DNA from: Bacteroidales bacterium
GTDB taxonomy: Bacteria > Bacteroidota > Bacteroidia > Bacteroidales > UBA3663
Length of the DNA stretch: 64,000 bases
Assembly: GCA_017449065.1 (NCBI GenBank)
Contig: JAFSKF010000049.1
Location: 3,630 to 67,629 of the forward strand
Direction: 5' to 3'
Both the position numbers and the translations under genes were made by a program. Positions 1-64,000 of this stretch are shown piece by piece. The notes under the pieces are model-generated. The model was not told the origin of the DNA. It ran no database searches and saw only the letters and a list, made by a program, of their open reading frames with translations. The number at the start of each line of letters is the position of its first letter. Position 1 is the stretch's first letter.

Positions 1-122
1 AAGAGCATTATAAGTACCAGTTGATCAATAGTAGCGTAAAACTGTACCTGAGTTTGTATTCGAAGTTCGTCAAAATGGATAAACCTGCCAAACCAGGTCG
101 TCAGTTGCGTACGCATGCTTAA
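1..122 (+). CDS. 3' end of an unidentified CDS entering from upstream of the window
   Basis: The frame starting at position 3 is open from the window edge to TAA at 120-122 (39 codons, ...FVKMDKPAKPGRQLRTHA*). No recognisable domain; too short to judge. Confidence 0.25.
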   Translation, partial: EHYKYQLINSSVKLYLSLYSKFVKMDKPAKPGRQLRTHA

Positions 123-156
123 TCGGATCAAAGTGGTTTGATAATATTTCAGTGCT

Positions 157-1263
157 ATGAGAATCTTGTTTTTTCAGAATTGTGTAAGTCCTCATCAGAT
201 GCCATATATCGAGGTGTTGGCCCAAAGACACGATGTGGTGGTGGTGGTTCCGTTCATCTCTTATGAGGCACGCGAGATGATGGGTTGGGGAAAGTACGAA
301 ACCACATCTCCAGTCAGAATGATCATTTCGCCAACCGATGAGGAAGTGCAGAATCTTTTTGAGGAGCCTTACGAAGGAAGGACTGTGGCTCTTTTCAGCG
401 GGATTTCTGCCTTCCGCGATGTGAAACCTTGGTTTTTGGTCAGTTTGGATTATGACGTGGAGCGAGGTATCATTACGGAAGCTCCGTTTACCTTCAAGTA
501 CCCGCTTTGGATGCACAGAATCCGTTTTTGGATTCAGGATTACAAGTTCGTCAAATATATCAAGTATGTCTTTGCCATTGGTGCCGGTTGCAAGGAATAT
601 TATCAATCGTTGAGCGATCGGTGGAAAATTGTGCCGTTTGCCTATTGTGTGAGCGACCGGGAACAAGCAGGTGATAAAGTTTTGTTGCCTGTCGATAAGG
701 CAAACTTCTGTTTTGTGGGGTCGTTGGACAAGCGTAAGAATGTGATTGCCTTGCTGAAGGCTTTCGATATTTTTAAGCACAAACACAGGTCAGCAGCAGA
801 ACAATGTCATATTACGATTGTGGGTGACGGTCCGAAACGTCAGATGTTGGAAACATACGTTTCCGATAATGGACTGACCGACCAAATCACATTCTTGGGT
901 ACGTTGTCGATGTCTGCGGCCCGTCAGATCATTGCACAAAGCAATGTGCTGGTATTGCCTTCGCTATACGATGGATGGGGTGCCGTTGTGAACGAGGCTT
1001 TGACCGAAGGAACGATGGTATATTGCAGCTCTGCTTGTGGCGCATCAATGCTTTTGACTGATTCGAGCAGAGGAAGAGTGTTCGGATCGTCCGATTATCA
1101 GGGTTTGGCGAAGTTGTTTTGGAATGATTACGGTTTCTTCTTAGACAAGGACAAGACTGCCCATCGTCGCGAAGCGTTGAAAAAGTGGGCAATCGAAAAT
1201 ATCGGTCCGGAAGCGATGGCTAAGCGAATGGAAGAAGGACTGCGTAGCAGAAAGAAACAATGA
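157..1263 (+). CDS. Glycosyltransferase, GT4-like (GT-B fold)
   Basis: 368-aa ORF. The C-terminal half carries the retaining GT-B pattern ...VLVLPSLYDGWGAVVNEALTEG... (E-x7-E region). Its stop overlaps the next start (ATGA at 1260-1263). Confidence 0.85.
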   Translation: MRILFFQNCVSPHQMPYIEVLAQRHDVVVVVPFISYEAREMMGWGKYETTSPVRMIISPTDEEVQNLFEEPYEGRTVALFSGISAFRDVKPWFLVSLDYDVERGIITEAPFTFKYPLWMHRIRFWIQDYKFVKYIKYVFAIGAGCKEYYQSLSDRWKIVPFAYCVSDREQAGDKVLLPVDKANFCFVGSLDKRKNVIALLKAFDIFKHKHRSAAEQCHITIVGDGPKRQMLETYVSDNGLTDQITFLGTLSMSAARQIIAQSNVLVLPSLYDGWGAVVNEALTEGTMVYCSSACGASMLLTDSSRGRVFGSSDYQGLAKLFWNDYGFFLDKDKTAHRREALKKWAIENIGPEAMAKRMEEGLRSRKKQ

Positions 1264-2378
1264 AAGTATTACAGTTCGTCCCTTCGTTGAATGCGTATGA
1301 CGGAGGAACCGCCACCTATATGCAGCAATTGACGTCATCGTTGGGCAAATTGTCCGAATTGCACGTTTGCGCTTTGACGCCTGTGAAAGATTTTGTCCCA
1401 TTGGAACGATGCACGCCTCATAATATCCCATTGAGTTTAATGCATGTCGGACAAATGAAACGGGCTTGGCTACGTTTGTTGGAAGACATTCAGCCCGATA
1501 TCGTACACGTGAATTGTTGCTGGATGCCGCAGATTGCACTGGTTACCAAATGGGCAGTTCAGTGGCGAAAGGAACAGCAGCGTCCGATGGGAATCGTGTT
1601 GACGCCGCATGGTATGCTGGAGCCTTGGCTGATTCAGCGTAATTATTGGACCAAGAAGTTCCCTGCCATCTGTTTATATCAGCGCAAGGCTGTCGAACGG
1701 TGCGATTTGGTAGTTGCAACAGCAGATGAGGAGAAACAGCATTTGTTGGAACTTGGCTGGAATCAGCGAATTGCTATGGTACAGAATGGCATCGATGTCC
1801 GGCAGATTGTGATGAAGTCGGAATGGAAAGCTCCCCGGAAATTGCTTTTTATGAGCCGGGTTCATCCGAAAAAAGGCCTGGAACTGTTGTTTCAGGCTTT
1901 GGCAAGATTCGAACAATGTCCGTTCCGTCTCGATATCGCTGGAAGCGGGGAAGAGTCCTACATTGAAAAACTGAAACAACTTGTGAAAGAATTGGGTCTG
2001 AAAGATGTTGTCACGTTTTTAGGTCCTGTTTACGGAACTGCGAAATGGGAATTGATTCGTCAGGCAGACGTTGTGGTCTTGCCCACATATTCGGAGAATT
2101 ATGGTCTGATAGTGGCAGAGGCATTGGCGAGCGGGACTCCTGTGCTGACTACGACGGGAACCCCTTGGCAAAGTGTTGAAAAGGAATCCTGCGGATGGTG
2201 GGTGAACCCGACGCCCGAGGAAATTTATTCCGCTCTTGTCGATGTAAGCAACCTCGGGGACACAGAGATGGAGAAGATGGGAAGACGAGCCAGGTTATTA
2301 GCTGAAAATGATTGTGCAATCGATGTAAAAGTTGGTCAGTTATATCAACTTTACTTGTCAATATTGGTAGCAGAATAG
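1260..2378 (+). CDS. Glycosyltransferase family 4
   Basis: 372 aa; ...VVVLPTYSENYGLIVAEALASGTPVLTT... E-x7-E motif. Translationally coupled to the upstream GT. Confidence 0.9.
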   Translation: MKVLQFVPSLNAYDGGTATYMQQLTSSLGKLSELHVCALTPVKDFVPLERCTPHNIPLSLMHVGQMKRAWLRLLEDIQPDIVHVNCCWMPQIALVTKWAVQWRKEQQRPMGIVLTPHGMLEPWLIQRNYWTKKFPAICLYQRKAVERCDLVVATADEEKQHLLELGWNQRIAMVQNGIDVRQIVMKSEWKAPRKLLFMSRVHPKKGLELLFQALARFEQCPFRLDIAGSGEESYIEKLKQLVKELGLKDVVTFLGPVYGTAKWELIRQADVVVLPTYSENYGLIVAEALASGTPVLTTTGTPWQSVEKESCGWWVNPTPEEIYSALVDVSNLGDTEMEKMGRRARLLAENDCAIDVKVGQLYQLYLSILVAE

Positions 2379-2451
2379 TGTTTTTTTCTTAAAAAAACTA
2401 ACTTTTTTTATTTTGAAGTGTTAATCTGTTGATAGATTGCGAAAAAAAAAT

Positions 2452-2459
2452 TACCTTTG
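2452..2459 (+). promoter_or_regulatory. Bacteroidota-type -7 promoter box (TAnnTTTG)
   Basis: TACCTTTG about 90 nt upstream of ATG 2547. Confidence 0.5.
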
Positions 2460-2546
2460 CAAGGTGTATTGGGCTATTTATTCATTAATATAATCCCTAC
2501 TTGCAAATAAGCACGGTGTCCATAATAAGATGGTTCCGTTTTATCT

Positions 2547-4025
2547 ATGAATTATTTTCAAACTAAAGAGATGAAGAGATTTTTGCTTGTATTGATTTTA
2601 TTTATCGTTACATTTCCGGTGCTATTGGCACAGGAAGGAGGTTTTGGTGGATTTGATCAGCAAGCAACTGCCAACCAGAACGATTCGCCAGCTGAAGAGG
2701 AGGAAGGCCCAGAAGCTACGGGAGAACTTTCTACATCGTTAAAGCAAAGAATGTCTTTCACGCGCAGGGAATTGCAGATGATTACCGATCCCCGAATCCG
2801 AGACCTTTATTGGTATGCGCTGAACGATACGACCGATACGAATCGTTATCTGCGCGCTCATTATGCATTTAATAAGATGCGCGATAACTGGGCTTTCGAA
2901 CTTCATGGTGGTATTCATTCGATTATTGTCAACTATATTGACGAACATTTCAGTTTGGGTCCGATTTTCGAGATTGCTTTCAAAAAAGACATTCACCCCT
3001 ATTGGGCAGTACGCGGAGAACTGAGTTGGAGTAAGTATGAAAAGGAATTGTACACATCCCACCTTTCGACGATGGTGACTGATTGGTCAAACTATCCGGG
3101 AAATAATGCTGATTGGTGGATGCCTCTCAAATTCTCGATGCTCGGAGTTCGCGCGGGTGTTATGCTTAATGTCGTCAATCTGTTGGCAGGACGAGAAATG
3201 CTCTATACGCCACTTTCCGGTTATCTTTATGCCGGTGCCGGTTTCCTTTATTCTGCCAAAGATTTCTCTCACCGCGATGGTTCCTGTGTTGTGCCGCAAT
3301 GGTTCTTTGGTATGCAGCCCGGTTGGAACTTTAACCAGCGATATACTTTTGTGGTTGATGCTAACGTTGGTTGGCAGAGTGATGATATTGTCGGTTTGAC
3401 TACACAAAACAGTACTTGGAAGTTTGCGGTCACGATGGGTATTGCCTATAAATTCTCGAAAGTTATCCACTTCCAGCGACTCGGTTTCGATGAGAGTTTC
3501 GTTACCAAGACGGTAGTGGATGCAGACGATGGCGAAGGAGAAGTGATGCAGACTGTTATTGAACAGAACCAGAGTAACAATGTGGTGAATTTGCCGTCCG
3601 ATCTGATTGAGGCTGCGTTCTTCCAGATTGACCGTATCGAGCTCCAGCATACCTACGTATTGAACCTCGGTTTCTATGCTAAGCTGATGAAGGATCACCC
3701 GAATCAGAAGTTCCTCGTGAAGGGTTTTGCCGATATTGAGGTGGGTTCCATGAAGCGTAACGAGTGGTTGAGCCAGCAGCGCGCTAAGGTTGTTGCCGAT
3801 GTGCTTGTGAAAACTTACGGTGTGAATCCGGATCAGTTGGTAGTAGGTGGAGGTGAGCTGGATTATGAGATTCCTTTCCTTCGTGAAAATGGCCACCACC
3901 GTTTCAATCGTTGTACTATTGTTTGTCCGTTGGATCAGGATTACCAGATCATTCGCGAGAATACCTTCGACGATAAGAGTGAGTTGATGGACGGTCGTGT
4001 TGCTCCGACTAAGAAAAATTACTAA
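2547..4025 (+). CDS. OmpA-family outer-membrane / peptidoglycan-associated protein
   Basis: 492 aa with a signal peptide, an acidic low-complexity stretch (SPAEEEEGPEATGE) and a C-terminal OmpA-like domain (...FLVKGFADIEVGSMKRNEWLSQQRAKVVADVL...). Alternative start ATG 2571 (MKRFLL...). Confidence 0.8.
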   Translation: MNYFQTKEMKRFLLVLILFIVTFPVLLAQEGGFGGFDQQATANQNDSPAEEEEGPEATGELSTSLKQRMSFTRRELQMITDPRIRDLYWYALNDTTDTNRYLRAHYAFNKMRDNWAFELHGGIHSIIVNYIDEHFSLGPIFEIAFKKDIHPYWAVRGELSWSKYEKELYTSHLSTMVTDWSNYPGNNADWWMPLKFSMLGVRAGVMLNVVNLLAGREMLYTPLSGYLYAGAGFLYSAKDFSHRDGSCVVPQWFFGMQPGWNFNQRYTFVVDANVGWQSDDIVGLTTQNSTWKFAVTMGIAYKFSKVIHFQRLGFDESFVTKTVVDADDGEGEVMQTVIEQNQSNNVVNLPSDLIEAAFFQIDRIELQHTYVLNLGFYAKLMKDHPNQKFLVKGFADIEVGSMKRNEWLSQQRAKVVADVLVKTYGVNPDQLVVGGGELDYEIPFLRENGHHRFNRCTIVCPLDQDYQIIRENTFDDKSELMDGRVAPTKKNY

Positions 4026-4026
4026 G

Positions 4027-4794
4027 GTGAAAGTTTCGATCGTAACCACATGCTTTAATCGTGAGGCTTCAATCGGCAAAGCGATTCGAAGTGTTATGAG
4101 TCAGACGTATCCGGATATTGAGCACATTGTTATTGATGGTGCTTCTACGGATCGGACACTCGAAGTAATTCGTAACTGCAATTCGTCGAGAATTGCAGTT
4201 TTAGTTTCTGAGAAAGATCATGGTTGCTACGAAGCTTTGAACAAGGGTATCAAGCTTGCTACTGGAGATATTATCTGCTGGTTGCATTCAGATGACTTTT
4301 ACTATTCCGATCAGGTCATTTCCCATGTAGTCAGGAAGTTCGAAGAGACCGGTTGTGATTTCTTGTATGCCGATGGCATGTTTGTGAAGTCCGATAATCT
4401 GGATTTGGTGATTCGTGCTTGGCCTGGTGGTTCCTGTTCAGATAAAAGAATCAGTAATGGCTGGTTGCCTTTACATACTACTTGTTTTGTCAGGCGGGGG
4501 GTTTTCGAACGCTTCGGATACTACGATGAGAAGTATGTGATTTCCGGAGATACTTTCTGGCTTCTTTCCTGTATGTACAGAACCGGCATTCATATTGAGT
4601 ATTTGCCGGAATATGTCGTCAAGATGGGTTATGGGGGGTTATCGACCAGTTGGAGCAAGACATTTAAACACTGGCGGGAAGATCTGGACATTTATAGTCG
4701 TGTGGGGCTTCCTCCCTATCTGACTTTATGTAAGAAAGTGCTCCGGAAGGTACCGCAATTCTTTAAGGCACGATTTTTGAAAACTAACAGCTAA
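4027..4794 (+). CDS. Glycosyltransferase family 2
   Basis: (M)KVSIVTTCFNRE...IVIDGASTDRT...WLHSDD is a canonical GT2 N-terminus. GTG 4027 lies just after the upstream stop (4023-4025). The track ATG 3997 would overlap the upstream gene by 29 nt. Confidence 0.8.
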   Translation: MKVSIVTTCFNREASIGKAIRSVMSQTYPDIEHIVIDGASTDRTLEVIRNCNSSRIAVLVSEKDHGCYEALNKGIKLATGDIICWLHSDDFYYSDQVISHVVRKFEETGCDFLYADGMFVKSDNLDLVIRAWPGGSCSDKRISNGWLPLHTTCFVRRGVFERFGYYDEKYVISGDTFWLLSCMYRTGIHIEYLPEYVVKMGYGGLSTSWSKTFKHWREDLDIYSRVGLPPYLTLCKKVLRKVPQFFKARFLKTNS

Positions 4795-4813
4795 ACATTT
4801 TTTTTATTTTTTT

Positions 4814-4857
4814 ACGCGCGTACATTATTATATAATTACGCGCGCGATTTTTTTGTC
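4814..4857 (+). terminator. Rho-independent terminator
   Basis: CGCGCGTA (4815-4822) pairs with TACGCGCG (4837-4844), followed by a T-run. The stem is alternating CG. Confidence 0.6.
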
Positions 4858-5034
4858 TAATGGCCTGATTTTTCTCAGCAATATGCTCCTGTAATTAAAT
4901 TTTTTGCTGAAATTTATGTGAAAAAGATTTAATTTCTACGTTTATAGCGTTAACGATTCTTTATTTTATCGATTGCGTAGTCGAAAAAACGTTAAAAAAT
5001 ATTACATTTTTGTTCTTTGTATAAATAAAATGTT

Positions 5035-5042
5035 TAACTTTG
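5035..5042 (+). promoter_or_regulatory. Bacteroidota-type -7 promoter box
   Basis: TAACTTTG. It overlaps the track's TTG start at 5040, which argues for ATG 5061 as the real start. Confidence 0.55.
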
Positions 5043-5060
5043 CACCGCAAAATTGAGAAG

Positions 5061-6716
5061 ATGAAAGAAAAACAATTAATACCCGACTTTTTGTTCGAGG
5101 TTAGCTGGGAAGTTTGTAATAAAGTGGGCGGCATTTATGCGGTCCTCTCTACAAAGGCGGCAACCTTGAAGACTCAACTGGGTGACGGACTTGTTTTTGT
5201 GGGTCCTGATATCTGGTTTAATGAGGAATCTCCCTTTTTCGACCCACAAGCATCAACCACTCTTTCCGATTGGGCCAAGTCTGCCAATGCAGATGGCATG
5301 AAGGTGCGCGTTGGTCGTTGGAAGGTGCCTGGAGATCCTCAAGTAGTGTTGGTCGATTTCCGTCCTTTCTTTGCTCAGAAGAACTCCATCTACGGACTGA
5401 TGTGGGAATGGGCTGGTGTTGACTCTATGCATGCTTACGGAGATTACGACGAGGCTTCGATGTTCGCCTATGCTTCCGCGCGTGTAATAGAAAGTATGTA
5501 CAAGCATCTTTGTCCGCAGCGCAGCAAAGTGGTGGCACATTTCAACGAATGGACAACAGGCATGGGTTTGCTTTATTTGCACCATAACCTGCCTTCCATC
5601 GCAACGATGTTTACCACCCATGCCACTTGTGTCGGACGAAGCATTTGCGGCAACGGAAAGCCACTCTATGACTATCTCCCAGGCTACTTTGGCGACCAGA
5701 TGGCGGAAGAGCTGAATATGGCAAGTAAGCATAGTGTGGAAAAGCGTGCGGCTCAGTTGGCCGATTGCTTCACAACGGTCAGCGATATTACTGCCGCAGA
5801 ATGTAATCAGTTGCTGGAGCGTATGCCTTTGGTGACTCCCAATGGTTTCGAGAGCGGATTTGTTCCTTCCGGCATTGCTTTCAATCGAGTCAGAAAGGAA
5901 AGTCGTGCTGCATTCAACCGTGTTGTGGAATGCCTGACCGGGCATAAGCCGTCCGACGAGGCCTTATTTATCGGTACGGCAGGCCGCTGCGAATTCAAGA
6001 ATAAGGGCATTGATGTCTTCCTCGATGCTCTGTCGAGACTTCGTAACCGTGATTTCGGACGCGAGATTGTCGCTTTCATCATGATTCCGGGATGGGTGCA
6101 GGAAGCGCGTGCCGATGTTCGTGAGCGCTATAACAGCAATGCTTCTTTCGCATCATCATTGAGCGATGCTGTGTTCACGCACGCCGTCCATAACTATTTT
6201 GATGATGTGATTCTGCGTCGTATTCATGAACTCGGATTCCACAATTATCCGGATGATCGCGTCAAGGTCGTTTATATCCCATGTTATCTGAACGGTAATG
6301 ACGGATTGTTGAATCGGGATTATTATACGATGTTGAGCGGTTTGGATCTGACCATCTATCCTTCGTATTACGAGCCTTGGGGATACACTCCGATGGAGTC
6401 TTGCGCTTTTGGTGTACCTACCATCACCACCAGTTTGTCAGGCTTTGGCATGTGGTGCAAAGGCATCGGAAAAACAAGACTTCAGGATGGTGTCGGGGTG
6501 GTGCCGCGCACAGATTCCAATTATGAGGAAGTGGTCAATCGCATCTCCGATATGATCATTAACTTCACAGAAATGGGTCCCGGCGACGTGAAGGTAATCC
6601 GTCAGGATGCCCGCAAGATTGCAGCACGTGCTGACTGGAAACATTTTATTAAGTACTACAATCTGGGCTATAATCAGGCACTGATGAAGGTTCAGTCCCG
6701 TCAGAATCTCGAATGA
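5061..6716 (+). CDS. Glycogen synthase, GT3 (Bacteroides/eukaryote-type)
   Basis: N-terminus ...LFEVSWEVCNKVGGIYAVLSTKA... and ...IYPSYYEPWGYTPMESCAFGVPTITT... are typical of GT3 glycogen synthases. A phosphorylase gene is adjacent. Confidence 0.85.
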   Translation: MKEKQLIPDFLFEVSWEVCNKVGGIYAVLSTKAATLKTQLGDGLVFVGPDIWFNEESPFFDPQASTTLSDWAKSANADGMKVRVGRWKVPGDPQVVLVDFRPFFAQKNSIYGLMWEWAGVDSMHAYGDYDEASMFAYASARVIESMYKHLCPQRSKVVAHFNEWTTGMGLLYLHHNLPSIATMFTTHATCVGRSICGNGKPLYDYLPGYFGDQMAEELNMASKHSVEKRAAQLADCFTTVSDITAAECNQLLERMPLVTPNGFESGFVPSGIAFNRVRKESRAAFNRVVECLTGHKPSDEALFIGTAGRCEFKNKGIDVFLDALSRLRNRDFGREIVAFIMIPGWVQEARADVRERYNSNASFASSLSDAVFTHAVHNYFDDVILRRIHELGFHNYPDDRVKVVYIPCYLNGNDGLLNRDYYTMLSGLDLTIYPSYYEPWGYTPMESCAFGVPTITTSLSGFGMWCKGIGKTRLQDGVGVVPRTDSNYEEVVNRISDMIINFTEMGPGDVKVIRQDARKIAARADWKHFIKYYNLGYNQALMKVQSRQNLE

Positions 6717-6786
6717 TTTCTCTAAAGAAGTATTTTACCCATTTGTATTAAGTAAATTCTATTATTCACCCAATAAATTAACTATT

Positions 6787-9342
6787 ATGAAAGTACAGGT
6801 TTGTAACACCAACGCCCCGGCTTGGCGTACTATTACCATTAAGTCCAACCTGCCTGCAGAGCTTGAGGATCTGCTTACGGTAGCACGCAACCTTTGGTGG
6901 TCGTGGGATACCAATGCTCGCGAACTCTGGCGTGAACTCGACATCGAATTGTGGCGTTCTACCGGACATAATCCAGTGGCTATGCTCGAGTCCATGAATC
7001 TCGACAAACTGAATTCCATTGTTGCCGACAAGGAACTGATGGCTAAGGTGAACGATGTTGTCACCCGTTTCAAGGCGTATATGGCAGAACCCAAGGACAC
7101 AAAGCGTCCGTCGGTTGCTTATTTCTGCATGGAGTACGGTTTGACTGCTTGCCTGAAGATCTATTCCGGCGGTCTCGGTATTTTGGCTGGTGACTACGTA
7201 AAGGAGGCATCCGATTCGAATATCGATTTCTGCGCTGTAGGCTTCCTCTATCGCTACGGTTATTTCACACAGACCCTTTCTGCCGATGGCAGCCAGGAGG
7301 CTAACTACGAGGCACAGAACTTCGATCAGCTTCCTATCGAGCAGGTGAAGAATGCCGATGGTACCCACATGGTGCTCGAAGTGCCTTATCACGATAATCT
7401 GATTGTTTATGCTCGCGTATGGCAGGTAAACGTTGGTCGAGTTAAGCTTTACTTGCTCGATACCGACTTCGACAAGAACTCTGAATGGGATCGTAGCATC
7501 ACCCACCAGCTTTATGGTGGCGATTGGGAGAACCGAATCAAGCAGGAGTATCTGTTGGGTATCGGTGGTATCCTGTTGCTGAACAAACTGGGTATTAAGA
7601 AGGATGTTTATCATTGCAACGAGGGCCACGCAGCCCTGATTGCCGCTCAGCGTATGGCCGACCTCATCGAGAAGGAGGGCCTGACCTTCCCACAGGCTTT
7701 GGAGGTTGTTCGCAGCAGCGCTCTCTATACCTGCCACACTCCAGTACCTGCTGGTCACGATTACTTCGAGGAGGGTATCTTCTATAAATATATGAGCCAC
7801 TTTGCTCCAAAGTTGGGCATCGAGTGGGCTGACCTGATGAACCTGGGTCGCGAAACTCCGGGCGAGGGCAAATTCTCAATGTCTGTGTTCGCCTTGAACA
7901 CCTGCCAGGAGGCCAACGGTGTGTCTTGGCTGCATGGCGCTGTGAGCCGCAATATGTTCCAGCCGGTTTGGAAGGGTTATGCACCTGAAGAACTTCATGT
8001 AAGCTATGTTACCAATGGCGTTCACCATCCGACTTGGGCCGCCAGCGAGTGGAAGGCTTTCTACACCAAACTGTTCGGTAAGGACTACTATGCTACTCAG
8101 ACCGATAAGAAGATGTGGGCGAAGGTTTATGAGGCTGATGATGAGGAAATCTGGAACATCCGTAAGGCTTTGAAGAAAAAGCTCTTCGAGTTCATCAAGG
8201 AGGAGGTTGCCAACAACTTGCGTAAGAAGCAGGAGAACCCTGCCAAGATTCTGCAGGCTGTGAACGCTTTGAACCCAGAGGCATTGACCATCGGTTTCGC
8301 CCGTCGTTTTGCCACCTATAAGCGCGCTCACCTGCTCTTCACCGACTTGGAGCGTCTCGATAAGATTGTTAACAACCCGGAGCGTCCTGTTCAGTTCATC
8401 TTTGCCGGTAAGGCTCACCCCGCCGATGGCGGTGGCCAAGGTCTGATTCGTCGTATCGTCGAAATCAGCCGCATGCCACAGTTCGTAGGCAAGGTGGTAT
8501 TCGTCGAGAACTACGATATGGACGTTGCCAAGCGTCTGGTTTCGGGTGTAGATATCTGGATGAATACGCCAACCCGTCCGCTTGAGGCATCTGGTACATC
8601 TGGCGAAAAGGCCATTCAGAATGGTGTCTTGAACCTTTCTGTGCTTGATGGCTGGTGGTATGAAGGTTACAAAGAGGGTGCTGGTTGGGCTCTTACCGAC
8701 AAGCGTACTTTCCAGAATCAGGCTTTGCAGGATCAGCTCGATGCTGAAACTATCTACACGATGCTTGAGACAGAAATCGTTCCTCTCTACTTCTCTCGCA
8801 ACCGCAAGGGCTATTCTTCCGATTGGGTGAAGTGCATCAAGGACTGTCTTGCCAAGATTACTCCCGACTTCACTATGAAGCGTCAGTTGGACGATTACTA
8901 CGATCGTTTCTACACCAAAGAGGGCGCTCGTGCTAAGCGTGTGGCTGCCAACAACTACAAGCTGGCTAAGGAATTGGCCGCTTGGAAGGAGAAAGTGTCT
9001 GAGAACTGGGATAAGGTGGAAGTGAAGAAGGTTGAGCTTCCTAAGGGTCTCTATAACGACATGAACGCTGGCGATTCGTATGTTGCTACGGTTGTGGTCG
9101 ATGGTCATGAAATTGCCGATAGTTTAGGCGTCGATCTGGTGATCGCCAAAGCCGGCGACGGTTCTACCCACGATTACCATAGCTACGAGATGGAGGTAAC
9201 CAAGCGCGAGGGTTCGGTTGTCACCTTCCAGATCAACCACCCTGCTAAATATGCAGGTGCTTATCGTATCGGTTTCCGTATGTTCCCAAAGAACGAGGAA
9301 CTGCCACATCGTATGGACTTCGCCTATACCCGTTGGTTCTAA
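6787..9342 (+). CDS. glgP: Alpha-glucan (glycogen) phosphorylase, GT35
   Basis: 851 aa; ...YSGGLGILAGDYVKEASD..., ...FAGKAHPADGGGQ..., ...RPLEASGTSGEKA... (PLP-lysine region). Confidence 0.9.
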   Translation: MKVQVCNTNAPAWRTITIKSNLPAELEDLLTVARNLWWSWDTNARELWRELDIELWRSTGHNPVAMLESMNLDKLNSIVADKELMAKVNDVVTRFKAYMAEPKDTKRPSVAYFCMEYGLTACLKIYSGGLGILAGDYVKEASDSNIDFCAVGFLYRYGYFTQTLSADGSQEANYEAQNFDQLPIEQVKNADGTHMVLEVPYHDNLIVYARVWQVNVGRVKLYLLDTDFDKNSEWDRSITHQLYGGDWENRIKQEYLLGIGGILLLNKLGIKKDVYHCNEGHAALIAAQRMADLIEKEGLTFPQALEVVRSSALYTCHTPVPAGHDYFEEGIFYKYMSHFAPKLGIEWADLMNLGRETPGEGKFSMSVFALNTCQEANGVSWLHGAVSRNMFQPVWKGYAPEELHVSYVTNGVHHPTWAASEWKAFYTKLFGKDYYATQTDKKMWAKVYEADDEEIWNIRKALKKKLFEFIKEEVANNLRKKQENPAKILQAVNALNPEALTIGFARRFATYKRAHLLFTDLERLDKIVNNPERPVQFIFAGKAHPADGGGQGLIRRIVEISRMPQFVGKVVFVENYDMDVAKRLVSGVDIWMNTPTRPLEASGTSGEKAIQNGVLNLSVLDGWWYEGYKEGAGWALTDKRTFQNQALQDQLDAETIYTMLETEIVPLYFSRNRKGYSSDWVKCIKDCLAKITPDFTMKRQLDDYYDRFYTKEGARAKRVAANNYKLAKELAAWKEKVSENWDKVEVKKVELPKGLYNDMNAGDSYVATVVVDGHEIADSLGVDLVIAKAGDGSTHDYHSYEMEVTKREGSVVTFQINHPAKYAGAYRIGFRMFPKNEELPHRMDFAYTRWF

Positions 9343-9379
9343 TCGGTTTTATCCGAATAGGGAAACCTCATTATTCAAA

Positions 9380-9418
9380 AACCTGCATCAGTTCGTGCAT
9401 AACTGGTGCAGGTTTTTT
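9380..9418 (+). terminator. Rho-independent terminator of the glycogen operon
   Basis: AACCTGCATCAG (9380-9391) pairs with CTGGTGCAGGTT (9403-9414) with one G-U pair, then TTTTTT. Confidence 0.7.
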
Positions 9419-9432
9419 GTTCCTTTTTGCGG

Positions 9433-9498
9433 CATAGTTATAAAAAAATTGCTACATAGTTATGAAAAAAGTTTTTCATAGTTATGCCGCAAAAAACG
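9433..9498. repeat. 3 x 22-bp direct repeat (CATAGTTAT core)
   Basis: CATAGTTAT at 9433, 9455 and 9477. Bracketed by a 13-bp perfect inverted repeat, 9424-9436 and 9483-9495. Confidence 0.85.
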
Positions 9499-9710
9499 AA
9501 AGGTATGTCTATGGTTTGCACTTTTGTCTTTATTCCTAAAAAAGTTGCCACTCCAAAATCTTTGTCCTGAGACGGCCTTTATCTGTATGGATGAATGGAA
9601 ATGTTTCAAATTTTATAACATATTCCTACAAATTTGTATCTTTTTCCGGGAATGTTACTGATTCAAATTTTCATGTAACGAAATAATTTCAGGATTTCGA
9701 TAGAACCATG

Positions 9711-9718
9711 TACCTTTG
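9711..9718 (+). promoter_or_regulatory. Bacteroidota-type -7 promoter box for the xylanase operon
   Basis: TACCTTTG, about 250 nt upstream of ATG 9967. Confidence 0.45.
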
Positions 9719-9966
9719 CAGCGCAAAATATGTGAAGCTCCTTCATTACTCTAATACATGATAGTTAGTTTATTGATTCGGTTAGTTGTTACATTTTGAG
9801 TTAGTAATTTGTTAAGTTAGTAAAGATGGTAAAAAGTCTTTTTCTTTTAGACCGACCGGTGCCTGCCCCTTGATCGAAAGGAGCAGGCATTGCTCGTATC
9901 TTTCAGGTGCGAGTCTTTGCTGATTCAACAAAACATGGAAGCCATACCTTTTATATTATATAGCAT

Positions 9967-12123
9967 ATGAAAAAACTTACCTCTTTATTTGTTTCAATCG
10001 CTATCTTTTGTCCGACGCTGTTCGGGCAGAACCACTCCGCAGGACCGCAAGCGCAGGGCCTGAAGGATGCATACGGGGATTATTTCAAGGTGGGCGTTGC
10101 CTTGAATGTGCGGAATCTGACGCCTGAACAGGAGTCGGTGGTGCTCCGCGAGTTTAACAGTGTGACTTGCGAAAACGAAATGAAGCCGTCTTCCATCCAT
10201 CCGGCTGAGAATGTGTGGCATTGGGGTGGAGCAGACAGCATTGCCAACTTCTGCCGTGCCAATGGGCTGAAGATGCGCGGGCACTGCCTGATTTGGCATA
10301 CGCAGTTTGCCGACTGGATGTTTACCGATAAGAAAGGCAAGCCGGTAAGCAAGGAAGTTTTCTACAAGCGTCTTCAGGAATATATCCGGACGGTGATGCA
10401 GCGCTATTCGGATGTGGTGTATTGCTGGGATGTGGTGAATGAGGCCATATCGGACGGCGGGTTTGCTCGTCGCGGACAGCAACCGAATCCTTATCGCGAA
10501 TCCAAGTTGTATCAGTTGTGCGGCGATGAGTTTATTGCCAAAGCGTTCCAGTTTGCCCGGGAGGCTGATCCTACTGTCCAGCTCTTCTACAACGACTACA
10601 ATGCTACCGATCCGGGCAAGTGCGACCGCATCTACAATATGGTGAAGAAAATGAAGGAGGCAGGTGTGCCTATCGATGGTATCGGCATGCAGGGGCACTA
10701 TAACATTTACAGTCCTTCGGAAGAAGATCTGGAGGCTGCCATCGCCAAATATTCGGAACTGGTGGATTACATTCATATCACGGAACTGGATGTGCGTATC
10801 AGCGAGGAGATGGGCGGACAGCTGCAGTTCTCGCGTCGCGCCATCGAAGTGAAACCTTACATTCAGGCGATGCACACCGATCAGTATAACCGCTTGTTTA
10901 AGGTGTTCCGCAAGCATAAGGACGTGATCGATGTGGTTACTTTCTGGAATCTGCACGACGGATGTTCGTGGGTGGGTGTGAACAATTATCCGCTCTTGTT
11001 CGACAAAGACCTGAAACCGAAGCCAGCCTATCAGGCCGTCTGCCACTTCGATCCGAAACTTGACAATTTCTTGGTAAAGGAAGACTTCCGGCCTTCGGAG
11101 ATGAACCAGCCGGGACAGTCCTATCCGATGGTCAATTCGCAGGGGTATGCCCGTTTCCGCATCGAGGCTCCGCAAGCCAAGTCGGTATTGGTGAGCTTGG
11201 GTTTGGGCGGACGAGGCGGCACGGTGCTTCGCAAAAACAAGGAAGGTGTCTGGGTGGGAACCACCGAAGGACCCATGGATGAAGGTTTTCACTACTATCA
11301 CCTGACCATCGACGGCGCCGTGGTGAACGATCCGGGAGCCCAGAACTATTTCGGGTCGTGCCGATGGGAGAGTGGCATCGAAATTCCGGCACCAGACAAA
11401 GAGTTTTATGCCTGCCGCAAGGACATCGCCCACGGAGCTGTGCAGGAAGTGCTGTTCTATTCGGAGAGCACCGGACAGATGCAGACCGCTATGGTTTATC
11501 TGCCGCCTACCTATGGTAAGACGGTCAAGGGAAAGCAGGAACGTTTCCCGGTGCTGTATTTGCAGCATGGTTGGGGCGAAAACGAGACCAGCTGGTCGAA
11601 ACAGGGTCATGCGGGCCTGATTATTGACAATCTGATTGCTGACGGCAAGTGCAAGCCATTCATCATCGTGATGGCATACGGCCTGACCAACAACGTGAAG
11701 TTCGGAACCATTGGCCAGTTCACCGCCCAAGAGTTCGAAACAATGCTTATCGACGAGCTTGTGCCTTTCATCGATGCTAACTTCCTGACTAAGGCCGACA
11801 AGTGGAACCGGGCAATGGCCGGTTTGTCGATGGGCGGTGTGGAGACCAAGCTCATAACCTTGCGTCGCCCGGATGTGTTCGGTTACTATGGTTTGCTGAG
11901 TGGTGGCACCTATATGCCAGACGATATTGCCGATCCGAAGCAGGTGCGTCTGATTTTCGAGAGTTGCGGCTCGAAAGAGAATCCCGATCGCATCCGTCAG
12001 TCGGTGGATGCCCTTCAGGCCGCCGGCTTGAACGCTGTGGGCTACGTATCAGAGGGAACGGCGCACGAATTTCTGACGTGGCGTCGCAGTTTGAAGGAAA
12101 TGGCTCCGTTGTTGTTTAAATAA
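9967..12123 (+). CDS. Bifunctional endo-1,4-beta-xylanase (GH10) / carbohydrate esterase (CE1-like, feruloyl-esterase type)
   Basis: The signal peptide is followed by GH10 motifs: GHCLIWHTQ, WDVVNEAI and ITELDV. A middle Ig-like/E-set region comes next. The C-terminal esterase has ...VLYLQHGWGENETSW... and the nucleophile elbow GLSMGG. Confidence 0.9.
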   Translation: MKKLTSLFVSIAIFCPTLFGQNHSAGPQAQGLKDAYGDYFKVGVALNVRNLTPEQESVVLREFNSVTCENEMKPSSIHPAENVWHWGGADSIANFCRANGLKMRGHCLIWHTQFADWMFTDKKGKPVSKEVFYKRLQEYIRTVMQRYSDVVYCWDVVNEAISDGGFARRGQQPNPYRESKLYQLCGDEFIAKAFQFAREADPTVQLFYNDYNATDPGKCDRIYNMVKKMKEAGVPIDGIGMQGHYNIYSPSEEDLEAAIAKYSELVDYIHITELDVRISEEMGGQLQFSRRAIEVKPYIQAMHTDQYNRLFKVFRKHKDVIDVVTFWNLHDGCSWVGVNNYPLLFDKDLKPKPAYQAVCHFDPKLDNFLVKEDFRPSEMNQPGQSYPMVNSQGYARFRIEAPQAKSVLVSLGLGGRGGTVLRKNKEGVWVGTTEGPMDEGFHYYHLTIDGAVVNDPGAQNYFGSCRWESGIEIPAPDKEFYACRKDIAHGAVQEVLFYSESTGQMQTAMVYLPPTYGKTVKGKQERFPVLYLQHGWGENETSWSKQGHAGLIIDNLIADGKCKPFIIVMAYGLTNNVKFGTIGQFTAQEFETMLIDELVPFIDANFLTKADKWNRAMAGLSMGGVETKLITLRRPDVFGYYGLLSGGTYMPDDIADPKQVRLIFESCGSKENPDRIRQSVDALQAAGLNAVGYVSEGTAHEFLTWRRSLKEMAPLLFK

Positions 12124-12130
12124 TAACTCT

Positions 12131-14863
12131 ATGAAAAATATACTTCTTTCCGTAGCGTTTAGCTGTGTGACAGTCGCTGCAGTAGCACAAAACCCGTTTG
12201 TTCAGACCTGGTACACCAGCGACCCGGCACCGATGGTGCATGAGGGAACCATCTATGTCTATACCGGTCACGATGAGGATAATGCCGATTTCTTCTGGAT
12301 GCAGGAATGGCGTGTGTATTCGTCGCAGGATATGGTCAACTGGCAGGATCATGGTTCGCCGCTGGCTCTCGAATCGTTCTCATGGGCTGACGATCGTGCG
12401 TGGGCTTCCCAGTGCATCGAACGGAATGGCAAGTTCTATTGGTATATCTGCGCTCATTCGAAACTTTCAAACGGAATGGCTATCGGTGTTGCAGTGGCAG
12501 ACAGTCCGACAGGACCTTTCCGCGATGCCATCGGCAAACCGCTGTACGAAGACGGTAAGTGGGATCATATTGACCCGACCGTAATGATTGACGATGACGA
12601 TCAGGCCTGGCTGATGTGGGGTAACCCGCAGGTCTATTATCTCAAACTGAATGCCGACATGGTTTCGTATGAGGGGGAAGTAGGCCTGCTCGATATGACC
12701 GAAGAGGCTTTCGGTTCTCCGGCGATGAACAAGCGCGAAAAAGGCAAGCAGTATAAAGACAGTTATGTGGAGGGACCCTGGCTGATGAAAGCTCCGGCTT
12801 GGTCTAAGACGCAATCTCCTTATTATCTGCTGTATGCTGCCGGAGGCGTGCCTGAGCATATCAGCTATTCGACGGCTCCTGCTCCGACGGGACCTTGGAC
12901 CTATCAGGGAGAAATCATGCCGCTGAGCAGCACCAATTCGTTTACGAACCATTGCGGTGTGGCTGATTTCAAAGGACACAGCTATTTCTTCTATCACACC
13001 GGACAACTGCCCAAGGGTGGCGGCTTCGGACGCAGTGTGGCCGTCGAGGAGTTTACTTACAATGCCGACGGTTCCTTCCCGACTATTCTGCCCACGCGCG
13101 AAGGTGTGAAACCCGTAGAGGCATTCAATCCCTATCGTAAGGTGGAAGCTGAGACGATGGCTTATTCCGAAGGCCTGAAAACCGAGCAGAACAATCAGGT
13201 GGGTGTCTATGTTACCGATATTCACAACGGAGACTATATCAAATTGCAGCAAGTCGCTTTCGGCAACAAGCTGCCGCGCACGTTTACGGCCCGTGTGGCA
13301 AGCGGTTTGCGAGGCGGACAGATCGAAGTGCGTATCGACAGCGTTGGCGGACCGTTGTTGTGCCGGCTCAATGTGCCTGCCACGGGCGGTTGGGAGCAGT
13401 GGCAGACACTGACGGCCGATTTTACGGAGAGAGTGACAGGCACGCACGATCTCTATTTCGTGTTTACAGGCCGGAAGGGTCCGAAGCTCTTTAATTTCGA
13501 CTGGTGGGAAATACGCGGATTAGAGCAGGTGAATATGCCGCTCTTCCAAACCAAATTCACGGCCGATCCATCGCCGTTAGTGGTAGGCGACACGCTGTTC
13601 CTGTTTACTTCGCACGATGCTTCGCCTGAAGATATTCCCGATGCCAACGAGAAGAGCTCGGCAGGATTCTTCATGTACGACTGGTTGCTTTGGAGCACCA
13701 CCGATATGGTGAACTGGACCGAACACGGTGCGGTGGCTTCGCTGAAGGACTTCCCTTGGCGCAGCCGTGATAACGGAGCCTGGGCCATTCAGACCGTTGA
13801 ACGCAACGGCAAGTATTATCTGTATGCACCGCTGCATGGGCACGGTATCGGTGTGCTGACAGCCGATTCGCCCTATGGTCCCTATCGCGATCCGTTAGAC
13901 AAACCTTTGGTATGGGATCGCAACAACTGGTATGACATCGATCCGACGGTCTTTACCGATACCGACGGTCAGGCGTATATGTATTGGGGCAATCCGCACA
14001 CATTCTATGCAAAGCTGAACGACGATATGATATCGCTGAAGAGCGAGGTGGTTAAGCTTCCTCATATCGATACCTATCAGGAAGGCCCGTGGTTCTATAA
14101 GCGTAACGGTCATTATTACCTCGGATTTGCCTCCACCTGTTGTCCGGAGGCTTTGGGTTATGCCATGAGCGATTCTCCGACAGGTCCGTGGGAACCGAAA
14201 GGCTACATTATGCGTCCGACACCCCGGGATCGCGGCAATCACCCCGGCATCTGTGACTATAAAGGACACTCGTATGTGTTCGGACAGAACTACGACCTGA
14301 TGCATCTCGAAACCTTCGTGCATCATGAACGTCGTTCCGTATCTGCTACCGAGATTACCTACCATGCAGACGGAACCATACAGGAAGTGCCTTACTGGCT
14401 GGACCAGCAGCCCCTGAAACAGTTGCATTGGCTGGATCCCTACAAGCGCGTGGAAGCAGAGACAATGGCTTGGGGCTATGGACTGAAATCTGCCAAGATG
14501 GGCATCGAAAATACGGGTGTAGTAGCTGATATGCCGACTTCCACAGGACGGAGGAATATGTACATCTTCGATATCGATAATGGAGAATACATCAAGCTTC
14601 GCGGTGTGGATTTCGGTGACAATGGCGCCCGACAGTTCCGCATCACCGCTGCCGCTATAGGTACGGCAACCGTTTCGCTGCGTCTGGGCAGTATTGACGG
14701 TCCGGTGGTGGGTACAGTCACTATCAGCAGCACCGGTTCGGTGGAGAAGTATCGCGCCTTCAGCGGGAAGGTGAAGAACGCAGTCGGCGTGCACGACCTT
14801 TATCTTTGTTTCGATAAGGTAAACGGAGACGTTCGTCTGGATTGGTGGCAGTTTAAGCATTAA
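12131..14863 (+). CDS. Tandem GH43-CBM6-GH43-CBM6 xylosidase/arabinofuranosidase
   Basis: 910 aa with two GH43 cores (...WYTSDPAPMVHEGTIYVY... and ...FTADPSPLVVGDTLFLF...). Each is followed by a CBM6-like module starting VEAETMA and ending DWWEI / DWWQF. Confidence 0.85.
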   Translation: MKNILLSVAFSCVTVAAVAQNPFVQTWYTSDPAPMVHEGTIYVYTGHDEDNADFFWMQEWRVYSSQDMVNWQDHGSPLALESFSWADDRAWASQCIERNGKFYWYICAHSKLSNGMAIGVAVADSPTGPFRDAIGKPLYEDGKWDHIDPTVMIDDDDQAWLMWGNPQVYYLKLNADMVSYEGEVGLLDMTEEAFGSPAMNKREKGKQYKDSYVEGPWLMKAPAWSKTQSPYYLLYAAGGVPEHISYSTAPAPTGPWTYQGEIMPLSSTNSFTNHCGVADFKGHSYFFYHTGQLPKGGGFGRSVAVEEFTYNADGSFPTILPTREGVKPVEAFNPYRKVEAETMAYSEGLKTEQNNQVGVYVTDIHNGDYIKLQQVAFGNKLPRTFTARVASGLRGGQIEVRIDSVGGPLLCRLNVPATGGWEQWQTLTADFTERVTGTHDLYFVFTGRKGPKLFNFDWWEIRGLEQVNMPLFQTKFTADPSPLVVGDTLFLFTSHDASPEDIPDANEKSSAGFFMYDWLLWSTTDMVNWTEHGAVASLKDFPWRSRDNGAWAIQTVERNGKYYLYAPLHGHGIGVLTADSPYGPYRDPLDKPLVWDRNNWYDIDPTVFTDTDGQAYMYWGNPHTFYAKLNDDMISLKSEVVKLPHIDTYQEGPWFYKRNGHYYLGFASTCCPEALGYAMSDSPTGPWEPKGYIMRPTPRDRGNHPGICDYKGHSYVFGQNYDLMHLETFVHHERRSVSATEITYHADGTIQEVPYWLDQQPLKQLHWLDPYKRVEAETMAWGYGLKSAKMGIENTGVVADMPTSTGRRNMYIFDIDNGEYIKLRGVDFGDNGARQFRITAAAIGTATVSLRLGSIDGPVVGTVTISSTGSVEKYRAFSGKVKNAVGVHDLYLCFDKVNGDVRLDWWQFKH

Positions 14864-14867
14864 AAAA

Positions 14868-17800
14868 ATGAGATATACGATGAAATACTTACTGACCCTT
14901 TTATTTTCCCTGTCCTGTCTGTTGCCGGTTCATGCGGCCATGGAGATTTCTCAGAAATATACCAGCGTAGAGGATGCTTTGGGTAAGACCTTCGCTATCG
15001 TCAATGAATCGGAAGGCAAGGCTTTGTTCGGTTCGGATGCCCAAAACTTGGGTTATGATGATTACCAGACTGCGTTCAGCGATGCGAACAGCGGCTATCA
15101 GTTTAAATTGGAGAAAAGCAGCGTAAGCGGAGGCTATCTGCTGCGACTCATGACTCCCGACGGTTCGGAATACAGTATTTGGGGCAGTCCCGGCTATTTG
15201 AATTCGCAGCCGGCCAACCAGCAGTGCTGCTTTATTCTCGGTCTGAATTCCCAGAACGGACAGGATATGAAAAACGGGGCTGTCTGGGAGATTGACTATG
15301 CTGACGGAAAAGGATTTTCGCTGAACAATGTAGCCACCGGAAGGTTTTTGCACGATGCCAGTCCTGCCAAATACGATGATCCTGTCTATTTCCAGTTCTG
15401 CACGCTCAAGGATAACGATCCGAACATAGTGCTGCATGATACTATCGACATCAGCGGTAACAACACATCGAGCAGTTATGTGACTTACGATAAAGCCCTT
15501 TCGATTCCGGAGGGAAAGACCACCGATGTGCTGATGGCCCGTTACTGCTACTTCTCTTCGAAAGTGACGGGTACCGGTGTGCTGAATCTTCGTGCCGGTG
15601 GCGAACGCAGCTATTTGGGCACCGCCAAGGGTGCCGCCTGGCCGGATTGGTCGGGCTTTTCGGGAGAAGTACATATTTATCCTTATCCTGAGAATTCCTC
15701 TTCAGCAGGATTCTATGGGATGGTGCTGGCTCATGGCGGCAAGTCGTTTTCAGCTGAAAACATTGAGGACGGTATCAAGTCGGGCAAAGTGAACAATTCG
15801 ATGGAGAACAATCGGGTTACCTTGCACAAGGGTGCTACCCTCTGCTGTGAGGCGAATACCAGCGGGGCCGGATTCCGTATCGGTGAATTGCAGACAGAGG
15901 CTGGTTCCAGCATTATCGGTTACATGAAGAAGAATACGCGGGCTGCCCAGTTTATTGTGGGTTGCCTGAATACCGATGCCACATTGGCCGGAACCATCGC
16001 CCCTCCCGATTACAGCGACACACATCCTGTGGGTATCATCAAAGAGGGTACAGGTACTTACCGGTTAACCGCCAACAATAACTATCTGTCCGGTGCCTTG
16101 CGTGTGCTGGGGGGACGTGTACTGGTGATGAATGACAGGGCAGAGACAGAAAGCAAGAAACTGCGTGGCGCCCTCGGAGCCAAGGCGAACGATGAAGACG
16201 CTATTGCTTTTGTTTTCGAAGCCGGTGAACTGGGTGGTACGGGAAGTATTGGCGGAACCGTCGATAACTATGGCATCCTCGAACCGGGAGACGATACCAT
16301 CGGAACGCTGACACTGAAGAATTATGCGGCAGTCAAGGATGCCAATCTCTATGTGCGTCCGGACAGCAAGCTCCGGTTTAAGATTGCTTCAAGAGAGGAA
16401 TACGACCAGTTGCTGGTCGATGGTACTGTGAAATACTTCAATATTGCGCAGGATTTTACGACATCCGACAAGATGCCTGTCATTCAGTTGGTGCTGGCAG
16501 ACAATGCAAGTGTTAAGGTGGGCGATGAGTTCCCGGTGCTGAAGGCAAAGAGCAAGACAAGCAAAGCGGATGAGTGGCACTTCGAGTTGCAGAAGCCGGA
16601 GCACTACACTTGGAAGATTGTGGAGCATGAGGAAAACGGAGAGTATCAGGTCTGGCTGCGTGTGGAGTCTTTGGAAGATCAGCAGGGTGGCGACGACGAT
16701 CCGAACGATCATCCGGACGATGGCGAACAGATGGGTGCTTTCTACGATGACGGCATCGATGAGGCTACCGATTTCACGACGCTTCGCGAGTATGCCACTA
16801 AGAACGGCAAGCGGATCGGAACCGCAATCTCTATGTGGAAGAACGACCTTACCAATGCATCTTTGGGTGAGACGCAGGAAGTCGGTTCCCAGTTCAATAT
16901 GCTGGTGGCAGAAAACGAAATGAAGTTCGATGCCTTACAGCCCAATCAGGGTGAGTTCAACTACTGGGCTGCCGATAATCTGGTCAGCTTCGCACAAAAC
17001 CACAATATGTCGGTTCGCGGACACTGTCTGGCCTGGCACTCGCAGTTGCCGACATGGGTGAGCAGCGACGGCAAGAAGAACGATAAGAACTGGAGCCGTG
17101 AGCAGGCGCTGAAGATTCTGGAGAACCATATCAATCAGGTGATGGCACATTTCAAGGGAAAAGTGACCGAATGGGATGTGGTGAACGAGTGTCCGGATGA
17201 CGATCAGACCACTGTGCGCACCAATCCGGACGGCTACGACCTGCGCAAGGAAAGTGTGTGGACCCGTGCCATCGGAGAAGGATTTATCGATTCTGCATTC
17301 GTATATGCCCATCGTGCAGATCCGGATGCTAAACTCTATCTGAACGATTATGGCGTGGAGTTGCAGGGCAAGGCCAAATCGGTGGCTTTCTACAACTTGG
17401 CTCTCCGTTTGAAGCAGTCGGGTATTCCGATTGACGGAGTCGGTTTGCAGTGCCACTTCTCGGTGGGCGATGTGGATTCGGTGAAACTGGCTGCTACGTT
17501 CGAGAAGTTCGCAGAAATCGGTCTGAACTGTATCGTTACCGAACTTGATATGGGTATTTCTTCCACTTCGGAGGAGGATCTTCTGGAGCAGGCTCGCAAT
17601 TACCGTATGATTACCGATATTATGCTCAATAGCGCCAATAGTCCGCACATGGTTATTTGGGGCCTGAAAGATAACAACAGCTGGCGGGAGGCTTCGAGTC
17701 CGTTGCTCTACAATGCAGGCCTCGGTCGTAAACCGGCCTGGTATGCGGTCCGTTCGGCATTGCGTCATCGTACCTTGGGCAACGAAACCCCGATAGATGC

Positions 17801-17912
17801 AATATTGAGTATTCCGGTAGAAGAAAACGTATTTTATGATATGCAGGGACGTCGTGTGGAACATCCTACGAAAGGTCTCTATATCGTGAACGGTAAGAAA
17901 GCAATGAGATAA
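14868..17912 (+). CDS. T9SS-secreted GH10 xylanase with a long N-terminal non-catalytic region
   Basis: 1014 aa. GH10 motifs GHCLAWHSQ, WDVVNE and VTELDM lie in the C-terminal third. The middle has repeats like GTGTYRLTANNNYLSGALRVLGGRVLV and GTLTLKNYA (autotransporter-associated beta-strand style). It ends ...VFYDMQGRRVEHPTKGLYIVNGKKAMR (T9SS CTD). Confidence 0.8.
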   Translation: MRYTMKYLLTLLFSLSCLLPVHAAMEISQKYTSVEDALGKTFAIVNESEGKALFGSDAQNLGYDDYQTAFSDANSGYQFKLEKSSVSGGYLLRLMTPDGSEYSIWGSPGYLNSQPANQQCCFILGLNSQNGQDMKNGAVWEIDYADGKGFSLNNVATGRFLHDASPAKYDDPVYFQFCTLKDNDPNIVLHDTIDISGNNTSSSYVTYDKALSIPEGKTTDVLMARYCYFSSKVTGTGVLNLRAGGERSYLGTAKGAAWPDWSGFSGEVHIYPYPENSSSAGFYGMVLAHGGKSFSAENIEDGIKSGKVNNSMENNRVTLHKGATLCCEANTSGAGFRIGELQTEAGSSIIGYMKKNTRAAQFIVGCLNTDATLAGTIAPPDYSDTHPVGIIKEGTGTYRLTANNNYLSGALRVLGGRVLVMNDRAETESKKLRGALGAKANDEDAIAFVFEAGELGGTGSIGGTVDNYGILEPGDDTIGTLTLKNYAAVKDANLYVRPDSKLRFKIASREEYDQLLVDGTVKYFNIAQDFTTSDKMPVIQLVLADNASVKVGDEFPVLKAKSKTSKADEWHFELQKPEHYTWKIVEHEENGEYQVWLRVESLEDQQGGDDDPNDHPDDGEQMGAFYDDGIDEATDFTTLREYATKNGKRIGTAISMWKNDLTNASLGETQEVGSQFNMLVAENEMKFDALQPNQGEFNYWAADNLVSFAQNHNMSVRGHCLAWHSQLPTWVSSDGKKNDKNWSREQALKILENHINQVMAHFKGKVTEWDVVNECPDDDQTTVRTNPDGYDLRKESVWTRAIGEGFIDSAFVYAHRADPDAKLYLNDYGVELQGKAKSVAFYNLALRLKQSGIPIDGVGLQCHFSVGDVDSVKLAATFEKFAEIGLNCIVTELDMGISSTSEEDLLEQARNYRMITDIMLNSANSPHMVIWGLKDNNSWREASSPLLYNAGLGRKPAWYAVRSALRHRTLGNETPIDAILSIPVEENVFYDMQGRRVEHPTKGLYIVNGKKAMR

Positions 17913-17915
17913 CCC

Positions 17916-20090
17916 ATGAAGAAAAGGCTATTCATTTTAACTATACTTGGCAGCTTGTCGCTTTGGGCGACGGCTGCCTCTTCTGTTGCTTCAGAAAGCA
18001 AGTTGAGGGTAACGTATGTGGCTGAGAATGCGGTGCGCATCCAGTATGCACCGGAGGGTGTGGAAAGCAGTCTGCCCGATTGGATCTATGTGGAGCACGG
18101 GGAAGTTGCTTCGCCAAAGATTTCAGCCTTGGTGAAAGGAAACAAGGTGACAGTGAAGGATCCGAAAGGACGAGTTGTCTTCCGTGCGACCACTCACCGG
18201 TTGGAGAACGGTGTGGCGACCTTGGTCTTCGATTCTCCGAAAGAGGAATGCCTGTTCGGTCTTGGTCAGTTCCAGGATGGCTATAGCAATGTGCGCGGTC
18301 TTTCGCGCCGTTTGACGCAGGTGAATACACAGATTTCCATTCCGATGCTCCTTTCGAGCAAGGGGTATGGTGTGCTGTGGAACAACTACGGCCTCACGGA
18401 GTTCAATCCGGGCGATCAGAGCGTGCAACTCGTGAGGCGGGAAGGACACGGCGAAAAGGAAGTGGTCAATGTGACATCGACTGAAGGAGGAAAGAAAGAG
18501 GTGCGTGAACGTAATGTGTTCGAAGCAACCATCGAACTGAAGGAAGATGGCGATTACTCGCTGCTGCTTGATGTCGGGCAAAAAATGGCGCGCCGCCATC
18601 AGCTGACCATCGACGGACAAGTAGTCATTGAGATGCAGAACCTCTGGCTGCCTCCGACGGCTTCGAAGATTGTGCACCTGACGAAAGGAATACATCAGTT
18701 GTCAGCAGAACTGACCAAGGAGGATGTGCCGGTGCTGTATTATAAAAAGGTGACCGACCAGACCGTGTTCCGTTCTCCGGTGGCTGAGGCAATCGATTAT
18801 ACGGTGTTTGTGGGCACTCCCGATGAGGTGATTGCCACCTATCGGAAGCTTACGGGAGAATGCCCGGAAATGCCGTCGTGGGCGTTGGGCTACATCCATT
18901 GCCGCGAACGGTTCCATTCGTCGGACGAAATCCTGCAGACGGCGAACCGCTTCCGTAGCGAGCAACTGCCGCTCAGCCTGATTGTGCAGGATTGGCAGTA
19001 TTGGGGTAAATATGGCTGGAACTCGATGCACTTCGACGAGGAGTTCTATCCCGATCCGAAAGCGCTGACCGACAGTTTGCACCGGATGGATGTCCGTCTG
19101 ATGCTGAGCGTGTGGTCGAAGATTGACAAACGTTCGGAAGTGGGACGCCAGATGGAGCACGACGGATATTATATTCCCGGCACAGAGTGGATCGATTTCT
19201 TCAATCCGGAGGCTGCTGATGCCTATTGGAAGAACTTCTCCGAGAGATTGCTGCCCTTGGGCATCGATGCCTGGTGGCAGGATGCTACGGAACCGGAAAA
19301 CGATGATTTGGCAGGGCGCCGCGTGAACAACGGCAAATGGTCGGGTGAACAGGTGCGGAATGTCTATCCGCTGTTGGTCAACAAGACGGTATCGGAAGGG
19401 TTGCAGAAGGCTGGTAAGGCTCCGATGATCCTGACCCGTTGCGGCTTTCCGGGCATTCAGCGCTATGGCTCCGCATTGTGGAGCGGCGATGTCGGCAACG
19501 ACTGGGAGACGTTCCGCCGCCAGATTGTGGCAGGATTAGGAGTGCAGGCAGCAGGCATTCCATGGTGGACCTACGATGCAGGCGGTTTCTTCCGTCCTTA
19601 CAACCAATATACCGATTCGGCATATATCGAACGGATGCTGCGATGGATAGAGACCAGCGTCTTTCTGCCACTGATGCGAGTGCATGGCTATATGAGCAAT
19701 ACGGAGCCTTGGAACTATGGACCCGAGGCGCAGTCGGTCATTGCTGAGTGTCTGAAAGAGCGGTATCGGCTGTTGCCCTACATCAAGCGCTGTGCTCAGG
19801 CCGTTGCCGGACAGGGTGGCACCCTGATGCGTCCGCTGGTGTTCGACTTTGCCAACGATCCGGAAGCCCTGAAACAGCAGTACGAATATATGTTCGGTCC
19901 GGCCTTGCTCATCAGTCCGGTCACAGAATCCGGTGTCAGTACCTGGCGGACCTATCTGCCCAAGCATCCCGGTGGCTGGTATGATTATCGGACAGGCGAG
20001 CACTACGACGGTGGCCAATATGTGGTCACTCCGATAACCAAGGCTTTCATCCCGGTTTTTATCCGCGACGGCTATCAGTTGGGTGATTAA
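17916..20090 (+). CDS. GH31 alpha-glycosidase (alpha-xylosidase/alpha-glucosidase-like)
   Basis: 724 aa with a signal peptide. ...GIDAWWQDATEPEND... (nucleophile region) and ...RCGFPGIQRYGSALWSGD... are typical of Bacteroidota GH31. Confidence 0.75.
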   Translation: MKKRLFILTILGSLSLWATAASSVASESKLRVTYVAENAVRIQYAPEGVESSLPDWIYVEHGEVASPKISALVKGNKVTVKDPKGRVVFRATTHRLENGVATLVFDSPKEECLFGLGQFQDGYSNVRGLSRRLTQVNTQISIPMLLSSKGYGVLWNNYGLTEFNPGDQSVQLVRREGHGEKEVVNVTSTEGGKKEVRERNVFEATIELKEDGDYSLLLDVGQKMARRHQLTIDGQVVIEMQNLWLPPTASKIVHLTKGIHQLSAELTKEDVPVLYYKKVTDQTVFRSPVAEAIDYTVFVGTPDEVIATYRKLTGECPEMPSWALGYIHCRERFHSSDEILQTANRFRSEQLPLSLIVQDWQYWGKYGWNSMHFDEEFYPDPKALTDSLHRMDVRLMLSVWSKIDKRSEVGRQMEHDGYYIPGTEWIDFFNPEAADAYWKNFSERLLPLGIDAWWQDATEPENDDLAGRRVNNGKWSGEQVRNVYPLLVNKTVSEGLQKAGKAPMILTRCGFPGIQRYGSALWSGDVGNDWETFRRQIVAGLGVQAAGIPWWTYDAGGFFRPYNQYTDSAYIERMLRWIETSVFLPLMRVHGYMSNTEPWNYGPEAQSVIAECLKERYRLLPYIKRCAQAVAGQGGTLMRPLVFDFANDPEALKQQYEYMFGPALLISPVTESGVSTWRTYLPKHPGGWYDYRTGEHYDGGQYVVTPITKAFIPVFIRDGYQLGD

Positions 20091-20137
20091 ATCTGATTAC
20101 TCTGGATACTCCGAGTGCTCTGAATACTCAGATTATT
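20084..20137 (+). repeat. 6 x 9-bp tandem array starting in the GH31 stop codon
   Basis: TGATTAAAT CTGATTACT CTGGATACT CCGAGTGCT CTGAATACT CAGATTATT. The first unit contains TAA 20088-20090. Confidence 0.8.
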
Positions 20138-20179
20138 CAAAAAACTGCCATTTTTTTTGTTTTTCTTGAAAAAAAACTA

Positions 20180-20187
20180 TATCTTTG
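20180..20187 (+). promoter_or_regulatory. Bacteroidota-type -7 promoter box for rnr
   Basis: TATCTTTG lies inside the track ORF's N-terminal extension, which supports ATG 20217 (MAKSKSTK...) as the start. Confidence 0.55.
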
Positions 20188-20216
20188 CGGCGTTCGACAA
20201 CAAAAAACATGAAAAC

Positions 20217-22391
20217 ATGGCAAAATCCAAATCAACCAAACTGATAGAGAGAATCACCGAATGGTTCAGCCAGCATCCGAATAATTCCTATAACTATTTG
20301 CAAATTTCGCAGGAGTTGGGCATCTTCGGTCGGAGTAACCGTGCCGATGTTTACGATATGCTGATACTTTTGCAGCAACAGGGCTTTCTGCGCGAAGTGT
20401 CAACAGGCCGTTATGCGCTGAGTCAGACTTCTCGTAAGTCGGAAGAACTGGAGGGTGTCTTCGACCGTCGCCACAACGGCATGCACCAAGTGACCGTGGA
20501 AGGTTACGAACTTCCGTTCACGGTGTATGACGGCGATGATATGCAGGCACTGCCGGGCGACAAGGTGCGTATTCAGAAAGTGCCGGGTCGCAACCGGGGA
20601 CGTTCCTCTCGGGGTGCCGGAGGTCCGCAGGCCCGTGTGGTGGAGGTGATTGAACGTGTGCCACACCGGTATGTGGGCGTCTTGCAGAAGAACAACAAGT
20701 ACGCTTTCGTCACGCCCGACAACCGCTCTCTGGATAAGGATATCTACATCCCCAACGAGTTGCTCCATAAGGCCAAAGACGGCGATAAGGTGGTGGTCGA
20801 TTTCGAACGTTGGCCGGCTTTCTCGAAAAACCCGATCGGTAGAGTGGTGGATGTGCTGGGTGCCAAGGGAGAGAACACCGCTGAGATGCATTCCATTCTG
20901 GCAGAGTATGGTCTGCCTTACAAGTATCCTCAACAGGTTGTGAAGGCCGCCAACCGGATTCAGGACGGTTGCACACCCGAGGAAATTGCCAATCGTCTGG
21001 ATTATCGCGACGTGGTGACATTCACCATCGATCCGGCAGATGCCAAAGACTTCGACGACGCCCTTTCGCTCCGGAAACTGGAAAACGGACACTGGGAAGC
21101 TGGTGTTCATATTGCCGATGTCACGTTTTATGTCCGCCCGGATTCGGTAGTGGAGAAAGAGGCTTTCAACCGTGCAACCTCGGTTTATCTGGTCGATCGG
21201 ACCATCCCGATGTTGCCGGAACGCCTGTGTAACGAGCTTTGTTCGTTGCGTCAGGACGAAGACAAACTGACCTACAGTGTGCTTTTCGAAATGGACGATG
21301 ATGCGAATGTGCTGAAACATCGTATTGTGCGGACCGTCATTCGCAGCAACCGGCGCTTCAATTACGAGGAGGCGCAGAATATCATCGAGACCGGACAGGG
21401 CGATTTCGCCAAAGAAGTGTTGCAGCTCGACCGTCTGGCCAAGCAGTTGCGTGCCCGCCGCTTTGCAGAAGGAGCCATTGCCTTCGATCGTGCCGAAGTG
21501 AAGTTCAAGCTTGACGAGAAAGGCGCTCCGGTGGATGTATATTTCAAAGTATCGAAGGACGCCAATAAGCTGGTAGAGGAATTCATGCTGCTCGCCAACC
21601 GTACTGTGGCTGAAGCCATCGGAGCTGTCGGTGAGGGCAATACACGCGCCAAAGGGAAGACCAATAAGAAAGCCAAGACCTTCGTCTATCGCGTGCACGA
21701 CCAACCCTTGCCCGAGAAACTGGAGAACCTGGCAAGTCTGGCATCCCGCTTCGGACACAAGATGCCTGCTACGGGCAACAACAAGACCATCAGTCAGGGC
21801 ATTAACCGGCTGATGACCGAGATACACGACCGGCCGGAAGAGAACATGCTTTCCATGCTGGCCATCCGTTCGATGGCAAAAGCGGTCTATACCACCGAGA
21901 ACATCGGACACTACGGATTGGCATTTAAGTATTATACGCACTTTACATCCCCGATCCGTCGCTATCCGGATTGCATGGTGCACCGGTTGCTGAACCGCTA
22001 CCTGAACGAAGGCGGACGAAGTGTACCGCGTGAGCAGTACGAAGAGTATTGTAAGCATTGCTCGGAAATGGAGCAGCTGGCAGCTTCTGCTGAGCGTGCT
22101 TCCATCAAGTACAAGCAGGCTGAATATCTGGCTGCGCGCATGGGGCAGGAGTTTGAAGGAACTGTCAGCGGTGTGTCGGAATGGGGTATCTATGTGGAAC
22201 TGAACGACAGCAAGTGCGAAGGCTTGGTGTCGGTGCGCGACTTGAAGGATGATCACTATGTTTTCGACGAGAAGAACTTCTGCCTCATCGGACGTCGCAC
22301 CCACAAACGCTATACCTTGGGTGATGCCCTGACCATTAAGGTGGCTGCCGTCAATATGGAGCGCCGCACAATCGACTTTGTCTTAGCCTAA
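20217..22391 (+). CDS. rnr: Ribonuclease R (RNase II/R family 3'-5' exoribonuclease)
   Basis: RNB-domain motifs (...FTIDPADAKDFDDALS..., ...YLVDRTIPMLPERLCNELCSL..., ...HYGLAFKYYTHFTSPIRRYPD...) and a C-terminal S1 domain (...EGTVSGVSEWGIYVEL...). Confidence 0.95.
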   Translation: MAKSKSTKLIERITEWFSQHPNNSYNYLQISQELGIFGRSNRADVYDMLILLQQQGFLREVSTGRYALSQTSRKSEELEGVFDRRHNGMHQVTVEGYELPFTVYDGDDMQALPGDKVRIQKVPGRNRGRSSRGAGGPQARVVEVIERVPHRYVGVLQKNNKYAFVTPDNRSLDKDIYIPNELLHKAKDGDKVVVDFERWPAFSKNPIGRVVDVLGAKGENTAEMHSILAEYGLPYKYPQQVVKAANRIQDGCTPEEIANRLDYRDVVTFTIDPADAKDFDDALSLRKLENGHWEAGVHIADVTFYVRPDSVVEKEAFNRATSVYLVDRTIPMLPERLCNELCSLRQDEDKLTYSVLFEMDDDANVLKHRIVRTVIRSNRRFNYEEAQNIIETGQGDFAKEVLQLDRLAKQLRARRFAEGAIAFDRAEVKFKLDEKGAPVDVYFKVSKDANKLVEEFMLLANRTVAEAIGAVGEGNTRAKGKTNKKAKTFVYRVHDQPLPEKLENLASLASRFGHKMPATGNNKTISQGINRLMTEIHDRPEENMLSMLAIRSMAKAVYTTENIGHYGLAFKYYTHFTSPIRRYPDCMVHRLLNRYLNEGGRSVPREQYEEYCKHCSEMEQLAASAERASIKYKQAEYLAARMGQEFEGTVSGVSEWGIYVELNDSKCEGLVSVRDLKDDHYVFDEKNFCLIGRRTHKRYTLGDALTIKVAAVNMERRTIDFVLA

Positions 22392-22393
22392 TA

Positions 22394-22438
22394 CCCATTC
22401 TCCCCATTAGTCCCACTAACCCCATGAGCCCCATCCCC
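22394..22438 (+). repeat. 5 x 9-bp C-rich tandem array 3 nt after the rnr stop
   Basis: CCCATTCTC CCCATTAGT CCCACTAAC CCCATGAGC CCCATCCCC. The complement has six G3-4 runs. Confidence 0.85.
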
Positions 22439-22606
22439 GATGTTACATTTTTTTAATCTTCAAAATTTGTAACATTACTATCGGGGAGCGGCTCAAGAAT
22501 TAAAAAATAATCCCAAGAGGGGGAAATTTGTTTTAATTATGGGGTAAATTTAAGCAAACATACAATTTTTCACCTTTTTGTATTTTACCTTTTCATAGAA
22601 AAACAT

Positions 22607-22614
22607 TAACTTTG
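22607..22614 (+). promoter_or_regulatory. Bacteroidota-type -7 promoter box for the PUL
   Basis: TAACTTTG about 80 nt upstream of ATG 22692. Confidence 0.55.
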
Positions 22615-22691
22615 CACCGCATTTTGAAATTATACCATACTACGTGGAACAAGAATTTTCAGACTGAATAAACAAATATCTAACATAACTC

Positions 22692-25157
22692 ATGAAAAAA
22701 ATGCTTCTCGGTAAAAGCAAATTAGTTGGCTGCGCACTGGCTTTGGCTTCGCTCGCCGGTCTGACCGTATCCTGTCAGGAGGATATGAAAGACTACTACG
22801 AGGAACCCAATTGGCTCAAGGGCAGTATTTACGAGATTTTGGAGGACAATGGTAACTACAGCCTGTTCCTCAAGGGAGTGGATCTCTGTGACTATACAGA
22901 CTTGCTGAAAGGTCGTTCGATATTGACAGTCATGGCTCCGGATGATGCTTCTATGAGCAGTTATCTGCAAACGAACTATGGAACCACCGATTTGGAGGCG
23001 CTGCCTTTGTCAGAAGTAAAGAAGCTGATAGGCTTCCATCTCCTTTATTATTCCTTCGATTCACAGAAACTTCGGAACTTCCGTCCGCTTGAGGGAGATG
23101 GTGCCACAGAGGAGGAAAAAGAGGTTAATGCAGGTTTGTATTATAAGTTCCGTACACGCAGTCAGGATGCACCTACACAGGTTCAGGCGTCACGTATGAT
23201 TGATGCTTCCGGAGCTATTGTAGATACTGTAGGAGTTACCGTGGACATATATCATCTGGAGCGTTTCATTCCGGTTTTCTCGAAGTACATGTTCCAGACC
23301 AAAGTTATCGATGCCAAGAAGAACTATGAGTATTTCTTCCCCAATACAGAATGGAAAGGCGACGATGCTTCGAGTCTGGGTTTCAACGTGTCCGACGCAG
23401 TTGTCACGAACGAGCAGGAAGTGATTGCCAAGAACGGTTATATCTATTATGTTGATCGAGTGATTCGTCCCTTGGAGACCATCTACAAAGAGTTGGAAAG
23501 CAATTCCGACTATTCTCAGTATCTGGCGCTCTATGATCAGTATGGTTACTACACTTTGAACGAAGATCTGACCAATACTTACGGTGGCGGTACCAAGACC
23601 TATTATTCCAAGTATTACCAAAGTTCCTATCGCTTGCCGAATATCTGGTTAGAGTGGCCGGTAAGTATTTATAGCGAGATGGCAACGCTTTCAAGAGCCA
23701 GTTATTCTATTTTTGCTCCGACCAATTCGGCATTCGATAATTTCTATAGAGACTATTGGGGTCAGCCGGGAACCGGTTATCCGACGGAAGTCAGCTACGA
23801 TTCAATAGCAAGCGACGCTATCGGCTACCTGCTTTCCAACTCTGTTTACAGTTCTTTGTGTTTCCCCGAAGAAATCACCAATGGCGATATTCAGAACGCC
23901 ACTACAGGAACTGTGATCTCATTCGATCCGGAAGGAGTTCCGCAGGCCAATCGTCGTATGTGCGTCAACGGTGTGCTGTACGGTCAGAGCATTTTGACGC
24001 CTCCAGCCGTATTCGGTTCGGTGTCTGGTCCTGCTTATCAGTATAAGAAATATAATCTTTTCCTGCAGTTCCTCAACAGAAGCGCCATGCTTTCGGAACT
24101 TTTCTCCGATCAGGTGAAATACATTGTACTCTATCCGAACGATGCCCAGTTCGAATCGAACGAGATTTGGTATGATAGCATATCGGGCAACATCAAGTCC
24201 GGACTGATAGGATCTACAACGGCCGTTAATTTGGGTTCTTCTGCGCAATCGCAATACGCCAAGGCCCATATCATCAACCTGTATGGTGCCACCGATGCTT
24301 TGCCGGAAGGCAGTGGCGTGAAGGTCTATCGTACCTTTGCCGACAATAAACTCTATATTTATGTAAAAGACGGAAAGATTTCAAACAGCTACCAGCTGAA
24401 CAATCTGTTGCAGTATGCCGGAAACATGGAGCCGGATGCTTCGTCTGTATGGACCGACTTCGATGAAATCCTGTTCCGAGGTGAAGAGTGGAGTAACGGA
24501 CATTGCTACGCATACGATACGCAGAACAATAGCTTCCTGTTGCCAGGTAACCTTGACAATGCCACCTACGCCAATTTCGTGCCGCTGATGTATGCGCACC
24601 GAAATGATGAGGGTACCCTTTTCCAGGGCTTTATCCAATTGCTCATGAAAGCTGATATGATTGATGAGCAGGCGCAGACTATGAACTATCAGACTGAAAA
24701 CTGCATCATGCTGATTCCGACCACGATGGCTATCAAGCAAGCCATCCTTGCAGGAACTTTCCCGCATGTGATTACGACGGCGACATCGGCCGATGATGCT
24801 GATTTCTGGAATCTCACCACTGTCAAAGAGGGTGAATTGGAGGCTTTGCAGCACTATATGCTTCAGTATTTCCTGCCGGAATCGACTTCTCCGGCTACCG
24901 AATATCCTTATTTGGGCTGGGAACAGGATACCGAGGGCTCTGGTGGTATTCCATCCATTCAGGATGTGCAGACAACGCCAGCCACCTGTGTTTATATCAA
25001 TATCTACGACCGGGGAAGCCAGTTGACGGCCAAAGTGACGGGTAGCGACAAGGAGGTTGCATTCTATAGTGGCTATGATTATCTCCCGTTCGTGTTCAAT
25101 GATGGCTGCATTCAATTCATGGAAGGCATCTTCGATGATGTTTGGCCGGTATATTAA
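22692..25157 (+). CDS. Fasciclin (FAS1)-domain surface lipoprotein
   Basis: 821 aa; lipobox ...LTVSC followed by QEDMKDYYEE. FAS1-like segments ...SILTVMAPDDASMSSYL... and ...YSIFAPTNSAFDNF.... Confidence 0.7.
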   Translation: MKKMLLGKSKLVGCALALASLAGLTVSCQEDMKDYYEEPNWLKGSIYEILEDNGNYSLFLKGVDLCDYTDLLKGRSILTVMAPDDASMSSYLQTNYGTTDLEALPLSEVKKLIGFHLLYYSFDSQKLRNFRPLEGDGATEEEKEVNAGLYYKFRTRSQDAPTQVQASRMIDASGAIVDTVGVTVDIYHLERFIPVFSKYMFQTKVIDAKKNYEYFFPNTEWKGDDASSLGFNVSDAVVTNEQEVIAKNGYIYYVDRVIRPLETIYKELESNSDYSQYLALYDQYGYYTLNEDLTNTYGGGTKTYYSKYYQSSYRLPNIWLEWPVSIYSEMATLSRASYSIFAPTNSAFDNFYRDYWGQPGTGYPTEVSYDSIASDAIGYLLSNSVYSSLCFPEEITNGDIQNATTGTVISFDPEGVPQANRRMCVNGVLYGQSILTPPAVFGSVSGPAYQYKKYNLFLQFLNRSAMLSELFSDQVKYIVLYPNDAQFESNEIWYDSISGNIKSGLIGSTTAVNLGSSAQSQYAKAHIINLYGATDALPEGSGVKVYRTFADNKLYIYVKDGKISNSYQLNNLLQYAGNMEPDASSVWTDFDEILFRGEEWSNGHCYAYDTQNNSFLLPGNLDNATYANFVPLMYAHRNDEGTLFQGFIQLLMKADMIDEQAQTMNYQTENCIMLIPTTMAIKQAILAGTFPHVITTATSADDADFWNLTTVKEGELEALQHYMLQYFLPESTSPATEYPYLGWEQDTEGSGGIPSIQDVQTTPATCVYINIYDRGSQLTAKVTGSDKEVAFYSGYDYLPFVFNDGCIQFMEGIFDDVWPVY

Positions 25158-25181
25158 GTGTAATGAGAAAAGAGTAAACTG

Positions 25182-28100
25182 ATGATGAAACAGCTCAAAT
25201 ATATATTTGCCCTTGTGCTTCTGACGACAGTTTGTCCTGTTGCCATGATGGCTCAATCTGTAATTACGGGTACCGTATATGAAATGTTTGGCGGCGATAA
25301 GGAGCCCTGTATGGGTGTGAACGTTGCCGTAGTGAATGATCAGAATCGTACACTTACCGGTACTACTACCGATATGGATGGTAACTATTCCATCAAGATG
25401 CCAGTCGGATCGAAATTGACGTTGGTCTTTTCGTTTATCGGTATGCAGTCACAGCGCGTGGAATATACCGGACAGAAAAAACTGGACGTGACCATGCAGG
25501 AAGATTCCAAGCAGTTGTCGGAAGTGGTGGTGGCCACCGAGCGCACCATTAAGTCCGACCTCGGTGTTTCGACCAAACAGTTCACGGGTGCTTCGCAGCG
25601 TGTAGATATGGCCGAACTGGCAGAGATCACTCCGGTAAACTCTGTGGAGGAAATGCTGCAGGGCCAGATGGCAGGTGTGGATATCCTGACCGGCGGTGAC
25701 CCAGGTGCCAAGGGTTCTATCCGTATTCGCGGTACAGCTACCCTGAACAGTAGCGCCGATCCGTTGATTGTTATTAACGGTGTGCCTTATAATACCGATA
25801 TTGCTGACGATTTCGATTTCTCGACCGCCAATACTGAAGACTTTGCCGATATGCTTTCATTAAACCCTGCCGATATCGAGAATATCGAGGTTCTGAAAGA
25901 TGCAGCTTCTACGGCACTTTATGGAACCAAGGGTGCCAATGGCGTTCTTCTGATTACCACCAAGCGCGGCCAGCGCGGTAAGCCGAAGTTCACCTTCACG
26001 CACAAATCGACCTTGAAAATGGAACCGGATGCCATTCCGATGCTGAATGGTAATGAATATACCGCCTATATGCAGGATGCTATCTGGAATACTGCTAATG
26101 CACGCGGACTTGCCAATTCCGGGACCTTGCTCGATATGCTATTCTCCGAGAAGTCGTATGCCATCGGATATCAGCCCGACTGGTCGTATTTCGACGAGTA
26201 TAATGCCAATACCAATTGGGTGGACGATGTTCGTAAGAACGCCTATTCGACCGAGAATAACTTCTCAATGTCGGGTGGTGGCGATAAGGCAACCTACCGT
26301 TTCTCTTTGGGCTATACTTCGGAAGACGGTACAACGAAAGCTACCGATATGCGTCGTCTGACTTCCAGTCTGCGTATCGGTTACAACTTCTCCGATCGTC
26401 TCAATGTGCAGGCCGAGTTTACGTATTCTGACACCAAGAATACTCAGGATTTCTTCGGTTCTTCCAAACTGCGTACGGAAGCTCAGCGTAAGATGCCGAA
26501 TAAGTCGCCTTATTATATCGACGATGCTACGGGTAAGGCTACTGACATCTATTTCACCTATCAGGATGCCAATGAGTTCCAAGGAGCCTTCGACGGAGAC
26601 AACTCGAAGAATTTCCATCCGATTGCCGCTTATGAGGAATCGTGGAACAACACGAATACCAAGGAGGAGAAGATGACGATTTCGCCGAAGTATGTCATTA
26701 TTCAGAGCGAAGACAAAGTGCCGATTCTCCAGTATCAGGGCTATGTTTCCATGAAATTCAAGACGGTAAAGAACAATAAATTCCTTCCACAGGAAGTTAC
26801 CGGTGTTGATATCAATAGCAAGTATTGTAATCAATCGACCGACTCCTACACGAACAACTTCCTGTTGCAGTCGGAAACCAAGTTGCTCTACAACCAGTCG
26901 TTCCGCGAGGATATGCACAATATTGTGGCTACTGCTATCTGGCGTACTTCGCAGAGCCAGGGTTCTTCACACTCCGATATCGTTTATGGTGTGGCTAACG
27001 GGCACATGTACGACCCTGTGAATGGCGGGACTCTTTACAGTGGTTCCCTTAATTCGGGTACCTCCGATGCCCGCACGCTTTCTTTGATCGGCAACCTGAA
27101 CTATACCTTCATGAAATGGATTACCGTGAACGGTACCTGGAACTACGAAGGAAATTCGGCGATTGCCAAGGATAACCGATGGGGTCTCTTCCAGTCGTAT
27201 GGCGGTGCCTTGAACTTGCAGGAGATTGAATCGTTGGCCGAGAAGACCGAACGGTGGTTGTCGCAGGCCAAGATCCGCTACAGCTGGGGTCAGTCAGGCC
27301 AGGCACCGAGCGGCACTTCTCCATACGTGGGCACTTATACCGCACTTACTTCAAAGTATGGTACAGCCACACCGATCATTCCTAATTCCATGCAGTTGGA
27401 AAAGTTGAAATGGGAGACTTCAGAAGAATGGGACTTGGGTACTGATCTCGGCTTTTTCAACAACAAGCTGACGATGACCTTCGACTACTACGACAAGAAG
27501 ACGCATGATCTGTTGCAGAAGAAAGTCAAGGTAGCATCTACCTCAGCCTATTCCACGATAGCTTGGACCAACAGCGGTTCGGTGGAGAACAAAGGTTGGG
27601 AATACCGCATCGATTACGAGATCTTCAAGAACAAGAAGTGGCTTGTAAAGATGGACTTTAATATCGCACGCAACGAGAACGAAATCCTGAAACTGCCGTC
27701 GAACCTGACAGAGGATACTTATTCCTTCGGTAACGGCAACTATGCTCAGAAACTGCTGATCGGCACGCCTACAGGTTCATTCTTCGGCTACCGTTACAAA
27801 GGTGTTTACCAGAATACCGAAGATACCTATGCACGTGATGCAGAAGGAGGCATCATGCGCGACCTGAGCGGGAATGCCATCGTCATGAAGAACGGTTCGT
27901 ATCTTTGCTATCCGGGCGATGCCAAATATGAGGACATCAATCACGATGGTATTATCGATGAGAACGATATCGTCTATATCGGCAACTGTAACCCGATGGT
28001 GACCGGTGGTGCCGGTATTTCGGCCAAGTACAAAGACTGGACGCTTTCCATGCGTTTCAACTACCGCCTCGGACAGAAGGTTATCAATTCCTCGCGAATG

Positions 28101-28487
28101 AACAATGAGGCAATGTATAATACCGATAACCAGTCGAAAGCCGTGTTGCGGCGCTGGCGTTCGGAAGGAGATCAGACGGATATTCCTCGCGCGCTATATA
28201 ATTATGGTTACAACTACTTGGGTTCAGACCGTTTCGTGGAAGACTGCTCTTATGTGCGCTTGCAGACGGTGACACTCAATTACAAAGTGCCGAAGAAATG
28301 GTGCGAGAAGCTACATGCCTCAAGTATTTCATGTTTCGTAACCGGTTACGATCTGCTGACCTTCACCGACTATAAGGGTCAGGATCCGGAAGTAACATTG
28401 CCTAAGAAGGTAACCGATCTTTCGGAGGATAGCAGTACAACTCCGCGCAGCCGTCGTATCGCTGCCGGTCTGACGGTGAATTTCTAA
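25182..28487 (+). CDS. SusC/RagA-family TonB-dependent outer-membrane transporter (pair 1)
   Basis: 1101 aa. N-terminal carboxypeptidase-regulatory-like domain (VITGTVYE...DMDGNYSIKM), plug (...IENIEVLKDAASTALYGTKGANGVLLITTKRG) and C-terminal ...AAGLTVNF. Confidence 0.95.
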   Translation: MMKQLKYIFALVLLTTVCPVAMMAQSVITGTVYEMFGGDKEPCMGVNVAVVNDQNRTLTGTTTDMDGNYSIKMPVGSKLTLVFSFIGMQSQRVEYTGQKKLDVTMQEDSKQLSEVVVATERTIKSDLGVSTKQFTGASQRVDMAELAEITPVNSVEEMLQGQMAGVDILTGGDPGAKGSIRIRGTATLNSSADPLIVINGVPYNTDIADDFDFSTANTEDFADMLSLNPADIENIEVLKDAASTALYGTKGANGVLLITTKRGQRGKPKFTFTHKSTLKMEPDAIPMLNGNEYTAYMQDAIWNTANARGLANSGTLLDMLFSEKSYAIGYQPDWSYFDEYNANTNWVDDVRKNAYSTENNFSMSGGGDKATYRFSLGYTSEDGTTKATDMRRLTSSLRIGYNFSDRLNVQAEFTYSDTKNTQDFFGSSKLRTEAQRKMPNKSPYYIDDATGKATDIYFTYQDANEFQGAFDGDNSKNFHPIAAYEESWNNTNTKEEKMTISPKYVIIQSEDKVPILQYQGYVSMKFKTVKNNKFLPQEVTGVDINSKYCNQSTDSYTNNFLLQSETKLLYNQSFREDMHNIVATAIWRTSQSQGSSHSDIVYGVANGHMYDPVNGGTLYSGSLNSGTSDARTLSLIGNLNYTFMKWITVNGTWNYEGNSAIAKDNRWGLFQSYGGALNLQEIESLAEKTERWLSQAKIRYSWGQSGQAPSGTSPYVGTYTALTSKYGTATPIIPNSMQLEKLKWETSEEWDLGTDLGFFNNKLTMTFDYYDKKTHDLLQKKVKVASTSAYSTIAWTNSGSVENKGWEYRIDYEIFKNKKWLVKMDFNIARNENEILKLPSNLTEDTYSFGNGNYAQKLLIGTPTGSFFGYRYKGVYQNTEDTYARDAEGGIMRDLSGNAIVMKNGSYLCYPGDAKYEDINHDGIIDENDIVYIGNCNPMVTGGAGISAKYKDWTLSMRFNYRLGQKVINSSRMNNEAMYNTDNQSKAVLRRWRSEGDQTDIPRALYNYGYNYLGSDRFVEDCSYVRLQTVTLNYKVPKKWCEKLHASSISCFVTGYDLLTFTDYKGQDPEVTLPKKVTDLSEDSSTTPRSRRIAAGLTVNF

Positions 28488-28508
28488 TAGATTGTTGACA
28501 TTTGACAA

Positions 28509-30305
28509 ATGATAATAATGAAAAAGATATTTAGTATTGTTGCCAAAGGGGTGCTCGCCGCTTGTCTGTTGCCCATTCCGACGGCGTGTTCCGACTTCCT
28601 TGAAGTGACACCCGAGAACTCTCAGGTGGCCGACGATTATTGGAAAACCGAAGCAGATGTTGAAAACATGCTTTTCGGCGGTTACTACGATTTGCGGGCA
28701 ACGGTCGAGCCTTTTCTTATTCCTTGGGGCGAGGTCCGTCTGGGTATGGTTTATAATGCCAGATCGACAACCAAACTGCAGTCTTGGCAGATGACATCGA
28801 GCCAGAGCCTTTGCAACTGGTCCTCTTTCTACCAGATCATTAACATCGCTAACACGGTGCTGGAACGGGCCAGTGAGGCACAGGCTGCCGACGATACCTA
28901 CAGTGAGGCATCGATGCGTAGCCACTATTGTGAGGCTTACTTCCTGCGTGCGCTTTCCTATTTCTATCTGGTGCGCAATTTCCGCGACGTCCCGATGCCA
29001 CTTAAGGCCTATGCCGACGATAATGTGGAGATTAACCTGGCCAAGAGTGATGAGGCGACTGTGATTGCACAGATTAAAGCCGATTTGCGGAATGCTTTGG
29101 CAACGGGTGCCGCCAAGGAAAGTTTCCCAACCACTTGGGAGACGAAAGGCCGTGCCACCAAGTGGGCTATCTACGCGCTGATGGCAGATGTGTGTCTGTG
29201 GAGCGAGGACTATGAAGGATGTATTCAGTACTGCGATATGGTTTTGAATGCTAAAGGTGCTAAGACGCCAGCCTTTATGGCAACTCCGACTCGTTCGAAT
29301 TTTATGTCGATGTTCAACCCAGGCAATTCAAACGAGTCTATCTTCGAGATCCAGTATAATTACGAGGAGGAACAGACAAACACATTGCCGATTCTTTTCG
29401 ATGATATTAACGTGGAGAATACTTATGCCGTTTCGCCTGATGCTTGCACAGACTTCGTGAACGAGTTTACAAGCATTGCCGGTGATGATGAAGTATCGCT
29501 TACCGGACGCGAATCCGCCCGTACATATCATTCCTCTTTCTATCCCGGTGCCGGAGCCGGTATGTCTTACGGCCTGTCGAAGGGTTATGTCTGGAAGTAT
29601 CTCGGTTCAACTACCGAAGACAAGAAGCGTACTTCAACCTATTATGATCCTAATTTCATCATTTATCGTGTGGCAGACGTAATGCTTATGAAGGCAGAAG
29701 CCGCTTTCCGTCTGCTGGAAGAAATGCCTGAAGATATTCAGCGCATGGAACAGCAGGTAAATGCCTGGATTGCTGATAACAGCTACGAGGAGTGGGATGA
29801 CGATCTGGGCGATGTAGTTACCGTAACGGATCCGATGCCGGCTGACATTCAGGCACTGAAAGATGCTGTATCGGCTTGGAGCGAGAAGAACAATACCTAC
29901 AAACTGATGGGTATCTCTCTGATCAACCGTATTCGTGAACGTGCCGGATATACGGCTGCCGACAATGTGGCAGGTTCTGTCTATAAATTGTCTGATCCGT
30001 CGGAGGCTTACGCAATTCTGGAAACCAAAAGTCAGCAGGAACTGTTGGAAATGGTACTCAACGAGCGAAAGATGGAGTTCTTGGGTGAAGGTAAGATCTG
30101 GTATGACGTGCTTCGCATGGGACGCGCCAACAACAACCAGTTCAAGCAAGACTTCTTGGTGGAGCAGGTTGTGAAATATAATACATCGGCTTCAGAATCC
30201 TGGTTGCGATCAGTGCTCAATTCCGACAATGCCTTGTTCCTGCCGATTCTGGCTTCTGAAATTGAACGTAATGCCAACCTGGTACAAAACCCCTATTATA
30301 ACTAA
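28509..30305 (+). CDS. SusD/RagB-family surface lipoprotein (pair 1)
   Basis: 598 aa directly downstream of SusC. Lipobox ...PTACSDFLEV; the ...YFLRALSYFYLVRNFRDVP... and C-terminal ...NANLVQNPYYN patterns are typical of SusD. Possible start at 28518 (MKKIF). Confidence 0.9.
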   Translation: MIIMKKIFSIVAKGVLAACLLPIPTACSDFLEVTPENSQVADDYWKTEADVENMLFGGYYDLRATVEPFLIPWGEVRLGMVYNARSTTKLQSWQMTSSQSLCNWSSFYQIINIANTVLERASEAQAADDTYSEASMRSHYCEAYFLRALSYFYLVRNFRDVPMPLKAYADDNVEINLAKSDEATVIAQIKADLRNALATGAAKESFPTTWETKGRATKWAIYALMADVCLWSEDYEGCIQYCDMVLNAKGAKTPAFMATPTRSNFMSMFNPGNSNESIFEIQYNYEEEQTNTLPILFDDINVENTYAVSPDACTDFVNEFTSIAGDDEVSLTGRESARTYHSSFYPGAGAGMSYGLSKGYVWKYLGSTTEDKKRTSTYYDPNFIIYRVADVMLMKAEAAFRLLEEMPEDIQRMEQQVNAWIADNSYEEWDDDLGDVVTVTDPMPADIQALKDAVSAWSEKNNTYKLMGISLINRIRERAGYTAADNVAGSVYKLSDPSEAYAILETKSQQELLEMVLNERKMEFLGEGKIWYDVLRMGRANNNQFKQDFLVEQVVKYNTSASESWLRSVLNSDNALFLPILASEIERNANLVQNPYYN

Positions 30306-30334
30306 TCGGAAACTTCGTAATACACCAAACCGCT

Positions 30335-32149
30335 ATGAATACTTTTAAATATATATATGTAGTGAGTGCTTTGGCTTTGCTGACGTCGTGCGACGATCCC
30401 TTCGAAGGTGACACGTTTGTTACACCTACCGATGTGGAAAGCGAAATGACTTGCACCACACTTTTGGAGAACCGTTCCGACGATTTCTCTGCTTGGTTGG
30501 AGTTGCTTAAGTATGCCGATTACTATAACGGTCTGAAAGACGCAGCAGCTGTTGCCACTGTTTTCGCACCGACCAATGAAGCCATTGCAGAATTCCTGGA
30601 GTGGAAGGGCGTTAACAGCATTGAGGAACTGGATAAGACCTATGCCCGCGAAGTGGTGCAGAACCATATCATCAATGGCACTAAGATCAATTCCGAAACC
30701 TTTATCAATGCGGCAGTGGCAGGACAGTCACTTTCCTCACAGACGCTTTTCCTGGCTTATCTGAAACCGTCTTTCGGGTATGTGGAGCGCGATGTAGATG
30801 ATCAGTATCGCACAGGCGATACTTTAAATGCTACCTCTATCTACGTGAATAATCAGGCGATTGTGCAGCCTCGTGACAGTGGTGGCATCAACAGCATCGA
30901 AGCATCGAATGCCATTATTTATTATATGGACGATGTGATTCATCCGCTTTCGGAGACAATGATCGATAAGCTGGAAGCAGAAGGAGAGTATTCCATCTTT
31001 GCTGCAGCCTGCCGTCAGTCCGGCTACGATTCGGTGGTCAGCCGTTTGCGCGACACCGTACGTATTCAGGGTGGAGGTTATTCAGTAACGACTTATAAGT
31101 TCACTTGCTTTGCTCCAAACGATGAGGCCATGCGAGCCGCCGGCATTCAGTCGGTGGCAGATTTGGAGAGCAAAATCGGCAACGTTTCGCTGCGCGATTA
31201 TTGTGCCTACCATTTCATTAACGGACAGGCGCTGACCAAAGACCAGTTTTTCAGTTTCGACAGCGATGATGAAACGTTGATTTACGATACCGACTTGGTG
31301 GGTCAGGTCATGACCGGTAAGAATGAGTTCAATGCTGACAGTACACAGATTCTGGGAGTTCTTTTGAACGAGCAGGCACACATTGTCCGTTCAGACATTG
31401 AGGCTCGCAATGGTGTCATCCACAAGATCGATTATTTCTTGCCAGTTTGGGAACCGGAACCTGTAACAGTGCGTTGGGACTTCTGCAACTCAGCCGACAT
31501 TATCGCATTCGTAAATGCTTACGGTGCTGCTAAGAGCCTCGGAGAACTCTATACTTCAGCGCTCACCAACAAGGAATATCAGATTGACTTGTCGGACAAC
31601 TACCGCGATGGGCAGTATGGCGAACTTACTTCGTTTGCTTATCAGGCCAATGCGGCAAAGGCAAGTTATGCAAGTTATCGTGCTATTGGCTTCAAGAAGT
31701 GCAAATACACTTCAACCAGCAAGAAGACAGAGAATGCCTATGGCGCTTATTTGAACAATCTTTTGGTGCTCAATTTGGGCTATGCTGGTTGGATACAGTT
31801 CACGACACCTACCATCATCAAGGGTAAATATAAAGTAACGCTCCACTATGCGTCTGAAGCCAGTTTGAAGACGTTCCATAGTGCCGGTTCGCTTACCAAG
31901 TTCCAGGTGGATCCAGATCTGGGTATTCCGGAATGGACTAAGAACGCTTACGTTTTCAAGGGCTTGCCGACAGGCACCTACACCTTCGGCAATGGAGACT
32001 TGGAGCTTTGGAATGAACAGAACTGTTTGGAGTTCACATCTTCGGGAACCCATCAGTTTAAGGTAACGATGCTTGATATCAATGCCAAAACCAACGGATC
32101 GTACCACCAGTTGTGGGATTACCTGTTGCTGGAACCAATCACCGAATAA
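30335..32149 (+). CDS. Fasciclin (FAS1)-domain surface lipoprotein with a C-terminal beta-sandwich-like region
   Basis: 604 aa; lipobox LLTSC followed by DDPFEGD. FAS1 signature ...ATVFAPTNEAIAEFL...VVQNHIINGTKI.... Confidence 0.7.
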   Translation: MNTFKYIYVVSALALLTSCDDPFEGDTFVTPTDVESEMTCTTLLENRSDDFSAWLELLKYADYYNGLKDAAAVATVFAPTNEAIAEFLEWKGVNSIEELDKTYAREVVQNHIINGTKINSETFINAAVAGQSLSSQTLFLAYLKPSFGYVERDVDDQYRTGDTLNATSIYVNNQAIVQPRDSGGINSIEASNAIIYYMDDVIHPLSETMIDKLEAEGEYSIFAAACRQSGYDSVVSRLRDTVRIQGGGYSVTTYKFTCFAPNDEAMRAAGIQSVADLESKIGNVSLRDYCAYHFINGQALTKDQFFSFDSDDETLIYDTDLVGQVMTGKNEFNADSTQILGVLLNEQAHIVRSDIEARNGVIHKIDYFLPVWEPEPVTVRWDFCNSADIIAFVNAYGAAKSLGELYTSALTNKEYQIDLSDNYRDGQYGELTSFAYQANAAKASYASYRAIGFKKCKYTSTSKKTENAYGAYLNNLLVLNLGYAGWIQFTTPTIIKGKYKVTLHYASEASLKTFHSAGSLTKFQVDPDLGIPEWTKNAYVFKGLPTGTYTFGNGDLELWNEQNCLEFTSSGTHQFKVTMLDINAKTNGSYHQLWDYLLLEPITE

Positions 32150-32161
32150 ACATTAACGACT

Positions 32162-34069
32162 ATGAATAAATATTTCCATATCTTGTCGGTCGGTTCACTC
32201 TGTCTCTCTTTGGGGCTGGCAGGGTGCAACCAGGAGTGGGACGACCACTACGATGAAGTTGAGACAAAGGCAACCGAAGGGGTAGAAATCTATCGTGGCA
32301 CGGCTGCTGAGTACTTGTCGCAACAATCCGATTTGTCGGCTATTCAGGCACTTTATAAGGAAGCTGGTCTGCTTGGCTTGGCTGAGCAGGAAGACGGCTG
32401 TACGATGGTGGTTTGTTCCAATAGCGTTTTAGGACAAGCCGGTTCAGTTACATCCGACTCCCTTTTTGCTGCCAATTTGATTTCCGATCTGGTGGTACCA
32501 CCCACTTCGCTGGTGGAAGGTTTCGGTCTTTACATGCAAAGCGGTAAGAACCTTTGGGTGACCGTCGATGCATTGGGGAATACATATTTGAACGGGCAGA
32601 AGATTGTCCGCACTGTACTCACATCCTCCGGATATATCTATTATGTGGAAAATGTGATTGAGGTGCAGCCATCCATCTATGAGTATATTCAGGGCCTGGG
32701 CGACGATTACAGTTTGTTTAAAGAATTAATTGCCGAATTTGAAGAAGCCTATTTCGATGCAGATGCTTCTATTCCGAACGGAGTGGATTCGATGGGTAAC
32801 ACCACCTATAGCGTGTCTGTATATGCTACCAAGAATTCGCTGATGGACCGTTATACGGAAAACGGTCTACCGATGTGGGATATGCGTAGCGAGTCTTATC
32901 AATCGACGCTCTTTATTCCTAACAATGCCTTGCTTCGTAAGGCTTACGAAACAGCATTAGACAGCGTGCCGCTTTTCATGAATCGGGGTGTGACTGCCAA
33001 TGACTCTCTCAAATTCCGCAAGTGGATATTGGAGAGTTGTTTCGTGGACCGTAAGCTTGATCCGGCTGATGTAACAGTGTCCGGTAGTCAGTTTGCCTGT
33101 GTGGGCGGTTATATTCAGGAAATCGACGAGACAACCGATAAGGAAACCTATACACAGATTGATGCTGCTCAATGGAATCCAGCTGTCCAGCATGTAGATG
33201 CCGATCATCCGGTATCGCTTTCCAATGGTGTCGCTTATCTGTTGACCGACTATTACAAGATTCCGAATCATGTTGTCATTTCGCGCGTGAAAGAGAAGTT
33301 CTATAATGTCTGGGCGGCTCTCGGATCGGATCAGCAGGGCGTTACTGCGGCTGGTTTACCGGTTGAAGGCGGGTATTTCCGCTGGAATCACTGGATTGTG
33401 CCTATGGTTATCAACGACTGTCAGGGTTCGTTCGAACTCTCTTCGACGTTGCCAACCATGTACTATCATGAACTGACTGCCGTGCCTGATGTAGAGGCCC
33501 GCGACGGACATTTGCCGGTTTCGGTTGATTTCGATGGCGTGCTTTACAATACCACAGAGAAGGACTACGGATTGAAAGAGGTTTATCTGCCTGCCGGCGA
33601 GTACAATCTCCGTATGGGATTCAAACACTCGCTGGAGTATTCTCTTTCCATCTATTTCTGTGGTGCCGATGAAGAATTTTCGGATGATAACTGTCTGGTG
33701 CGCGATATGGGTATGCGAGCTACCGGTTCGAATTTCCACTTCGACCGTGCCGGTGCTTCCGAGGGTCTGGAACTTTATGGAGACGATGCTTCAGGATATC
33801 CGGAAGGTTTCGACTGGCGCTGGTGGTATAATCAGGATCCGGACCTGTATCAGAAAGCTTCTGCTTACGATACCGACGGATATCAGGTAGCCACCGTAAC
33901 GCTTCGTAAGCCCGGTAATTTCAAGATTCGTATCGAATCGTCCGACAATGCCGAATTCTACCAGAATGTTTACGGAAACAGTTTGGATGCTTCGCTTCGC
34001 ACCAAGAGCAATGTACAGCAGCTGATGATGTACCATTGGTGCCTGCGTCCTACAAAGAACAATTATTAA
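32162..34069 (+). CDS. Surface lipoprotein of unknown function (weak FAS1-like N-terminus)
   Basis: 635 aa; lipobox LAGC followed by NQEWDDHYDE. The N-terminal region ...AAEYLSQQSDLSAIQALYKEAGL...TMVVCSNSVL resembles a degenerate FAS1 domain. No catalytic motif seen. Confidence 0.55.
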   Translation: MNKYFHILSVGSLCLSLGLAGCNQEWDDHYDEVETKATEGVEIYRGTAAEYLSQQSDLSAIQALYKEAGLLGLAEQEDGCTMVVCSNSVLGQAGSVTSDSLFAANLISDLVVPPTSLVEGFGLYMQSGKNLWVTVDALGNTYLNGQKIVRTVLTSSGYIYYVENVIEVQPSIYEYIQGLGDDYSLFKELIAEFEEAYFDADASIPNGVDSMGNTTYSVSVYATKNSLMDRYTENGLPMWDMRSESYQSTLFIPNNALLRKAYETALDSVPLFMNRGVTANDSLKFRKWILESCFVDRKLDPADVTVSGSQFACVGGYIQEIDETTDKETYTQIDAAQWNPAVQHVDADHPVSLSNGVAYLLTDYYKIPNHVVISRVKEKFYNVWAALGSDQQGVTAAGLPVEGGYFRWNHWIVPMVINDCQGSFELSSTLPTMYYHELTAVPDVEARDGHLPVSVDFDGVLYNTTEKDYGLKEVYLPAGEYNLRMGFKHSLEYSLSIYFCGADEEFSDDNCLVRDMGMRATGSNFHFDRAGASEGLELYGDDASGYPEGFDWRWWYNQDPDLYQKASAYDTDGYQVATVTLRKPGNFKIRIESSDNAEFYQNVYGNSLDASLRTKSNVQQLMMYHWCLRPTKNNY

Positions 34070-34127
34070 TGGGTCTCTGTTACCCCTAAAAACTGATCCT
34101 TTAATAATAGAAATTCAACGTCAAACT

Positions 34128-37100
34128 ATGAATAAAATAATTCTTACATTGACTGCTGCAGCCTTGACGCTGGCTGCTATGGCACAGGAAAAGCAGACCT
34201 TTACCGGCAAGGTGGTGGGTACTGACGGTCAGCCGTTGGAAGGTGTAATCCTCTCGTTGCCTGGTGCTACAGGTTCGGCCATCACCAACGAGAAGGGTGA
34301 ATACGTCCTCGAAACTACGGCAACTCGCGGAACACTCAAGGTGACTTTTTCCGATTATTATACTCACGAGTACCCGCTCAAGGAAAATCTGATTCCGAAG
34401 GTGATTGTGCTGGTTCCGACTGCTGAACGCAACTACAGCGACCAGGCGCAGACACATTACAAGAAAGATTTCTCTGATTCCCCTTCTGCCGATCTCTCAT
34501 GGCAGGGTGTGGACCCAGCGCTGAATATCGTCGGAAAAGGTGGTATGCCTGGCGAAGGCGGATATCTGAATATTCGCGGCTTGAACTCGTTCAACGGCGA
34601 GAATACGCCGCTGCTGGTTATCAATGGTGTGCCGTTCTTAGCCAATCTTTCAGTGAGTGAGGTAATCAATGCCTATAGCAGAGATGCCCTTTTCGGTTAC
34701 AATGCCCATGATATTCGCAGTATCAAGGTGCTGAAAGGTGCCGAAGCTGCCATGTACGGCTCTTTAGGTTCGAACGGCGTTATCGAGATTCAGACCGAAC
34801 AGGCTACCAGCGACAATCTGGATACAAAGATTTCTTTCCAGGGCAGTTATGGTATGCAGGTTGCCAAGGATCAGATTCCGACCTTGAACGCCAATCAGTA
34901 TAAGAACTATCTGATGTCTCTCGGACAGACACGCTATAGCAGTCTTTCGGCATTGCAGACCGATTACCCGTTCCTTTCTTCGAACCCAGGCTACTATGGT
35001 TATCTGTTTGGCAGTAATACCGATTGGACAGATAAGATCTACAATAACGGTTTCGTGACTGACAATGTGCTGCGTGTAGAAGGAGGTGACGAAGTTGCCA
35101 AATATAATATTTCATTCGGATACACGCGTAATAATGGCGTGCTCACCAACACGCAGACATCCCGCTATCACACGGCTTTGAACACCAACATTATGGTGAG
35201 CCGTCAGTTCGATATCTTTGCAGGTGTGAATCTTGCATACGTAAACAGCGATCTGAACAATACGGGTATGTCGGAAGAGACCAATCCGATTTTGGCTGCC
35301 TATCATATGATGCCGAATCTCAACGAACATGAGCAGTTGAGCGACGGTTCTGTCATCAAGGGACGTTATTTGAAGTACAACGGATGGAACGTCAATGCCA
35401 ATCCTACCTACAGTTACGATAATGTGTCGAATCCGTCGGCTATCGTAAATACGGTTGACGGGACCGATAAGATCTACGATGCCAATATCAATCTGGGTCT
35501 CAACTATCGTATGACTCCGAACTGGACGTTCACGGGTCAAGTGAACCTCTATTACGATTACACCGAAGAGTACCTTTTCGTGCCAGGTGTAACCGATAAG
35601 GCCATCCTGCCGCAGCTCTATGGAACCGGCAAGAATTATGTTTCTATGGGAGTGATCCGTCAGCAAGCCTATTTCTATAATTTGCATGCTGCCTATCGCA
35701 ACACCTGGAATCAGGTTCACAACCTCAGTGCCTATGCCGGAGTACGCTTGCTTACTAAGAATTTCGAGCTTGACGCTTCTCGAGGCTATAACTCGGCTAA
35801 CGACTACTATAAGACTCTTTCGAAGGTCACAGATGAGTGGGGTATTTTCGGTAATAACGACGAGTGGAAATGGCTCTCGTTCTATACCCATGCCGATTAT
35901 ACTTACGATAACTGGCTGAAACTGGATATGGGTGTGACTGCCGATGCTTCCAGTGCATCCGGCGTCGATGCTTCGCGTTTCGGATGGTTCCCGTCGGCCA
36001 GCCTGACTTATTTGGCTGCCAATCAGCTGCAACTGCCGGATGCCTTCGACCGACTCAACGTCATCGCCGAGGCTTCGATTTCTGGTAACAGCCGTTTTTC
36101 AAGCAATTATGCCAAGAACTATTATACATCCAACAACCTGTTCAACTTCGGAACGATTGTGCGTCACGGTGTGCCCAATACCAAATTGGAGTGGGAGAAG
36201 AAGGCGCAGGTCGATTTAGGCGTGGATGTCGGACTTTTGGGTAATAAGATCAATGTGCAAGTGTCCGGTTTTGCAGCCAAACATTATGACTTGTTGCTGG
36301 ATGCCAATATTTCTGCTGTTTATGGATCGAATGAGAAGTATTTCACCAACAGCGGAGAAGTGACCGATGCCGGTGTCGAGTTGTCGCTGCGATACAATCC
36401 GATTCACAACCGCGATTGGGACTGGGTTATCTATGCCAATGGTTCTTATTTGCGCAGCGAAGTGACATCTTTGGGTAATCAGGATCGTATTGTAACTGAT
36501 TATACAGCCTTTAACAACGACGATGCGCAGACCTTGCTCAAGAAAGGGAAGTCTCCGTATGAGTTCTATGGCTATCGCACTAAGGGCGTTTTCGCCACCA
36601 CAGCCGAGGCTGAAGCTTCCGGCTTGAAGAGCACCTACGGACACAGTTATCAGGGAGGCGACGTCATCTTTGTCGATCAGGATAACAACGGTATCATTAA
36701 CGATAACGATCGCGTCAGTCTGGGTTCAGCAGTTCCCGATTGGTTCGGCTCTTTCGGTACTTCGCTCCGTTGGCGTCAGTGGCTGCTCTCGGCCGATTTC
36801 AGTTTCAGCATCGGCAATAAGGCCTACAATGCTGTGCGCCGGCAGACCGAATCGATGGATCGTTTCTACAACCAATCCACATCGGTGCTTTCTCGTTGGC
36901 AGAAGGAGGGAGACCAGACCCACATGCCTCGTGCAGCTTATGGCGATCCGTCAGGTAATAACTTCTTCTCCGACCGATGGGTGGAAGATGCTTCCTATCT
37001 GAAACTGCGTGACGTACGCCTGTCGTACGACTTCACCAAGCGGCAGGTTCGCTTTGCAAGTGGCACTATCTGGTTGGGAGCTGAGAATCTCTTTACTGTG

Positions 37101-37223
37101 ACCAAATATCTGGGTGCAGACCCGGAGTTCTCATACTGCTATAGTGAGGCTCTCCGCGGATTTGATTATGCTAAGGTATCAAATCCGGTTACCTACAAAG
37201 TCGGCGTCAGTCTGAACTTCTAA
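34128..37223 (+). CDS. SusC/RagA-family TonB-dependent outer-membrane transporter (pair 2)
   Basis: 1031 aa; FTGKVVGTDGQPLEGVILSL... carboxypeptidase-regulatory-like domain, plug ...IRSIKVLKGAEAAMYGSLGSNGVIEIQT, C-terminal ...KVGVSLNF. Confidence 0.95.
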   Translation: MNKIILTLTAAALTLAAMAQEKQTFTGKVVGTDGQPLEGVILSLPGATGSAITNEKGEYVLETTATRGTLKVTFSDYYTHEYPLKENLIPKVIVLVPTAERNYSDQAQTHYKKDFSDSPSADLSWQGVDPALNIVGKGGMPGEGGYLNIRGLNSFNGENTPLLVINGVPFLANLSVSEVINAYSRDALFGYNAHDIRSIKVLKGAEAAMYGSLGSNGVIEIQTEQATSDNLDTKISFQGSYGMQVAKDQIPTLNANQYKNYLMSLGQTRYSSLSALQTDYPFLSSNPGYYGYLFGSNTDWTDKIYNNGFVTDNVLRVEGGDEVAKYNISFGYTRNNGVLTNTQTSRYHTALNTNIMVSRQFDIFAGVNLAYVNSDLNNTGMSEETNPILAAYHMMPNLNEHEQLSDGSVIKGRYLKYNGWNVNANPTYSYDNVSNPSAIVNTVDGTDKIYDANINLGLNYRMTPNWTFTGQVNLYYDYTEEYLFVPGVTDKAILPQLYGTGKNYVSMGVIRQQAYFYNLHAAYRNTWNQVHNLSAYAGVRLLTKNFELDASRGYNSANDYYKTLSKVTDEWGIFGNNDEWKWLSFYTHADYTYDNWLKLDMGVTADASSASGVDASRFGWFPSASLTYLAANQLQLPDAFDRLNVIAEASISGNSRFSSNYAKNYYTSNNLFNFGTIVRHGVPNTKLEWEKKAQVDLGVDVGLLGNKINVQVSGFAAKHYDLLLDANISAVYGSNEKYFTNSGEVTDAGVELSLRYNPIHNRDWDWVIYANGSYLRSEVTSLGNQDRIVTDYTAFNNDDAQTLLKKGKSPYEFYGYRTKGVFATTAEAEASGLKSTYGHSYQGGDVIFVDQDNNGIINDNDRVSLGSAVPDWFGSFGTSLRWRQWLLSADFSFSIGNKAYNAVRRQTESMDRFYNQSTSVLSRWQKEGDQTHMPRAAYGDPSGNNFFSDRWVEDASYLKLRDVRLSYDFTKRQVRFASGTIWLGAENLFTVTKYLGADPEFSYCYSEALRGFDYAKVSNPVTYKVGVSLNF

Positions 37224-37265
37224 TGGATCATGACGCATATAAACATCAACCCTATTCATTCCATT

Positions 37266-39023
37266 ATGAAAAAATACTTTTCCCTTCTGTTGCTCGGTTT
37301 GACTTTCGTCTTGACTGGCTGCGATGATTTCTTTGAGACCGATCCTGACAATGTGCTCAATGAGAAGGATTACATTGAGAAGGAATCGGATATGTACAAA
37401 GGTTATCTGGGTATTCAGACCCGCGTACAGGAGGTAGGCGATCACGCCATGATTCTCACCGATACGCGTTGCCAGTACCTCGAAACCACCGGTAATGCAC
37501 CGGTTGCTTTGCAGGATATCAATAACTATCAGCCAACTGATGGAAATGTCTATGCCGACCCGACTGGCTATTACGCCGTTATCGTGGCAAGCAACGACTT
37601 TATCCTCAAGATGAATGACTTCTATAAAGAAGTGAACGGAGCCCTTAGCGACTCTGCCAAGGTGCATATTCCCCGCCTTATCTCCGGAGCTATCCGCTAT
37701 AAGGTCTGGGCTTATACGATGCTGGCCCGTATTTACGGAGAGGCTTACTGGTATGATACCAATAATACCGAACTGGTGTCGCTCGACAATGGCGCGACTT
37801 TCCAGCGTCTCGATGTAAAGGGTATCTGCGACAAGTGTATCGACCTGCTCGATAACGGTATCTATGCCTGTGGTCAGCAAGTGCCTGCCGACTTGCGGAT
37901 GGACTGGACGCGTTGGGTCGATCCGATTAACGGAGATGAGAATTACGACTATTGGAAGTATATGTCGCCGGATTGGCTGTCGATGCGTGCGGAATTGGCA
38001 TCGTGGCGCACCAATTATGAGGATAATGCTGCCGCCCTTGCCGATTGGCAGTGGATTAAGGAAAATGTCCTTCAGTTCCTCTATGAGCAGGCTACGCAGG
38101 CTTGGTACCGATATTCATGCAGTATGACTTTACAGCTTTACTACAGTCAGCTTTTCCGTGGCGAAGGGGCTGTGGAGGAGACTATCAATATCGGTTCCGG
38201 TGACGGACACCAGCAGACTCTCTCTGCTATTTTCTACGATTACGACAATCAGCAGCGTAACCGCATCGTTCAGTATCTTTGTCCGGAGTATCCGGGCGAC
38301 GGCTACTATCTGAAACCCTCCGACTATGCGCTTTCACTCTATAATGGTTCCGATCTCCGTAGTGAGACGCAGCGTCTTATGGTGACTCAGTTCAGCGGAG
38401 GTCTGGCTCTTACGAAGTTCTATTACACCCGTTATAACTCGTTGGGCTATCTGCGAACCAAGATTTTCGAGATTGAACCCATGATTTATCTCTATCGTGG
38501 ACATGAGTTGCATTTCCTGTTGGCCGAGGCAGAAAATCATTTAGGTCACTGGGATGTGGCTGCCACTTTGCTGAATCAAGGTGTCATCAACCGTTTCCCG
38601 GGTGGTGTGAACACGCTCGCTACCGATAGCATTGCCGGTTCCCGCATTTGGGATGAGCGCTACACTTCCTTCTTCGCCAGCAATGGCGGCTACGGTGATT
38701 TGGGTATCGCCGGTATGGTGAAGGGTACGGAACATTCGCTCACAGACATCGCCGCAGGTGCTACGGCGGCCGACAGTCTGGCATTCGCTTTCGATGCCGA
38801 TCGCATCAAGGAGTACGATTTGGCATTGGCAGACGAGTTCTTGCTTGAGTTTACCGGCGAAGGCAAATCGTACAGTTACCTCTGCAAGATGGCTGAGCGT
38901 TATGGAAAGGATTATCGGATTGTTTATGACCGCATCAAGGGTAAGTATGCCAATACAGCTTACGATGCTCAGGTTAGGTCCTCTTTGGCAAATAAGTACT
39001 TTGTAGATTGGAGCCTGAAGTGA
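37266..39023 (+). CDS. SusD/RagB-family surface lipoprotein (pair 2)
   Basis: Starts MKKYFSLLLLGLTFVLTGC followed by DDFFETD. Sits downstream of SusC and has a SusD-like C-terminus. The track start 37230 adds 12 non-signal residues. Confidence 0.85.
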   Translation: MKKYFSLLLLGLTFVLTGCDDFFETDPDNVLNEKDYIEKESDMYKGYLGIQTRVQEVGDHAMILTDTRCQYLETTGNAPVALQDINNYQPTDGNVYADPTGYYAVIVASNDFILKMNDFYKEVNGALSDSAKVHIPRLISGAIRYKVWAYTMLARIYGEAYWYDTNNTELVSLDNGATFQRLDVKGICDKCIDLLDNGIYACGQQVPADLRMDWTRWVDPINGDENYDYWKYMSPDWLSMRAELASWRTNYEDNAAALADWQWIKENVLQFLYEQATQAWYRYSCSMTLQLYYSQLFRGEGAVEETINIGSGDGHQQTLSAIFYDYDNQQRNRIVQYLCPEYPGDGYYLKPSDYALSLYNGSDLRSETQRLMVTQFSGGLALTKFYYTRYNSLGYLRTKIFEIEPMIYLYRGHELHFLLAEAENHLGHWDVAATLLNQGVINRFPGGVNTLATDSIAGSRIWDERYTSFFASNGGYGDLGIAGMVKGTEHSLTDIAAGATAADSLAFAFDADRIKEYDLALADEFLLEFTGEGKSYSYLCKMAERYGKDYRIVYDRIKGKYANTAYDAQVRSSLANKYFVDWSLK

Positions 39024-39095
39024 AGTAACCTCCTTTTTATTCCCCTTTTGAATACCTTTATTAACTATATTTACTAACTTTTAAACATTATCAAA

Positions 39096-41264
39096 ATGAA
39101 GAAGATTTTTACTTTTTCGGTGTTAATGGCTGCATTAGTAGCAGGTCAGGCATTTGCCGACACTACCGTCAGCACGAAGGCTGATTTGGAGAATGCAATT
39201 AAGGCGGCTGCCGGTACGGGTCAGGAAACTGAGACCGTCATCAACATTGCTGCAGGTTCTTACATTTCTTTCTCGAACGGTTTCGAATGGCCTCTTGATT
39301 GTAACATCACTATCAATGGTCTTACCGATGACGAGCATCCGGACAAACCGGTTTTGACCATGCAGACTAAGTGGGCTACACCTAACACAGAGGGTACAGC
39401 TACCAATTTGCATTTCAACAATCTGCAGTTGGAGTGTACTGGCGGCCGTACAGCAAACTCAAAGTATATGTTTACCATTGCAGATAAGCAGGATTTTGAA
39501 GTGTATGTTGGCGATCTTCATTTCATCAATTGTGACTTTACGAATTGGAACCGTGCCATTATGCGTTGTCAGCCCAATGAACGTACGGTTGAGGAGAACG
39601 GCGAAGCCTTTACTGTGAAATGCGGTGGCGAAATTAATTCTTTCAAGTTGGAAGGTTGTAAGTTTTATGACGGATATTCACAGGCGAACCCAATGCCAAT
39701 GTTCTATCTTGGCTTGCGAGTTGTCGAAGCTGACATCGAAAACAATCTTTTCTACAACATGGGATATGTTAACGCTTTCTTTGCTTTTGCCTACATGACT
39801 GATTACTCAGTGGTTGACATCAACTTTACAATGAAGAACAATATGTTCGTTTGCCGTCCATCGGGTACGTTCATGACGTTTAGCAGCTTTGTAGGTCAGA
39901 GCTCTGTTTTCACTGTAGAAAACAACTTCTTCCTGGTTCCGAACTGGCGTGATGAGTACAACAACATGGATATCACCGACTCTATGCTGGTTGCCGTACC
40001 TGATACTCTTTCCCGTTTGCCTCGCAAGACTTTGGCCAATATCCGTTATGGTATGGGAACCTTCTCGAACAACGTGCTTGAGCAGTTCGGCAAGGCTGTC
40101 AACGGACTTGATGCAGATGGTGAAGGCATTTGGTCAGTAGATACCCTCAATTGGTTTACTTTCGAGGATGTTGATTTCTCTTGGGATAAGTTCACTGACG
40201 CACAGGGTGGTCTCTATGGTATTTGGAATGGTGAAAAGGTTTATACTGCCGGTACCAACGGCGAGCCTATCGGTGCTAAGATCCAGTACACCAGCGAGAA
40301 GCAGGAGGTTGTTTCTCTGACTGTTTCTATCGAAGGTTCGGAATCTGCTGAGGTTTCTGTTTCTCCAGCTCAGGCTAAGTATCTCAAGGGTGATGTTGTT
40401 ACTGTTACCGTTGATACCAAGGGTCTCAATGAGGTCGTTTCTTGGAGCAATGGCATGACAGGTCTTTCTAACGAAATCACGCTCGAAGAAGACCTCAACC
40501 TGGTTATCACTTGCAAGGAAACACCTTACTTCGCTATCTGGAACTTCCAGCAGATTACCAAGAACGGTTCTGCAGCTGCTGCCGACCTCGTTCCTAACTT
40601 TGCTAAGGCCGCTTTCAAGGACGTTCAGATCCAGATGGTTCAGTATGTAGATTCTTTGAACGGTTACACCACCGAGGGTCAGGTATTCCAGACTCGTGGC
40701 GAGAAGATGGGCAAGCCTTGTATCATTGTTCGTGACTCTCTCTATAACGTGGCAGCTGCTCACGTAGCTTATCTGCAGATTGTTATTCCTGAGGTTACTG
40801 CCGATATGACCTTCAGCGCAGAAATCGGTACTGAGAACTACATGACCAAGACTACGAACCTCGAAGCCAGCACCGATGGTACCAACTGGACGAAGCTGGC
40901 AAGCATCGATCTCGATACCAAGAATTCTAACACTTGGAATCAGATTTCCGGTAAGCTGGATGCTTTCGCAGGTCAGAAGAACGTCATTGTTCGCATCAAG
41001 GGTGTTGAAGAGTCTGGTTATTGGATTGGTCAGGATGTCATTGATTTGGCAGATGCTGAGGGCGTTGAACCTGAAACCAAGCTGACATTCTACTTCCCAT
41101 ACTTCACCAACTTCCAGCTCATGGGTGCTACCGATACCGCTATTGAGCAGGTTGAGGCTAACAAGGTTGCCGGTAACGCTGTTCGCTACGATATCCTGGG
41201 CCGTAAGATCAACAAGGCTAATGGCCTCCAGATCCTGAATGGCAAGGTGATCTTCGTGAAGTAA
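39096..41264 (+). CDS. T9SS-secreted PUL-associated protein, right-handed beta-helix-like (DUF4957/DUF5123-like from memory)
   Basis: 722 aa with a type-I signal peptide. The N-terminus ...TKADLENAIKAAAGTG...INIAAGSY resembles pectin-PUL beta-helix surface proteins. It ends ...VRYDILGRKINKANGLQILNGKVIFVK (T9SS CTD). Confidence 0.55.
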   Translation: MKKIFTFSVLMAALVAGQAFADTTVSTKADLENAIKAAAGTGQETETVINIAAGSYISFSNGFEWPLDCNITINGLTDDEHPDKPVLTMQTKWATPNTEGTATNLHFNNLQLECTGGRTANSKYMFTIADKQDFEVYVGDLHFINCDFTNWNRAIMRCQPNERTVEENGEAFTVKCGGEINSFKLEGCKFYDGYSQANPMPMFYLGLRVVEADIENNLFYNMGYVNAFFAFAYMTDYSVVDINFTMKNNMFVCRPSGTFMTFSSFVGQSSVFTVENNFFLVPNWRDEYNNMDITDSMLVAVPDTLSRLPRKTLANIRYGMGTFSNNVLEQFGKAVNGLDADGEGIWSVDTLNWFTFEDVDFSWDKFTDAQGGLYGIWNGEKVYTAGTNGEPIGAKIQYTSEKQEVVSLTVSIEGSESAEVSVSPAQAKYLKGDVVTVTVDTKGLNEVVSWSNGMTGLSNEITLEEDLNLVITCKETPYFAIWNFQQITKNGSAAAADLVPNFAKAAFKDVQIQMVQYVDSLNGYTTEGQVFQTRGEKMGKPCIIVRDSLYNVAAAHVAYLQIVIPEVTADMTFSAEIGTENYMTKTTNLEASTDGTNWTKLASIDLDTKNSNTWNQISGKLDAFAGQKNVIVRIKGVEESGYWIGQDVIDLADAEGVEPETKLTFYFPYFTNFQLMGATDTAIEQVEANKVAGNAVRYDILGRKINKANGLQILNGKVIFVK

Positions 41265-41291
41265 ACGAAGATTGTGAAGTAATGAAGTAAG
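41256..41291 (+). repeat. 4 x 9-bp tandem array seeded by the last codons and stop of the upstream gene
   Basis: GTGAAGTAA ACGAAGATT GTGAAGTAA TGAAGTAAG. The first unit is Val-Lys-stop of the 39096-41264 gene. Confidence 0.75.
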
Positions 41292-41315
41292 TTCTTACTG
41301 AAAGATATAAAAATT

Positions 41316-41350
41316 GAGGTTGTGCTTTTTTTGGGGCACAACCTCTTTTT
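41316..41350. terminator. Bidirectional rho-independent terminator between convergent genes
   Basis: GAGGTTGTGC (41316-41325) pairs with GCACAACCTC (41336-41345), a 10-bp perfect stem flanked by A-run/T-run on both sides. Confidence 0.8.
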
Positions 41351-41358
41351 GTGTTTCG

Positions 41359-41424
41359 TTTTGCGAATCTGCTTACTTTGTTTTGCGAATCTGCTTACTT
41401 TGTTCTGCGAATCTGCTTACTTCG
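41359..41424 (-). repeat. 3 x 22-bp tandem repeat overlapping the GH28 stop codon
   Basis: TTTTGCGAATCTGCTTACTTTG x2 plus TTCTGCGAATCTGCTTACTTCG. The last copy contains the TAA (41417-41419, minus strand) of GH28. Confidence 0.9.
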
Positions 41425-42889
41425 TTGTCTTGAATCCTTTCACCGTAGCGTCGGTTGAAATGGCATCTCCGACGGAGTTCGTGATGGTCACTTGCTTGAA
41501 GTTGATGTCTTTGGCATAATGCAGTTCAGCACCTTTCTTGGCAACGAACAGGCAGTTCTTCATCGTCAGGTTGGAGAGAGGCATCTCTGGCAGGCCGTTG
41601 ATCCAGATGGCGCGACCGGCACCTTGGCAAACCACCTTCGAGATGTGGATGTCGCGGAACGAAGGAGTCTCTTCTGTCACGGGCTGCACATCGCCGCTCT
41701 TGTCGCTGTCAGCATCTGCTTTGCCCGTTGCGGGTTTGTTGGCATAATAGAGGTCGAGGGTGAAAGCATCGCCGGCAATATTCACCATATTGATTTTCTC
41801 GATGTAGATTTTCTCGACCACACCGCCGCGTCCGCGGGTTGATTTCATGCGCAAGCCCGTATCCGTACCGTTGAAGACGCAGTTGTGCACCCAGATGTTG
41901 CGGGCGCCGGAGCTCATCTCGCTGCCAATCACAAAGCCGCCGTGTCCGTGCAGCACCGTGCAGTCTTCGATAATCACGTTCTGGCAGGGTTTCTTCCACG
42001 AACGTCCCTCAGCATCCTTGCCCGATTTGATGCAGATGGCATCATCGCCCACGTCGAAGACACAGTCGCGGATGATGGCACGGTTGGCTGATTCCAGATC
42101 CAGGCCATCGCCGTTCTGAGCATACCACGGGTTACGAACCGTAACACCGTCCATCGTGAAATCCTCGCACATCAGCGGATGCGTGTTCCACGAAGGGGAA
42201 TTGCTGAGCGTAATGTCTTTGAGCAGCACGCGTTTGCAGCGGGTGAATTCCAGCAGGGTCGGACGTCCGTTCACGCGGCGCAGGTCGGGAGCTCCGGGTT
42301 TGCCCTTTTGGTCGTCGTTCTTTGCATTCGGATACCAGATGTTGTTCTGCTCGATGCCGTCGCCCGAAGTCAGTTCCTTCCATTGGTTAGTCGTGAACTT
42401 GCCTTTCTTCGAAGGGCGCCAGTGTTCGCCTTGTCCGTCGAAGCTGCCGTGACCCGTAATTGCCACATCGTGCTTCTCGTAGGCCCAAAGCGGCGACATC
42501 CTGCGCTTTGCCGATTTCCCTTCGAACACGACGGTCACTTCCGGATAAGCGTCGAAGTCGGTGGTGAAAAGCACCAGGGCACCGCGTTTCACGTGCAGTT
42601 CGCAGTTGTTCTCAAACTGGATCGGTCCCGTCAGCCAGATGCCCGAAGGAACATTGAGGCGTCCGCCGCCTTTGTCCGACAAGGCCTTCATTGCCTTGGC
42701 GAAGGCTTCCGTGTTCAGGGTGCCGCCATCGCCCACACCCCCGAAGTCGGTCACCGAAACCTCGTATTTCGGAATCTTGGGTTGCGCCACGTCGGGCATC
42801 GTGAACGGACACTCGGCCTTTGCCGATACTTGCAGGGGCAGCAGGGAAAGCGCTGCTGAGAGCAGGGAAAAGAAAAGTTTCTTTTTCAT
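41417..42889 (-). CDS. GH28 polygalacturonase
   Basis: 490 aa with a signal peptide. GH28 motifs ...NPWYAQNGDGLDLES..., ...VGDDAICIKSG..., ...HGHGGFVIGSE..., ...TGLRMKS.... Confidence 0.9.
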   Translation of the reverse strand: MKKKLFFSLLSAALSLLPLQVSAKAECPFTMPDVAQPKIPKYEVSVTDFGGVGDGGTLNTEAFAKAMKALSDKGGGRLNVPSGIWLTGPIQFENNCELHVKRGALVLFTTDFDAYPEVTVVFEGKSAKRRMSPLWAYEKHDVAITGHGSFDGQGEHWRPSKKGKFTTNQWKELTSGDGIEQNNIWYPNAKNDDQKGKPGAPDLRRVNGRPTLLEFTRCKRVLLKDITLSNSPSWNTHPLMCEDFTMDGVTVRNPWYAQNGDGLDLESANRAIIRDCVFDVGDDAICIKSGKDAEGRSWKKPCQNVIIEDCTVLHGHGGFVIGSEMSSGARNIWVHNCVFNGTDTGLRMKSTRGRGGVVEKIYIEKINMVNIAGDAFTLDLYYANKPATGKADADSDKSGDVQPVTEETPSFRDIHISKVVCQGAGRAIWINGLPEMPLSNLTMKNCLFVAKKGAELHYAKDINFKQVTITNSVGDAISTDATVKGFKTTK

Positions 42890-42922
42890 GAGTCAGGGTT
42901 TTATGAATGAGTCATTATTATA

Positions 42923-45097
42923 TTAACGTATATAGATCTTTTTGTTGTTGCGGATATAGAGTTGCCCGCGAACCGGACGGGTGACGGGGCGACCCAGAAT
43001 GTCGTAGAGGGTGTTGTCCGAAGGCTGCTCCGTGGTCTCCACTTCGCGAATGGCGGTTTCCTGTTCACCGTCGATGAGCCAGAACTTCAGCGTAGGCGTA
43101 TTGCCGTTGAAGGTGATGGTGATGTCCTGTCCGGAAACAGCCTTGTCGAACTCGATGTCGAGCGTGGTTCTGACTCCCGACGTGGCGTCGATGACGTAGG
43201 TGCCCGCATCGATCTTCTTGCCGTTCACCTCCGTCACGTTGATGTTGTTGCCCGTATAATTGCTGTAGCCATACACGCGCATCTTGGTGATCGAATAGCC
43301 GGCAGGCACGAAGATGCGGTATTGCTGAGCTTTGAGCTTCAGGCAGTGTTCCTGTCCGCCGGCAATCGAACCCGTGGCGTTCTGGATGGCGAAACCGTCA
43401 GCAAACAGCTGCTGCTTGGCGCCCGAATCGTAGCCCTTGTAGGTCAGCGTCGAAAGTTCGTGCTTCCAGGCAGGGGCGATGTCGCTGCGGACGGTCATCT
43501 CGTTGTAGGTCACGCCCCCTTGCAGTTTTGTGTCGTAGCATGAGTCGGCAATGGCGCGCACCGATTTGTTCAGATAGTTGGCGGCATATTCCGTGTAGCT
43601 GTAACCGACGCCCGCAGCTGGGGAAGAGGCAATCACCTTGCCGGTCTCGCTGCCTTCGATGCCCCACGAATCCTCGAACGAGTCGCGCACATAGTTGTCG
43701 TTCAGGTCGCGGATGGAGGAACTGTATTCCGCATCGTCCTGCACCAGAATAGGCCAGGCGCTGTTCTCCACCTGAGCGGCAGTCAGTCCGTTGCGGAGGT
43801 TGTCCGACTGGGTGTCAATCATACCATAGGAGGCACCGTTCGAACCCGATCCGTTCTTACCGATGCGGCCCGTCACCTGTGCGATGACCAGCGAATCGAC
43901 GCAATCGCGACGGTAGTTGGCCGAGTTATATTCGCAGCTGAAACAGCCGGCGAACTTCAGCACGCGACGGTAGGCCTCCTCAGCGCTCCACGTGGTGGCA
44001 AGCATATATTCGCGAGGCTCGCGCAGACGCATGGTGTCTTTGGTGACCGACGAATAGACCGACGACGAGTAGCCCGAAATCTGGTTGTAGATGCCGTAGG
44101 TCCAGTTGTCTGCAGTCACGTCGCTGTAGTCGGGATTCACGTTGCCGTCCACATAGAAATGGCCCCAGGCATTCACGGCTCCGGCAAAGGCGGGGTAGGT
44201 GCGCACATAGTCAGCGCTTCGGGCTCCGATGGCGCAGATGCGCTTGCGGCGCACCAGGCTGCGCTGGTCGGTGGCTGGTCCGGGCTTATAATAATTGTTC
44301 ACGAAATTGGCATCCGTAGCCTCTGCACCGTAGCAGCCCTCGCCGCCCCAGTTGTAGAACACGCAGTTGCGGATATCCACGAAGTCGAGTGTAGCCAGGT
44401 CGCCGTCACCGCCCAAGCGGGGCACGCGGCTCGAACACTGGGCAATCAGGTTGTGCAGGTAGCTCACATTGCGTCCGCCCCAGTTGCCGCCATAGCCGTG
44501 CGCACCCTTCACGTGTCCGGCATTGGTGAGCGACTGTTCGATGATGCACCACTGGATGGTGATGTTCGAGCCTTCGCTGACCGACAGGCATTCGTCGATG
44601 CTCCAGCTCACCGAACAGTGGTCCAGGATGATATTGTCAGCTTCCTCGATGCCAAAGCCGTCGCCTTCGTGGTGGGCCACCTGCCTGTTGCCCAGGCGGA
44701 AGCGCATGAAGCGGATGATGGCATTCTGGCAGGAGATGGTGACGGGATAGTCAGCCAGACAGATGCCGTCGCCCGGTGCCGTTTGTCCGAGGATGGTCAG
44801 GTCGCCGCAGTCCATGTTTAGGGCAGAAGTCAGATAGATGGTGCCCGACACCTTGAAGATGATGATTTTCTTGCCCGGCTGCTTCACCGCCCAGCGGAAG
44901 GTTCCTTTCACCAGGTTGCTGTCCGAGCAATCGTCCAGGCTGGTAATGGCATATACTTTGCCGCCTCGTCCGCCGGTGGCATACCGGCCGTAGCCTTCTG
45001 CACCGGGGAAGGCCAGCATCTGTTCCTCAGCCAAGAGCGGGACATTCAGCAGCAATTGCAGCATGAGGCAACCGAGAAGTAGAAGTGTTTTTTTCAT
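42923..45097 (-). CDS. PL1 pectate lyase with T9SS C-terminal domain
   Basis: 724 aa; ...AFPGAEGYGRYATGGRGGKVYAITSLDD..., ...IILDHCSVSW..., ...SSRVPRLGG... (PL1). Ends ...TLYDILGRPVTRPVRGQLYIRNNKKIYIR. Confidence 0.9.
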   Translation of the reverse strand: MKKTLLLLGCLMLQLLLNVPLLAEEQMLAFPGAEGYGRYATGGRGGKVYAITSLDDCSDSNLVKGTFRWAVKQPGKKIIIFKVSGTIYLTSALNMDCGDLTILGQTAPGDGICLADYPVTISCQNAIIRFMRFRLGNRQVAHHEGDGFGIEEADNIILDHCSVSWSIDECLSVSEGSNITIQWCIIEQSLTNAGHVKGAHGYGGNWGGRNVSYLHNLIAQCSSRVPRLGGDGDLATLDFVDIRNCVFYNWGGEGCYGAEATDANFVNNYYKPGPATDQRSLVRRKRICAIGARSADYVRTYPAFAGAVNAWGHFYVDGNVNPDYSDVTADNWTYGIYNQISGYSSSVYSSVTKDTMRLREPREYMLATTWSAEEAYRRVLKFAGCFSCEYNSANYRRDCVDSLVIAQVTGRIGKNGSGSNGASYGMIDTQSDNLRNGLTAAQVENSAWPILVQDDAEYSSSIRDLNDNYVRDSFEDSWGIEGSETGKVIASSPAAGVGYSYTEYAANYLNKSVRAIADSCYDTKLQGGVTYNEMTVRSDIAPAWKHELSTLTYKGYDSGAKQQLFADGFAIQNATGSIAGGQEHCLKLKAQQYRIFVPAGYSITKMRVYGYSNYTGNNINVTEVNGKKIDAGTYVIDATSGVRTTLDIEFDKAVSGQDITITFNGNTPTLKFWLIDGEQETAIREVETTEQPSDNTLYDILGRPVTRPVRGQLYIRNNKKIYIR

Positions 45098-45139
45098 AAT
45101 TTGTATGGTTTTATTGATTTCGTCTGCTTGTTATGGTTG

Positions 45140-45147
45140 CAAATATA
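45140..45147 (-). promoter_or_regulatory. Bacteroidota-type -7 promoter box for the PL1-GH28 operon
   Basis: Plus-strand CAAATATA equals TATATTTG on the minus strand, about 45 nt upstream of ATG 45097. Confidence 0.5.
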
Positions 45148-45243
45148 GTGGATTTTGCCCTGATTCGGGTGGAAAGACCGCTCAAAAACAGAAAATGACT
45201 AAAAAGATACCCCATTTGATTCAAAAATCTCCTTTTCTCCGGT

Positions 45244-45571
45244 TTTGTTTGGCACGCAAAGTTCAGTTTCATGCGAAAAATGACTTTGTTTGGCACGCAA
45301 AGTCAATTTTCGTTCGAAAAAAGGTTTTGTTTGGCACGCAAAGTTATTTTTCATGCGAAAAAAGACTTTGTTTGGCACGCAAAGTTAATTTTCATGCGAA
45401 AAAAGACTTTGAAAAGTTTTCGAAACTCGGTTTCGCATGAAAAATGGCTTTGAAAAGTTTTCGAAACTCAGTTTCGCTTGAAAAAAGACTTTGAAAAGTT
45501 TTCGAAACTCGGTTTCGCTTGAAAAATGACTTCGAAAAGTTTTCGAAACTCGGTTTCATGCAAATAATAAC
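45244..45571 (+). repeat. 8 x 41-bp tandem array (4 type-A + 4 type-B units)
   Basis: Type A: TTTGTTTGGCACGCAAAGTTnAnTTTCATGCGAAAAAnGAC (45244, 45285, 45326, 45367). Type B: TTTGAAAAGTTTTCGAAACTCGGTTTCGCTTGAAAAAnGAC (45408, 45449, 45490, 45531). The period is exactly 41 bp. Confidence 0.95.
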
Positions 45572-45634
45572 TTCTTTTTTGCTCCGATGGGGCGATTTTT
45601 TATGCGGAATGTTCCGTTGTTTCTAAAAAATCCT

Positions 45635-45642
45635 TATCTTTG
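45635..45642 (+). promoter_or_regulatory. Bacteroidota-type -7 promoter box for the regulator gene
   Basis: TATCTTTG lies 4 nt before ATG 45647 and 22 nt before ATG 45665. Confidence 0.5.
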
Positions 45643-45664
45643 CCACATGAAATTTACTGACCTC

Positions 45665-48600
45665 ATGAAGAAACATATTTTTCCGATACTGATTCTTGCC
45701 AGTCTGATGCTCGCTGCCACAGCAGCCGCAGCACAACCGATACTGAAATGCACCGAGTATAAATCGGGCGGAGCGATGGACCACACTCGCGTCTCGACCT
45801 ACGAGCAGGATTCGAAGGGAATCCTCTGGTTTGGCACCTGGATCGGGCTGTGCCGCTACGACGGCAAGGACTTCCACTATTTTAACACGAACGATGGGGC
45901 GTCCGACGGGGCTTCGCAGCCTTTGGGCAGCAACCGCATTCTGAAGCTGAACCTCGACAGTCGCGAAAACATCTGGTGCCAGAACTACGATCAGGGCCTG
46001 TATCGCTTCGACCGCGTTACCTCCACGTTTCAGGCCGTGCTGCCTTTGGTGAAGGACTATCCCGCCCAGCAGTCGCTGAAGGACAAGGTCTATGTGATGC
46101 GTCGCAACCGCGTGGTTTGGGCAGTGCTTGCCGATGGCACCCTGGTGCGCTTTCAGGATGCTGACCCGTCGCAGAACGAAGTGATTCCCTGCGAGGCGGG
46201 GCAAAAGAACCGTACCGTCTATGGAATTCAGGAAGACAGTTTCGGGCGGGAATGGGTGCTGACCGACTATGGCGTGATTCTCTATGGCCAGAAGGGGCGG
46301 ATCACTACCTACCCCTACACCCACTTTCTGCAGCAGGGAGAGCATTGTTTCCTGGCAGCGCGCAACACTGCCCAGCTGGTGGAATATCAGGGTGAGGGCG
46401 TTTTCCGCAACATCGAACTGCCGTCCCAAATCCGCTTCATCCGATATATGCAGCCGCATGGTGAGGACCGGATCCTGCTGGGCACCGACCGCGGGCTGGT
46501 GATCTACGACGTCCGGACCCGGCAGCTTCAGGTGGTCGATACTGCCACCGACGGACGACGGGTGGAGAACATCGGACAATCCTTCACCGACAGCCAGGGG
46601 CGCATCTGGATCTTTGCGGGCGAAACAGGCGTCTATTGCCTGAGGCCGGGCGAGGCCCGCTGCGAGTATCTGCAGAATCCGGAGCCCGATATGCCCAAGC
46701 TGAACGAGAGCGGCAAACTCTATCTGATCACGCAGGACGCGAACGGCGTGGTGTGGCTCAAACCGAGCCGGGGCGAACTGTGCTGGTATTGCGAAGAGGA
46801 CGGCCGGCTGCATTCCCACCGGGAAGCGATGGCACCCGGCGAGACGCTCCCCATACACGACTATAATTTCTATTTCGTCGATTTGCAGCGCAATCTGTGG
46901 GTCAGCAGCGGGACGCGCCTCTATCACCTGACCTTCGCGCGCCGTCAGTTCCACTCCATTCAGACCGATCCGGACGTGGAAATCCGTTCGCTCTTTGCTG
47001 AGGACAGCCTCCACGTGTGGTACGGAGATAAATTGGGGCATCTGTGCCGCATGAACGTGTCCGACCGTTCCAGCCAGTACCTCACGCCCCAGGGACAATG
47101 GACCGACCGGAAAGTTCCGTTCTGCACCTACGGCATTTTCCACATCATGCAGACCCGCGACGGGCAGATCCTGTTGGGCACCCGCGGTGACGGACTTTTC
47201 CGGCTCATTCCGCAGGGCAAAGGCTTCCGGGTGAGCAATTATCGGGCAGCAGAAAAGGAGGGGGCACTGAACTGCGATGTCATCTACGATATGTATCAGG
47301 ACGAGAACGATCGCGTCTGGGTGGCATCGTTCGGAGGAGGCCTGAACCTGATTGAATCGGTGACCGACGACACGCTGCGGTTCCTGAACGGAGGCTTCCT
47401 GGGCTATCCGATGAACTCGTTCGAGATGTCGCGATGCGTGCAGGGCGACGGCAAGGGCCGCATCATGGTGGGCACCAACAAGGGTCTGGTGGTGTTCTCC
47501 TCGAAGTTCAACCGCTTGTCCGACCTGAAGTTCCAGACCTATCAGGCACAGTCGGAACAGGGTGGCGGCTTGCCCGACAATATGATTATGCGCATCGTCT
47601 ATACGCCTGGTGGAGATTTCTATATCAGTTCGTTTGCCAGGGGCTTGTGCAAGGTGGAGGGCGACGGCATCGCCAGCCTGCAGTTCCGTCACCTGCCCAA
47701 CCGCGATTTCCCTGCGGGCGATGTCAATGCCACGGCCATTGCGCTCTCGTCGGGGCAGATCTGGACGATTGCAGAATGCGGCATCACCTGCTATCGTCCG
47801 CAGCAGGAGCAGATGTGGTATTTCGACCAGCACGACTTCGACCGTCCGTATTCGATGACCGAATGCGAGCCCGTCGAACTTTATGACGGCAGGTTGCTGT
47901 TGGGCATGTTCGGGGGCATTCTGGTGTTCCGGCCCGCATCGATACAGAAATCGGAATACCGTCCGAAGATCGTCTTCACCGAGCGCTTGTATGCCGTCGG
48001 TGCCCAGCAGTATGTGCAGGAACTGAACGACGTGGATACGCTCTACATCGAACCCCATCAGCGCTCCAGTTCGTTGCGCTTTGCTGCCATCGACTTCGTG
48101 CAATCCTCGCTGGTGCGCTATGCCTATTGGATGCACAGCGCCGGCAGCGTGTCCGACAAGCAATGGGTGTATGCAGAGTCGCCGGAAGTGAATTTCACCA
48201 ACTTGGCTCCGGGCAAATACGACCTGCACCTGAAGAGCACCAACAGCGATGGCGTCTGGATCGACAACGAGCGCGTGCTGCGCGTCATCGTGGTGCCTAC
48301 GTTCTGGGAGCAATGGGGCGGCCTGATCATCTTGCTGTTGCTCCTGACCGCATCGGGCATTGCGGTGTTCGTCTATGTGCGCCACCTGAAGCAGCGCCAG
48401 CAGTCGGTGATGAAGCAGGAGGTTTCTGCCGTGAAGATCAACATGCTGACCAACCCGGCTCCGCAAGTCGATCAGGAGTTTATCAAGAACGTGATGGCCT
48501 ACCTGACCGAACACCTGTCGGACGGCGACCTGCAAGTGAACGATGTGGCAGATGCCCTGAACATGAGCCGTGCCACCTTCTATCGTCGCCTGAAGCAGTC

Positions 48601-48832
48601 AGCTGACCTTTCGCCCAACGACTTCATCCATCAGGTGCGCATGCGGCAGGCAGCAGAACGCCTCGCCACCACCAACGATCCGGTTTCTATCATTGCCTAT
48701 TCGGTCGGTTTCAACAATCCGAAATATTTCAGCAAGTGCTTCCGTCAGGACTACGATATGTCGCCTTTGGAATACCGGCAGCACGCCCGGGCAAAGGCGG
48801 CGGCTTCTGCGGAAGATGAGGGCGGAAACTAA
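45665..48832 (+). CDS. Membrane-tethered sensor-regulator: periplasmic beta-propeller + Y_Y_Y domain, one TM helix, AraC-type HTH (no histidine kinase or receiver)
   Basis: MKKHIFPILILASLMLAATAAAAQ signal/anchor. Propeller-type repeats (...ILWFGTWIGLCRYDG...). Y_Y_Y region (...RYAYWMHSAG...LAPGKYDLHLKSTNSDGVW...). TM helix WGGLIILLLLLTASGIAVFVYV, then an AraC HTH about 50 aa later (...MSRATFYRRLK...GFNNPKYFSKCFRQDYDMSPLEYR). Alternative starts 45647 and 45587. Confidence 0.85.
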   Translation: MKKHIFPILILASLMLAATAAAAQPILKCTEYKSGGAMDHTRVSTYEQDSKGILWFGTWIGLCRYDGKDFHYFNTNDGASDGASQPLGSNRILKLNLDSRENIWCQNYDQGLYRFDRVTSTFQAVLPLVKDYPAQQSLKDKVYVMRRNRVVWAVLADGTLVRFQDADPSQNEVIPCEAGQKNRTVYGIQEDSFGREWVLTDYGVILYGQKGRITTYPYTHFLQQGEHCFLAARNTAQLVEYQGEGVFRNIELPSQIRFIRYMQPHGEDRILLGTDRGLVIYDVRTRQLQVVDTATDGRRVENIGQSFTDSQGRIWIFAGETGVYCLRPGEARCEYLQNPEPDMPKLNESGKLYLITQDANGVVWLKPSRGELCWYCEEDGRLHSHREAMAPGETLPIHDYNFYFVDLQRNLWVSSGTRLYHLTFARRQFHSIQTDPDVEIRSLFAEDSLHVWYGDKLGHLCRMNVSDRSSQYLTPQGQWTDRKVPFCTYGIFHIMQTRDGQILLGTRGDGLFRLIPQGKGFRVSNYRAAEKEGALNCDVIYDMYQDENDRVWVASFGGGLNLIESVTDDTLRFLNGGFLGYPMNSFEMSRCVQGDGKGRIMVGTNKGLVVFSSKFNRLSDLKFQTYQAQSEQGGGLPDNMIMRIVYTPGGDFYISSFARGLCKVEGDGIASLQFRHLPNRDFPAGDVNATAIALSSGQIWTIAECGITCYRPQQEQMWYFDQHDFDRPYSMTECEPVELYDGRLLLGMFGGILVFRPASIQKSEYRPKIVFTERLYAVGAQQYVQELNDVDTLYIEPHQRSSSLRFAAIDFVQSSLVRYAYWMHSAGSVSDKQWVYAESPEVNFTNLAPGKYDLHLKSTNSDGVWIDNERVLRVIVVPTFWEQWGGLIILLLLLTASGIAVFVYVRHLKQRQQSVMKQEVSAVKINMLTNPAPQVDQEFIKNVMAYLTEHLSDGDLQVNDVADALNMSRATFYRRLKQSADLSPNDFIHQVRMRQAAERLATTNDPVSIIAYSVGFNNPKYFSKCFRQDYDMSPLEYRQHARAKAAASAEDEGGN

Positions 48833-48962
48833 GCCTCAAGAATAGCCAAGGAAACGCAAAAAAGTGCAAAATTATCTCAAAGGAGGGCAAAAAATGGCTC
48901 ATTGTCATGTTTTTGCTCCCCTTTTTGAATGATATTGCCCCGTTGCGAAGCAGAAAAGAAAA

Positions 48963-48970
48963 TATCTTTG
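48963..48970 (+). promoter_or_regulatory. Bacteroidota-type -7 promoter box for the CE8 gene
   Basis: TATCTTTG about 45 nt upstream of ATG 49014. Confidence 0.55.
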
Positions 48971-49013
48971 CGTCGTCAAAACCATTTTTTCTAACTTAAA
49001 CACAGTTCTGTCT

Positions 49014-52000
49014 ATGAAAAGACTTTTACAATCTGCTCTGACTTTTGCTTCCGCAATGGTTCTCAGCGTCGGATCGCTTTTTGCTGATCCCGATTACTCA
49101 CAGTATCCGCAAGTGCCAAGCGACGATTTCTTCCCGCTCCAGTCGGGCAATTACACCAAGTACAGCACCACGGGTCCGAATGTTCCGACCTACGAATCGG
49201 GCAACCAGAACATCGGTTACCTGAAGAACGGCGGTGTTTCCGAATATACTTTCTATTGTACGCGTAAGGCGTATTACAATCTGGCCATCGGTATCAAGAA
49301 CTATTCCGGCGGTACCATCGAGGCTACTGTCGTGAACGAGGATGGCAATACCGAGCTGTCCGGTTCGTTCGAGATTGTTGCCCCGTCGTCCGATTACGGT
49401 GAGGTGCAGTATGAATTCGGAGACGTGCTTTCGACGGGTGTCAAGACCCTGAAGATGGTGTTCAAGGCTGATCACTCCAGCTGGATCATGAACTACAAGA
49501 ACGTCACCCTGAAGAAACGTGCCGACTTCGACGACGGAAGCACCAAGTATAAGGTTTCCTACAGCCAGAACATCGAAGAGGCAGGTTCGGTTTCGCAGTC
49601 TCCGTCGGGCGACGATGCACCGGAAGGTTCGACGGTCAAGTTCACTGCCAAACCGAATTTCGGTTACCATTTCATCAAGTGGACCGATGCCAACGGCACC
49701 GAGCTTTCGACCGAGAATCCTTATTCCGTTACGGTGAATGCTGATGTGGCAGTGGTTGCCGTTTACGAGCAGGTGGCTACCTATCAGCTTTCTCTGAACA
49801 TCGAGAACGGTTACGAGGATATGATTACCATTTCTCCGGCTCCGACCGTGATCGACCAGAAGTATATGTATGAGACCGGCACGGAGGTGGCCTTGACCGC
49901 TTCGGAAAACAAGGTGGTGAAGTTTGCCAGCTGGAGCAACGGTGCTACCAGCAACCAGACCTCGGTTACTATGGATCAGGATGTAACCATCACGGCTACC
50001 TACAGCTTGGGCGATTTCCTGGCTGCCTGGGATTTGCACAATACGGCAAAGTCGCAGCCCTATACCGCTGACTTCTATTCTTCCGAGGATAACGAGAAGG
50101 CAGGCCTCTATCTGCGCAACTTCGATACGAATCAGGTGACCAGCCGCTCTTATTGGGTGCGCGATTCCGGTAATGCCGTTATCTGGGGCGATGATGTGAA
50201 CTATGCTTACGAAATGAACCTGAACACCACGAACTTCACGGGTATCTCGATCGAAATCGATCTTTGGTATTCTTACAACTATTGGGAGAAAGTGCAGGGT
50301 CAGTATTCCATTGATAATGCTGAGACTTGGGTGAACGTAGGCGATCCTGTCACAATGACTTCCGGTTCGACCACCTACACCTGGACTTTGCCGGAGGCTT
50401 GCGAACACCAGGCAAAACTCTTGTTCCGCCTGTTGCCCGATGTCACTTCTCCTGTGCTGAACGAGGGTGCTTCTACGTATCGTCCTCTCTGGATTGACAA
50501 TATTTATGTGTTGGGTCAGGGAGCTATCTTCAACGATGGTGTGGCCCCGGTATTGAAGAGTTTCGTGCCAGCCAATGGTGCTGCCGGTGCTTCTTCCACC
50601 GGCCGTGTGGCTCTCACCTTCGACGAGAAAGTGAAGCTCACCGATGCCGCTAAGGCTACTTTGACTGCTGCTGACGGTAAGGTGACCACCCTCACCGGTG
50701 CTGCTGCCGGCACAATTGTTACCTTTGCCTATACAGGTCTTGATTACAATACCGAGTATGTCTTCACTCTGGTTGCCGGTTCGGTGGCCGATCAGGGAGA
50801 CAATGCATTGCAGGAGGACATCACCATCCGGTTCACCACAATGGTTCGCCCGACCGTTGCCAAGAAGGGCTTCGACTTCGTGGTGGGTGTTGACGGTACG
50901 GTGGATGAAGCTTTTGCTGCTGCCAACAACCAGTCGTCCGACCGCTTCAAGATCTTCGTGCCAAATGGCGAGTATCTGTCGAAGGGTAACTCTGACTATT
51001 CGATGACTTACATCTATAAGACTGTTTCCATCATCGGTCAGGATCGCGACTCCGCATTGATCTATAACACACCTGCCGGTTACGGTATCTCTTCTTGCTC
51101 TACCATCGACTTCCGTCAGGGCGACGACAACTATGTGCAGGATATCACCATCGAGAACCGTCGTGGTGTGGATGGCGGACAGGCTGCCGCTTTGCACGAG
51201 AGCACGGAGCGCAACATCTACAAGCATGCTACCTTCTTGGGCAATCAGGATACCTACGTTTCGAACAATCGCGAATACTTTGAGGATTGCCAGCTGATCG
51301 GTTCTGTCGATTTCATCTGCGGTGGTGGTGACATCTGGTTCGAGCAGTGCGATTTGCAGATCACTCGCAGCGGCTCTGTGCTGACAGCTCCGGCTACAGC
51401 CAGCACACAGCTTTGGGGCTATGTATTCAACAACTGTACCGTAGATGTCTATAAGGGTAAGGTTTATAACCAGGATGGCACATACGGCTACTGCAATGCC
51501 GGCGATGGCAGCTACACGCTGGGTCGTCCTTGGCAGAATTCTCCGGCTTCCACCTTCCTCTACACCAAGATGAACATTCTGGCGGGAAGTGCCGGCTGGC
51601 AAGGTATGTCTTCCGATAAGGTGGTTCGTTTCCACGAATTCGGAACAGTCGATAAGAACGGTACGTTGGTGGACCTCTCTACCCGTTCTATCAGCAGCCT
51701 GAATCCGGCTGAGGGTTCAGACGCTCCTGTGCTGACCGAAGAGAAGGCTTCTGCCTACAACATGGCAACCGTCTTGAACGTCGAGAAGGATGGTTGGATC
51801 CCAACGCTCTACACCGAGCAGTGCGATGCTCCTGCAGTCGAGCTGAACGAGGATGTCCTCACTTGGGCAGACGATGCTTATGCTTCCTGCTACGTTATCT
51901 TCAAGGATAATGTGTATGTGGCTAACGTTACCGAAAACAGCTACAAGCTCTCCGAGGCCGGTAACTACACCGTACGTGCTGCCAACGAGCGTGGTGGCTT

Positions 52001-52166
52001 GGGCGATGCTTCAGCAGTAATCAGCTATTCTGAGCCTACCGCTATCGAGTCTGTCTCTGTGGCTCCTGCCAGCCAGACCGTTTACAACCTGCAGGGTCGC
52101 AAGGTCAGCACCCTCTCGAAGGGTCAGATTTACCTCAGCAACGGCAAGAAGTTCCAGGTGAAGTAA
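49014..52166 (+). CDS. Multidomain CE8 pectin methylesterase with T9SS C-terminal domain
   Basis: 1050 aa. N-terminal CBM-like module, then two InlB-B-repeat-like modules (...EGSTVKFTAKPNFGYHFIKWTD...) and an SbsA-Ig-like module. CE8 motifs FLGNQDT, GSVDFICGGG and YTLGRPW. Ends ...VYNLQGRKVSTLSKGQIYLSNGKKFQVK. Confidence 0.9.
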   Translation: MKRLLQSALTFASAMVLSVGSLFADPDYSQYPQVPSDDFFPLQSGNYTKYSTTGPNVPTYESGNQNIGYLKNGGVSEYTFYCTRKAYYNLAIGIKNYSGGTIEATVVNEDGNTELSGSFEIVAPSSDYGEVQYEFGDVLSTGVKTLKMVFKADHSSWIMNYKNVTLKKRADFDDGSTKYKVSYSQNIEEAGSVSQSPSGDDAPEGSTVKFTAKPNFGYHFIKWTDANGTELSTENPYSVTVNADVAVVAVYEQVATYQLSLNIENGYEDMITISPAPTVIDQKYMYETGTEVALTASENKVVKFASWSNGATSNQTSVTMDQDVTITATYSLGDFLAAWDLHNTAKSQPYTADFYSSEDNEKAGLYLRNFDTNQVTSRSYWVRDSGNAVIWGDDVNYAYEMNLNTTNFTGISIEIDLWYSYNYWEKVQGQYSIDNAETWVNVGDPVTMTSGSTTYTWTLPEACEHQAKLLFRLLPDVTSPVLNEGASTYRPLWIDNIYVLGQGAIFNDGVAPVLKSFVPANGAAGASSTGRVALTFDEKVKLTDAAKATLTAADGKVTTLTGAAAGTIVTFAYTGLDYNTEYVFTLVAGSVADQGDNALQEDITIRFTTMVRPTVAKKGFDFVVGVDGTVDEAFAAANNQSSDRFKIFVPNGEYLSKGNSDYSMTYIYKTVSIIGQDRDSALIYNTPAGYGISSCSTIDFRQGDDNYVQDITIENRRGVDGGQAAALHESTERNIYKHATFLGNQDTYVSNNREYFEDCQLIGSVDFICGGGDIWFEQCDLQITRSGSVLTAPATASTQLWGYVFNNCTVDVYKGKVYNQDGTYGYCNAGDGSYTLGRPWQNSPASTFLYTKMNILAGSAGWQGMSSDKVVRFHEFGTVDKNGTLVDLSTRSISSLNPAEGSDAPVLTEEKASAYNMATVLNVEKDGWIPTLYTEQCDAPAVELNEDVLTWADDAYASCYVIFKDNVYVANVTENSYKLSEAGNYTVRAANERGGLGDASAVISYSEPTAIESVSVAPASQTVYNLQGRKVSTLSKGQIYLSNGKKFQVK

Positions 52167-52189
52167 TCATCTGTTGCCAATAACGAAAA

Positions 52190-52222
52190 AGAGTGGTGGC
52201 CAACCGGTCGCCACTCTTTTTT
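52190..52222 (+). terminator. Rho-independent terminator
   Basis: AGAGTGGTGGCC (52190-52201) pairs with GGTCGCCACTCT (52206-52217) with 2 G-U pairs, loop AACC, then a T-run. Confidence 0.7.
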
Positions 52223-52373
52223 GCTCTTAAACTTTTTTCTGACCAAAAGGCGAAAAGGTTATTCGTCAATAATTCTTGGTTATTTTCCGATTTTGCTTAA
52301 AAATCATCAGTTCGAACTATTGAACGGATGCAAGCGATGAATGATGCTTTAAGGGCAGAATAAAAAAGCCATG

Positions 52374-52685
52374 TTACAGTATTGTCAAAGAAACTCTTTT
52401 CCCTAATCCATTGAAAATTCGGAAGAGAGTTGTCAATTGGATATCAGAACGTCCATTTTCAATTTTGGAGATGTAACTTTTCTTCGTGCCAATTTTTGCT
52501 GCCAGTTGTTCTTGTGTTAGGCCAGCCTGGCGCCTTTGTTCTTTCAAACATTCAGCTAAACAAAATGCTTCTGCCTCTGCTTCAAATGCCTCGCGAGCAA
52601 CTGTCCCGCGTTTGCCATATTCAGCATCAAGTAGGTCGTCAAAACACTCACATTTCATAATAGTGTTTTTCTTTTTTGTTTCCAT
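52374..52685 (-). CDS. XRE-family HTH antitoxin (HigA-like)
   Basis: 103 aa; ...AGLTQEQLAAKIGTKKSYISKIENGRSDIQLTTLFRIFNGLG... Its start overlaps the toxin stop (TAATG). Confidence 0.8.
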   Translation of the reverse strand: METKKKNTIMKCECFDDLLDAEYGKRGTVAREAFEAEAEAFCLAECLKEQRRQAGLTQEQLAAKIGTKKSYISKIENGRSDIQLTTLFRIFNGLGKRVSLTIL

Positions 52686-53032
52686 TACTTTTCCTCCTTG
52701 CTTTTAAAATATTCTTTTTTAATGATTTCTGCTCGCTTGATTTCTTTTTGAGGTGTTTTCTGACTCTTTTTTTGAAATCCATGAAAAAGGACAACTATCG
52801 AACCTTCATCCATACAACAGAATATTCTGTATATATTACTCTCTACTTCGATGCGAATTTCATAGAGACCCTCAGAACTTTCAATACGTTTAAAGAATTT
52901 TATTGGAATTATGCGTTGGGTTTCTACTAGTCTCAACACAAAATTTATTTTCTCGCGTACCGTTGCCGACTGCTCAATATAAAACTCTTTGAAGTAGGAT
53001 TAGAAGAGAATAATTTATCGAATCGTATCCAT
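52685..53032 (-). pseudogene. Gp49-like (RelE/ParE-superfamily, HigB-type) toxin with two in-frame TAA stops near the N-terminus
   Basis: From ATG 53032 the frame reads MDTIR*IILF*SYFKEFYIEQSATVREKINFVLRLVETQRIIPIKFFKRIESSEGLYEIRIEVESNIYRIFCCMDEGSIVVLFHGFQKKSQKTPQKEIKRAEIIKKEYF.... Stops are at 53015-53017 and 53000-53002. The only open remnant starts at GTG 52939 (84 aa). Confidence 0.6.
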
Positions 53033-53051
53033 ATTGTTTCTTTTACAAGTG

Positions 53052-53059
53052 CAAAGTTA
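53052..53059 (-). promoter_or_regulatory. Bacteroidota-type -7 promoter box for the TA pair
   Basis: Plus-strand CAAAGTTA equals TAACTTTG on the minus strand, about 20 nt upstream of ATG 53032. Confidence 0.5.
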
Positions 53060-53159
53060 ATTAATTTGTGAACCTTCTGCAAATTTTTTGTTTTTTTTTG
53101 CGTTATTTTTATAAAATTGAAGTATAGAAGCCAAAAATGATTCACTGGGAATACATTAT

Positions 53160-53192
53160 AAAAAGGCACCCCGATTGATCGAGGTGCCTTCA
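53160..53192 (-). terminator. Rho-independent terminator (mirror copy of 58813-58845)
   Basis: The minus strand reads AAGGCACC-TCGATCAATCGG-GGTGCCTT followed by TTT. Confidence 0.75.
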
Positions 53193-53230
53193 ATAGGATA
53201 TGTTGTTCAAATGAGAGGATTAGTTCTCGT
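53160..53230. repeat. Outer inverted repeat, left arm (perfect partner at 58775-58845)
   Basis: 71 nt, exact reverse complement of 58775-58845. Covers the last two codons and stop of the small ORF plus the terminator hairpin. Confidence 0.95.
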
Positions 53231-53381
53231 AATCAGACCATCCACTATCTACTCTGCGGCTGCAAGCCTCGTTGCCGGCTTTCGTACCGCTACCGAATTC
53301 GACAGTAGCAGATGCTGCAATAACCTGTTGTGTTTGAATCTTCACAACGTTGATGTTTGGAATAATATATTTCTTTTTCAT
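53220..53381 (-). CDS. Unannotated 53-aa ORF, paralog of 58631-58783
   Basis: MKKKYIIPNINVVKIQTQQVIAASATVEFGSGTKAGNEACSRRVDSGWSDYEN. AGGAG lies 9 nt upstream of the ATG. It sits 18 nt downstream of the large gene and shares the AAS...SG...R...(G/S)WSDYEN pattern with its partner. Below the ORF-track size cutoff. Confidence 0.55.
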   Translation of the reverse strand: MKKKYIIPNINVVKIQTQQVIAASATVEFGSGTKAGNEACSRRVDSGWSDYEN

Positions 53382-53399
53382 TGTTTTTATCTCCTATTT

Positions 53400-55637
53400 T
53401 TATTTAATGATAACTTTCTTTCCGTTCACGATATACATACCCTTAGTAGGCTGGTTAACGCGCTGACCTGCCAAATTGTAGAAGATGCCATTTTCAGTTG
53501 TGCTGCGGATAGCATCAATACCTGTAACTTCTTCGTCGCTGAAGATTACCTTCAATGCAGAAGCAGAAGGAGCGCTGTCTAAGTGCAGATATGCCTTTCC
53601 AACTGCAACAGATCCGCTGCCAATCTGATAGAACAGACCGTCGCTATACAGGATATAGTCATTCGTAGTGCCGTCGAACTCAGTAGTGCCGTCACCAGCT
53701 TTCAGCAGGTTCGTAGCAGGAGCAGTTGCTGAAGCGGCTACAGGAACGGTGTACTCTGTACCAGCAGTACCAATCAGCAACAATGGAGTTCCAGCAGGAA
53801 CAGCCTCTTCCACTTCGGTTATTGTCACAGCGCTGGCAGAAGCAGCGGTAGCTACGTATGCCTTCAGACCTTCAACACCAGTGAAGTCCAGTGCCTTCGT
53901 GGTGACGTATGTTGTCATGTCCTTAGCAGGAGTGACGGAAACAGCAGCAGAAGCTTTTGAGAGTTTAATGTAGTAAATATGCAGACCCTTGCTCGGAGTA
54001 ACAGTCACATTGCCATCTTTGTTAATAGTCCATTTGCAGACTTGATAAGTCTTGGCAGTAGCATCGCCCTGTATCTGAGTGGCATTGCTCAACGTCACGC
54101 CACGGGCTTCAGAAGCCTTATGTGACTCTACGCCAATCTCGATGATTGAGCCTTTGGTTACAGAAGGAATGGTAATCACCGACTTGTTGCCATACAGCCA
54201 TAAGTATTGACTGCCATGATAGGTTCCAAGACTTGTGCTGGGATAGTTGAACATAATGGCCATAGAGTATGCGCCGCCCGTATAGGTTAAGCCTTCTGTC
54301 TCAGCAATATTGGTGCTAGAATACTGAAGGGCACCGTCAATAGCATTTATATTGGAACGTCCCTGACCGTCACTCCAATCCGTGCCGCCGTCTTTCTCTG
54401 CGTTGAGCCAGTTCGTTGCATCGTCAATCAATCCAGTCTTTGTAGCATCGCTCCATGCAGAAAAGTCCCAAGTGGTATCCTCATAAGTATATGAAGAAGG
54501 AGCATACTCCTCACCATAAATTTCAATGTAAGCGCCCAATTGGTTGCTTCCTGGACGCATTGTGATGGTTGCGCCATAGCCAAGTTCCGACTCGGGAATG
54601 AATTCAATGGTCTTTACATAGGTCTCGTCAACATAGTCGTAGAATGAACCAGAGGCAGGAGTGAAGCCATCAAATGCAATAGTAGAAGCATTGCCTTCAC
54701 TGCCCTTCAACCAAGATTTACCAACAACGACAATCTTTGTTACCTTAATATTGTTACTGATTTTAAGAGTATAATTGTCGGTATGGTTCAGTTTGAAACC
54801 GTCATTTGATCCAGCAAGACTTACTGCGTTTTGACCACGGCCTTCCACATTATCAGTAAGGATATAATTGCCATCTGTGCTTGTCCATACATCTCCCGAC
54901 ACGTTTCCTCCATTATAACCAAGAACTGCTTTAGCAGTTGCGTGCGACACATAGCAGTCTTTGAGCATAAGGCTTGAAGAGTTTTCACCCTTGATTGCAA
55001 TAGCACGTACTGTACATGGATCGGTGATGGTTATTTCAGCACTATAGGTCGTGCTGGAAGAGGTAGGTGTAGAGCCATCGGTAGTGTAGTAGATGGTCGC
55101 TCCATCGGTGCTACATGTTATCGTTACGCTGCTTCCGCTCTGTGTGATGACGGGGTTAGCAACATCGTCAGCTGCTGGACGGGAGATGGTGAAAGAAGTG
55201 AAATTTTTTACACCATCTTTCCAAAGATATACATCCGAATTGCCAATCAGGTCTGATCCGTTAGGCACGGTATATGGGAATGTAACCGATGAGCCTTTTG
55301 TCGAAGTAGCGCTGATGAACATTGTGCCACTGCCAGAAAGGGAAATGATGTCTCCTTCTGCTATGGTTTCTGACGTCAGAGTTGCATGGAAATAGCTAGC
55401 TCCAGAGCCGCCTAAGTTAATCTGACCTTGACCCATATTGCTGACTGCTGAAGATTTGCCATTACAAACTTGTGCAGTACCGCCTACAAACGTAGCAGTA
55501 ACATCTGCGATATCTCCTTGGGCTAAGCTTGTTGTCGGTCCCGTCACTGCGGTCATCGAGTAAATGGTTGTAGCTTCTGCCCACGCACCACTCACTGCGG
55601 TTAGCGCAAGCGTCAATAAAGTAAATAATTTCTTCAT
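53400..55637 (-). CDS. T9SS-secreted cell-surface protein (chitobiase/hexosaminidase-C-like Ig domain; adhesin-like)
   Basis: 745 aa; signal peptide MKKLFTLLTLALTAVSGAWA; ...SVTITCSTDGATIYYTTDGSTPTSSSTTY... module. Ends ...GIFYNLAGQRVNQPTKGMYIVNGKKVIIK. Confidence 0.75.
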   Translation of the reverse strand: MKKLFTLLTLALTAVSGAWAEATTIYSMTAVTGPTTSLAQGDIADVTATFVGGTAQVCNGKSSAVSNMGQGQINLGGSGASYFHATLTSETIAEGDIISLSGSGTMFISATSTKGSSVTFPYTVPNGSDLIGNSDVYLWKDGVKNFTSFTISRPAADDVANPVITQSGSSVTITCSTDGATIYYTTDGSTPTSSSTTYSAEITITDPCTVRAIAIKGENSSSLMLKDCYVSHATAKAVLGYNGGNVSGDVWTSTDGNYILTDNVEGRGQNAVSLAGSNDGFKLNHTDNYTLKISNNIKVTKIVVVGKSWLKGSEGNASTIAFDGFTPASGSFYDYVDETYVKTIEFIPESELGYGATITMRPGSNQLGAYIEIYGEEYAPSSYTYEDTTWDFSAWSDATKTGLIDDATNWLNAEKDGGTDWSDGQGRSNINAIDGALQYSSTNIAETEGLTYTGGAYSMAIMFNYPSTSLGTYHGSQYLWLYGNKSVITIPSVTKGSIIEIGVESHKASEARGVTLSNATQIQGDATAKTYQVCKWTINKDGNVTVTPSKGLHIYYIKLSKASAAVSVTPAKDMTTYVTTKALDFTGVEGLKAYVATAASASAVTITEVEEAVPAGTPLLLIGTAGTEYTVPVAASATAPATNLLKAGDGTTEFDGTTNDYILYSDGLFYQIGSGSVAVGKAYLHLDSAPSASALKVIFSDEEVTGIDAIRSTTENGIFYNLAGQRVNQPTKGMYIVNGKKVIIK

Positions 55638-55724
55638 GTTTTTTGTTTTGTTAAGTTAATATGGTTGTAATTGTTAGTTGATTTCTTCGAAGTGAGAGTC
55701 ACCGAGCGGTGAAATAAAATGACC
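55577..55724. repeat. Inner inverted repeat, left arm (partner 56538-56685)
   Basis: 148 nt (87-nt 5' UTR plus the first 20 codons and 1 nt). Reverse complement of 56538-56685 with one mismatch (at 56548). Confidence 0.95.
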
Positions 55725-55805
55725 TGTTTTTTGCCACAATTGCAACAAAACTGTGAATTTGTAATACAAAAGGAGTATGGGAAATAGTTATTCTCCTACA
55801 GGGTT

Positions 55806-56141
55806 GTAAAATTTCTCTAACTGGGGCGTAAAATTTCCCCAGTAGGGCTGTTTGTTCTGTGCCAATACACCAAAACTCTTGCGGAAACGTTTTCTTGGCA
55901 TCCGGAATAGCCGCTGACGAAATTTTTTTCATTCCATACGTTCCGGAGTTGCTGCCGACTCAGCGGAAACCATTTCTTGCACTCCGGAGTTGCCTCCGAC
56001 TCCGTCAGCACGAGGTCTGGAAGATTTGAAACGCTTCCCCGAGCGTCGGGAACAGCTCCGGAAAATTTGGAATGCTCCCCCGACTCTCAACCAAAATATT
56101 TGCAACCACGAGGAGAAAAATTTTGCTACCACGAGGAGAAA
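55806..56141 (+). repeat. Degenerate short-period (~22-23 bp) repeats in the segment between the divergent genes
   Basis: Exact sub-repeats: GTAAAATTTC at 55806 and 55828; TCCGGAGTTGC at 55942 and 55983 (20-mers differ at 2 nt); ACCACGAGGAGAAA at 56105 and 56128. Recurrent AAAATTT...CCGGAG/CGAGGAG theme. Confidence 0.6.
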
Positions 56142-56461
56142 CGTAAAATTGGGCTCTGCAGCAATGTTAACTCGTTACCTCGAAACGGACAAAGATACCC
56201 GTTTTTACCTAAGGACTCAACTTTAATATATATACTCAACTTTTGCAAGCAATGAAACCCTAAGAGAAACTTGAATGATAATCTCAAGAAAGCACGAAAA
56301 TATTAAATCCTTCAAACCGTGTTCGCTGAAAAACTTTCTGAGTGAAAACTAAACGAGAGTAAAAAAAGCAAAAAATCGGTGTTTTTGCAACTTGAAATTG
56401 CAAAACGTGTTAAATTTTTGTTAAATTATTGGAACTACGTTGCCATTTGGACGCTTTTGGC

Positions 56462-56469
56462 TAACTTTG
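56462..56469 (+). promoter_or_regulatory. Bacteroidota-type -7 promoter box, oriented toward the 647-aa surface-protein gene
   Basis: TAACTTTG, 69 nt outside the right inner inverted repeat and about 155 nt upstream of ATG 56625. Confidence 0.5.
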
Positions 56470-56537
56470 CGCCAAATTTATGCATGACATACGAAAATCC
56501 CTTTGTGAGCAGTTTCTGCACCATGATGAATTTTAAC

Positions 56538-56685
56538 GGTCATTTTAATTCACCGCTCGGTGACTCTCACTTCGAAGAAATCAACTAACAATTACAACCA
56601 TATTAACTTAACAAAACAAAAAACATGAAGAAATTATTTACTTTATTGACGCTTGCGCTAACCGCAGTGAGTGGTGCGTGGGCAG
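56538..56685. repeat. Inner inverted repeat, right arm
   Basis: See 55577-55724. Confidence 0.95.
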
Positions 56686-58568
56686 GCGATCTCTACAAGA
56701 TTTCGTTTAATGGCAGTGATGCAGAATCCAAGAATGGCGAAACTCATTCTTCCTACTTTTCAAATTCCGGCAAGCACAATTTTAACACAAAGTTCAATGG
56801 TTGTACATATGACGGTGTAACCTATACACAGGGTTTGAAAATGGAAGGAACTACAAATGTTTCTTGGACATCGACTGCTACTTCGACCGTTACGATTGTA
56901 CAATCAACTTATGGATCCAAAACTGTTAAATTAGATGGTGAGGACCTTGCGCTTGAAGAAGCAGAGGCTATTACGGGTGGGTACGTTCACACTATTTCTG
57001 ATGTAGCAGCAGGAAGCCATTCTATAACACGTGGCAGTGGTGAAACCGGCCTTTTTGCAATAATCGTAGAGTATACGGGCGCTGTTATGACCCAGCTCAC
57101 TGCTCCAGAAATCACAGTCAATGCCGCAAGCGGCGAGGTGACTATTGGTGCTGTTGCAAATGCCAGCAAGGTGACCTACACCACCGACGGCAGCGAGCCC
57201 ACAGATGAGAGTACAGAATATACTGCCGCATTCACAGTTGAAGACGGTGTTACCATAAAGGCCGTTGCTATTGGTGATGGTGTATCGTACACCAACTCTA
57301 CCATCGCTTCTAAGGTGGCATACATTGACGGTATCACAGTAGCTGAACCGGTAATCAATCAGTACAACGGCACTGTTGCCCTTACCACTTCTACTCCCGG
57401 AGCAACGATTGAATACAGCCTTGACAATGTGACATTTAACACTTATTCTCGTGCGTTCACACTGAGCGAGGATGTAACGTTATATGCCCGTGCTTCCCGT
57501 GCAAACTGCACCACTTCAAGCGTTGCCTCTGCTGCTGTTACAACCATCAGCAAGGGTCTCGCCAACAAGACCATTTGGATGGGTCACGGCTCGTTCGACA
57601 ACAACACCACGAACTCTATGACCGGCAAGTCTGGCGACGATGCCGAGGGTATTGTGCTGACTATTTCTGGCAATAGCAGCAAGAATTGGTCTTCTGGCAA
57701 TGGAAAGATTGCGATTGGCGACATCGAGAGAACTTCCATAAAACTGTCTAATGGTGCTCAGAACACAATTACGCTACCCACAGGCATGAAAGCCACCCGC
57801 ATCACCTTCTACAGTTTCATCAATGCCGCCACCAGTAGCACTGTTTCTTACTGGAAGGAGTTCCAAGGCGATGCTATTAGCGGTGCCAATGTTCCTATGG
57901 GAGCATGGAATGATGTTGACGGATATCTGACGACACCTGACGTGCGCTCATTTGCCCTCAATGGCGACGAGACCACCATCACCTTTACCAATGCTGGCGA
58001 GCAGCTCTGCTTCATCATTGCACTTGACGTAATCGAAGACCCTGTTGTTTCCATCTCTGCCGCAGGTTACGCTACTCTCTATTCTGAGTCTGCTCTGAGC
58101 ATTCCTTCGGGCGTTACTGCTTACACTGGCAAGGTAAGCGGAAGCAGTTTGGTTCTTACCGCAATTGAAGGCGGCATTATTCCAGCTAACACAGCTGTTG
58201 TTCTGGAAGGTGAGGAAGGATCTTACACATTCAATGTAACTACCGGCGGTACAGCTGGCGATAACGACCTCGTGGGTGGTACTGGCGAAACTGCAACTGA
58301 CGGCGACCTCGTTCTCGGTGTTGCTGAAGGTGTTGTAGGCTTCTACAGTTATACTGGCACCTTGGCTGCCAACAAGGCTTATATCCCAGCAGATAAGGTT
58401 GCTTCTGCATCCGGTCTCCGTCTCGTATTCGAGGAGGAAGGCGAGGTTACAGGCATCGCAACCCTCCGTGCTGAGGAGAATGCAACCAGCGTATTCGACC
58501 TTACAGGTCGTCGCACTAACACCAAGGGCTTGGTTATCAAGAATGGCAAGGTTGTTCTCGTGAAGTAA
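56625..58568 (+). CDS. T9SS-secreted cell-surface protein, paralog of 53400-55637
   Basis: 647 aa with an identical signal peptide, MKKLFTLLTLALTAVSGAWA. Two ...TYTTDGSEPT... / ...GATIEYSLDN... Ig-like modules. Ends ...SVFDLTGRRTNTKGLVIKNGKVVLVK. Confidence 0.75.
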   Translation: MKKLFTLLTLALTAVSGAWAGDLYKISFNGSDAESKNGETHSSYFSNSGKHNFNTKFNGCTYDGVTYTQGLKMEGTTNVSWTSTATSTVTIVQSTYGSKTVKLDGEDLALEEAEAITGGYVHTISDVAAGSHSITRGSGETGLFAIIVEYTGAVMTQLTAPEITVNAASGEVTIGAVANASKVTYTTDGSEPTDESTEYTAAFTVEDGVTIKAVAIGDGVSYTNSTIASKVAYIDGITVAEPVINQYNGTVALTTSTPGATIEYSLDNVTFNTYSRAFTLSEDVTLYARASRANCTTSSVASAAVTTISKGLANKTIWMGHGSFDNNTTNSMTGKSGDDAEGIVLTISGNSSKNWSSGNGKIAIGDIERTSIKLSNGAQNTITLPTGMKATRITFYSFINAATSSTVSYWKEFQGDAISGANVPMGAWNDVDGYLTTPDVRSFALNGDETTITFTNAGEQLCFIIALDVIEDPVVSISAAGYATLYSESALSIPSGVTAYTGKVSGSSLVLTAIEGGIIPANTAVVLEGEEGSYTFNVTTGGTAGDNDLVGGTGETATDGDLVLGVAEGVVGFYSYTGTLAANKAYIPADKVASASGLRLVFEEEGEVTGIATLRAEENATSVFDLTGRRTNTKGLVIKNGKVVLVK

Positions 58569-58574
58569 TTAACA

Positions 58575-58598
58575 CTCCTTTCCCTTCGGGGAGAGGAG
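58575..58598 (+). other. 10-bp stem-loop with a TTCG tetraloop between the large gene and the small ORF
   Basis: CTCCTTTCCC-TTCG-GGGAGAGGAG (one G-U pair). No T-run follows, and there is no counterpart in the left copy. Confidence 0.6.
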
Positions 58599-58630
58599 AT
58601 ATCCAAAAAACCATAAAAAAGATTACAGAT

Positions 58631-58783
58631 ATGAAATCATATATCAAACCTGAAACTCAGATTGTGGAGATTGAGAACAACGCCATCATGGCTGCCTCTC
58701 TCCCTGTAAACAGCGGTAAGACCACCGATACCCAGCTCGTAGGACGCGAGCGCGGCGGCTCTTGGTCAGATTATGAGAACTAA
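58631..58783 (+). CDS. Unannotated 50-aa ORF, paralog of 53220-53381
   Basis: MKSYIKPETQIVEIENNAIMAASLPVNSGKTTDTQLVGRERGGSWSDYEN. Same position relative to the surface-protein gene and terminator as its partner. Confidence 0.55.
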   Translation: MKSYIKPETQIVEIENNAIMAASLPVNSGKTTDTQLVGRERGGSWSDYEN

Positions 58784-58845
58784 TCCTCTCATTTGAACAA
58801 CATATCCTATTGAAGGCACCTCGATCAATCGGGGTGCCTTTTTGT
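58775..58845. repeat. Outer inverted repeat, right arm
   Basis: Exact reverse complement of 53160-53230. Confidence 0.95.
58813..58845 (+). terminator. Rho-independent terminator
   Basis: AAGGCACC / GGTGCCTT stem followed by TTTTT. Confidence 0.75.
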
Positions 58846-59073
58846 CTTTCTATTCTCTTTCGCAACCCATTTTTTTATTGCGAAAAAATTGCGAAATAGC
58901 GAAAGTGTGCGAAAAAGACTGTTGGATAAAGGGAATTATCGTTTTTCTAAGGTTTTTCGTTCGCATCAAAAAGCCTTTAGCCTGCTTTTAGCCTTACTCA
59001 TGAGTATGGAGTAAGCAGCTTAGAAGGAGCCTAAGAGCTGGGTAGAAGCTGGCTACAGCGACTGAACATCGAG

Positions 59074-60105
59074 TCAGAACCTCGGATAGCAGAACCTGTC
59101 ATCGCCGGAGGTGAAATGCAGGCCCGGGAGGGAGGAATCGGAAAGAGTGCGATCTAAGCGACGGATGAGGTGATAGTCGGTCGCATCGAGGGCATAGTGG
59201 TGGATGGCATAGTCATCGAGCACGGAAACGGTCCAGTCGAACATATTGCCCAGAATCATGAGGCGATCGGTGACAGGCTGGAAACTCTCCACACCGGTCA
59301 GTGCTATCCGATAGTCGGAGGTGAGCACATACAGCCGGTTTTCGGTATCGACCGCCAAGCCACGGAACTGACGGGCCGCAGGCTCGATGGCGAAGACATG
59401 AGTCAGGATTACCCCCTCGGGGATGGGGAACTCGTGCACGAAAGGACGTCCTGCACAACGCTTCAGGTGAAAGAGGCGGTGCTGCGCATCGAGAATCAGA
59501 TAGCCTTCGTCGTAGGCCTTTCTGACCGATGGATTGCCCGACACCCATAGGGCTGGGAAGGAAAAGCCTTTTTCTTGTAATGCCTCCGTGAACAGTCGGC
59601 TCTTCTGGGTCTTCACCTCGTTTGTTTCCATTTTGATGAACTCGATGCCTGTGTCGGTAATGCGGAACATATCGTCCGGCCACTCCAGGTCAACACGTTT
59701 AGGCATACTTTCGATGAGCGGATAGAGAGCGATGTTATTGCCGTTGATGTCGCGCGGGTTCAGGCGGATAGAGATATTCGTCTGCAGCACCTCGTGCGGC
59801 GTGACGGCCCGACCGTGAATGCTGTCGGGGAAGCGTCCGTCAGCCACTAACTGACGCATGAAGAAGCAGGGCAGGAGCGAATCGGTTTCTGCCGTCGAGT
59901 ATTCGCGTCCGTCGGTGCCGTAGCGATGCAGTTTTTTGTCTTCACCGACAAACTGATTGCAGATGAAATCGTCTGCCAGGCTGCTATAGAGGGCGAAAGT
60001 GTTGTTGGAATCGGGAGTGCGGAGGAAATTGATCAACCACGGGAGCTGCCAGACGAGCAGCACCAGCACTATGAAGCACAAAATAAAATCAGCAATTTTA
60101 CGCAT
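59074..60105 (-). CDS. N-terminally anchored protein, DUF4857-like (from memory), unknown function
   Basis: 343 aa with one N-terminal TM helix (FILCFIVLVLLVWQLPWLINFL), then a soluble domain. Last gene of the ABC cluster. Confidence 0.6.
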   Translation of the reverse strand: MRKIADFILCFIVLVLLVWQLPWLINFLRTPDSNNTFALYSSLADDFICNQFVGEDKKLHRYGTDGREYSTAETDSLLPCFFMRQLVADGRFPDSIHGRAVTPHEVLQTNISIRLNPRDINGNNIALYPLIESMPKRVDLEWPDDMFRITDTGIEFIKMETNEVKTQKSRLFTEALQEKGFSFPALWVSGNPSVRKAYDEGYLILDAQHRLFHLKRCAGRPFVHEFPIPEGVILTHVFAIEPAARQFRGLAVDTENRLYVLTSDYRIALTGVESFQPVTDRLMILGNMFDWTVSVLDDYAIHHYALDATDYHLIRRLDRTLSDSSLPGLHFTSGDDRFCYPRF

Positions 60106-60111
60106 AACAGT

Positions 60112-60768
60112 TTATTCCTTTCCTTCCTTAAAACGGGCGATGCTGATCCAGTTGAGGGGCAGCAGTGCCAGCGTGAATACACTCAAGTAGGGCAAGAAGC
60201 CGTTGTATGAAGCCGGAGCATCGCTGATGAAATAGATTTTAATCACCAGCAGCGACACCAGCAGATTGAAAACGCGACGACGCCAGTCGGGTTCGAGGAT
60301 GGTCCATGCCGCTAAAAGATAAGCCGCCAAACCCGCCAGATACCAGGGTAAGGCCGTCAGCAGGCAACGGCTCCAGAGTTCGTAGGCAAGCACTTGGTGC
60401 ATATAGCTCCACAGAATGATGAAATTCAGGATGTCGCACACCAGAACGATAGCGACGCCAAAGCCAAGCATCTGTGTGATGACCGTGAGGTGCGACACAG
60501 GCAGGTGCAACGTCAGTTTGAGGCATTTGTGATACATTTCGGGTGCAAACTGCACGACGGCCAGCAGCAAGCCGGCTACCAAAGGCACATATTTCAGATA
60601 ATCGACAAAGACCACATCGTGCGTGAGCATGATTTCCCAGACGTGACCGATGCCTTTCAGAGCTATCACCCGATGCAGGCGCAGCAGGCAATAGCCCGCA
60701 AAGCCCGACGTCGAAAGGAACATCAGCAGCAGGTACCAGCGGGTTTTGATCCATTCTTTGTAGTACAT
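60112..60768 (-). CDS. Multi-pass membrane protein (ABC-2-type permease-like)
   Basis: 218 aa with about 6 hydrophobic segments. Immediately downstream of the ABC ATPase. Confidence 0.65.
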   Translation of the reverse strand: MYYKEWIKTRWYLLLMFLSTSGFAGYCLLRLHRVIALKGIGHVWEIMLTHDVVFVDYLKYVPLVAGLLLAVVQFAPEMYHKCLKLTLHLPVSHLTVITQMLGFGVAIVLVCDILNFIILWSYMHQVLAYELWSRCLLTALPWYLAGLAAYLLAAWTILEPDWRRRVFNLLVSLLVIKIYFISDAPASYNGFLPYLSVFTLALLPLNWISIARFKEGKE

Positions 60769-60777
60769 GGTGGGGTG

Positions 60778-60831
60778 GGGGTATGGGGTTAATGGGTTGA
60801 ATGGGGTGGATGGGGTTAATGGGTGATTGGG
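60778..60831 (-). repeat. 6 x 9-bp C-rich (mRNA sense) tandem array filling the ATPase-permease spacer
   Basis: The plus strand reads GGGGTATGG GGTTAATGG GTTGAATGG GGTGGATGG GGTTAATGG GTGATTGGG. Same unit family as 22394-22438. Confidence 0.85.
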
Positions 60832-60840
60832 GGATGCTAA

Positions 60841-61734
60841 TCAATATTTCCCGGTCAGACCGATGAACGCATCTTCCAGATTGAGGGATTCGGAGTTGAG
60901 TTCGCCTTGCATTGGCACGCCTGCCTTCATGAGCCGCTGCTTCACTTCGTCGGGCGGCAGGAACGAATAGACCTCGAAGTGCTTGCGGATGGCAGCCGGA
61001 TGATACAGTTCCGCATCGGACAACTGCGGTTCGTAGCCTTCAGGAACGGTGGCGCTGTAGCGATGCAGCGTCTGGAGAATCTGCTGCAAAGGCTGCTGGG
61101 TCAGAATCCGTCCGTAGTCCATGATGATGCAGTCATCCACCAGCCGTTCCATATCCTGAATGATATGGCTGGTGAGGAAAACCGTCTTGTTTTCAGCTTT
61201 CACGAATTCGCGGAGGTAATCGACAAACAGACGACGATAGCCGGGATCGAGACCGATGGAGAAATCATCGAGTACCAGCAAATCGGGGTTTTGCGCCAGA
61301 ATCAGGCCCAATGCCACCTGACTGCGCTGTCCGCACGACATACGCGAAATCATCTGCTTGGGAGCCACTTTGAGCTTCGACATCAGTTCGTAGTAGGCAT
61401 CGCGGCGCCACTGGTTCGGATAAAAACGTGCATAGAACTTCTCGATCTGTTCGATGTTCATGAACTGATATTGCACGTGTCCCTCAATCAGCAGACCGAT
61501 GCGGCGGCGAAGAGACGGATCCATGGTCTGTATGTCCTGACCGAAAATCCGGCAAACACCCGATCTCGGTTTCAGGTAGCCCGAAAGGATATTGATGGTA
61601 GTGGTTTTACCCGTTCCGTTCTTGCCCAACAGACCCAGAATGCGACCTTGAGGAACCTCGAAGCTGAGGTCCTCGTAGATCTTCCGTTTGCCGTAATAAT
61701 GTGTCAGGTGTTGGCACGATATTACCGATTCCAT
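60841..61734 (-). CDS. ABC transporter ATP-binding protein with atypical catalytic motifs
   Basis: 297 aa. Walker A is GKNGTGKTT. The signature motif reads MSCGQ instead of LSGGQ. Walker B reads LLVLDDF instead of hhhhDEP. H-loop is FLTSH. Confidence 0.9.
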   Translation of the reverse strand: MESVISCQHLTHYYGKRKIYEDLSFEVPQGRILGLLGKNGTGKTTTINILSGYLKPRSGVCRIFGQDIQTMDPSLRRRIGLLIEGHVQYQFMNIEQIEKFYARFYPNQWRRDAYYELMSKLKVAPKQMISRMSCGQRSQVALGLILAQNPDLLVLDDFSIGLDPGYRRLFVDYLREFVKAENKTVFLTSHIIQDMERLVDDCIIMDYGRILTQQPLQQILQTLHRYSATVPEGYEPQLSDAELYHPAAIRKHFEVYSFLPPDEVKQRLMKAGVPMQGELNSESLNLEDAFIGLTGKY

Positions 61735-61756
61735 AATGTTTTCAAGTTTTCAGTAA

Positions 61757-62389
61757 TTATTCCTCTGTAGGAACGATTTCGTAGGCAGTAGCCTCCAGGT
61801 GATAGAACGAGAGATACTCTTTGCCTTCTGCCTCTTTGCGGGCAGCAATCTGTGCGCGATAGGCCTCAATCTTATCGTCGATGGTTTCGCCCTGTTCCTT
61901 GCGTGCCTTGCTTTCGGTGGCGCATCCGGTCGAGGTGGTTACTTTTTCTGCCTGTTCTGCATCCGCTTCACCGAACTGGGAATCTGCGGCAGCCTGAGCC
62001 TGACGTTCCGCCATCGCTTCTTCGTATTTCTGTTTCCAGTTCTGCAGATAGGCTTCGTCCATGCGGGTTTCGCGCACATAGCCGGTAACGCGCACCACAC
62101 TGTGCACGCATTCGGTGCTGAACTTGCCCAAAGCGGCAGCCTCACAGCGCAGGATGTTTTCGTCGTTGCTGCCCATCAGGAAAATCTTGGTGGCACCATG
62201 CTTGCAGGTATGTGTGCAGACACCTTCGACGGTGACGAGCTGGTCGGTCAGACTGTCTGCTTGCGCCAAGGTCTGGTCAACGGTGATGGTTGCGGCTGCA
62301 TCGGAAGCAGCAGATTCAGAAGTTTTGTTTCCACCGCATGAGGTAAGCATTAAGGCAGCTGCGAAAGCTGCAAAGAAAAGTTTTTTCAT
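61757..62389 (-). CDS. Lipoprotein with Cys/His cluster and a charged helical tail, unknown function
   Basis: 210 aa; lipobox MLTSC; motif CTHTCKHG plus two further Cys; C-terminal Glu/Ala/Lys/Gln-rich region. Confidence 0.6.
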   Translation of the reverse strand: MKKLFFAAFAAALMLTSCGGNKTSESAASDAAATITVDQTLAQADSLTDQLVTVEGVCTHTCKHGATKIFLMGSNDENILRCEAAALGKFSTECVHSVVRVTGYVRETRMDEAYLQNWKQKYEEAMAERQAQAAADSQFGEADAEQAEKVTTSTGCATESKARKEQGETIDDKIEAYRAQIAARKEAEGKEYLSFYHLEATAYEIVPTEE

Positions 62390-62411
62390 ATTATTTAGAA
62401 TTTTTAGATTA

Positions 62412-62465
62412 ACTAGATAGACTAGTATAACTAGTAGGACTAGTGCTACTAGAGAGACTAGATTA
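62412..62465 (-). repeat. 6 x 9-bp ACTAG-core tandem array containing the OM-barrel stop codon
   Basis: ACTAG at 62412, 62421, 62430, 62439, 62448 and 62457 (exact 9-bp spacing). The unit at 62457-62465 contains TAA (62463-62465, minus strand). Confidence 0.9.
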
Positions 62466-63977
62466 AAAATTGCATCCTACTGCAAGGCCAAGCCGCTGCC
62501 GGTAGGTGTCTTCCCAATGGAAAGTGGTGTCCCAGGCTTTCAGCCAGTTTGCCTGAAGCGTCACGTAAAGCCTCACGGGAGCTTGCTTCAATTGCCTGCC
62601 GTATTCGCACGATAAACCGATGTTCCCCTGCCGGGCAATCAGATAGTCAGCATGCTGGTTCAGCAGGAGGTCGGAAGTATAGAGGTTCGTACTGGCAATG
62701 TTCTCCGAATCGCTGTACAAACCGTCGTCTGCACGATTGCCTCCGCCCTGACTGTAACCCGTCTGCAAAGTCAGCGACCAGTCGTTAACCGATTGCCGCC
62801 AGAGCCGTCGGGCAGACAGATTGATGCTCGAATAGTGCAGGTCCTGCTGGCGATAGTAGGGATAGTAGCTGGCAATCAGGCCTCGGTTGGCGTGTGTGAA
62901 GCTGGCATCGAGCATCCAGTCGCTGAGGGTGCACTGGTAGGAGAGCATCACATCGAACCAGTCGCGACGACAGGTTTCCAGTTTTCCGTAATAGCTGTAT
63001 TCGTTCACGCCGCCGGTATCGGTGGTGTATTGGAACAGTTTCCGCTCGTTGGTCACATGACTGCCTGTCAGACCGAATCCGACCTGATGGCATCCGATGC
63101 CTATCCGGGTGCGATAGCTCCAGTGGATACCTTCGTGTTCCATGAAAACTGGTGTGAACAGCGATTTTCTGCCATAATAGCCAGAGGCATAGTCGAAGTG
63201 CAGATCGTTGTACCAGTTCAGACCGCCACAGTCCCTTGCATTGAGCTGCCAATCGGTTCCGAAACGGTTTTCCACCCAAGGGCGACCCACGTTTTCGTCC
63301 GTCAGTCCATAGCTCGAACTGTATTCCGAAACACCGAATGCACCGCCATAGTCAATAAGAGAAAGGAATTTCCTGTCGGTTGTTCCGAAGGTGCGGAAGG
63401 TCAGTTCTTCGATGGTTCGCCGGTAATTGAAGTCTGCACCGAGGCTCCATCGGTAGTTGAGATGCCACAAGAGGCCTGCCGTGGCGGTCAGGTCCATCAG
63501 TTTGTTCTGATGGCGGAGGTCCTTCTGCTTGGCGTAGTTCGCTGAAGTCAGATCCATGCGGAACCCAAGGGCCAACCGATGGAACTCGGCACTCACGCCA
63601 CCTGCAAGCCTATAGGTTTCCAGATTCTTGGTTCCGGCGTTCTCGCGGGTAGGCTCTATGATGTCGAAGGGCCGTTCTTCCGGATAGATCCACACCGATC
63701 CGCTCATCTTCCGGCCCGTGAAGTTCGTGTATTCCACTTGTCCGTCGAGCACCCACCGTGAATCGACCCGATAGACCGAAGCGGCACGGGCACCCCATTG
63801 GTAGCTGTCAGCTGATCCGGAATAGTCGATCCAATGTCCGTTATCCTTATGCACGAAGGTCTCGGCATAGCTTACCTGCTCTGTGCTGTCGGGGAGCAGA
63901 CAGAGTTCAGCGGCATTCGGGCTGGATAGCCAGGCACTAGTCGCGAAGAGCAGATTGATAACGTTCGAAGAAATCAT
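62463..63977 (-). CDS. Outer-membrane beta-barrel protein (DUF6850-like from memory)
   Basis: 504 aa with alternating beta-strand-like pattern, rich in Tyr/Trp/Gly, ending ...LGLAVGCNF (aromatic C-terminus). The frame stays open upstream of ATG 63977 to the window edge (RILIILP-M...), so the true start may lie outside the window. Confidence 0.65.
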   Translation of the reverse strand: MISSNVINLLFATSAWLSSPNAAELCLLPDSTEQVSYAETFVHKDNGHWIDYSGSADSYQWGARAASVYRVDSRWVLDGQVEYTNFTGRKMSGSVWIYPEERPFDIIEPTRENAGTKNLETYRLAGGVSAEFHRLALGFRMDLTSANYAKQKDLRHQNKLMDLTATAGLLWHLNYRWSLGADFNYRRTIEELTFRTFGTTDRKFLSLIDYGGAFGVSEYSSSYGLTDENVGRPWVENRFGTDWQLNARDCGGLNWYNDLHFDYASGYYGRKSLFTPVFMEHEGIHWSYRTRIGIGCHQVGFGLTGSHVTNERKLFQYTTDTGGVNEYSYYGKLETCRRDWFDVMLSYQCTLSDWMLDASFTHANRGLIASYYPYYRQQDLHYSSINLSARRLWRQSVNDWSLTLQTGYSQGGGNRADDGLYSDSENIASTNLYTSDLLLNQHADYLIARQGNIGLSCEYGRQLKQAPVRLYVTLQANWLKAWDTTFHWEDTYRQRLGLAVGCNF

Positions 63978-64000
63978 TGGTAGAATTATTAGTATCCTGA

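Follow-up and report, generated by a model that had tools for sequence, protein, structure and literature searches.

Two head-to-head paralogous modules with constant ends at a probably recombination-driven variable locus of a ruminant-gut Bacteroidales bacterium

Results

Two paralogous modules lie head to head in an uncultured, Prevotella-like Bacteroidales bacterium from the ruminant gut, and they probably form a variable locus driven by recombination. Within a genome, the 5' blocks of the two modules are kept identical through homologous exchange between the copies, and the same holds for the 3' blocks. These blocks also delimit the differences in the gene bodies between strains; thus, each strain has a different protein pair. 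The source of the variation is imported or shuffled segments and not point mutation under positive selection. Each module is predicted to consist, in this order, of a constant 5' block (87-nt leader and Sec signal peptide), a variable body of the beta-sandwich, carbohydrate-binding type, a C-terminal domain and tail conserved in the family, a protein of 50–53 aa, and a constant 3' block. The positions are given in Table 1 and refer to the window, i.e., the whole 64-kb stretch of DNA that was analysed.

Table 1 Features of the locus, with positions counted from the first letter of the window
Feature	Position	Strand	Description
Outer arm, left	53160..53240	.	Last 7 codons of small ORF (WSDYEN + stop), 3' UTR, terminator
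Small ORF, left, 53 aa	53220..53381	-	Conserved family of 45-60 aa proteins
Large gene, left, 745 aa	53400..55637	-	Sec-type signal peptide, several beta-sandwich domains, one CHB_HEX_C_1/Fn3_assoc domain, conserved C-terminal domain, ...GMYIVNGKKVIIK tail
Inner arm, left	55577..55724	.	5' constant block: 87-nt leader + signal-peptide codons
Spacer, 813 bp	55725..56537	.	Non-coding, between inner arms; single-copy
Tandem 23-nt repeat AAAATATTTGCAACCACGAGGAG, 2.1 copies	56093..56141	+	Inside spacer
Imperfect palindrome TAACTTTG-CGC-CAAATTTA	56462..56480	.	Two Bacteroidetes-type -7 boxes (TAnnTTTG); motif only
Inner arm, right	56538..56685	.	5' constant block
Large gene, right, 647 aa	56625..58568	+	Same signal peptide, CBM77 module, two CHB_HEX_C-type domains, conserved C-terminal domain, ...GLVIKNGKVVLVK tail
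Small ORF, right, 50 aa	58631..58783	+	Same family as left small ORF
Outer arm, right	58763..58843	.	3' constant block incl. terminator hairpin 58812-58841

Constant blocks at the module ends

The inner arms are reverse complements and match at 147 of 148 nt (99% identity, separation 813 nt), with the sole mismatch at 55714/56548. Our re-alignment agrees with the original prediction, made from the letters of the DNA, which had given 148-nt arms with 1 mismatch. Each arm is composed of 87 nt upstream of the ATG, 60 nt of coding sequence (MKKLFTLLTLALTAVSGAWA), and 1 further nt, in agreement with the 87-nt 5' UTR plus signal peptide that had been proposed. A 72-nt core of the arm occurs exactly twice in the window and is absent from 100 shuffles.

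The outer arms match at 79 of 81 nt. Both mismatches are synonymous (Tyr TAC/TAT and Ser TCT/TCA). The perfect part of 69 nt (53160-53228 with 58775-58843) covers the last two codons, the stop codon, and 60 nt of 3' UTR including the terminator hairpin. An outer repeat had been described as perfect over 71 nt; the repeat is genuine, but its right copy had been set at 58775-58845, shifted by 2 nt, and pairing it literally gives 51 mismatches.

Outside the end blocks, blastn between the two halves gave nothing above noise. The genes and small ORFs have indeed diverged between the blocks, as stated before. Of the 5.7-kb palindromic duplication that had been postulated, the two paralogous modules with common ends remain, but the DNA itself is not duplicated over this length.

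Each arm is a native gene start (5' end) within a gene family, and members elsewhere begin with the same signal peptide (MKKLFTLLTL...), which is conserved at the protein level across the family. Exact matches were found neither for a 27-mer of the leader in GTDB genomes nor for a 22-mer in JGI metagenomes. In more distant relatives (L116 and L107-110), the leader is unrelated, and so is the 3' UTR block. As the leader diverges in distant relatives, the identity of the arms reflects recent exchange and not constraint on the leader.

Assembly and orientation

The layout is not an artefact because independent assemblies from different samples and assemblers reproduce it. One independent scaffold (L013) spans the left gene, arm, spacer, arm, and right gene with 99.9% identity, and a 63-kb scaffold of another strain (L001/L009) has the whole layout. 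In the run X1, the collapsed inner-arm unitig has a depth of 29.3 versus 13–17 in the flanks; about twice the flank depth indicates two copies. An assembly artefact, named with the original prediction as the finding that would overturn it, is at odds with the independent scaffolds and the double depth of the arm.

Switching was not observed: all arm-spanning assemblies (the window, L001/L009, L010, L011, L013, and L003; two strain types) have the same orientation, where these assemblies are consensus sequences that give the majority orientation only, and the public runs are Logan k=31 contigs, which are unable to phase the repeat. The X2 contig links the right gene with the spacer's left end. 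We rejected it as proof of an inversion, as it is a k=31 unitig across a 137-nt exact repeat at a depth of about 4x. With a repeat of this length, this depth, and both alternative junctions uncovered, such a unitig is equally expected under either orientation. Likewise, a loose end in X10 is the left arm aligned to the right arm, and a contig break in the spacer (L010/L003), considered as a rearrangement, is explained by a 143-nt stretch that is identical between co-occurring strains. A scan of the ORFs of 200 aa or longer across the 64-kb window and of the small ORFs at the locus gave no recombinase (integrase/invertase domain).

Strain comparison and exchange between the arms

In three strain types of one species, the gene bodies enclosed by these end blocks differ, whereas the arms and the spacer of 813 bp are retained. 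This bears out the variable surface-protein layout that had been suggested. A T/A change and an extra A (1 nt) are shared by the two arms of the window, and neither arm of L001/L003 has them; the inner arms of L013 are identical at 148 of 148 nt. Because such changes are common to both arms within a genome, the arms exchange sequence, in line with the gene conversion or recombination proposed earlier. The shared tract at the 3' side varies in length (81 nt in the window, 86 nt in L001, and about 800 nt in the runs X4 and X7). In blastn and alignment, the identity boundaries of the tracts are abrupt.

Mosaic alleles, for which a cross-strain check had been advised, were found: the left gene is mosaic relative to L001, and the right gene is replaced in L001/L003. 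The right gene is unrelated to its counterpart in L001/L003, a Big_2-type gene, from exactly 56685 to 58402, and the flanks are 97–99% identical. Position 56685, the outer end of the right inner arm, is where homology to the right genes of other strains stops. The third strain type (X4, X7) carries two other cassettes. There, two contigs (1760 and 2015 nt) each run from the signal peptide into unrelated sequence (about 1.6 or 1.9 kb) and then match the window from 58046 onward. From 58081 to 58843, the depth is doubled in these runs, and after 58843, two different flanks follow.

For the left gene compared with L001, dS along the gene is 0.07, 0.61, saturated, 0.29, 1.6, and 0.19. The dN/dS values of 0.05–0.3 indicate purifying selection. 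A frameshift allele of the left gene (1-nt deletion at 54258) is present in two other samples. In the homologs P0027, P0031, and P0032, a CBM77-type N-terminus is joined to a body like that of the left gene, and the tandem modules of L108 have a 300-nt block in common (92%).

Large proteins

Apart from the signal peptide and a CHB_HEX_C_1 domain, the only similarity between the two large proteins is in the last 161 aa, which are 38% identical. The signal peptide ends with ...AVSGAWA followed by E or G. It contains no Cys and lacks the lipobox cysteine of a PUL surface glycan-binding lipoprotein (SGBP). The AF2 model of the left protein (pLDDT 85) is all-beta, and in Foldseek, it matches accessory domains of the CBM type and SGBP-B (7kwb); the likeness to 7kwb is confined to the beta-sandwich domains. 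Homologs at NCBI are named only [quoted passage not shown] Judged from sequence, both are likely exported, exposed proteins of the glycan-binding or adhesin type; one carries a CBM77 of the pectin type, and a region for pectin/xylan utilisation adjoins their genes. Exact-protein look-ups of both large proteins gave no match. The same look-ups matched the small ORFs and DUF4857.

The original assignment as T9SS surface proteins failed in the profile search and in the fold comparison. Even with E values up to 10 and the C-terminal 91–144 aa as queries, neither Pfam Por_Secre_tail nor NCBIfam T9SS type A matched either large protein or the neighbouring pectinesterase. The last 176 aa gave a confident model (pLDDT 87), which matched no solved structure, the sorting-domain fold included (best PDB match E = 1.8). 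The last ~25 aa (FYNLAGQRV...GMYIVNGKKVIIK) have what we take to be a resemblance to the final strands of T9SS sorting domains.

Small partner proteins

A large gene followed by a small ORF is a pair that recurs in every related locus examined. The left and right small ORFs are 37% identical, and the consensus of their family is MKKYIxPxxEVxxxETxxxIAxS...RxRGSxWSDYEx, with the WSDYE end conserved at the protein level. Pfam and NCBIfam have no model for it. We considered the small ORF as a lasso-peptide/RiPP precursor and rejected this, as only one of 40 family members weakly matches a paeninodin-type model (E = 0.004). A cyclase, protease, or RRE gene was found at none of the small-ORF loci examined. 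The N-terminal YxxPxxxV motif is a mere resemblance to RiPP precursors.

Spacer and promoter motifs

The spacer is 98–100% identical between strains; it lacks a convincing ORF, matches no Rfam family, and shows no significant RNA fold (z-scores of -0.96 and -1.15 in the test for a leader/spacer RNA element). Such an element was dismissed, as the sole Rfam match (E = 0.58, far under the gathering score) falls outside the feature (52163-52267). In some metagenome runs, the depth of the piece 56099-56142 is 3 to 30 times that of its flanks.

In the window, TAnnTTTG is concentrated in intergenic DNA upstream of operons, and the other operons have such a box 42–290 nt from the ATG. For the right gene, a plus-strand box within the palindrome is located 163 nt upstream of the ATG. 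For the left gene, the nearest boxes in minus-strand sense are 560 and 843 nt upstream, the latter being the palindrome box. A 5-of-6 match (CAGTTTTG, 55753-55746, minus strand) is positioned just outside the left arm. A sigma-70-type promoter scan performed at chance level, and its model is unsuited to the phylum; the TAnnTTTG analysis was used instead. On motif positions, the promoter asymmetry suggests a better fit with a single-promoter switch than with two constitutive promoters, against which it counts that the left gene has no consensus promoter at the usual distance.

Discussion

We favour a variable locus in which the exchange between the modules would be gene conversion, with or without crossover, and in which the blocks would act as anchors for the replacement of gene bodies via homologous recombination. 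Both genes would be read from the shared 813-bp spacer, with no programmed switch. Substrate range, or phage or host pressure, may drive the diversity.

A promoter-flip switch is the alternative to which we give a minor but real chance. Here, recombination between the 148-bp arms, RecA-type homologous or site-specific, would invert the spacer with its one effective promoter near the right end; the leader would be identical in both states, a cell would express either protein, left or right, and the window would represent the "right gene on" state. A perfect or near-perfect inverted repeat around a short promoter-bearing segment fits this, as does the only proximal consensus promoter, which faces the right gene and after inversion would keep its distance of 163 nt, now to the left ATG. 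The arms leave out the promoter and cover only the leader and the signal peptide, like those of Mycoplasma vpma/vsa and Ureaplasma mba/UU172 (PMC5634654, PMC3047005). Recombination between the arms is demonstrated, and the frameshift allele of the left gene fits an often-silent copy. Against a flip stand the single orientation in all arm-spanning assemblies of two strain types, the lack of a recombinase gene in the 64-kb window, and the X2 contig, which looks inverted but is equally likely under either orientation. Moreover, the two minus-strand consensus boxes and the 5-of-6 box could serve the left gene, which is under purifying selection. A combined version appears similarly doubtful: a recombinase-independent toggle, in which the spacer with its one working promoter flips by homologous recombination between the arms so that each cell displays one of the two glycan-binding proteins, plus cassettes from a species pool that could be installed in either slot.

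An old inverted duplication without ongoing exchange, its blocks kept by purifying selection on leader, signal peptide, and terminator, is improbable. The protein-level conservation of MKKLFTLLTL... and WSDYE in the family would agree with it. Selection on the peptides, however, cannot explain 100% identity of the 87-nt leader and the 60-nt 3' UTR, both unrelated in distant relatives, and the strain-specific changes common to both arms and the shared tract length that differs by strain (81 versus about 800 nt) also contradict it. We give even less credit to a misassembly or to the insertion of a mobile element, with the 148-bp arms as its terminal inverted repeats, between two unrelated genes. 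Repeats of this kind often cause breaks or misjoins in short-read assembly, and 13- and 14-nt deletions inside the L001 arms may be errors. Yet, independent assemblies agree, the arm has double depth, and the window contains no transposase and no further arm copy. Arms as termini of a mobile element are rejected because they are the native gene starts of the family.

The Campylobacter fetus sap system, as Dworkin and Blaser are said to have described in 1996-97, has one promoter, that of sapA, on an invertible segment that lies between S-layer cassettes of opposite orientation; the cassettes reportedly have conserved 5' regions and undergo RecA-dependent, nested inversions. Our locus also has head-to-head genes for predicted surface proteins, nested repeat pairs, and long inverted repeats, formed by a conserved 5' region, on both sides of a segment with a putative promoter, and no dedicated recombinase is required. 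Unlike here, where all assemblies have a single orientation, inversion was demonstrated for sap. The sap system has arms of about 600 bp and a segment of about 6 kb, compared with 148 bp and 813 bp here, and its products are S-layer proteins with type I secretion and without a small partner ORF.

In Salmonella, tufA/tufB are inverted paralogs in concerted evolution by gene conversion, which homogenises the whole gene. The present locus resembles them in a within-genome identity above the between-strain identity, in shared derived changes, and in abrupt tract boundaries, but only its ends are homogenised and the interiors are diverse. Bacteroides PUL SGBP-B (PDB 7kwb) is similar as a string of beta-sandwiches with a carbohydrate-binding module beside polysaccharide utilisation genes. 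SGBPs are lipoproteins inside a PUL, whereas the proteins here have a signal of the signal-peptidase-I type (…SGAWA, no Cys) as well as a C-terminal domain and tail that are conserved and distinct.

In Mycoplasma vpma/vsa/vsp and Ureaplasma mba/UU172, inversion at conserved 5' blocks alternates neighbouring genes and can make chimeras (PMC5634654, PMC3047005). A highly conserved 5' leader and signal peptide with variable bodies are common to these systems and ours. They differ in using short specific sites and a nearby Xer-type recombinase and in having lipoproteins as products; our locus has neither a lipobox nor a recombinase within the 64 kb, and the spanning assemblies show no inversion. 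In the same phylum as our locus, Bacteroides invertible promoters and SusC/SusD or hsdS shufflons depend on Mpi/Tsr recombinases (PMC8748976, PMC10939037, PMC10028968). These invertons control surface structures, and as here, inverted repeats bracket promoter regions or gene 5' ends. Their repeats are short (tens of bp) with conserved recombinase core motifs, whereas our 148-bp arms of leader and coding sequence resemble substrates of homologous recombination. Flipping, if true, would add a homologous-recombination-type switch to the site-specific invertons of Bacteroidota. A toggle together with cassette exchange, if true, would be a combined system not described in Bacteroidota, and the small-protein family would be its uncharacterised partner.

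Prevotella-like bacteria are dominant among the fibre degraders of the rumen and gut, yet to our knowledge, there is hardly any information on how they diversify their exposed proteins. The locus offers a concrete, testable example: in one species, two expression slots have fixed ends on the 5' and 3' sides, and their carbohydrate-binding bodies are shuffled by recombination and differ from strain to strain. Such a locus could account for differences between strains in phage sensitivity or in attachment to substrates. It also marks sequences that break short-read assemblies and exposes a widespread family of ~50-aa proteins, comprising at least 258 clusters, 3' of these genes.

Architecture of the locus

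Two nested pairs of inverted repeats enclose positions 55725-56537 of the window, and each half of the locus is a two-gene module in which a large gene is followed, after a gap of 18 or 62 nt, by a small ORF. Realignment bore out the inner arms as originally predicted. A 72-nt core of these arms occurs exactly twice in the window, compared with 0 occurrences in 100 shuffles. The outer arms likewise stood as an inverted pair, while their predicted right-hand coordinates were 2 nt off; with this correction, the repeat observation is confirmed. The halves had also been described as diverged between the blocks, and blastn indeed found no other similarity between them outside the arm blocks and no third copy within 64 kb.

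Features of the locus and its left-hand neighbour (window positions)
Feature	Position	Strand	Description
Pectinesterase neighbour	49014-52166		1050 aa; Pectinesterase, Big_5, InlB B-repeat domains
Outer arms	53160-53240 with 58763-58843		81 nt, 2 mismatches; 69 nt perfect (53160-53228 / 58775-58843)
Left small ORF	53220-53381		53 aa
Left large gene	53400-55637	minus	745 aa; CHB_HEX_C_1/Fn3_assoc domain
Inner arms	55577-55724 and 56538-56685		148 nt, 1 mismatch
Right large gene	56625-58568	plus	647 aa; CBM77 module and two CHB_HEX_C_1/Fn3_assoc-type domains
Right small ORF	58631-58783		50 aa

The inner arm consists of an 87-nt leader, the 20-codon signal peptide MKKLFTLLTLALTAVSGAWA, and 1 nt. 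Where the outer arms agree perfectly, they cover the final two codons, the stop codon, and a 60-nt stretch of 3' UTR that includes a terminator hairpin. Both mismatches of the outer arm lie in its coding part and are synonymous.

An assembly artefact, named in the original prediction as a possible origin of the inverted identity, is excluded. In L013, a scaffold from a different sample, the left gene, arm, spacer, arm, and right gene are all spanned at 99.9% identity, and the complete layout is also present in L001/L009, a 63-kb scaffold from a different strain. In the metagenome run X1, the collapsed inner-arm unitig has ~2x the depth of its flanks.

Probable arm homogenization and exchange of gene bodies

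The locus is probably a two-slot, head-to-head arrangement of genes for secreted proteins of carbohydrate-binding type. Its constant 5' and 3' ends would be kept alike by recombination inside the genome, and the same ends would be where strains swap gene bodies. In agreement with the predicted recombination between the arms, both arms of the window carry a T (vs A) and an extra A relative to another strain type of the species (L001/L003), and the two arms of L013 are 148/148 identical. As more distant relatives lack a conserved leader (the signal peptide is ~87% conserved as DNA), leader identity within one genome reflects recent homogenization rather than constraint.

Strains of the same species differ mainly in the gene bodies; the flanks are 97-99% identical, and the spacer is 98-100% identical per 100 nt. 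Comparison across strains revealed the mosaic alleles that had been anticipated. The right gene is unrelated to its counterpart in L001/L003 from exactly 56685, the arm end, to 58402, where these strains carry a Big_2-type gene. The left gene is a mosaic, with patches at 62-80% identity and 90-100% elsewhere. Its synonymous divergence along the length is 0.07, 0.61, saturated, 0.29, 1.6, and 0.19, with dN/dS of 0.05-0.3 throughout, a pattern left by imported segments, not by positively selected point mutations. Two contigs of runs X4 and X7, 1760 and 2015 nt long, open with the signal peptide; in each, unrelated sequence (~1.6 or 1.9 kb) follows before the match to the window resumes at 58046/58047. 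Positions 58081-58843 are at double depth, with two distinct flanks after 58843. Hence, a strain type with two further cassettes and a shared 3' block of ~800 nt is present. Elsewhere in the family, the tandem modules of locus L108 have a common 300-nt block at 92% identity.

In L001, the left arm lacks 13 nt at its inner end (L001 7180-7193 region), and the right arm lacks 14 nt within the signal-peptide codons (L001 8186/8187), a loss that would shift the reading frame of the gene. Neither deletion is present in L010 or L003, which represent the same strain type; the deletions are either assembly errors in the repeat or genuine lesions.

Large proteins and their export

The two large proteins have the signal peptide in common and share 38% identity across the last 161 aa. 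AlphaFold, run on a 31-sequence alignment, predicts an all-beta, multi-domain structure for the left protein (pLDDT 85). In the PDB, this model matches SGBP-B, a surface glycan-binding protein of B. thetaiotaomicron, and carbohydrate-binding accessory domains from glycosidases. The large protein is part of an extensive modular family (612 matches, many over part of the query only); NCBI labels its homologs as Prevotella sp. MAG proteins. In three homologs (P0027, P0031, P0032), a CBM77-type N-terminal module like that of the right gene is joined to a body that matches the left gene at 57-62% identity; thus, domain shuffling between both cassette types occurs in nature.

The independent assemblies L013 and L014 both have a 1-nt deletion at 54258 (GG to G) that splits the left gene into 486 + 259 aa, and contigs of run X2 end precisely at this position. 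Hence, a disrupted left-gene allele circulates.

The T9SS label of the original prediction was not upheld: sorting-domain profiles gave no match for either large protein or the pectinesterase, and the last 176 aa, modeled with confidence (pLDDT 87), matched no solved structure (best E 1.8). As the signal peptide lacks a lipobox, another anchoring or export route is needed. T9SS is one possibility for the large proteins, the extreme C-terminus of which may resemble the final strands of T9SS sorting domains. The pectinesterase tail (...GQIYLSNGKKFQVK) is of the same kind as both large-protein tails. This common tail may be an export or anchoring signal of the organism that current T9SS profiles miss.

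Spacer, promoters, and the question of a switch

A short non-coding segment between long inverted repeats that comprise nothing but leader and signal peptide is also the design expected of a promoter toggle, in which 55725-56537 would flip between the arms and expression would alternate between the left and right genes. We regard such a toggle as unlikely, as every arm-crossing assembly, from two strain types, has the orientation of the window, and a scan of its 64 kb (ORFs of 200 aa or more, and the locus's small ORFs) revealed no recombinase gene. The layout of predicted promoters and the frameshifted left-gene allele of two other samples are in its favor. We scanned the window for the Bacteroidetes -7 motif TAnnTTTG; 15 of the 34 occurrences are in intergenic DNA (7% of the window), and most sense boxes are located 42-290 nt upstream of an operon's first gene. 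The right gene has such a box at 163 nt upstream. For the left gene, the nearest boxes are at 560 and 843 nt, with a 5-of-6 match just beyond the left arm; an inverted spacer would put the consensus box at the identical 163 nt from the left ATG.

One contig of run X2, in which the left end of the spacer adjoins the right gene, was rejected as evidence of inversion: it is a k=31 unitig through a 137-nt exact repeat, at ~4x depth, with both alternative junctions uncovered.

The C. fetus sap locus follows the same logic as the locus studied here. So do the Mycoplasma vpma and Ureaplasma mba/UU172 loci (PMC5634654, PMC3047005) and the Bacteroides invertons (PMC8748976, PMC10028968). In contrast to all of these, our locus has long homologous arms and a partner small protein, and it is without a local recombinase (64 kb) or demonstrated inversion.

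At 56462-56480, the imperfect palindrome TAACTTTGCGCCAAATTTA carries a consensus -7 box on each strand, and the start sites predicted from the two boxes interleave. The palindrome shows 100% conservation between strains; it could bind a regulator or act as a bidirectional promoter whose two directions are mutually exclusive.

Within the spacer, 44 nt (56099-56142) consist of a 23-nt tandem repeat, TTTGC(A/T)ACCACGAGGAG. In runs X4, X5, X6, and X7, its depth is 3-30x that of the flanks, with many different loose ends, whereas runs containing the window's own strain have no excess; in those communities, the repeat is therefore present in many further contexts. A search of ~1.6 Mb of Bacteroidales loci yielded no copy.

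Small-ORF family

The two small ORFs are 37% identical to each other, with WSDYEN at the C-terminal end of both chains. A profile of five sequences matched 258 clusters (representatives at 50% identity), nearly all of 45-60 aa and matched end to end; the family thus comprises at least 258 clusters at this threshold. N-terminus and C-terminus are conserved (consensus MKKYIxPxxEVxxxETxxxIAxS...RxRGSxWSDYEx), and neither Pfam nor NCBIfam has a model for the family. In all loci examined (the window and L097-L116), the small ORF lies directly 3' of a gene for a large secreted protein of the modular family above. The small ORF is genuine and one member of a widespread family.

The N-terminal YxxP motif is reminiscent of RiPP/lasso leaders, and a lasso-peptide precursor model weakly matched one of 40 family members. 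This identity was rejected because no maturase genes lie beside any locus.

Neighborhood and related loci

To the left of the locus, the pectinesterase is followed by a HigB/HigA-like toxin-antitoxin pair (HigB-like Gp49 and HTH_3; 52374-52939), in place of which L001 has an AAA_14/DUF4143 ATPase gene (L001 3527-4663). To the right lies a DUF4857-ABC-DUF6850 operon. The remainder of the window holds xylan and pectin utilization genes. Positions 9967-48832 form a dense polysaccharide-utilization region with two GH10, a GH43 with CBM6, GH31, GH28, two SusC/SusD-like pairs with fasciclin/DUF5108 proteins, and a hybrid two-component regulator; large ORFs at 32162-34069, 37230-39023, 39096-41264, and 42923-45097 have no Pfam match.

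The exact leader was not found in GTDB species representatives or JGI metagenomes. The nearest genome is a yak-abomasum Bacteroidales MAG (DUF4857 at 77% aa identity), and the locus was present in runs from gut and goat-gut metagenomes. Related species have a single module beside IS66 or two tandem modules at a different chromosomal site, always with the large gene before the small ORF. The head-to-head arrangement with identical leaders is peculiar to the window's lineage. At the tandem sites, the first gene varies between genomes (564, 420, 691, or 699 aa); in some cases, inserted genes of defence or toxin-antitoxin type separate the two modules. These loci appear to draw accessory and defence-type genes. 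In L113, from a related species, an AbiEii/DUF6922 pair lies between the tandem modules.
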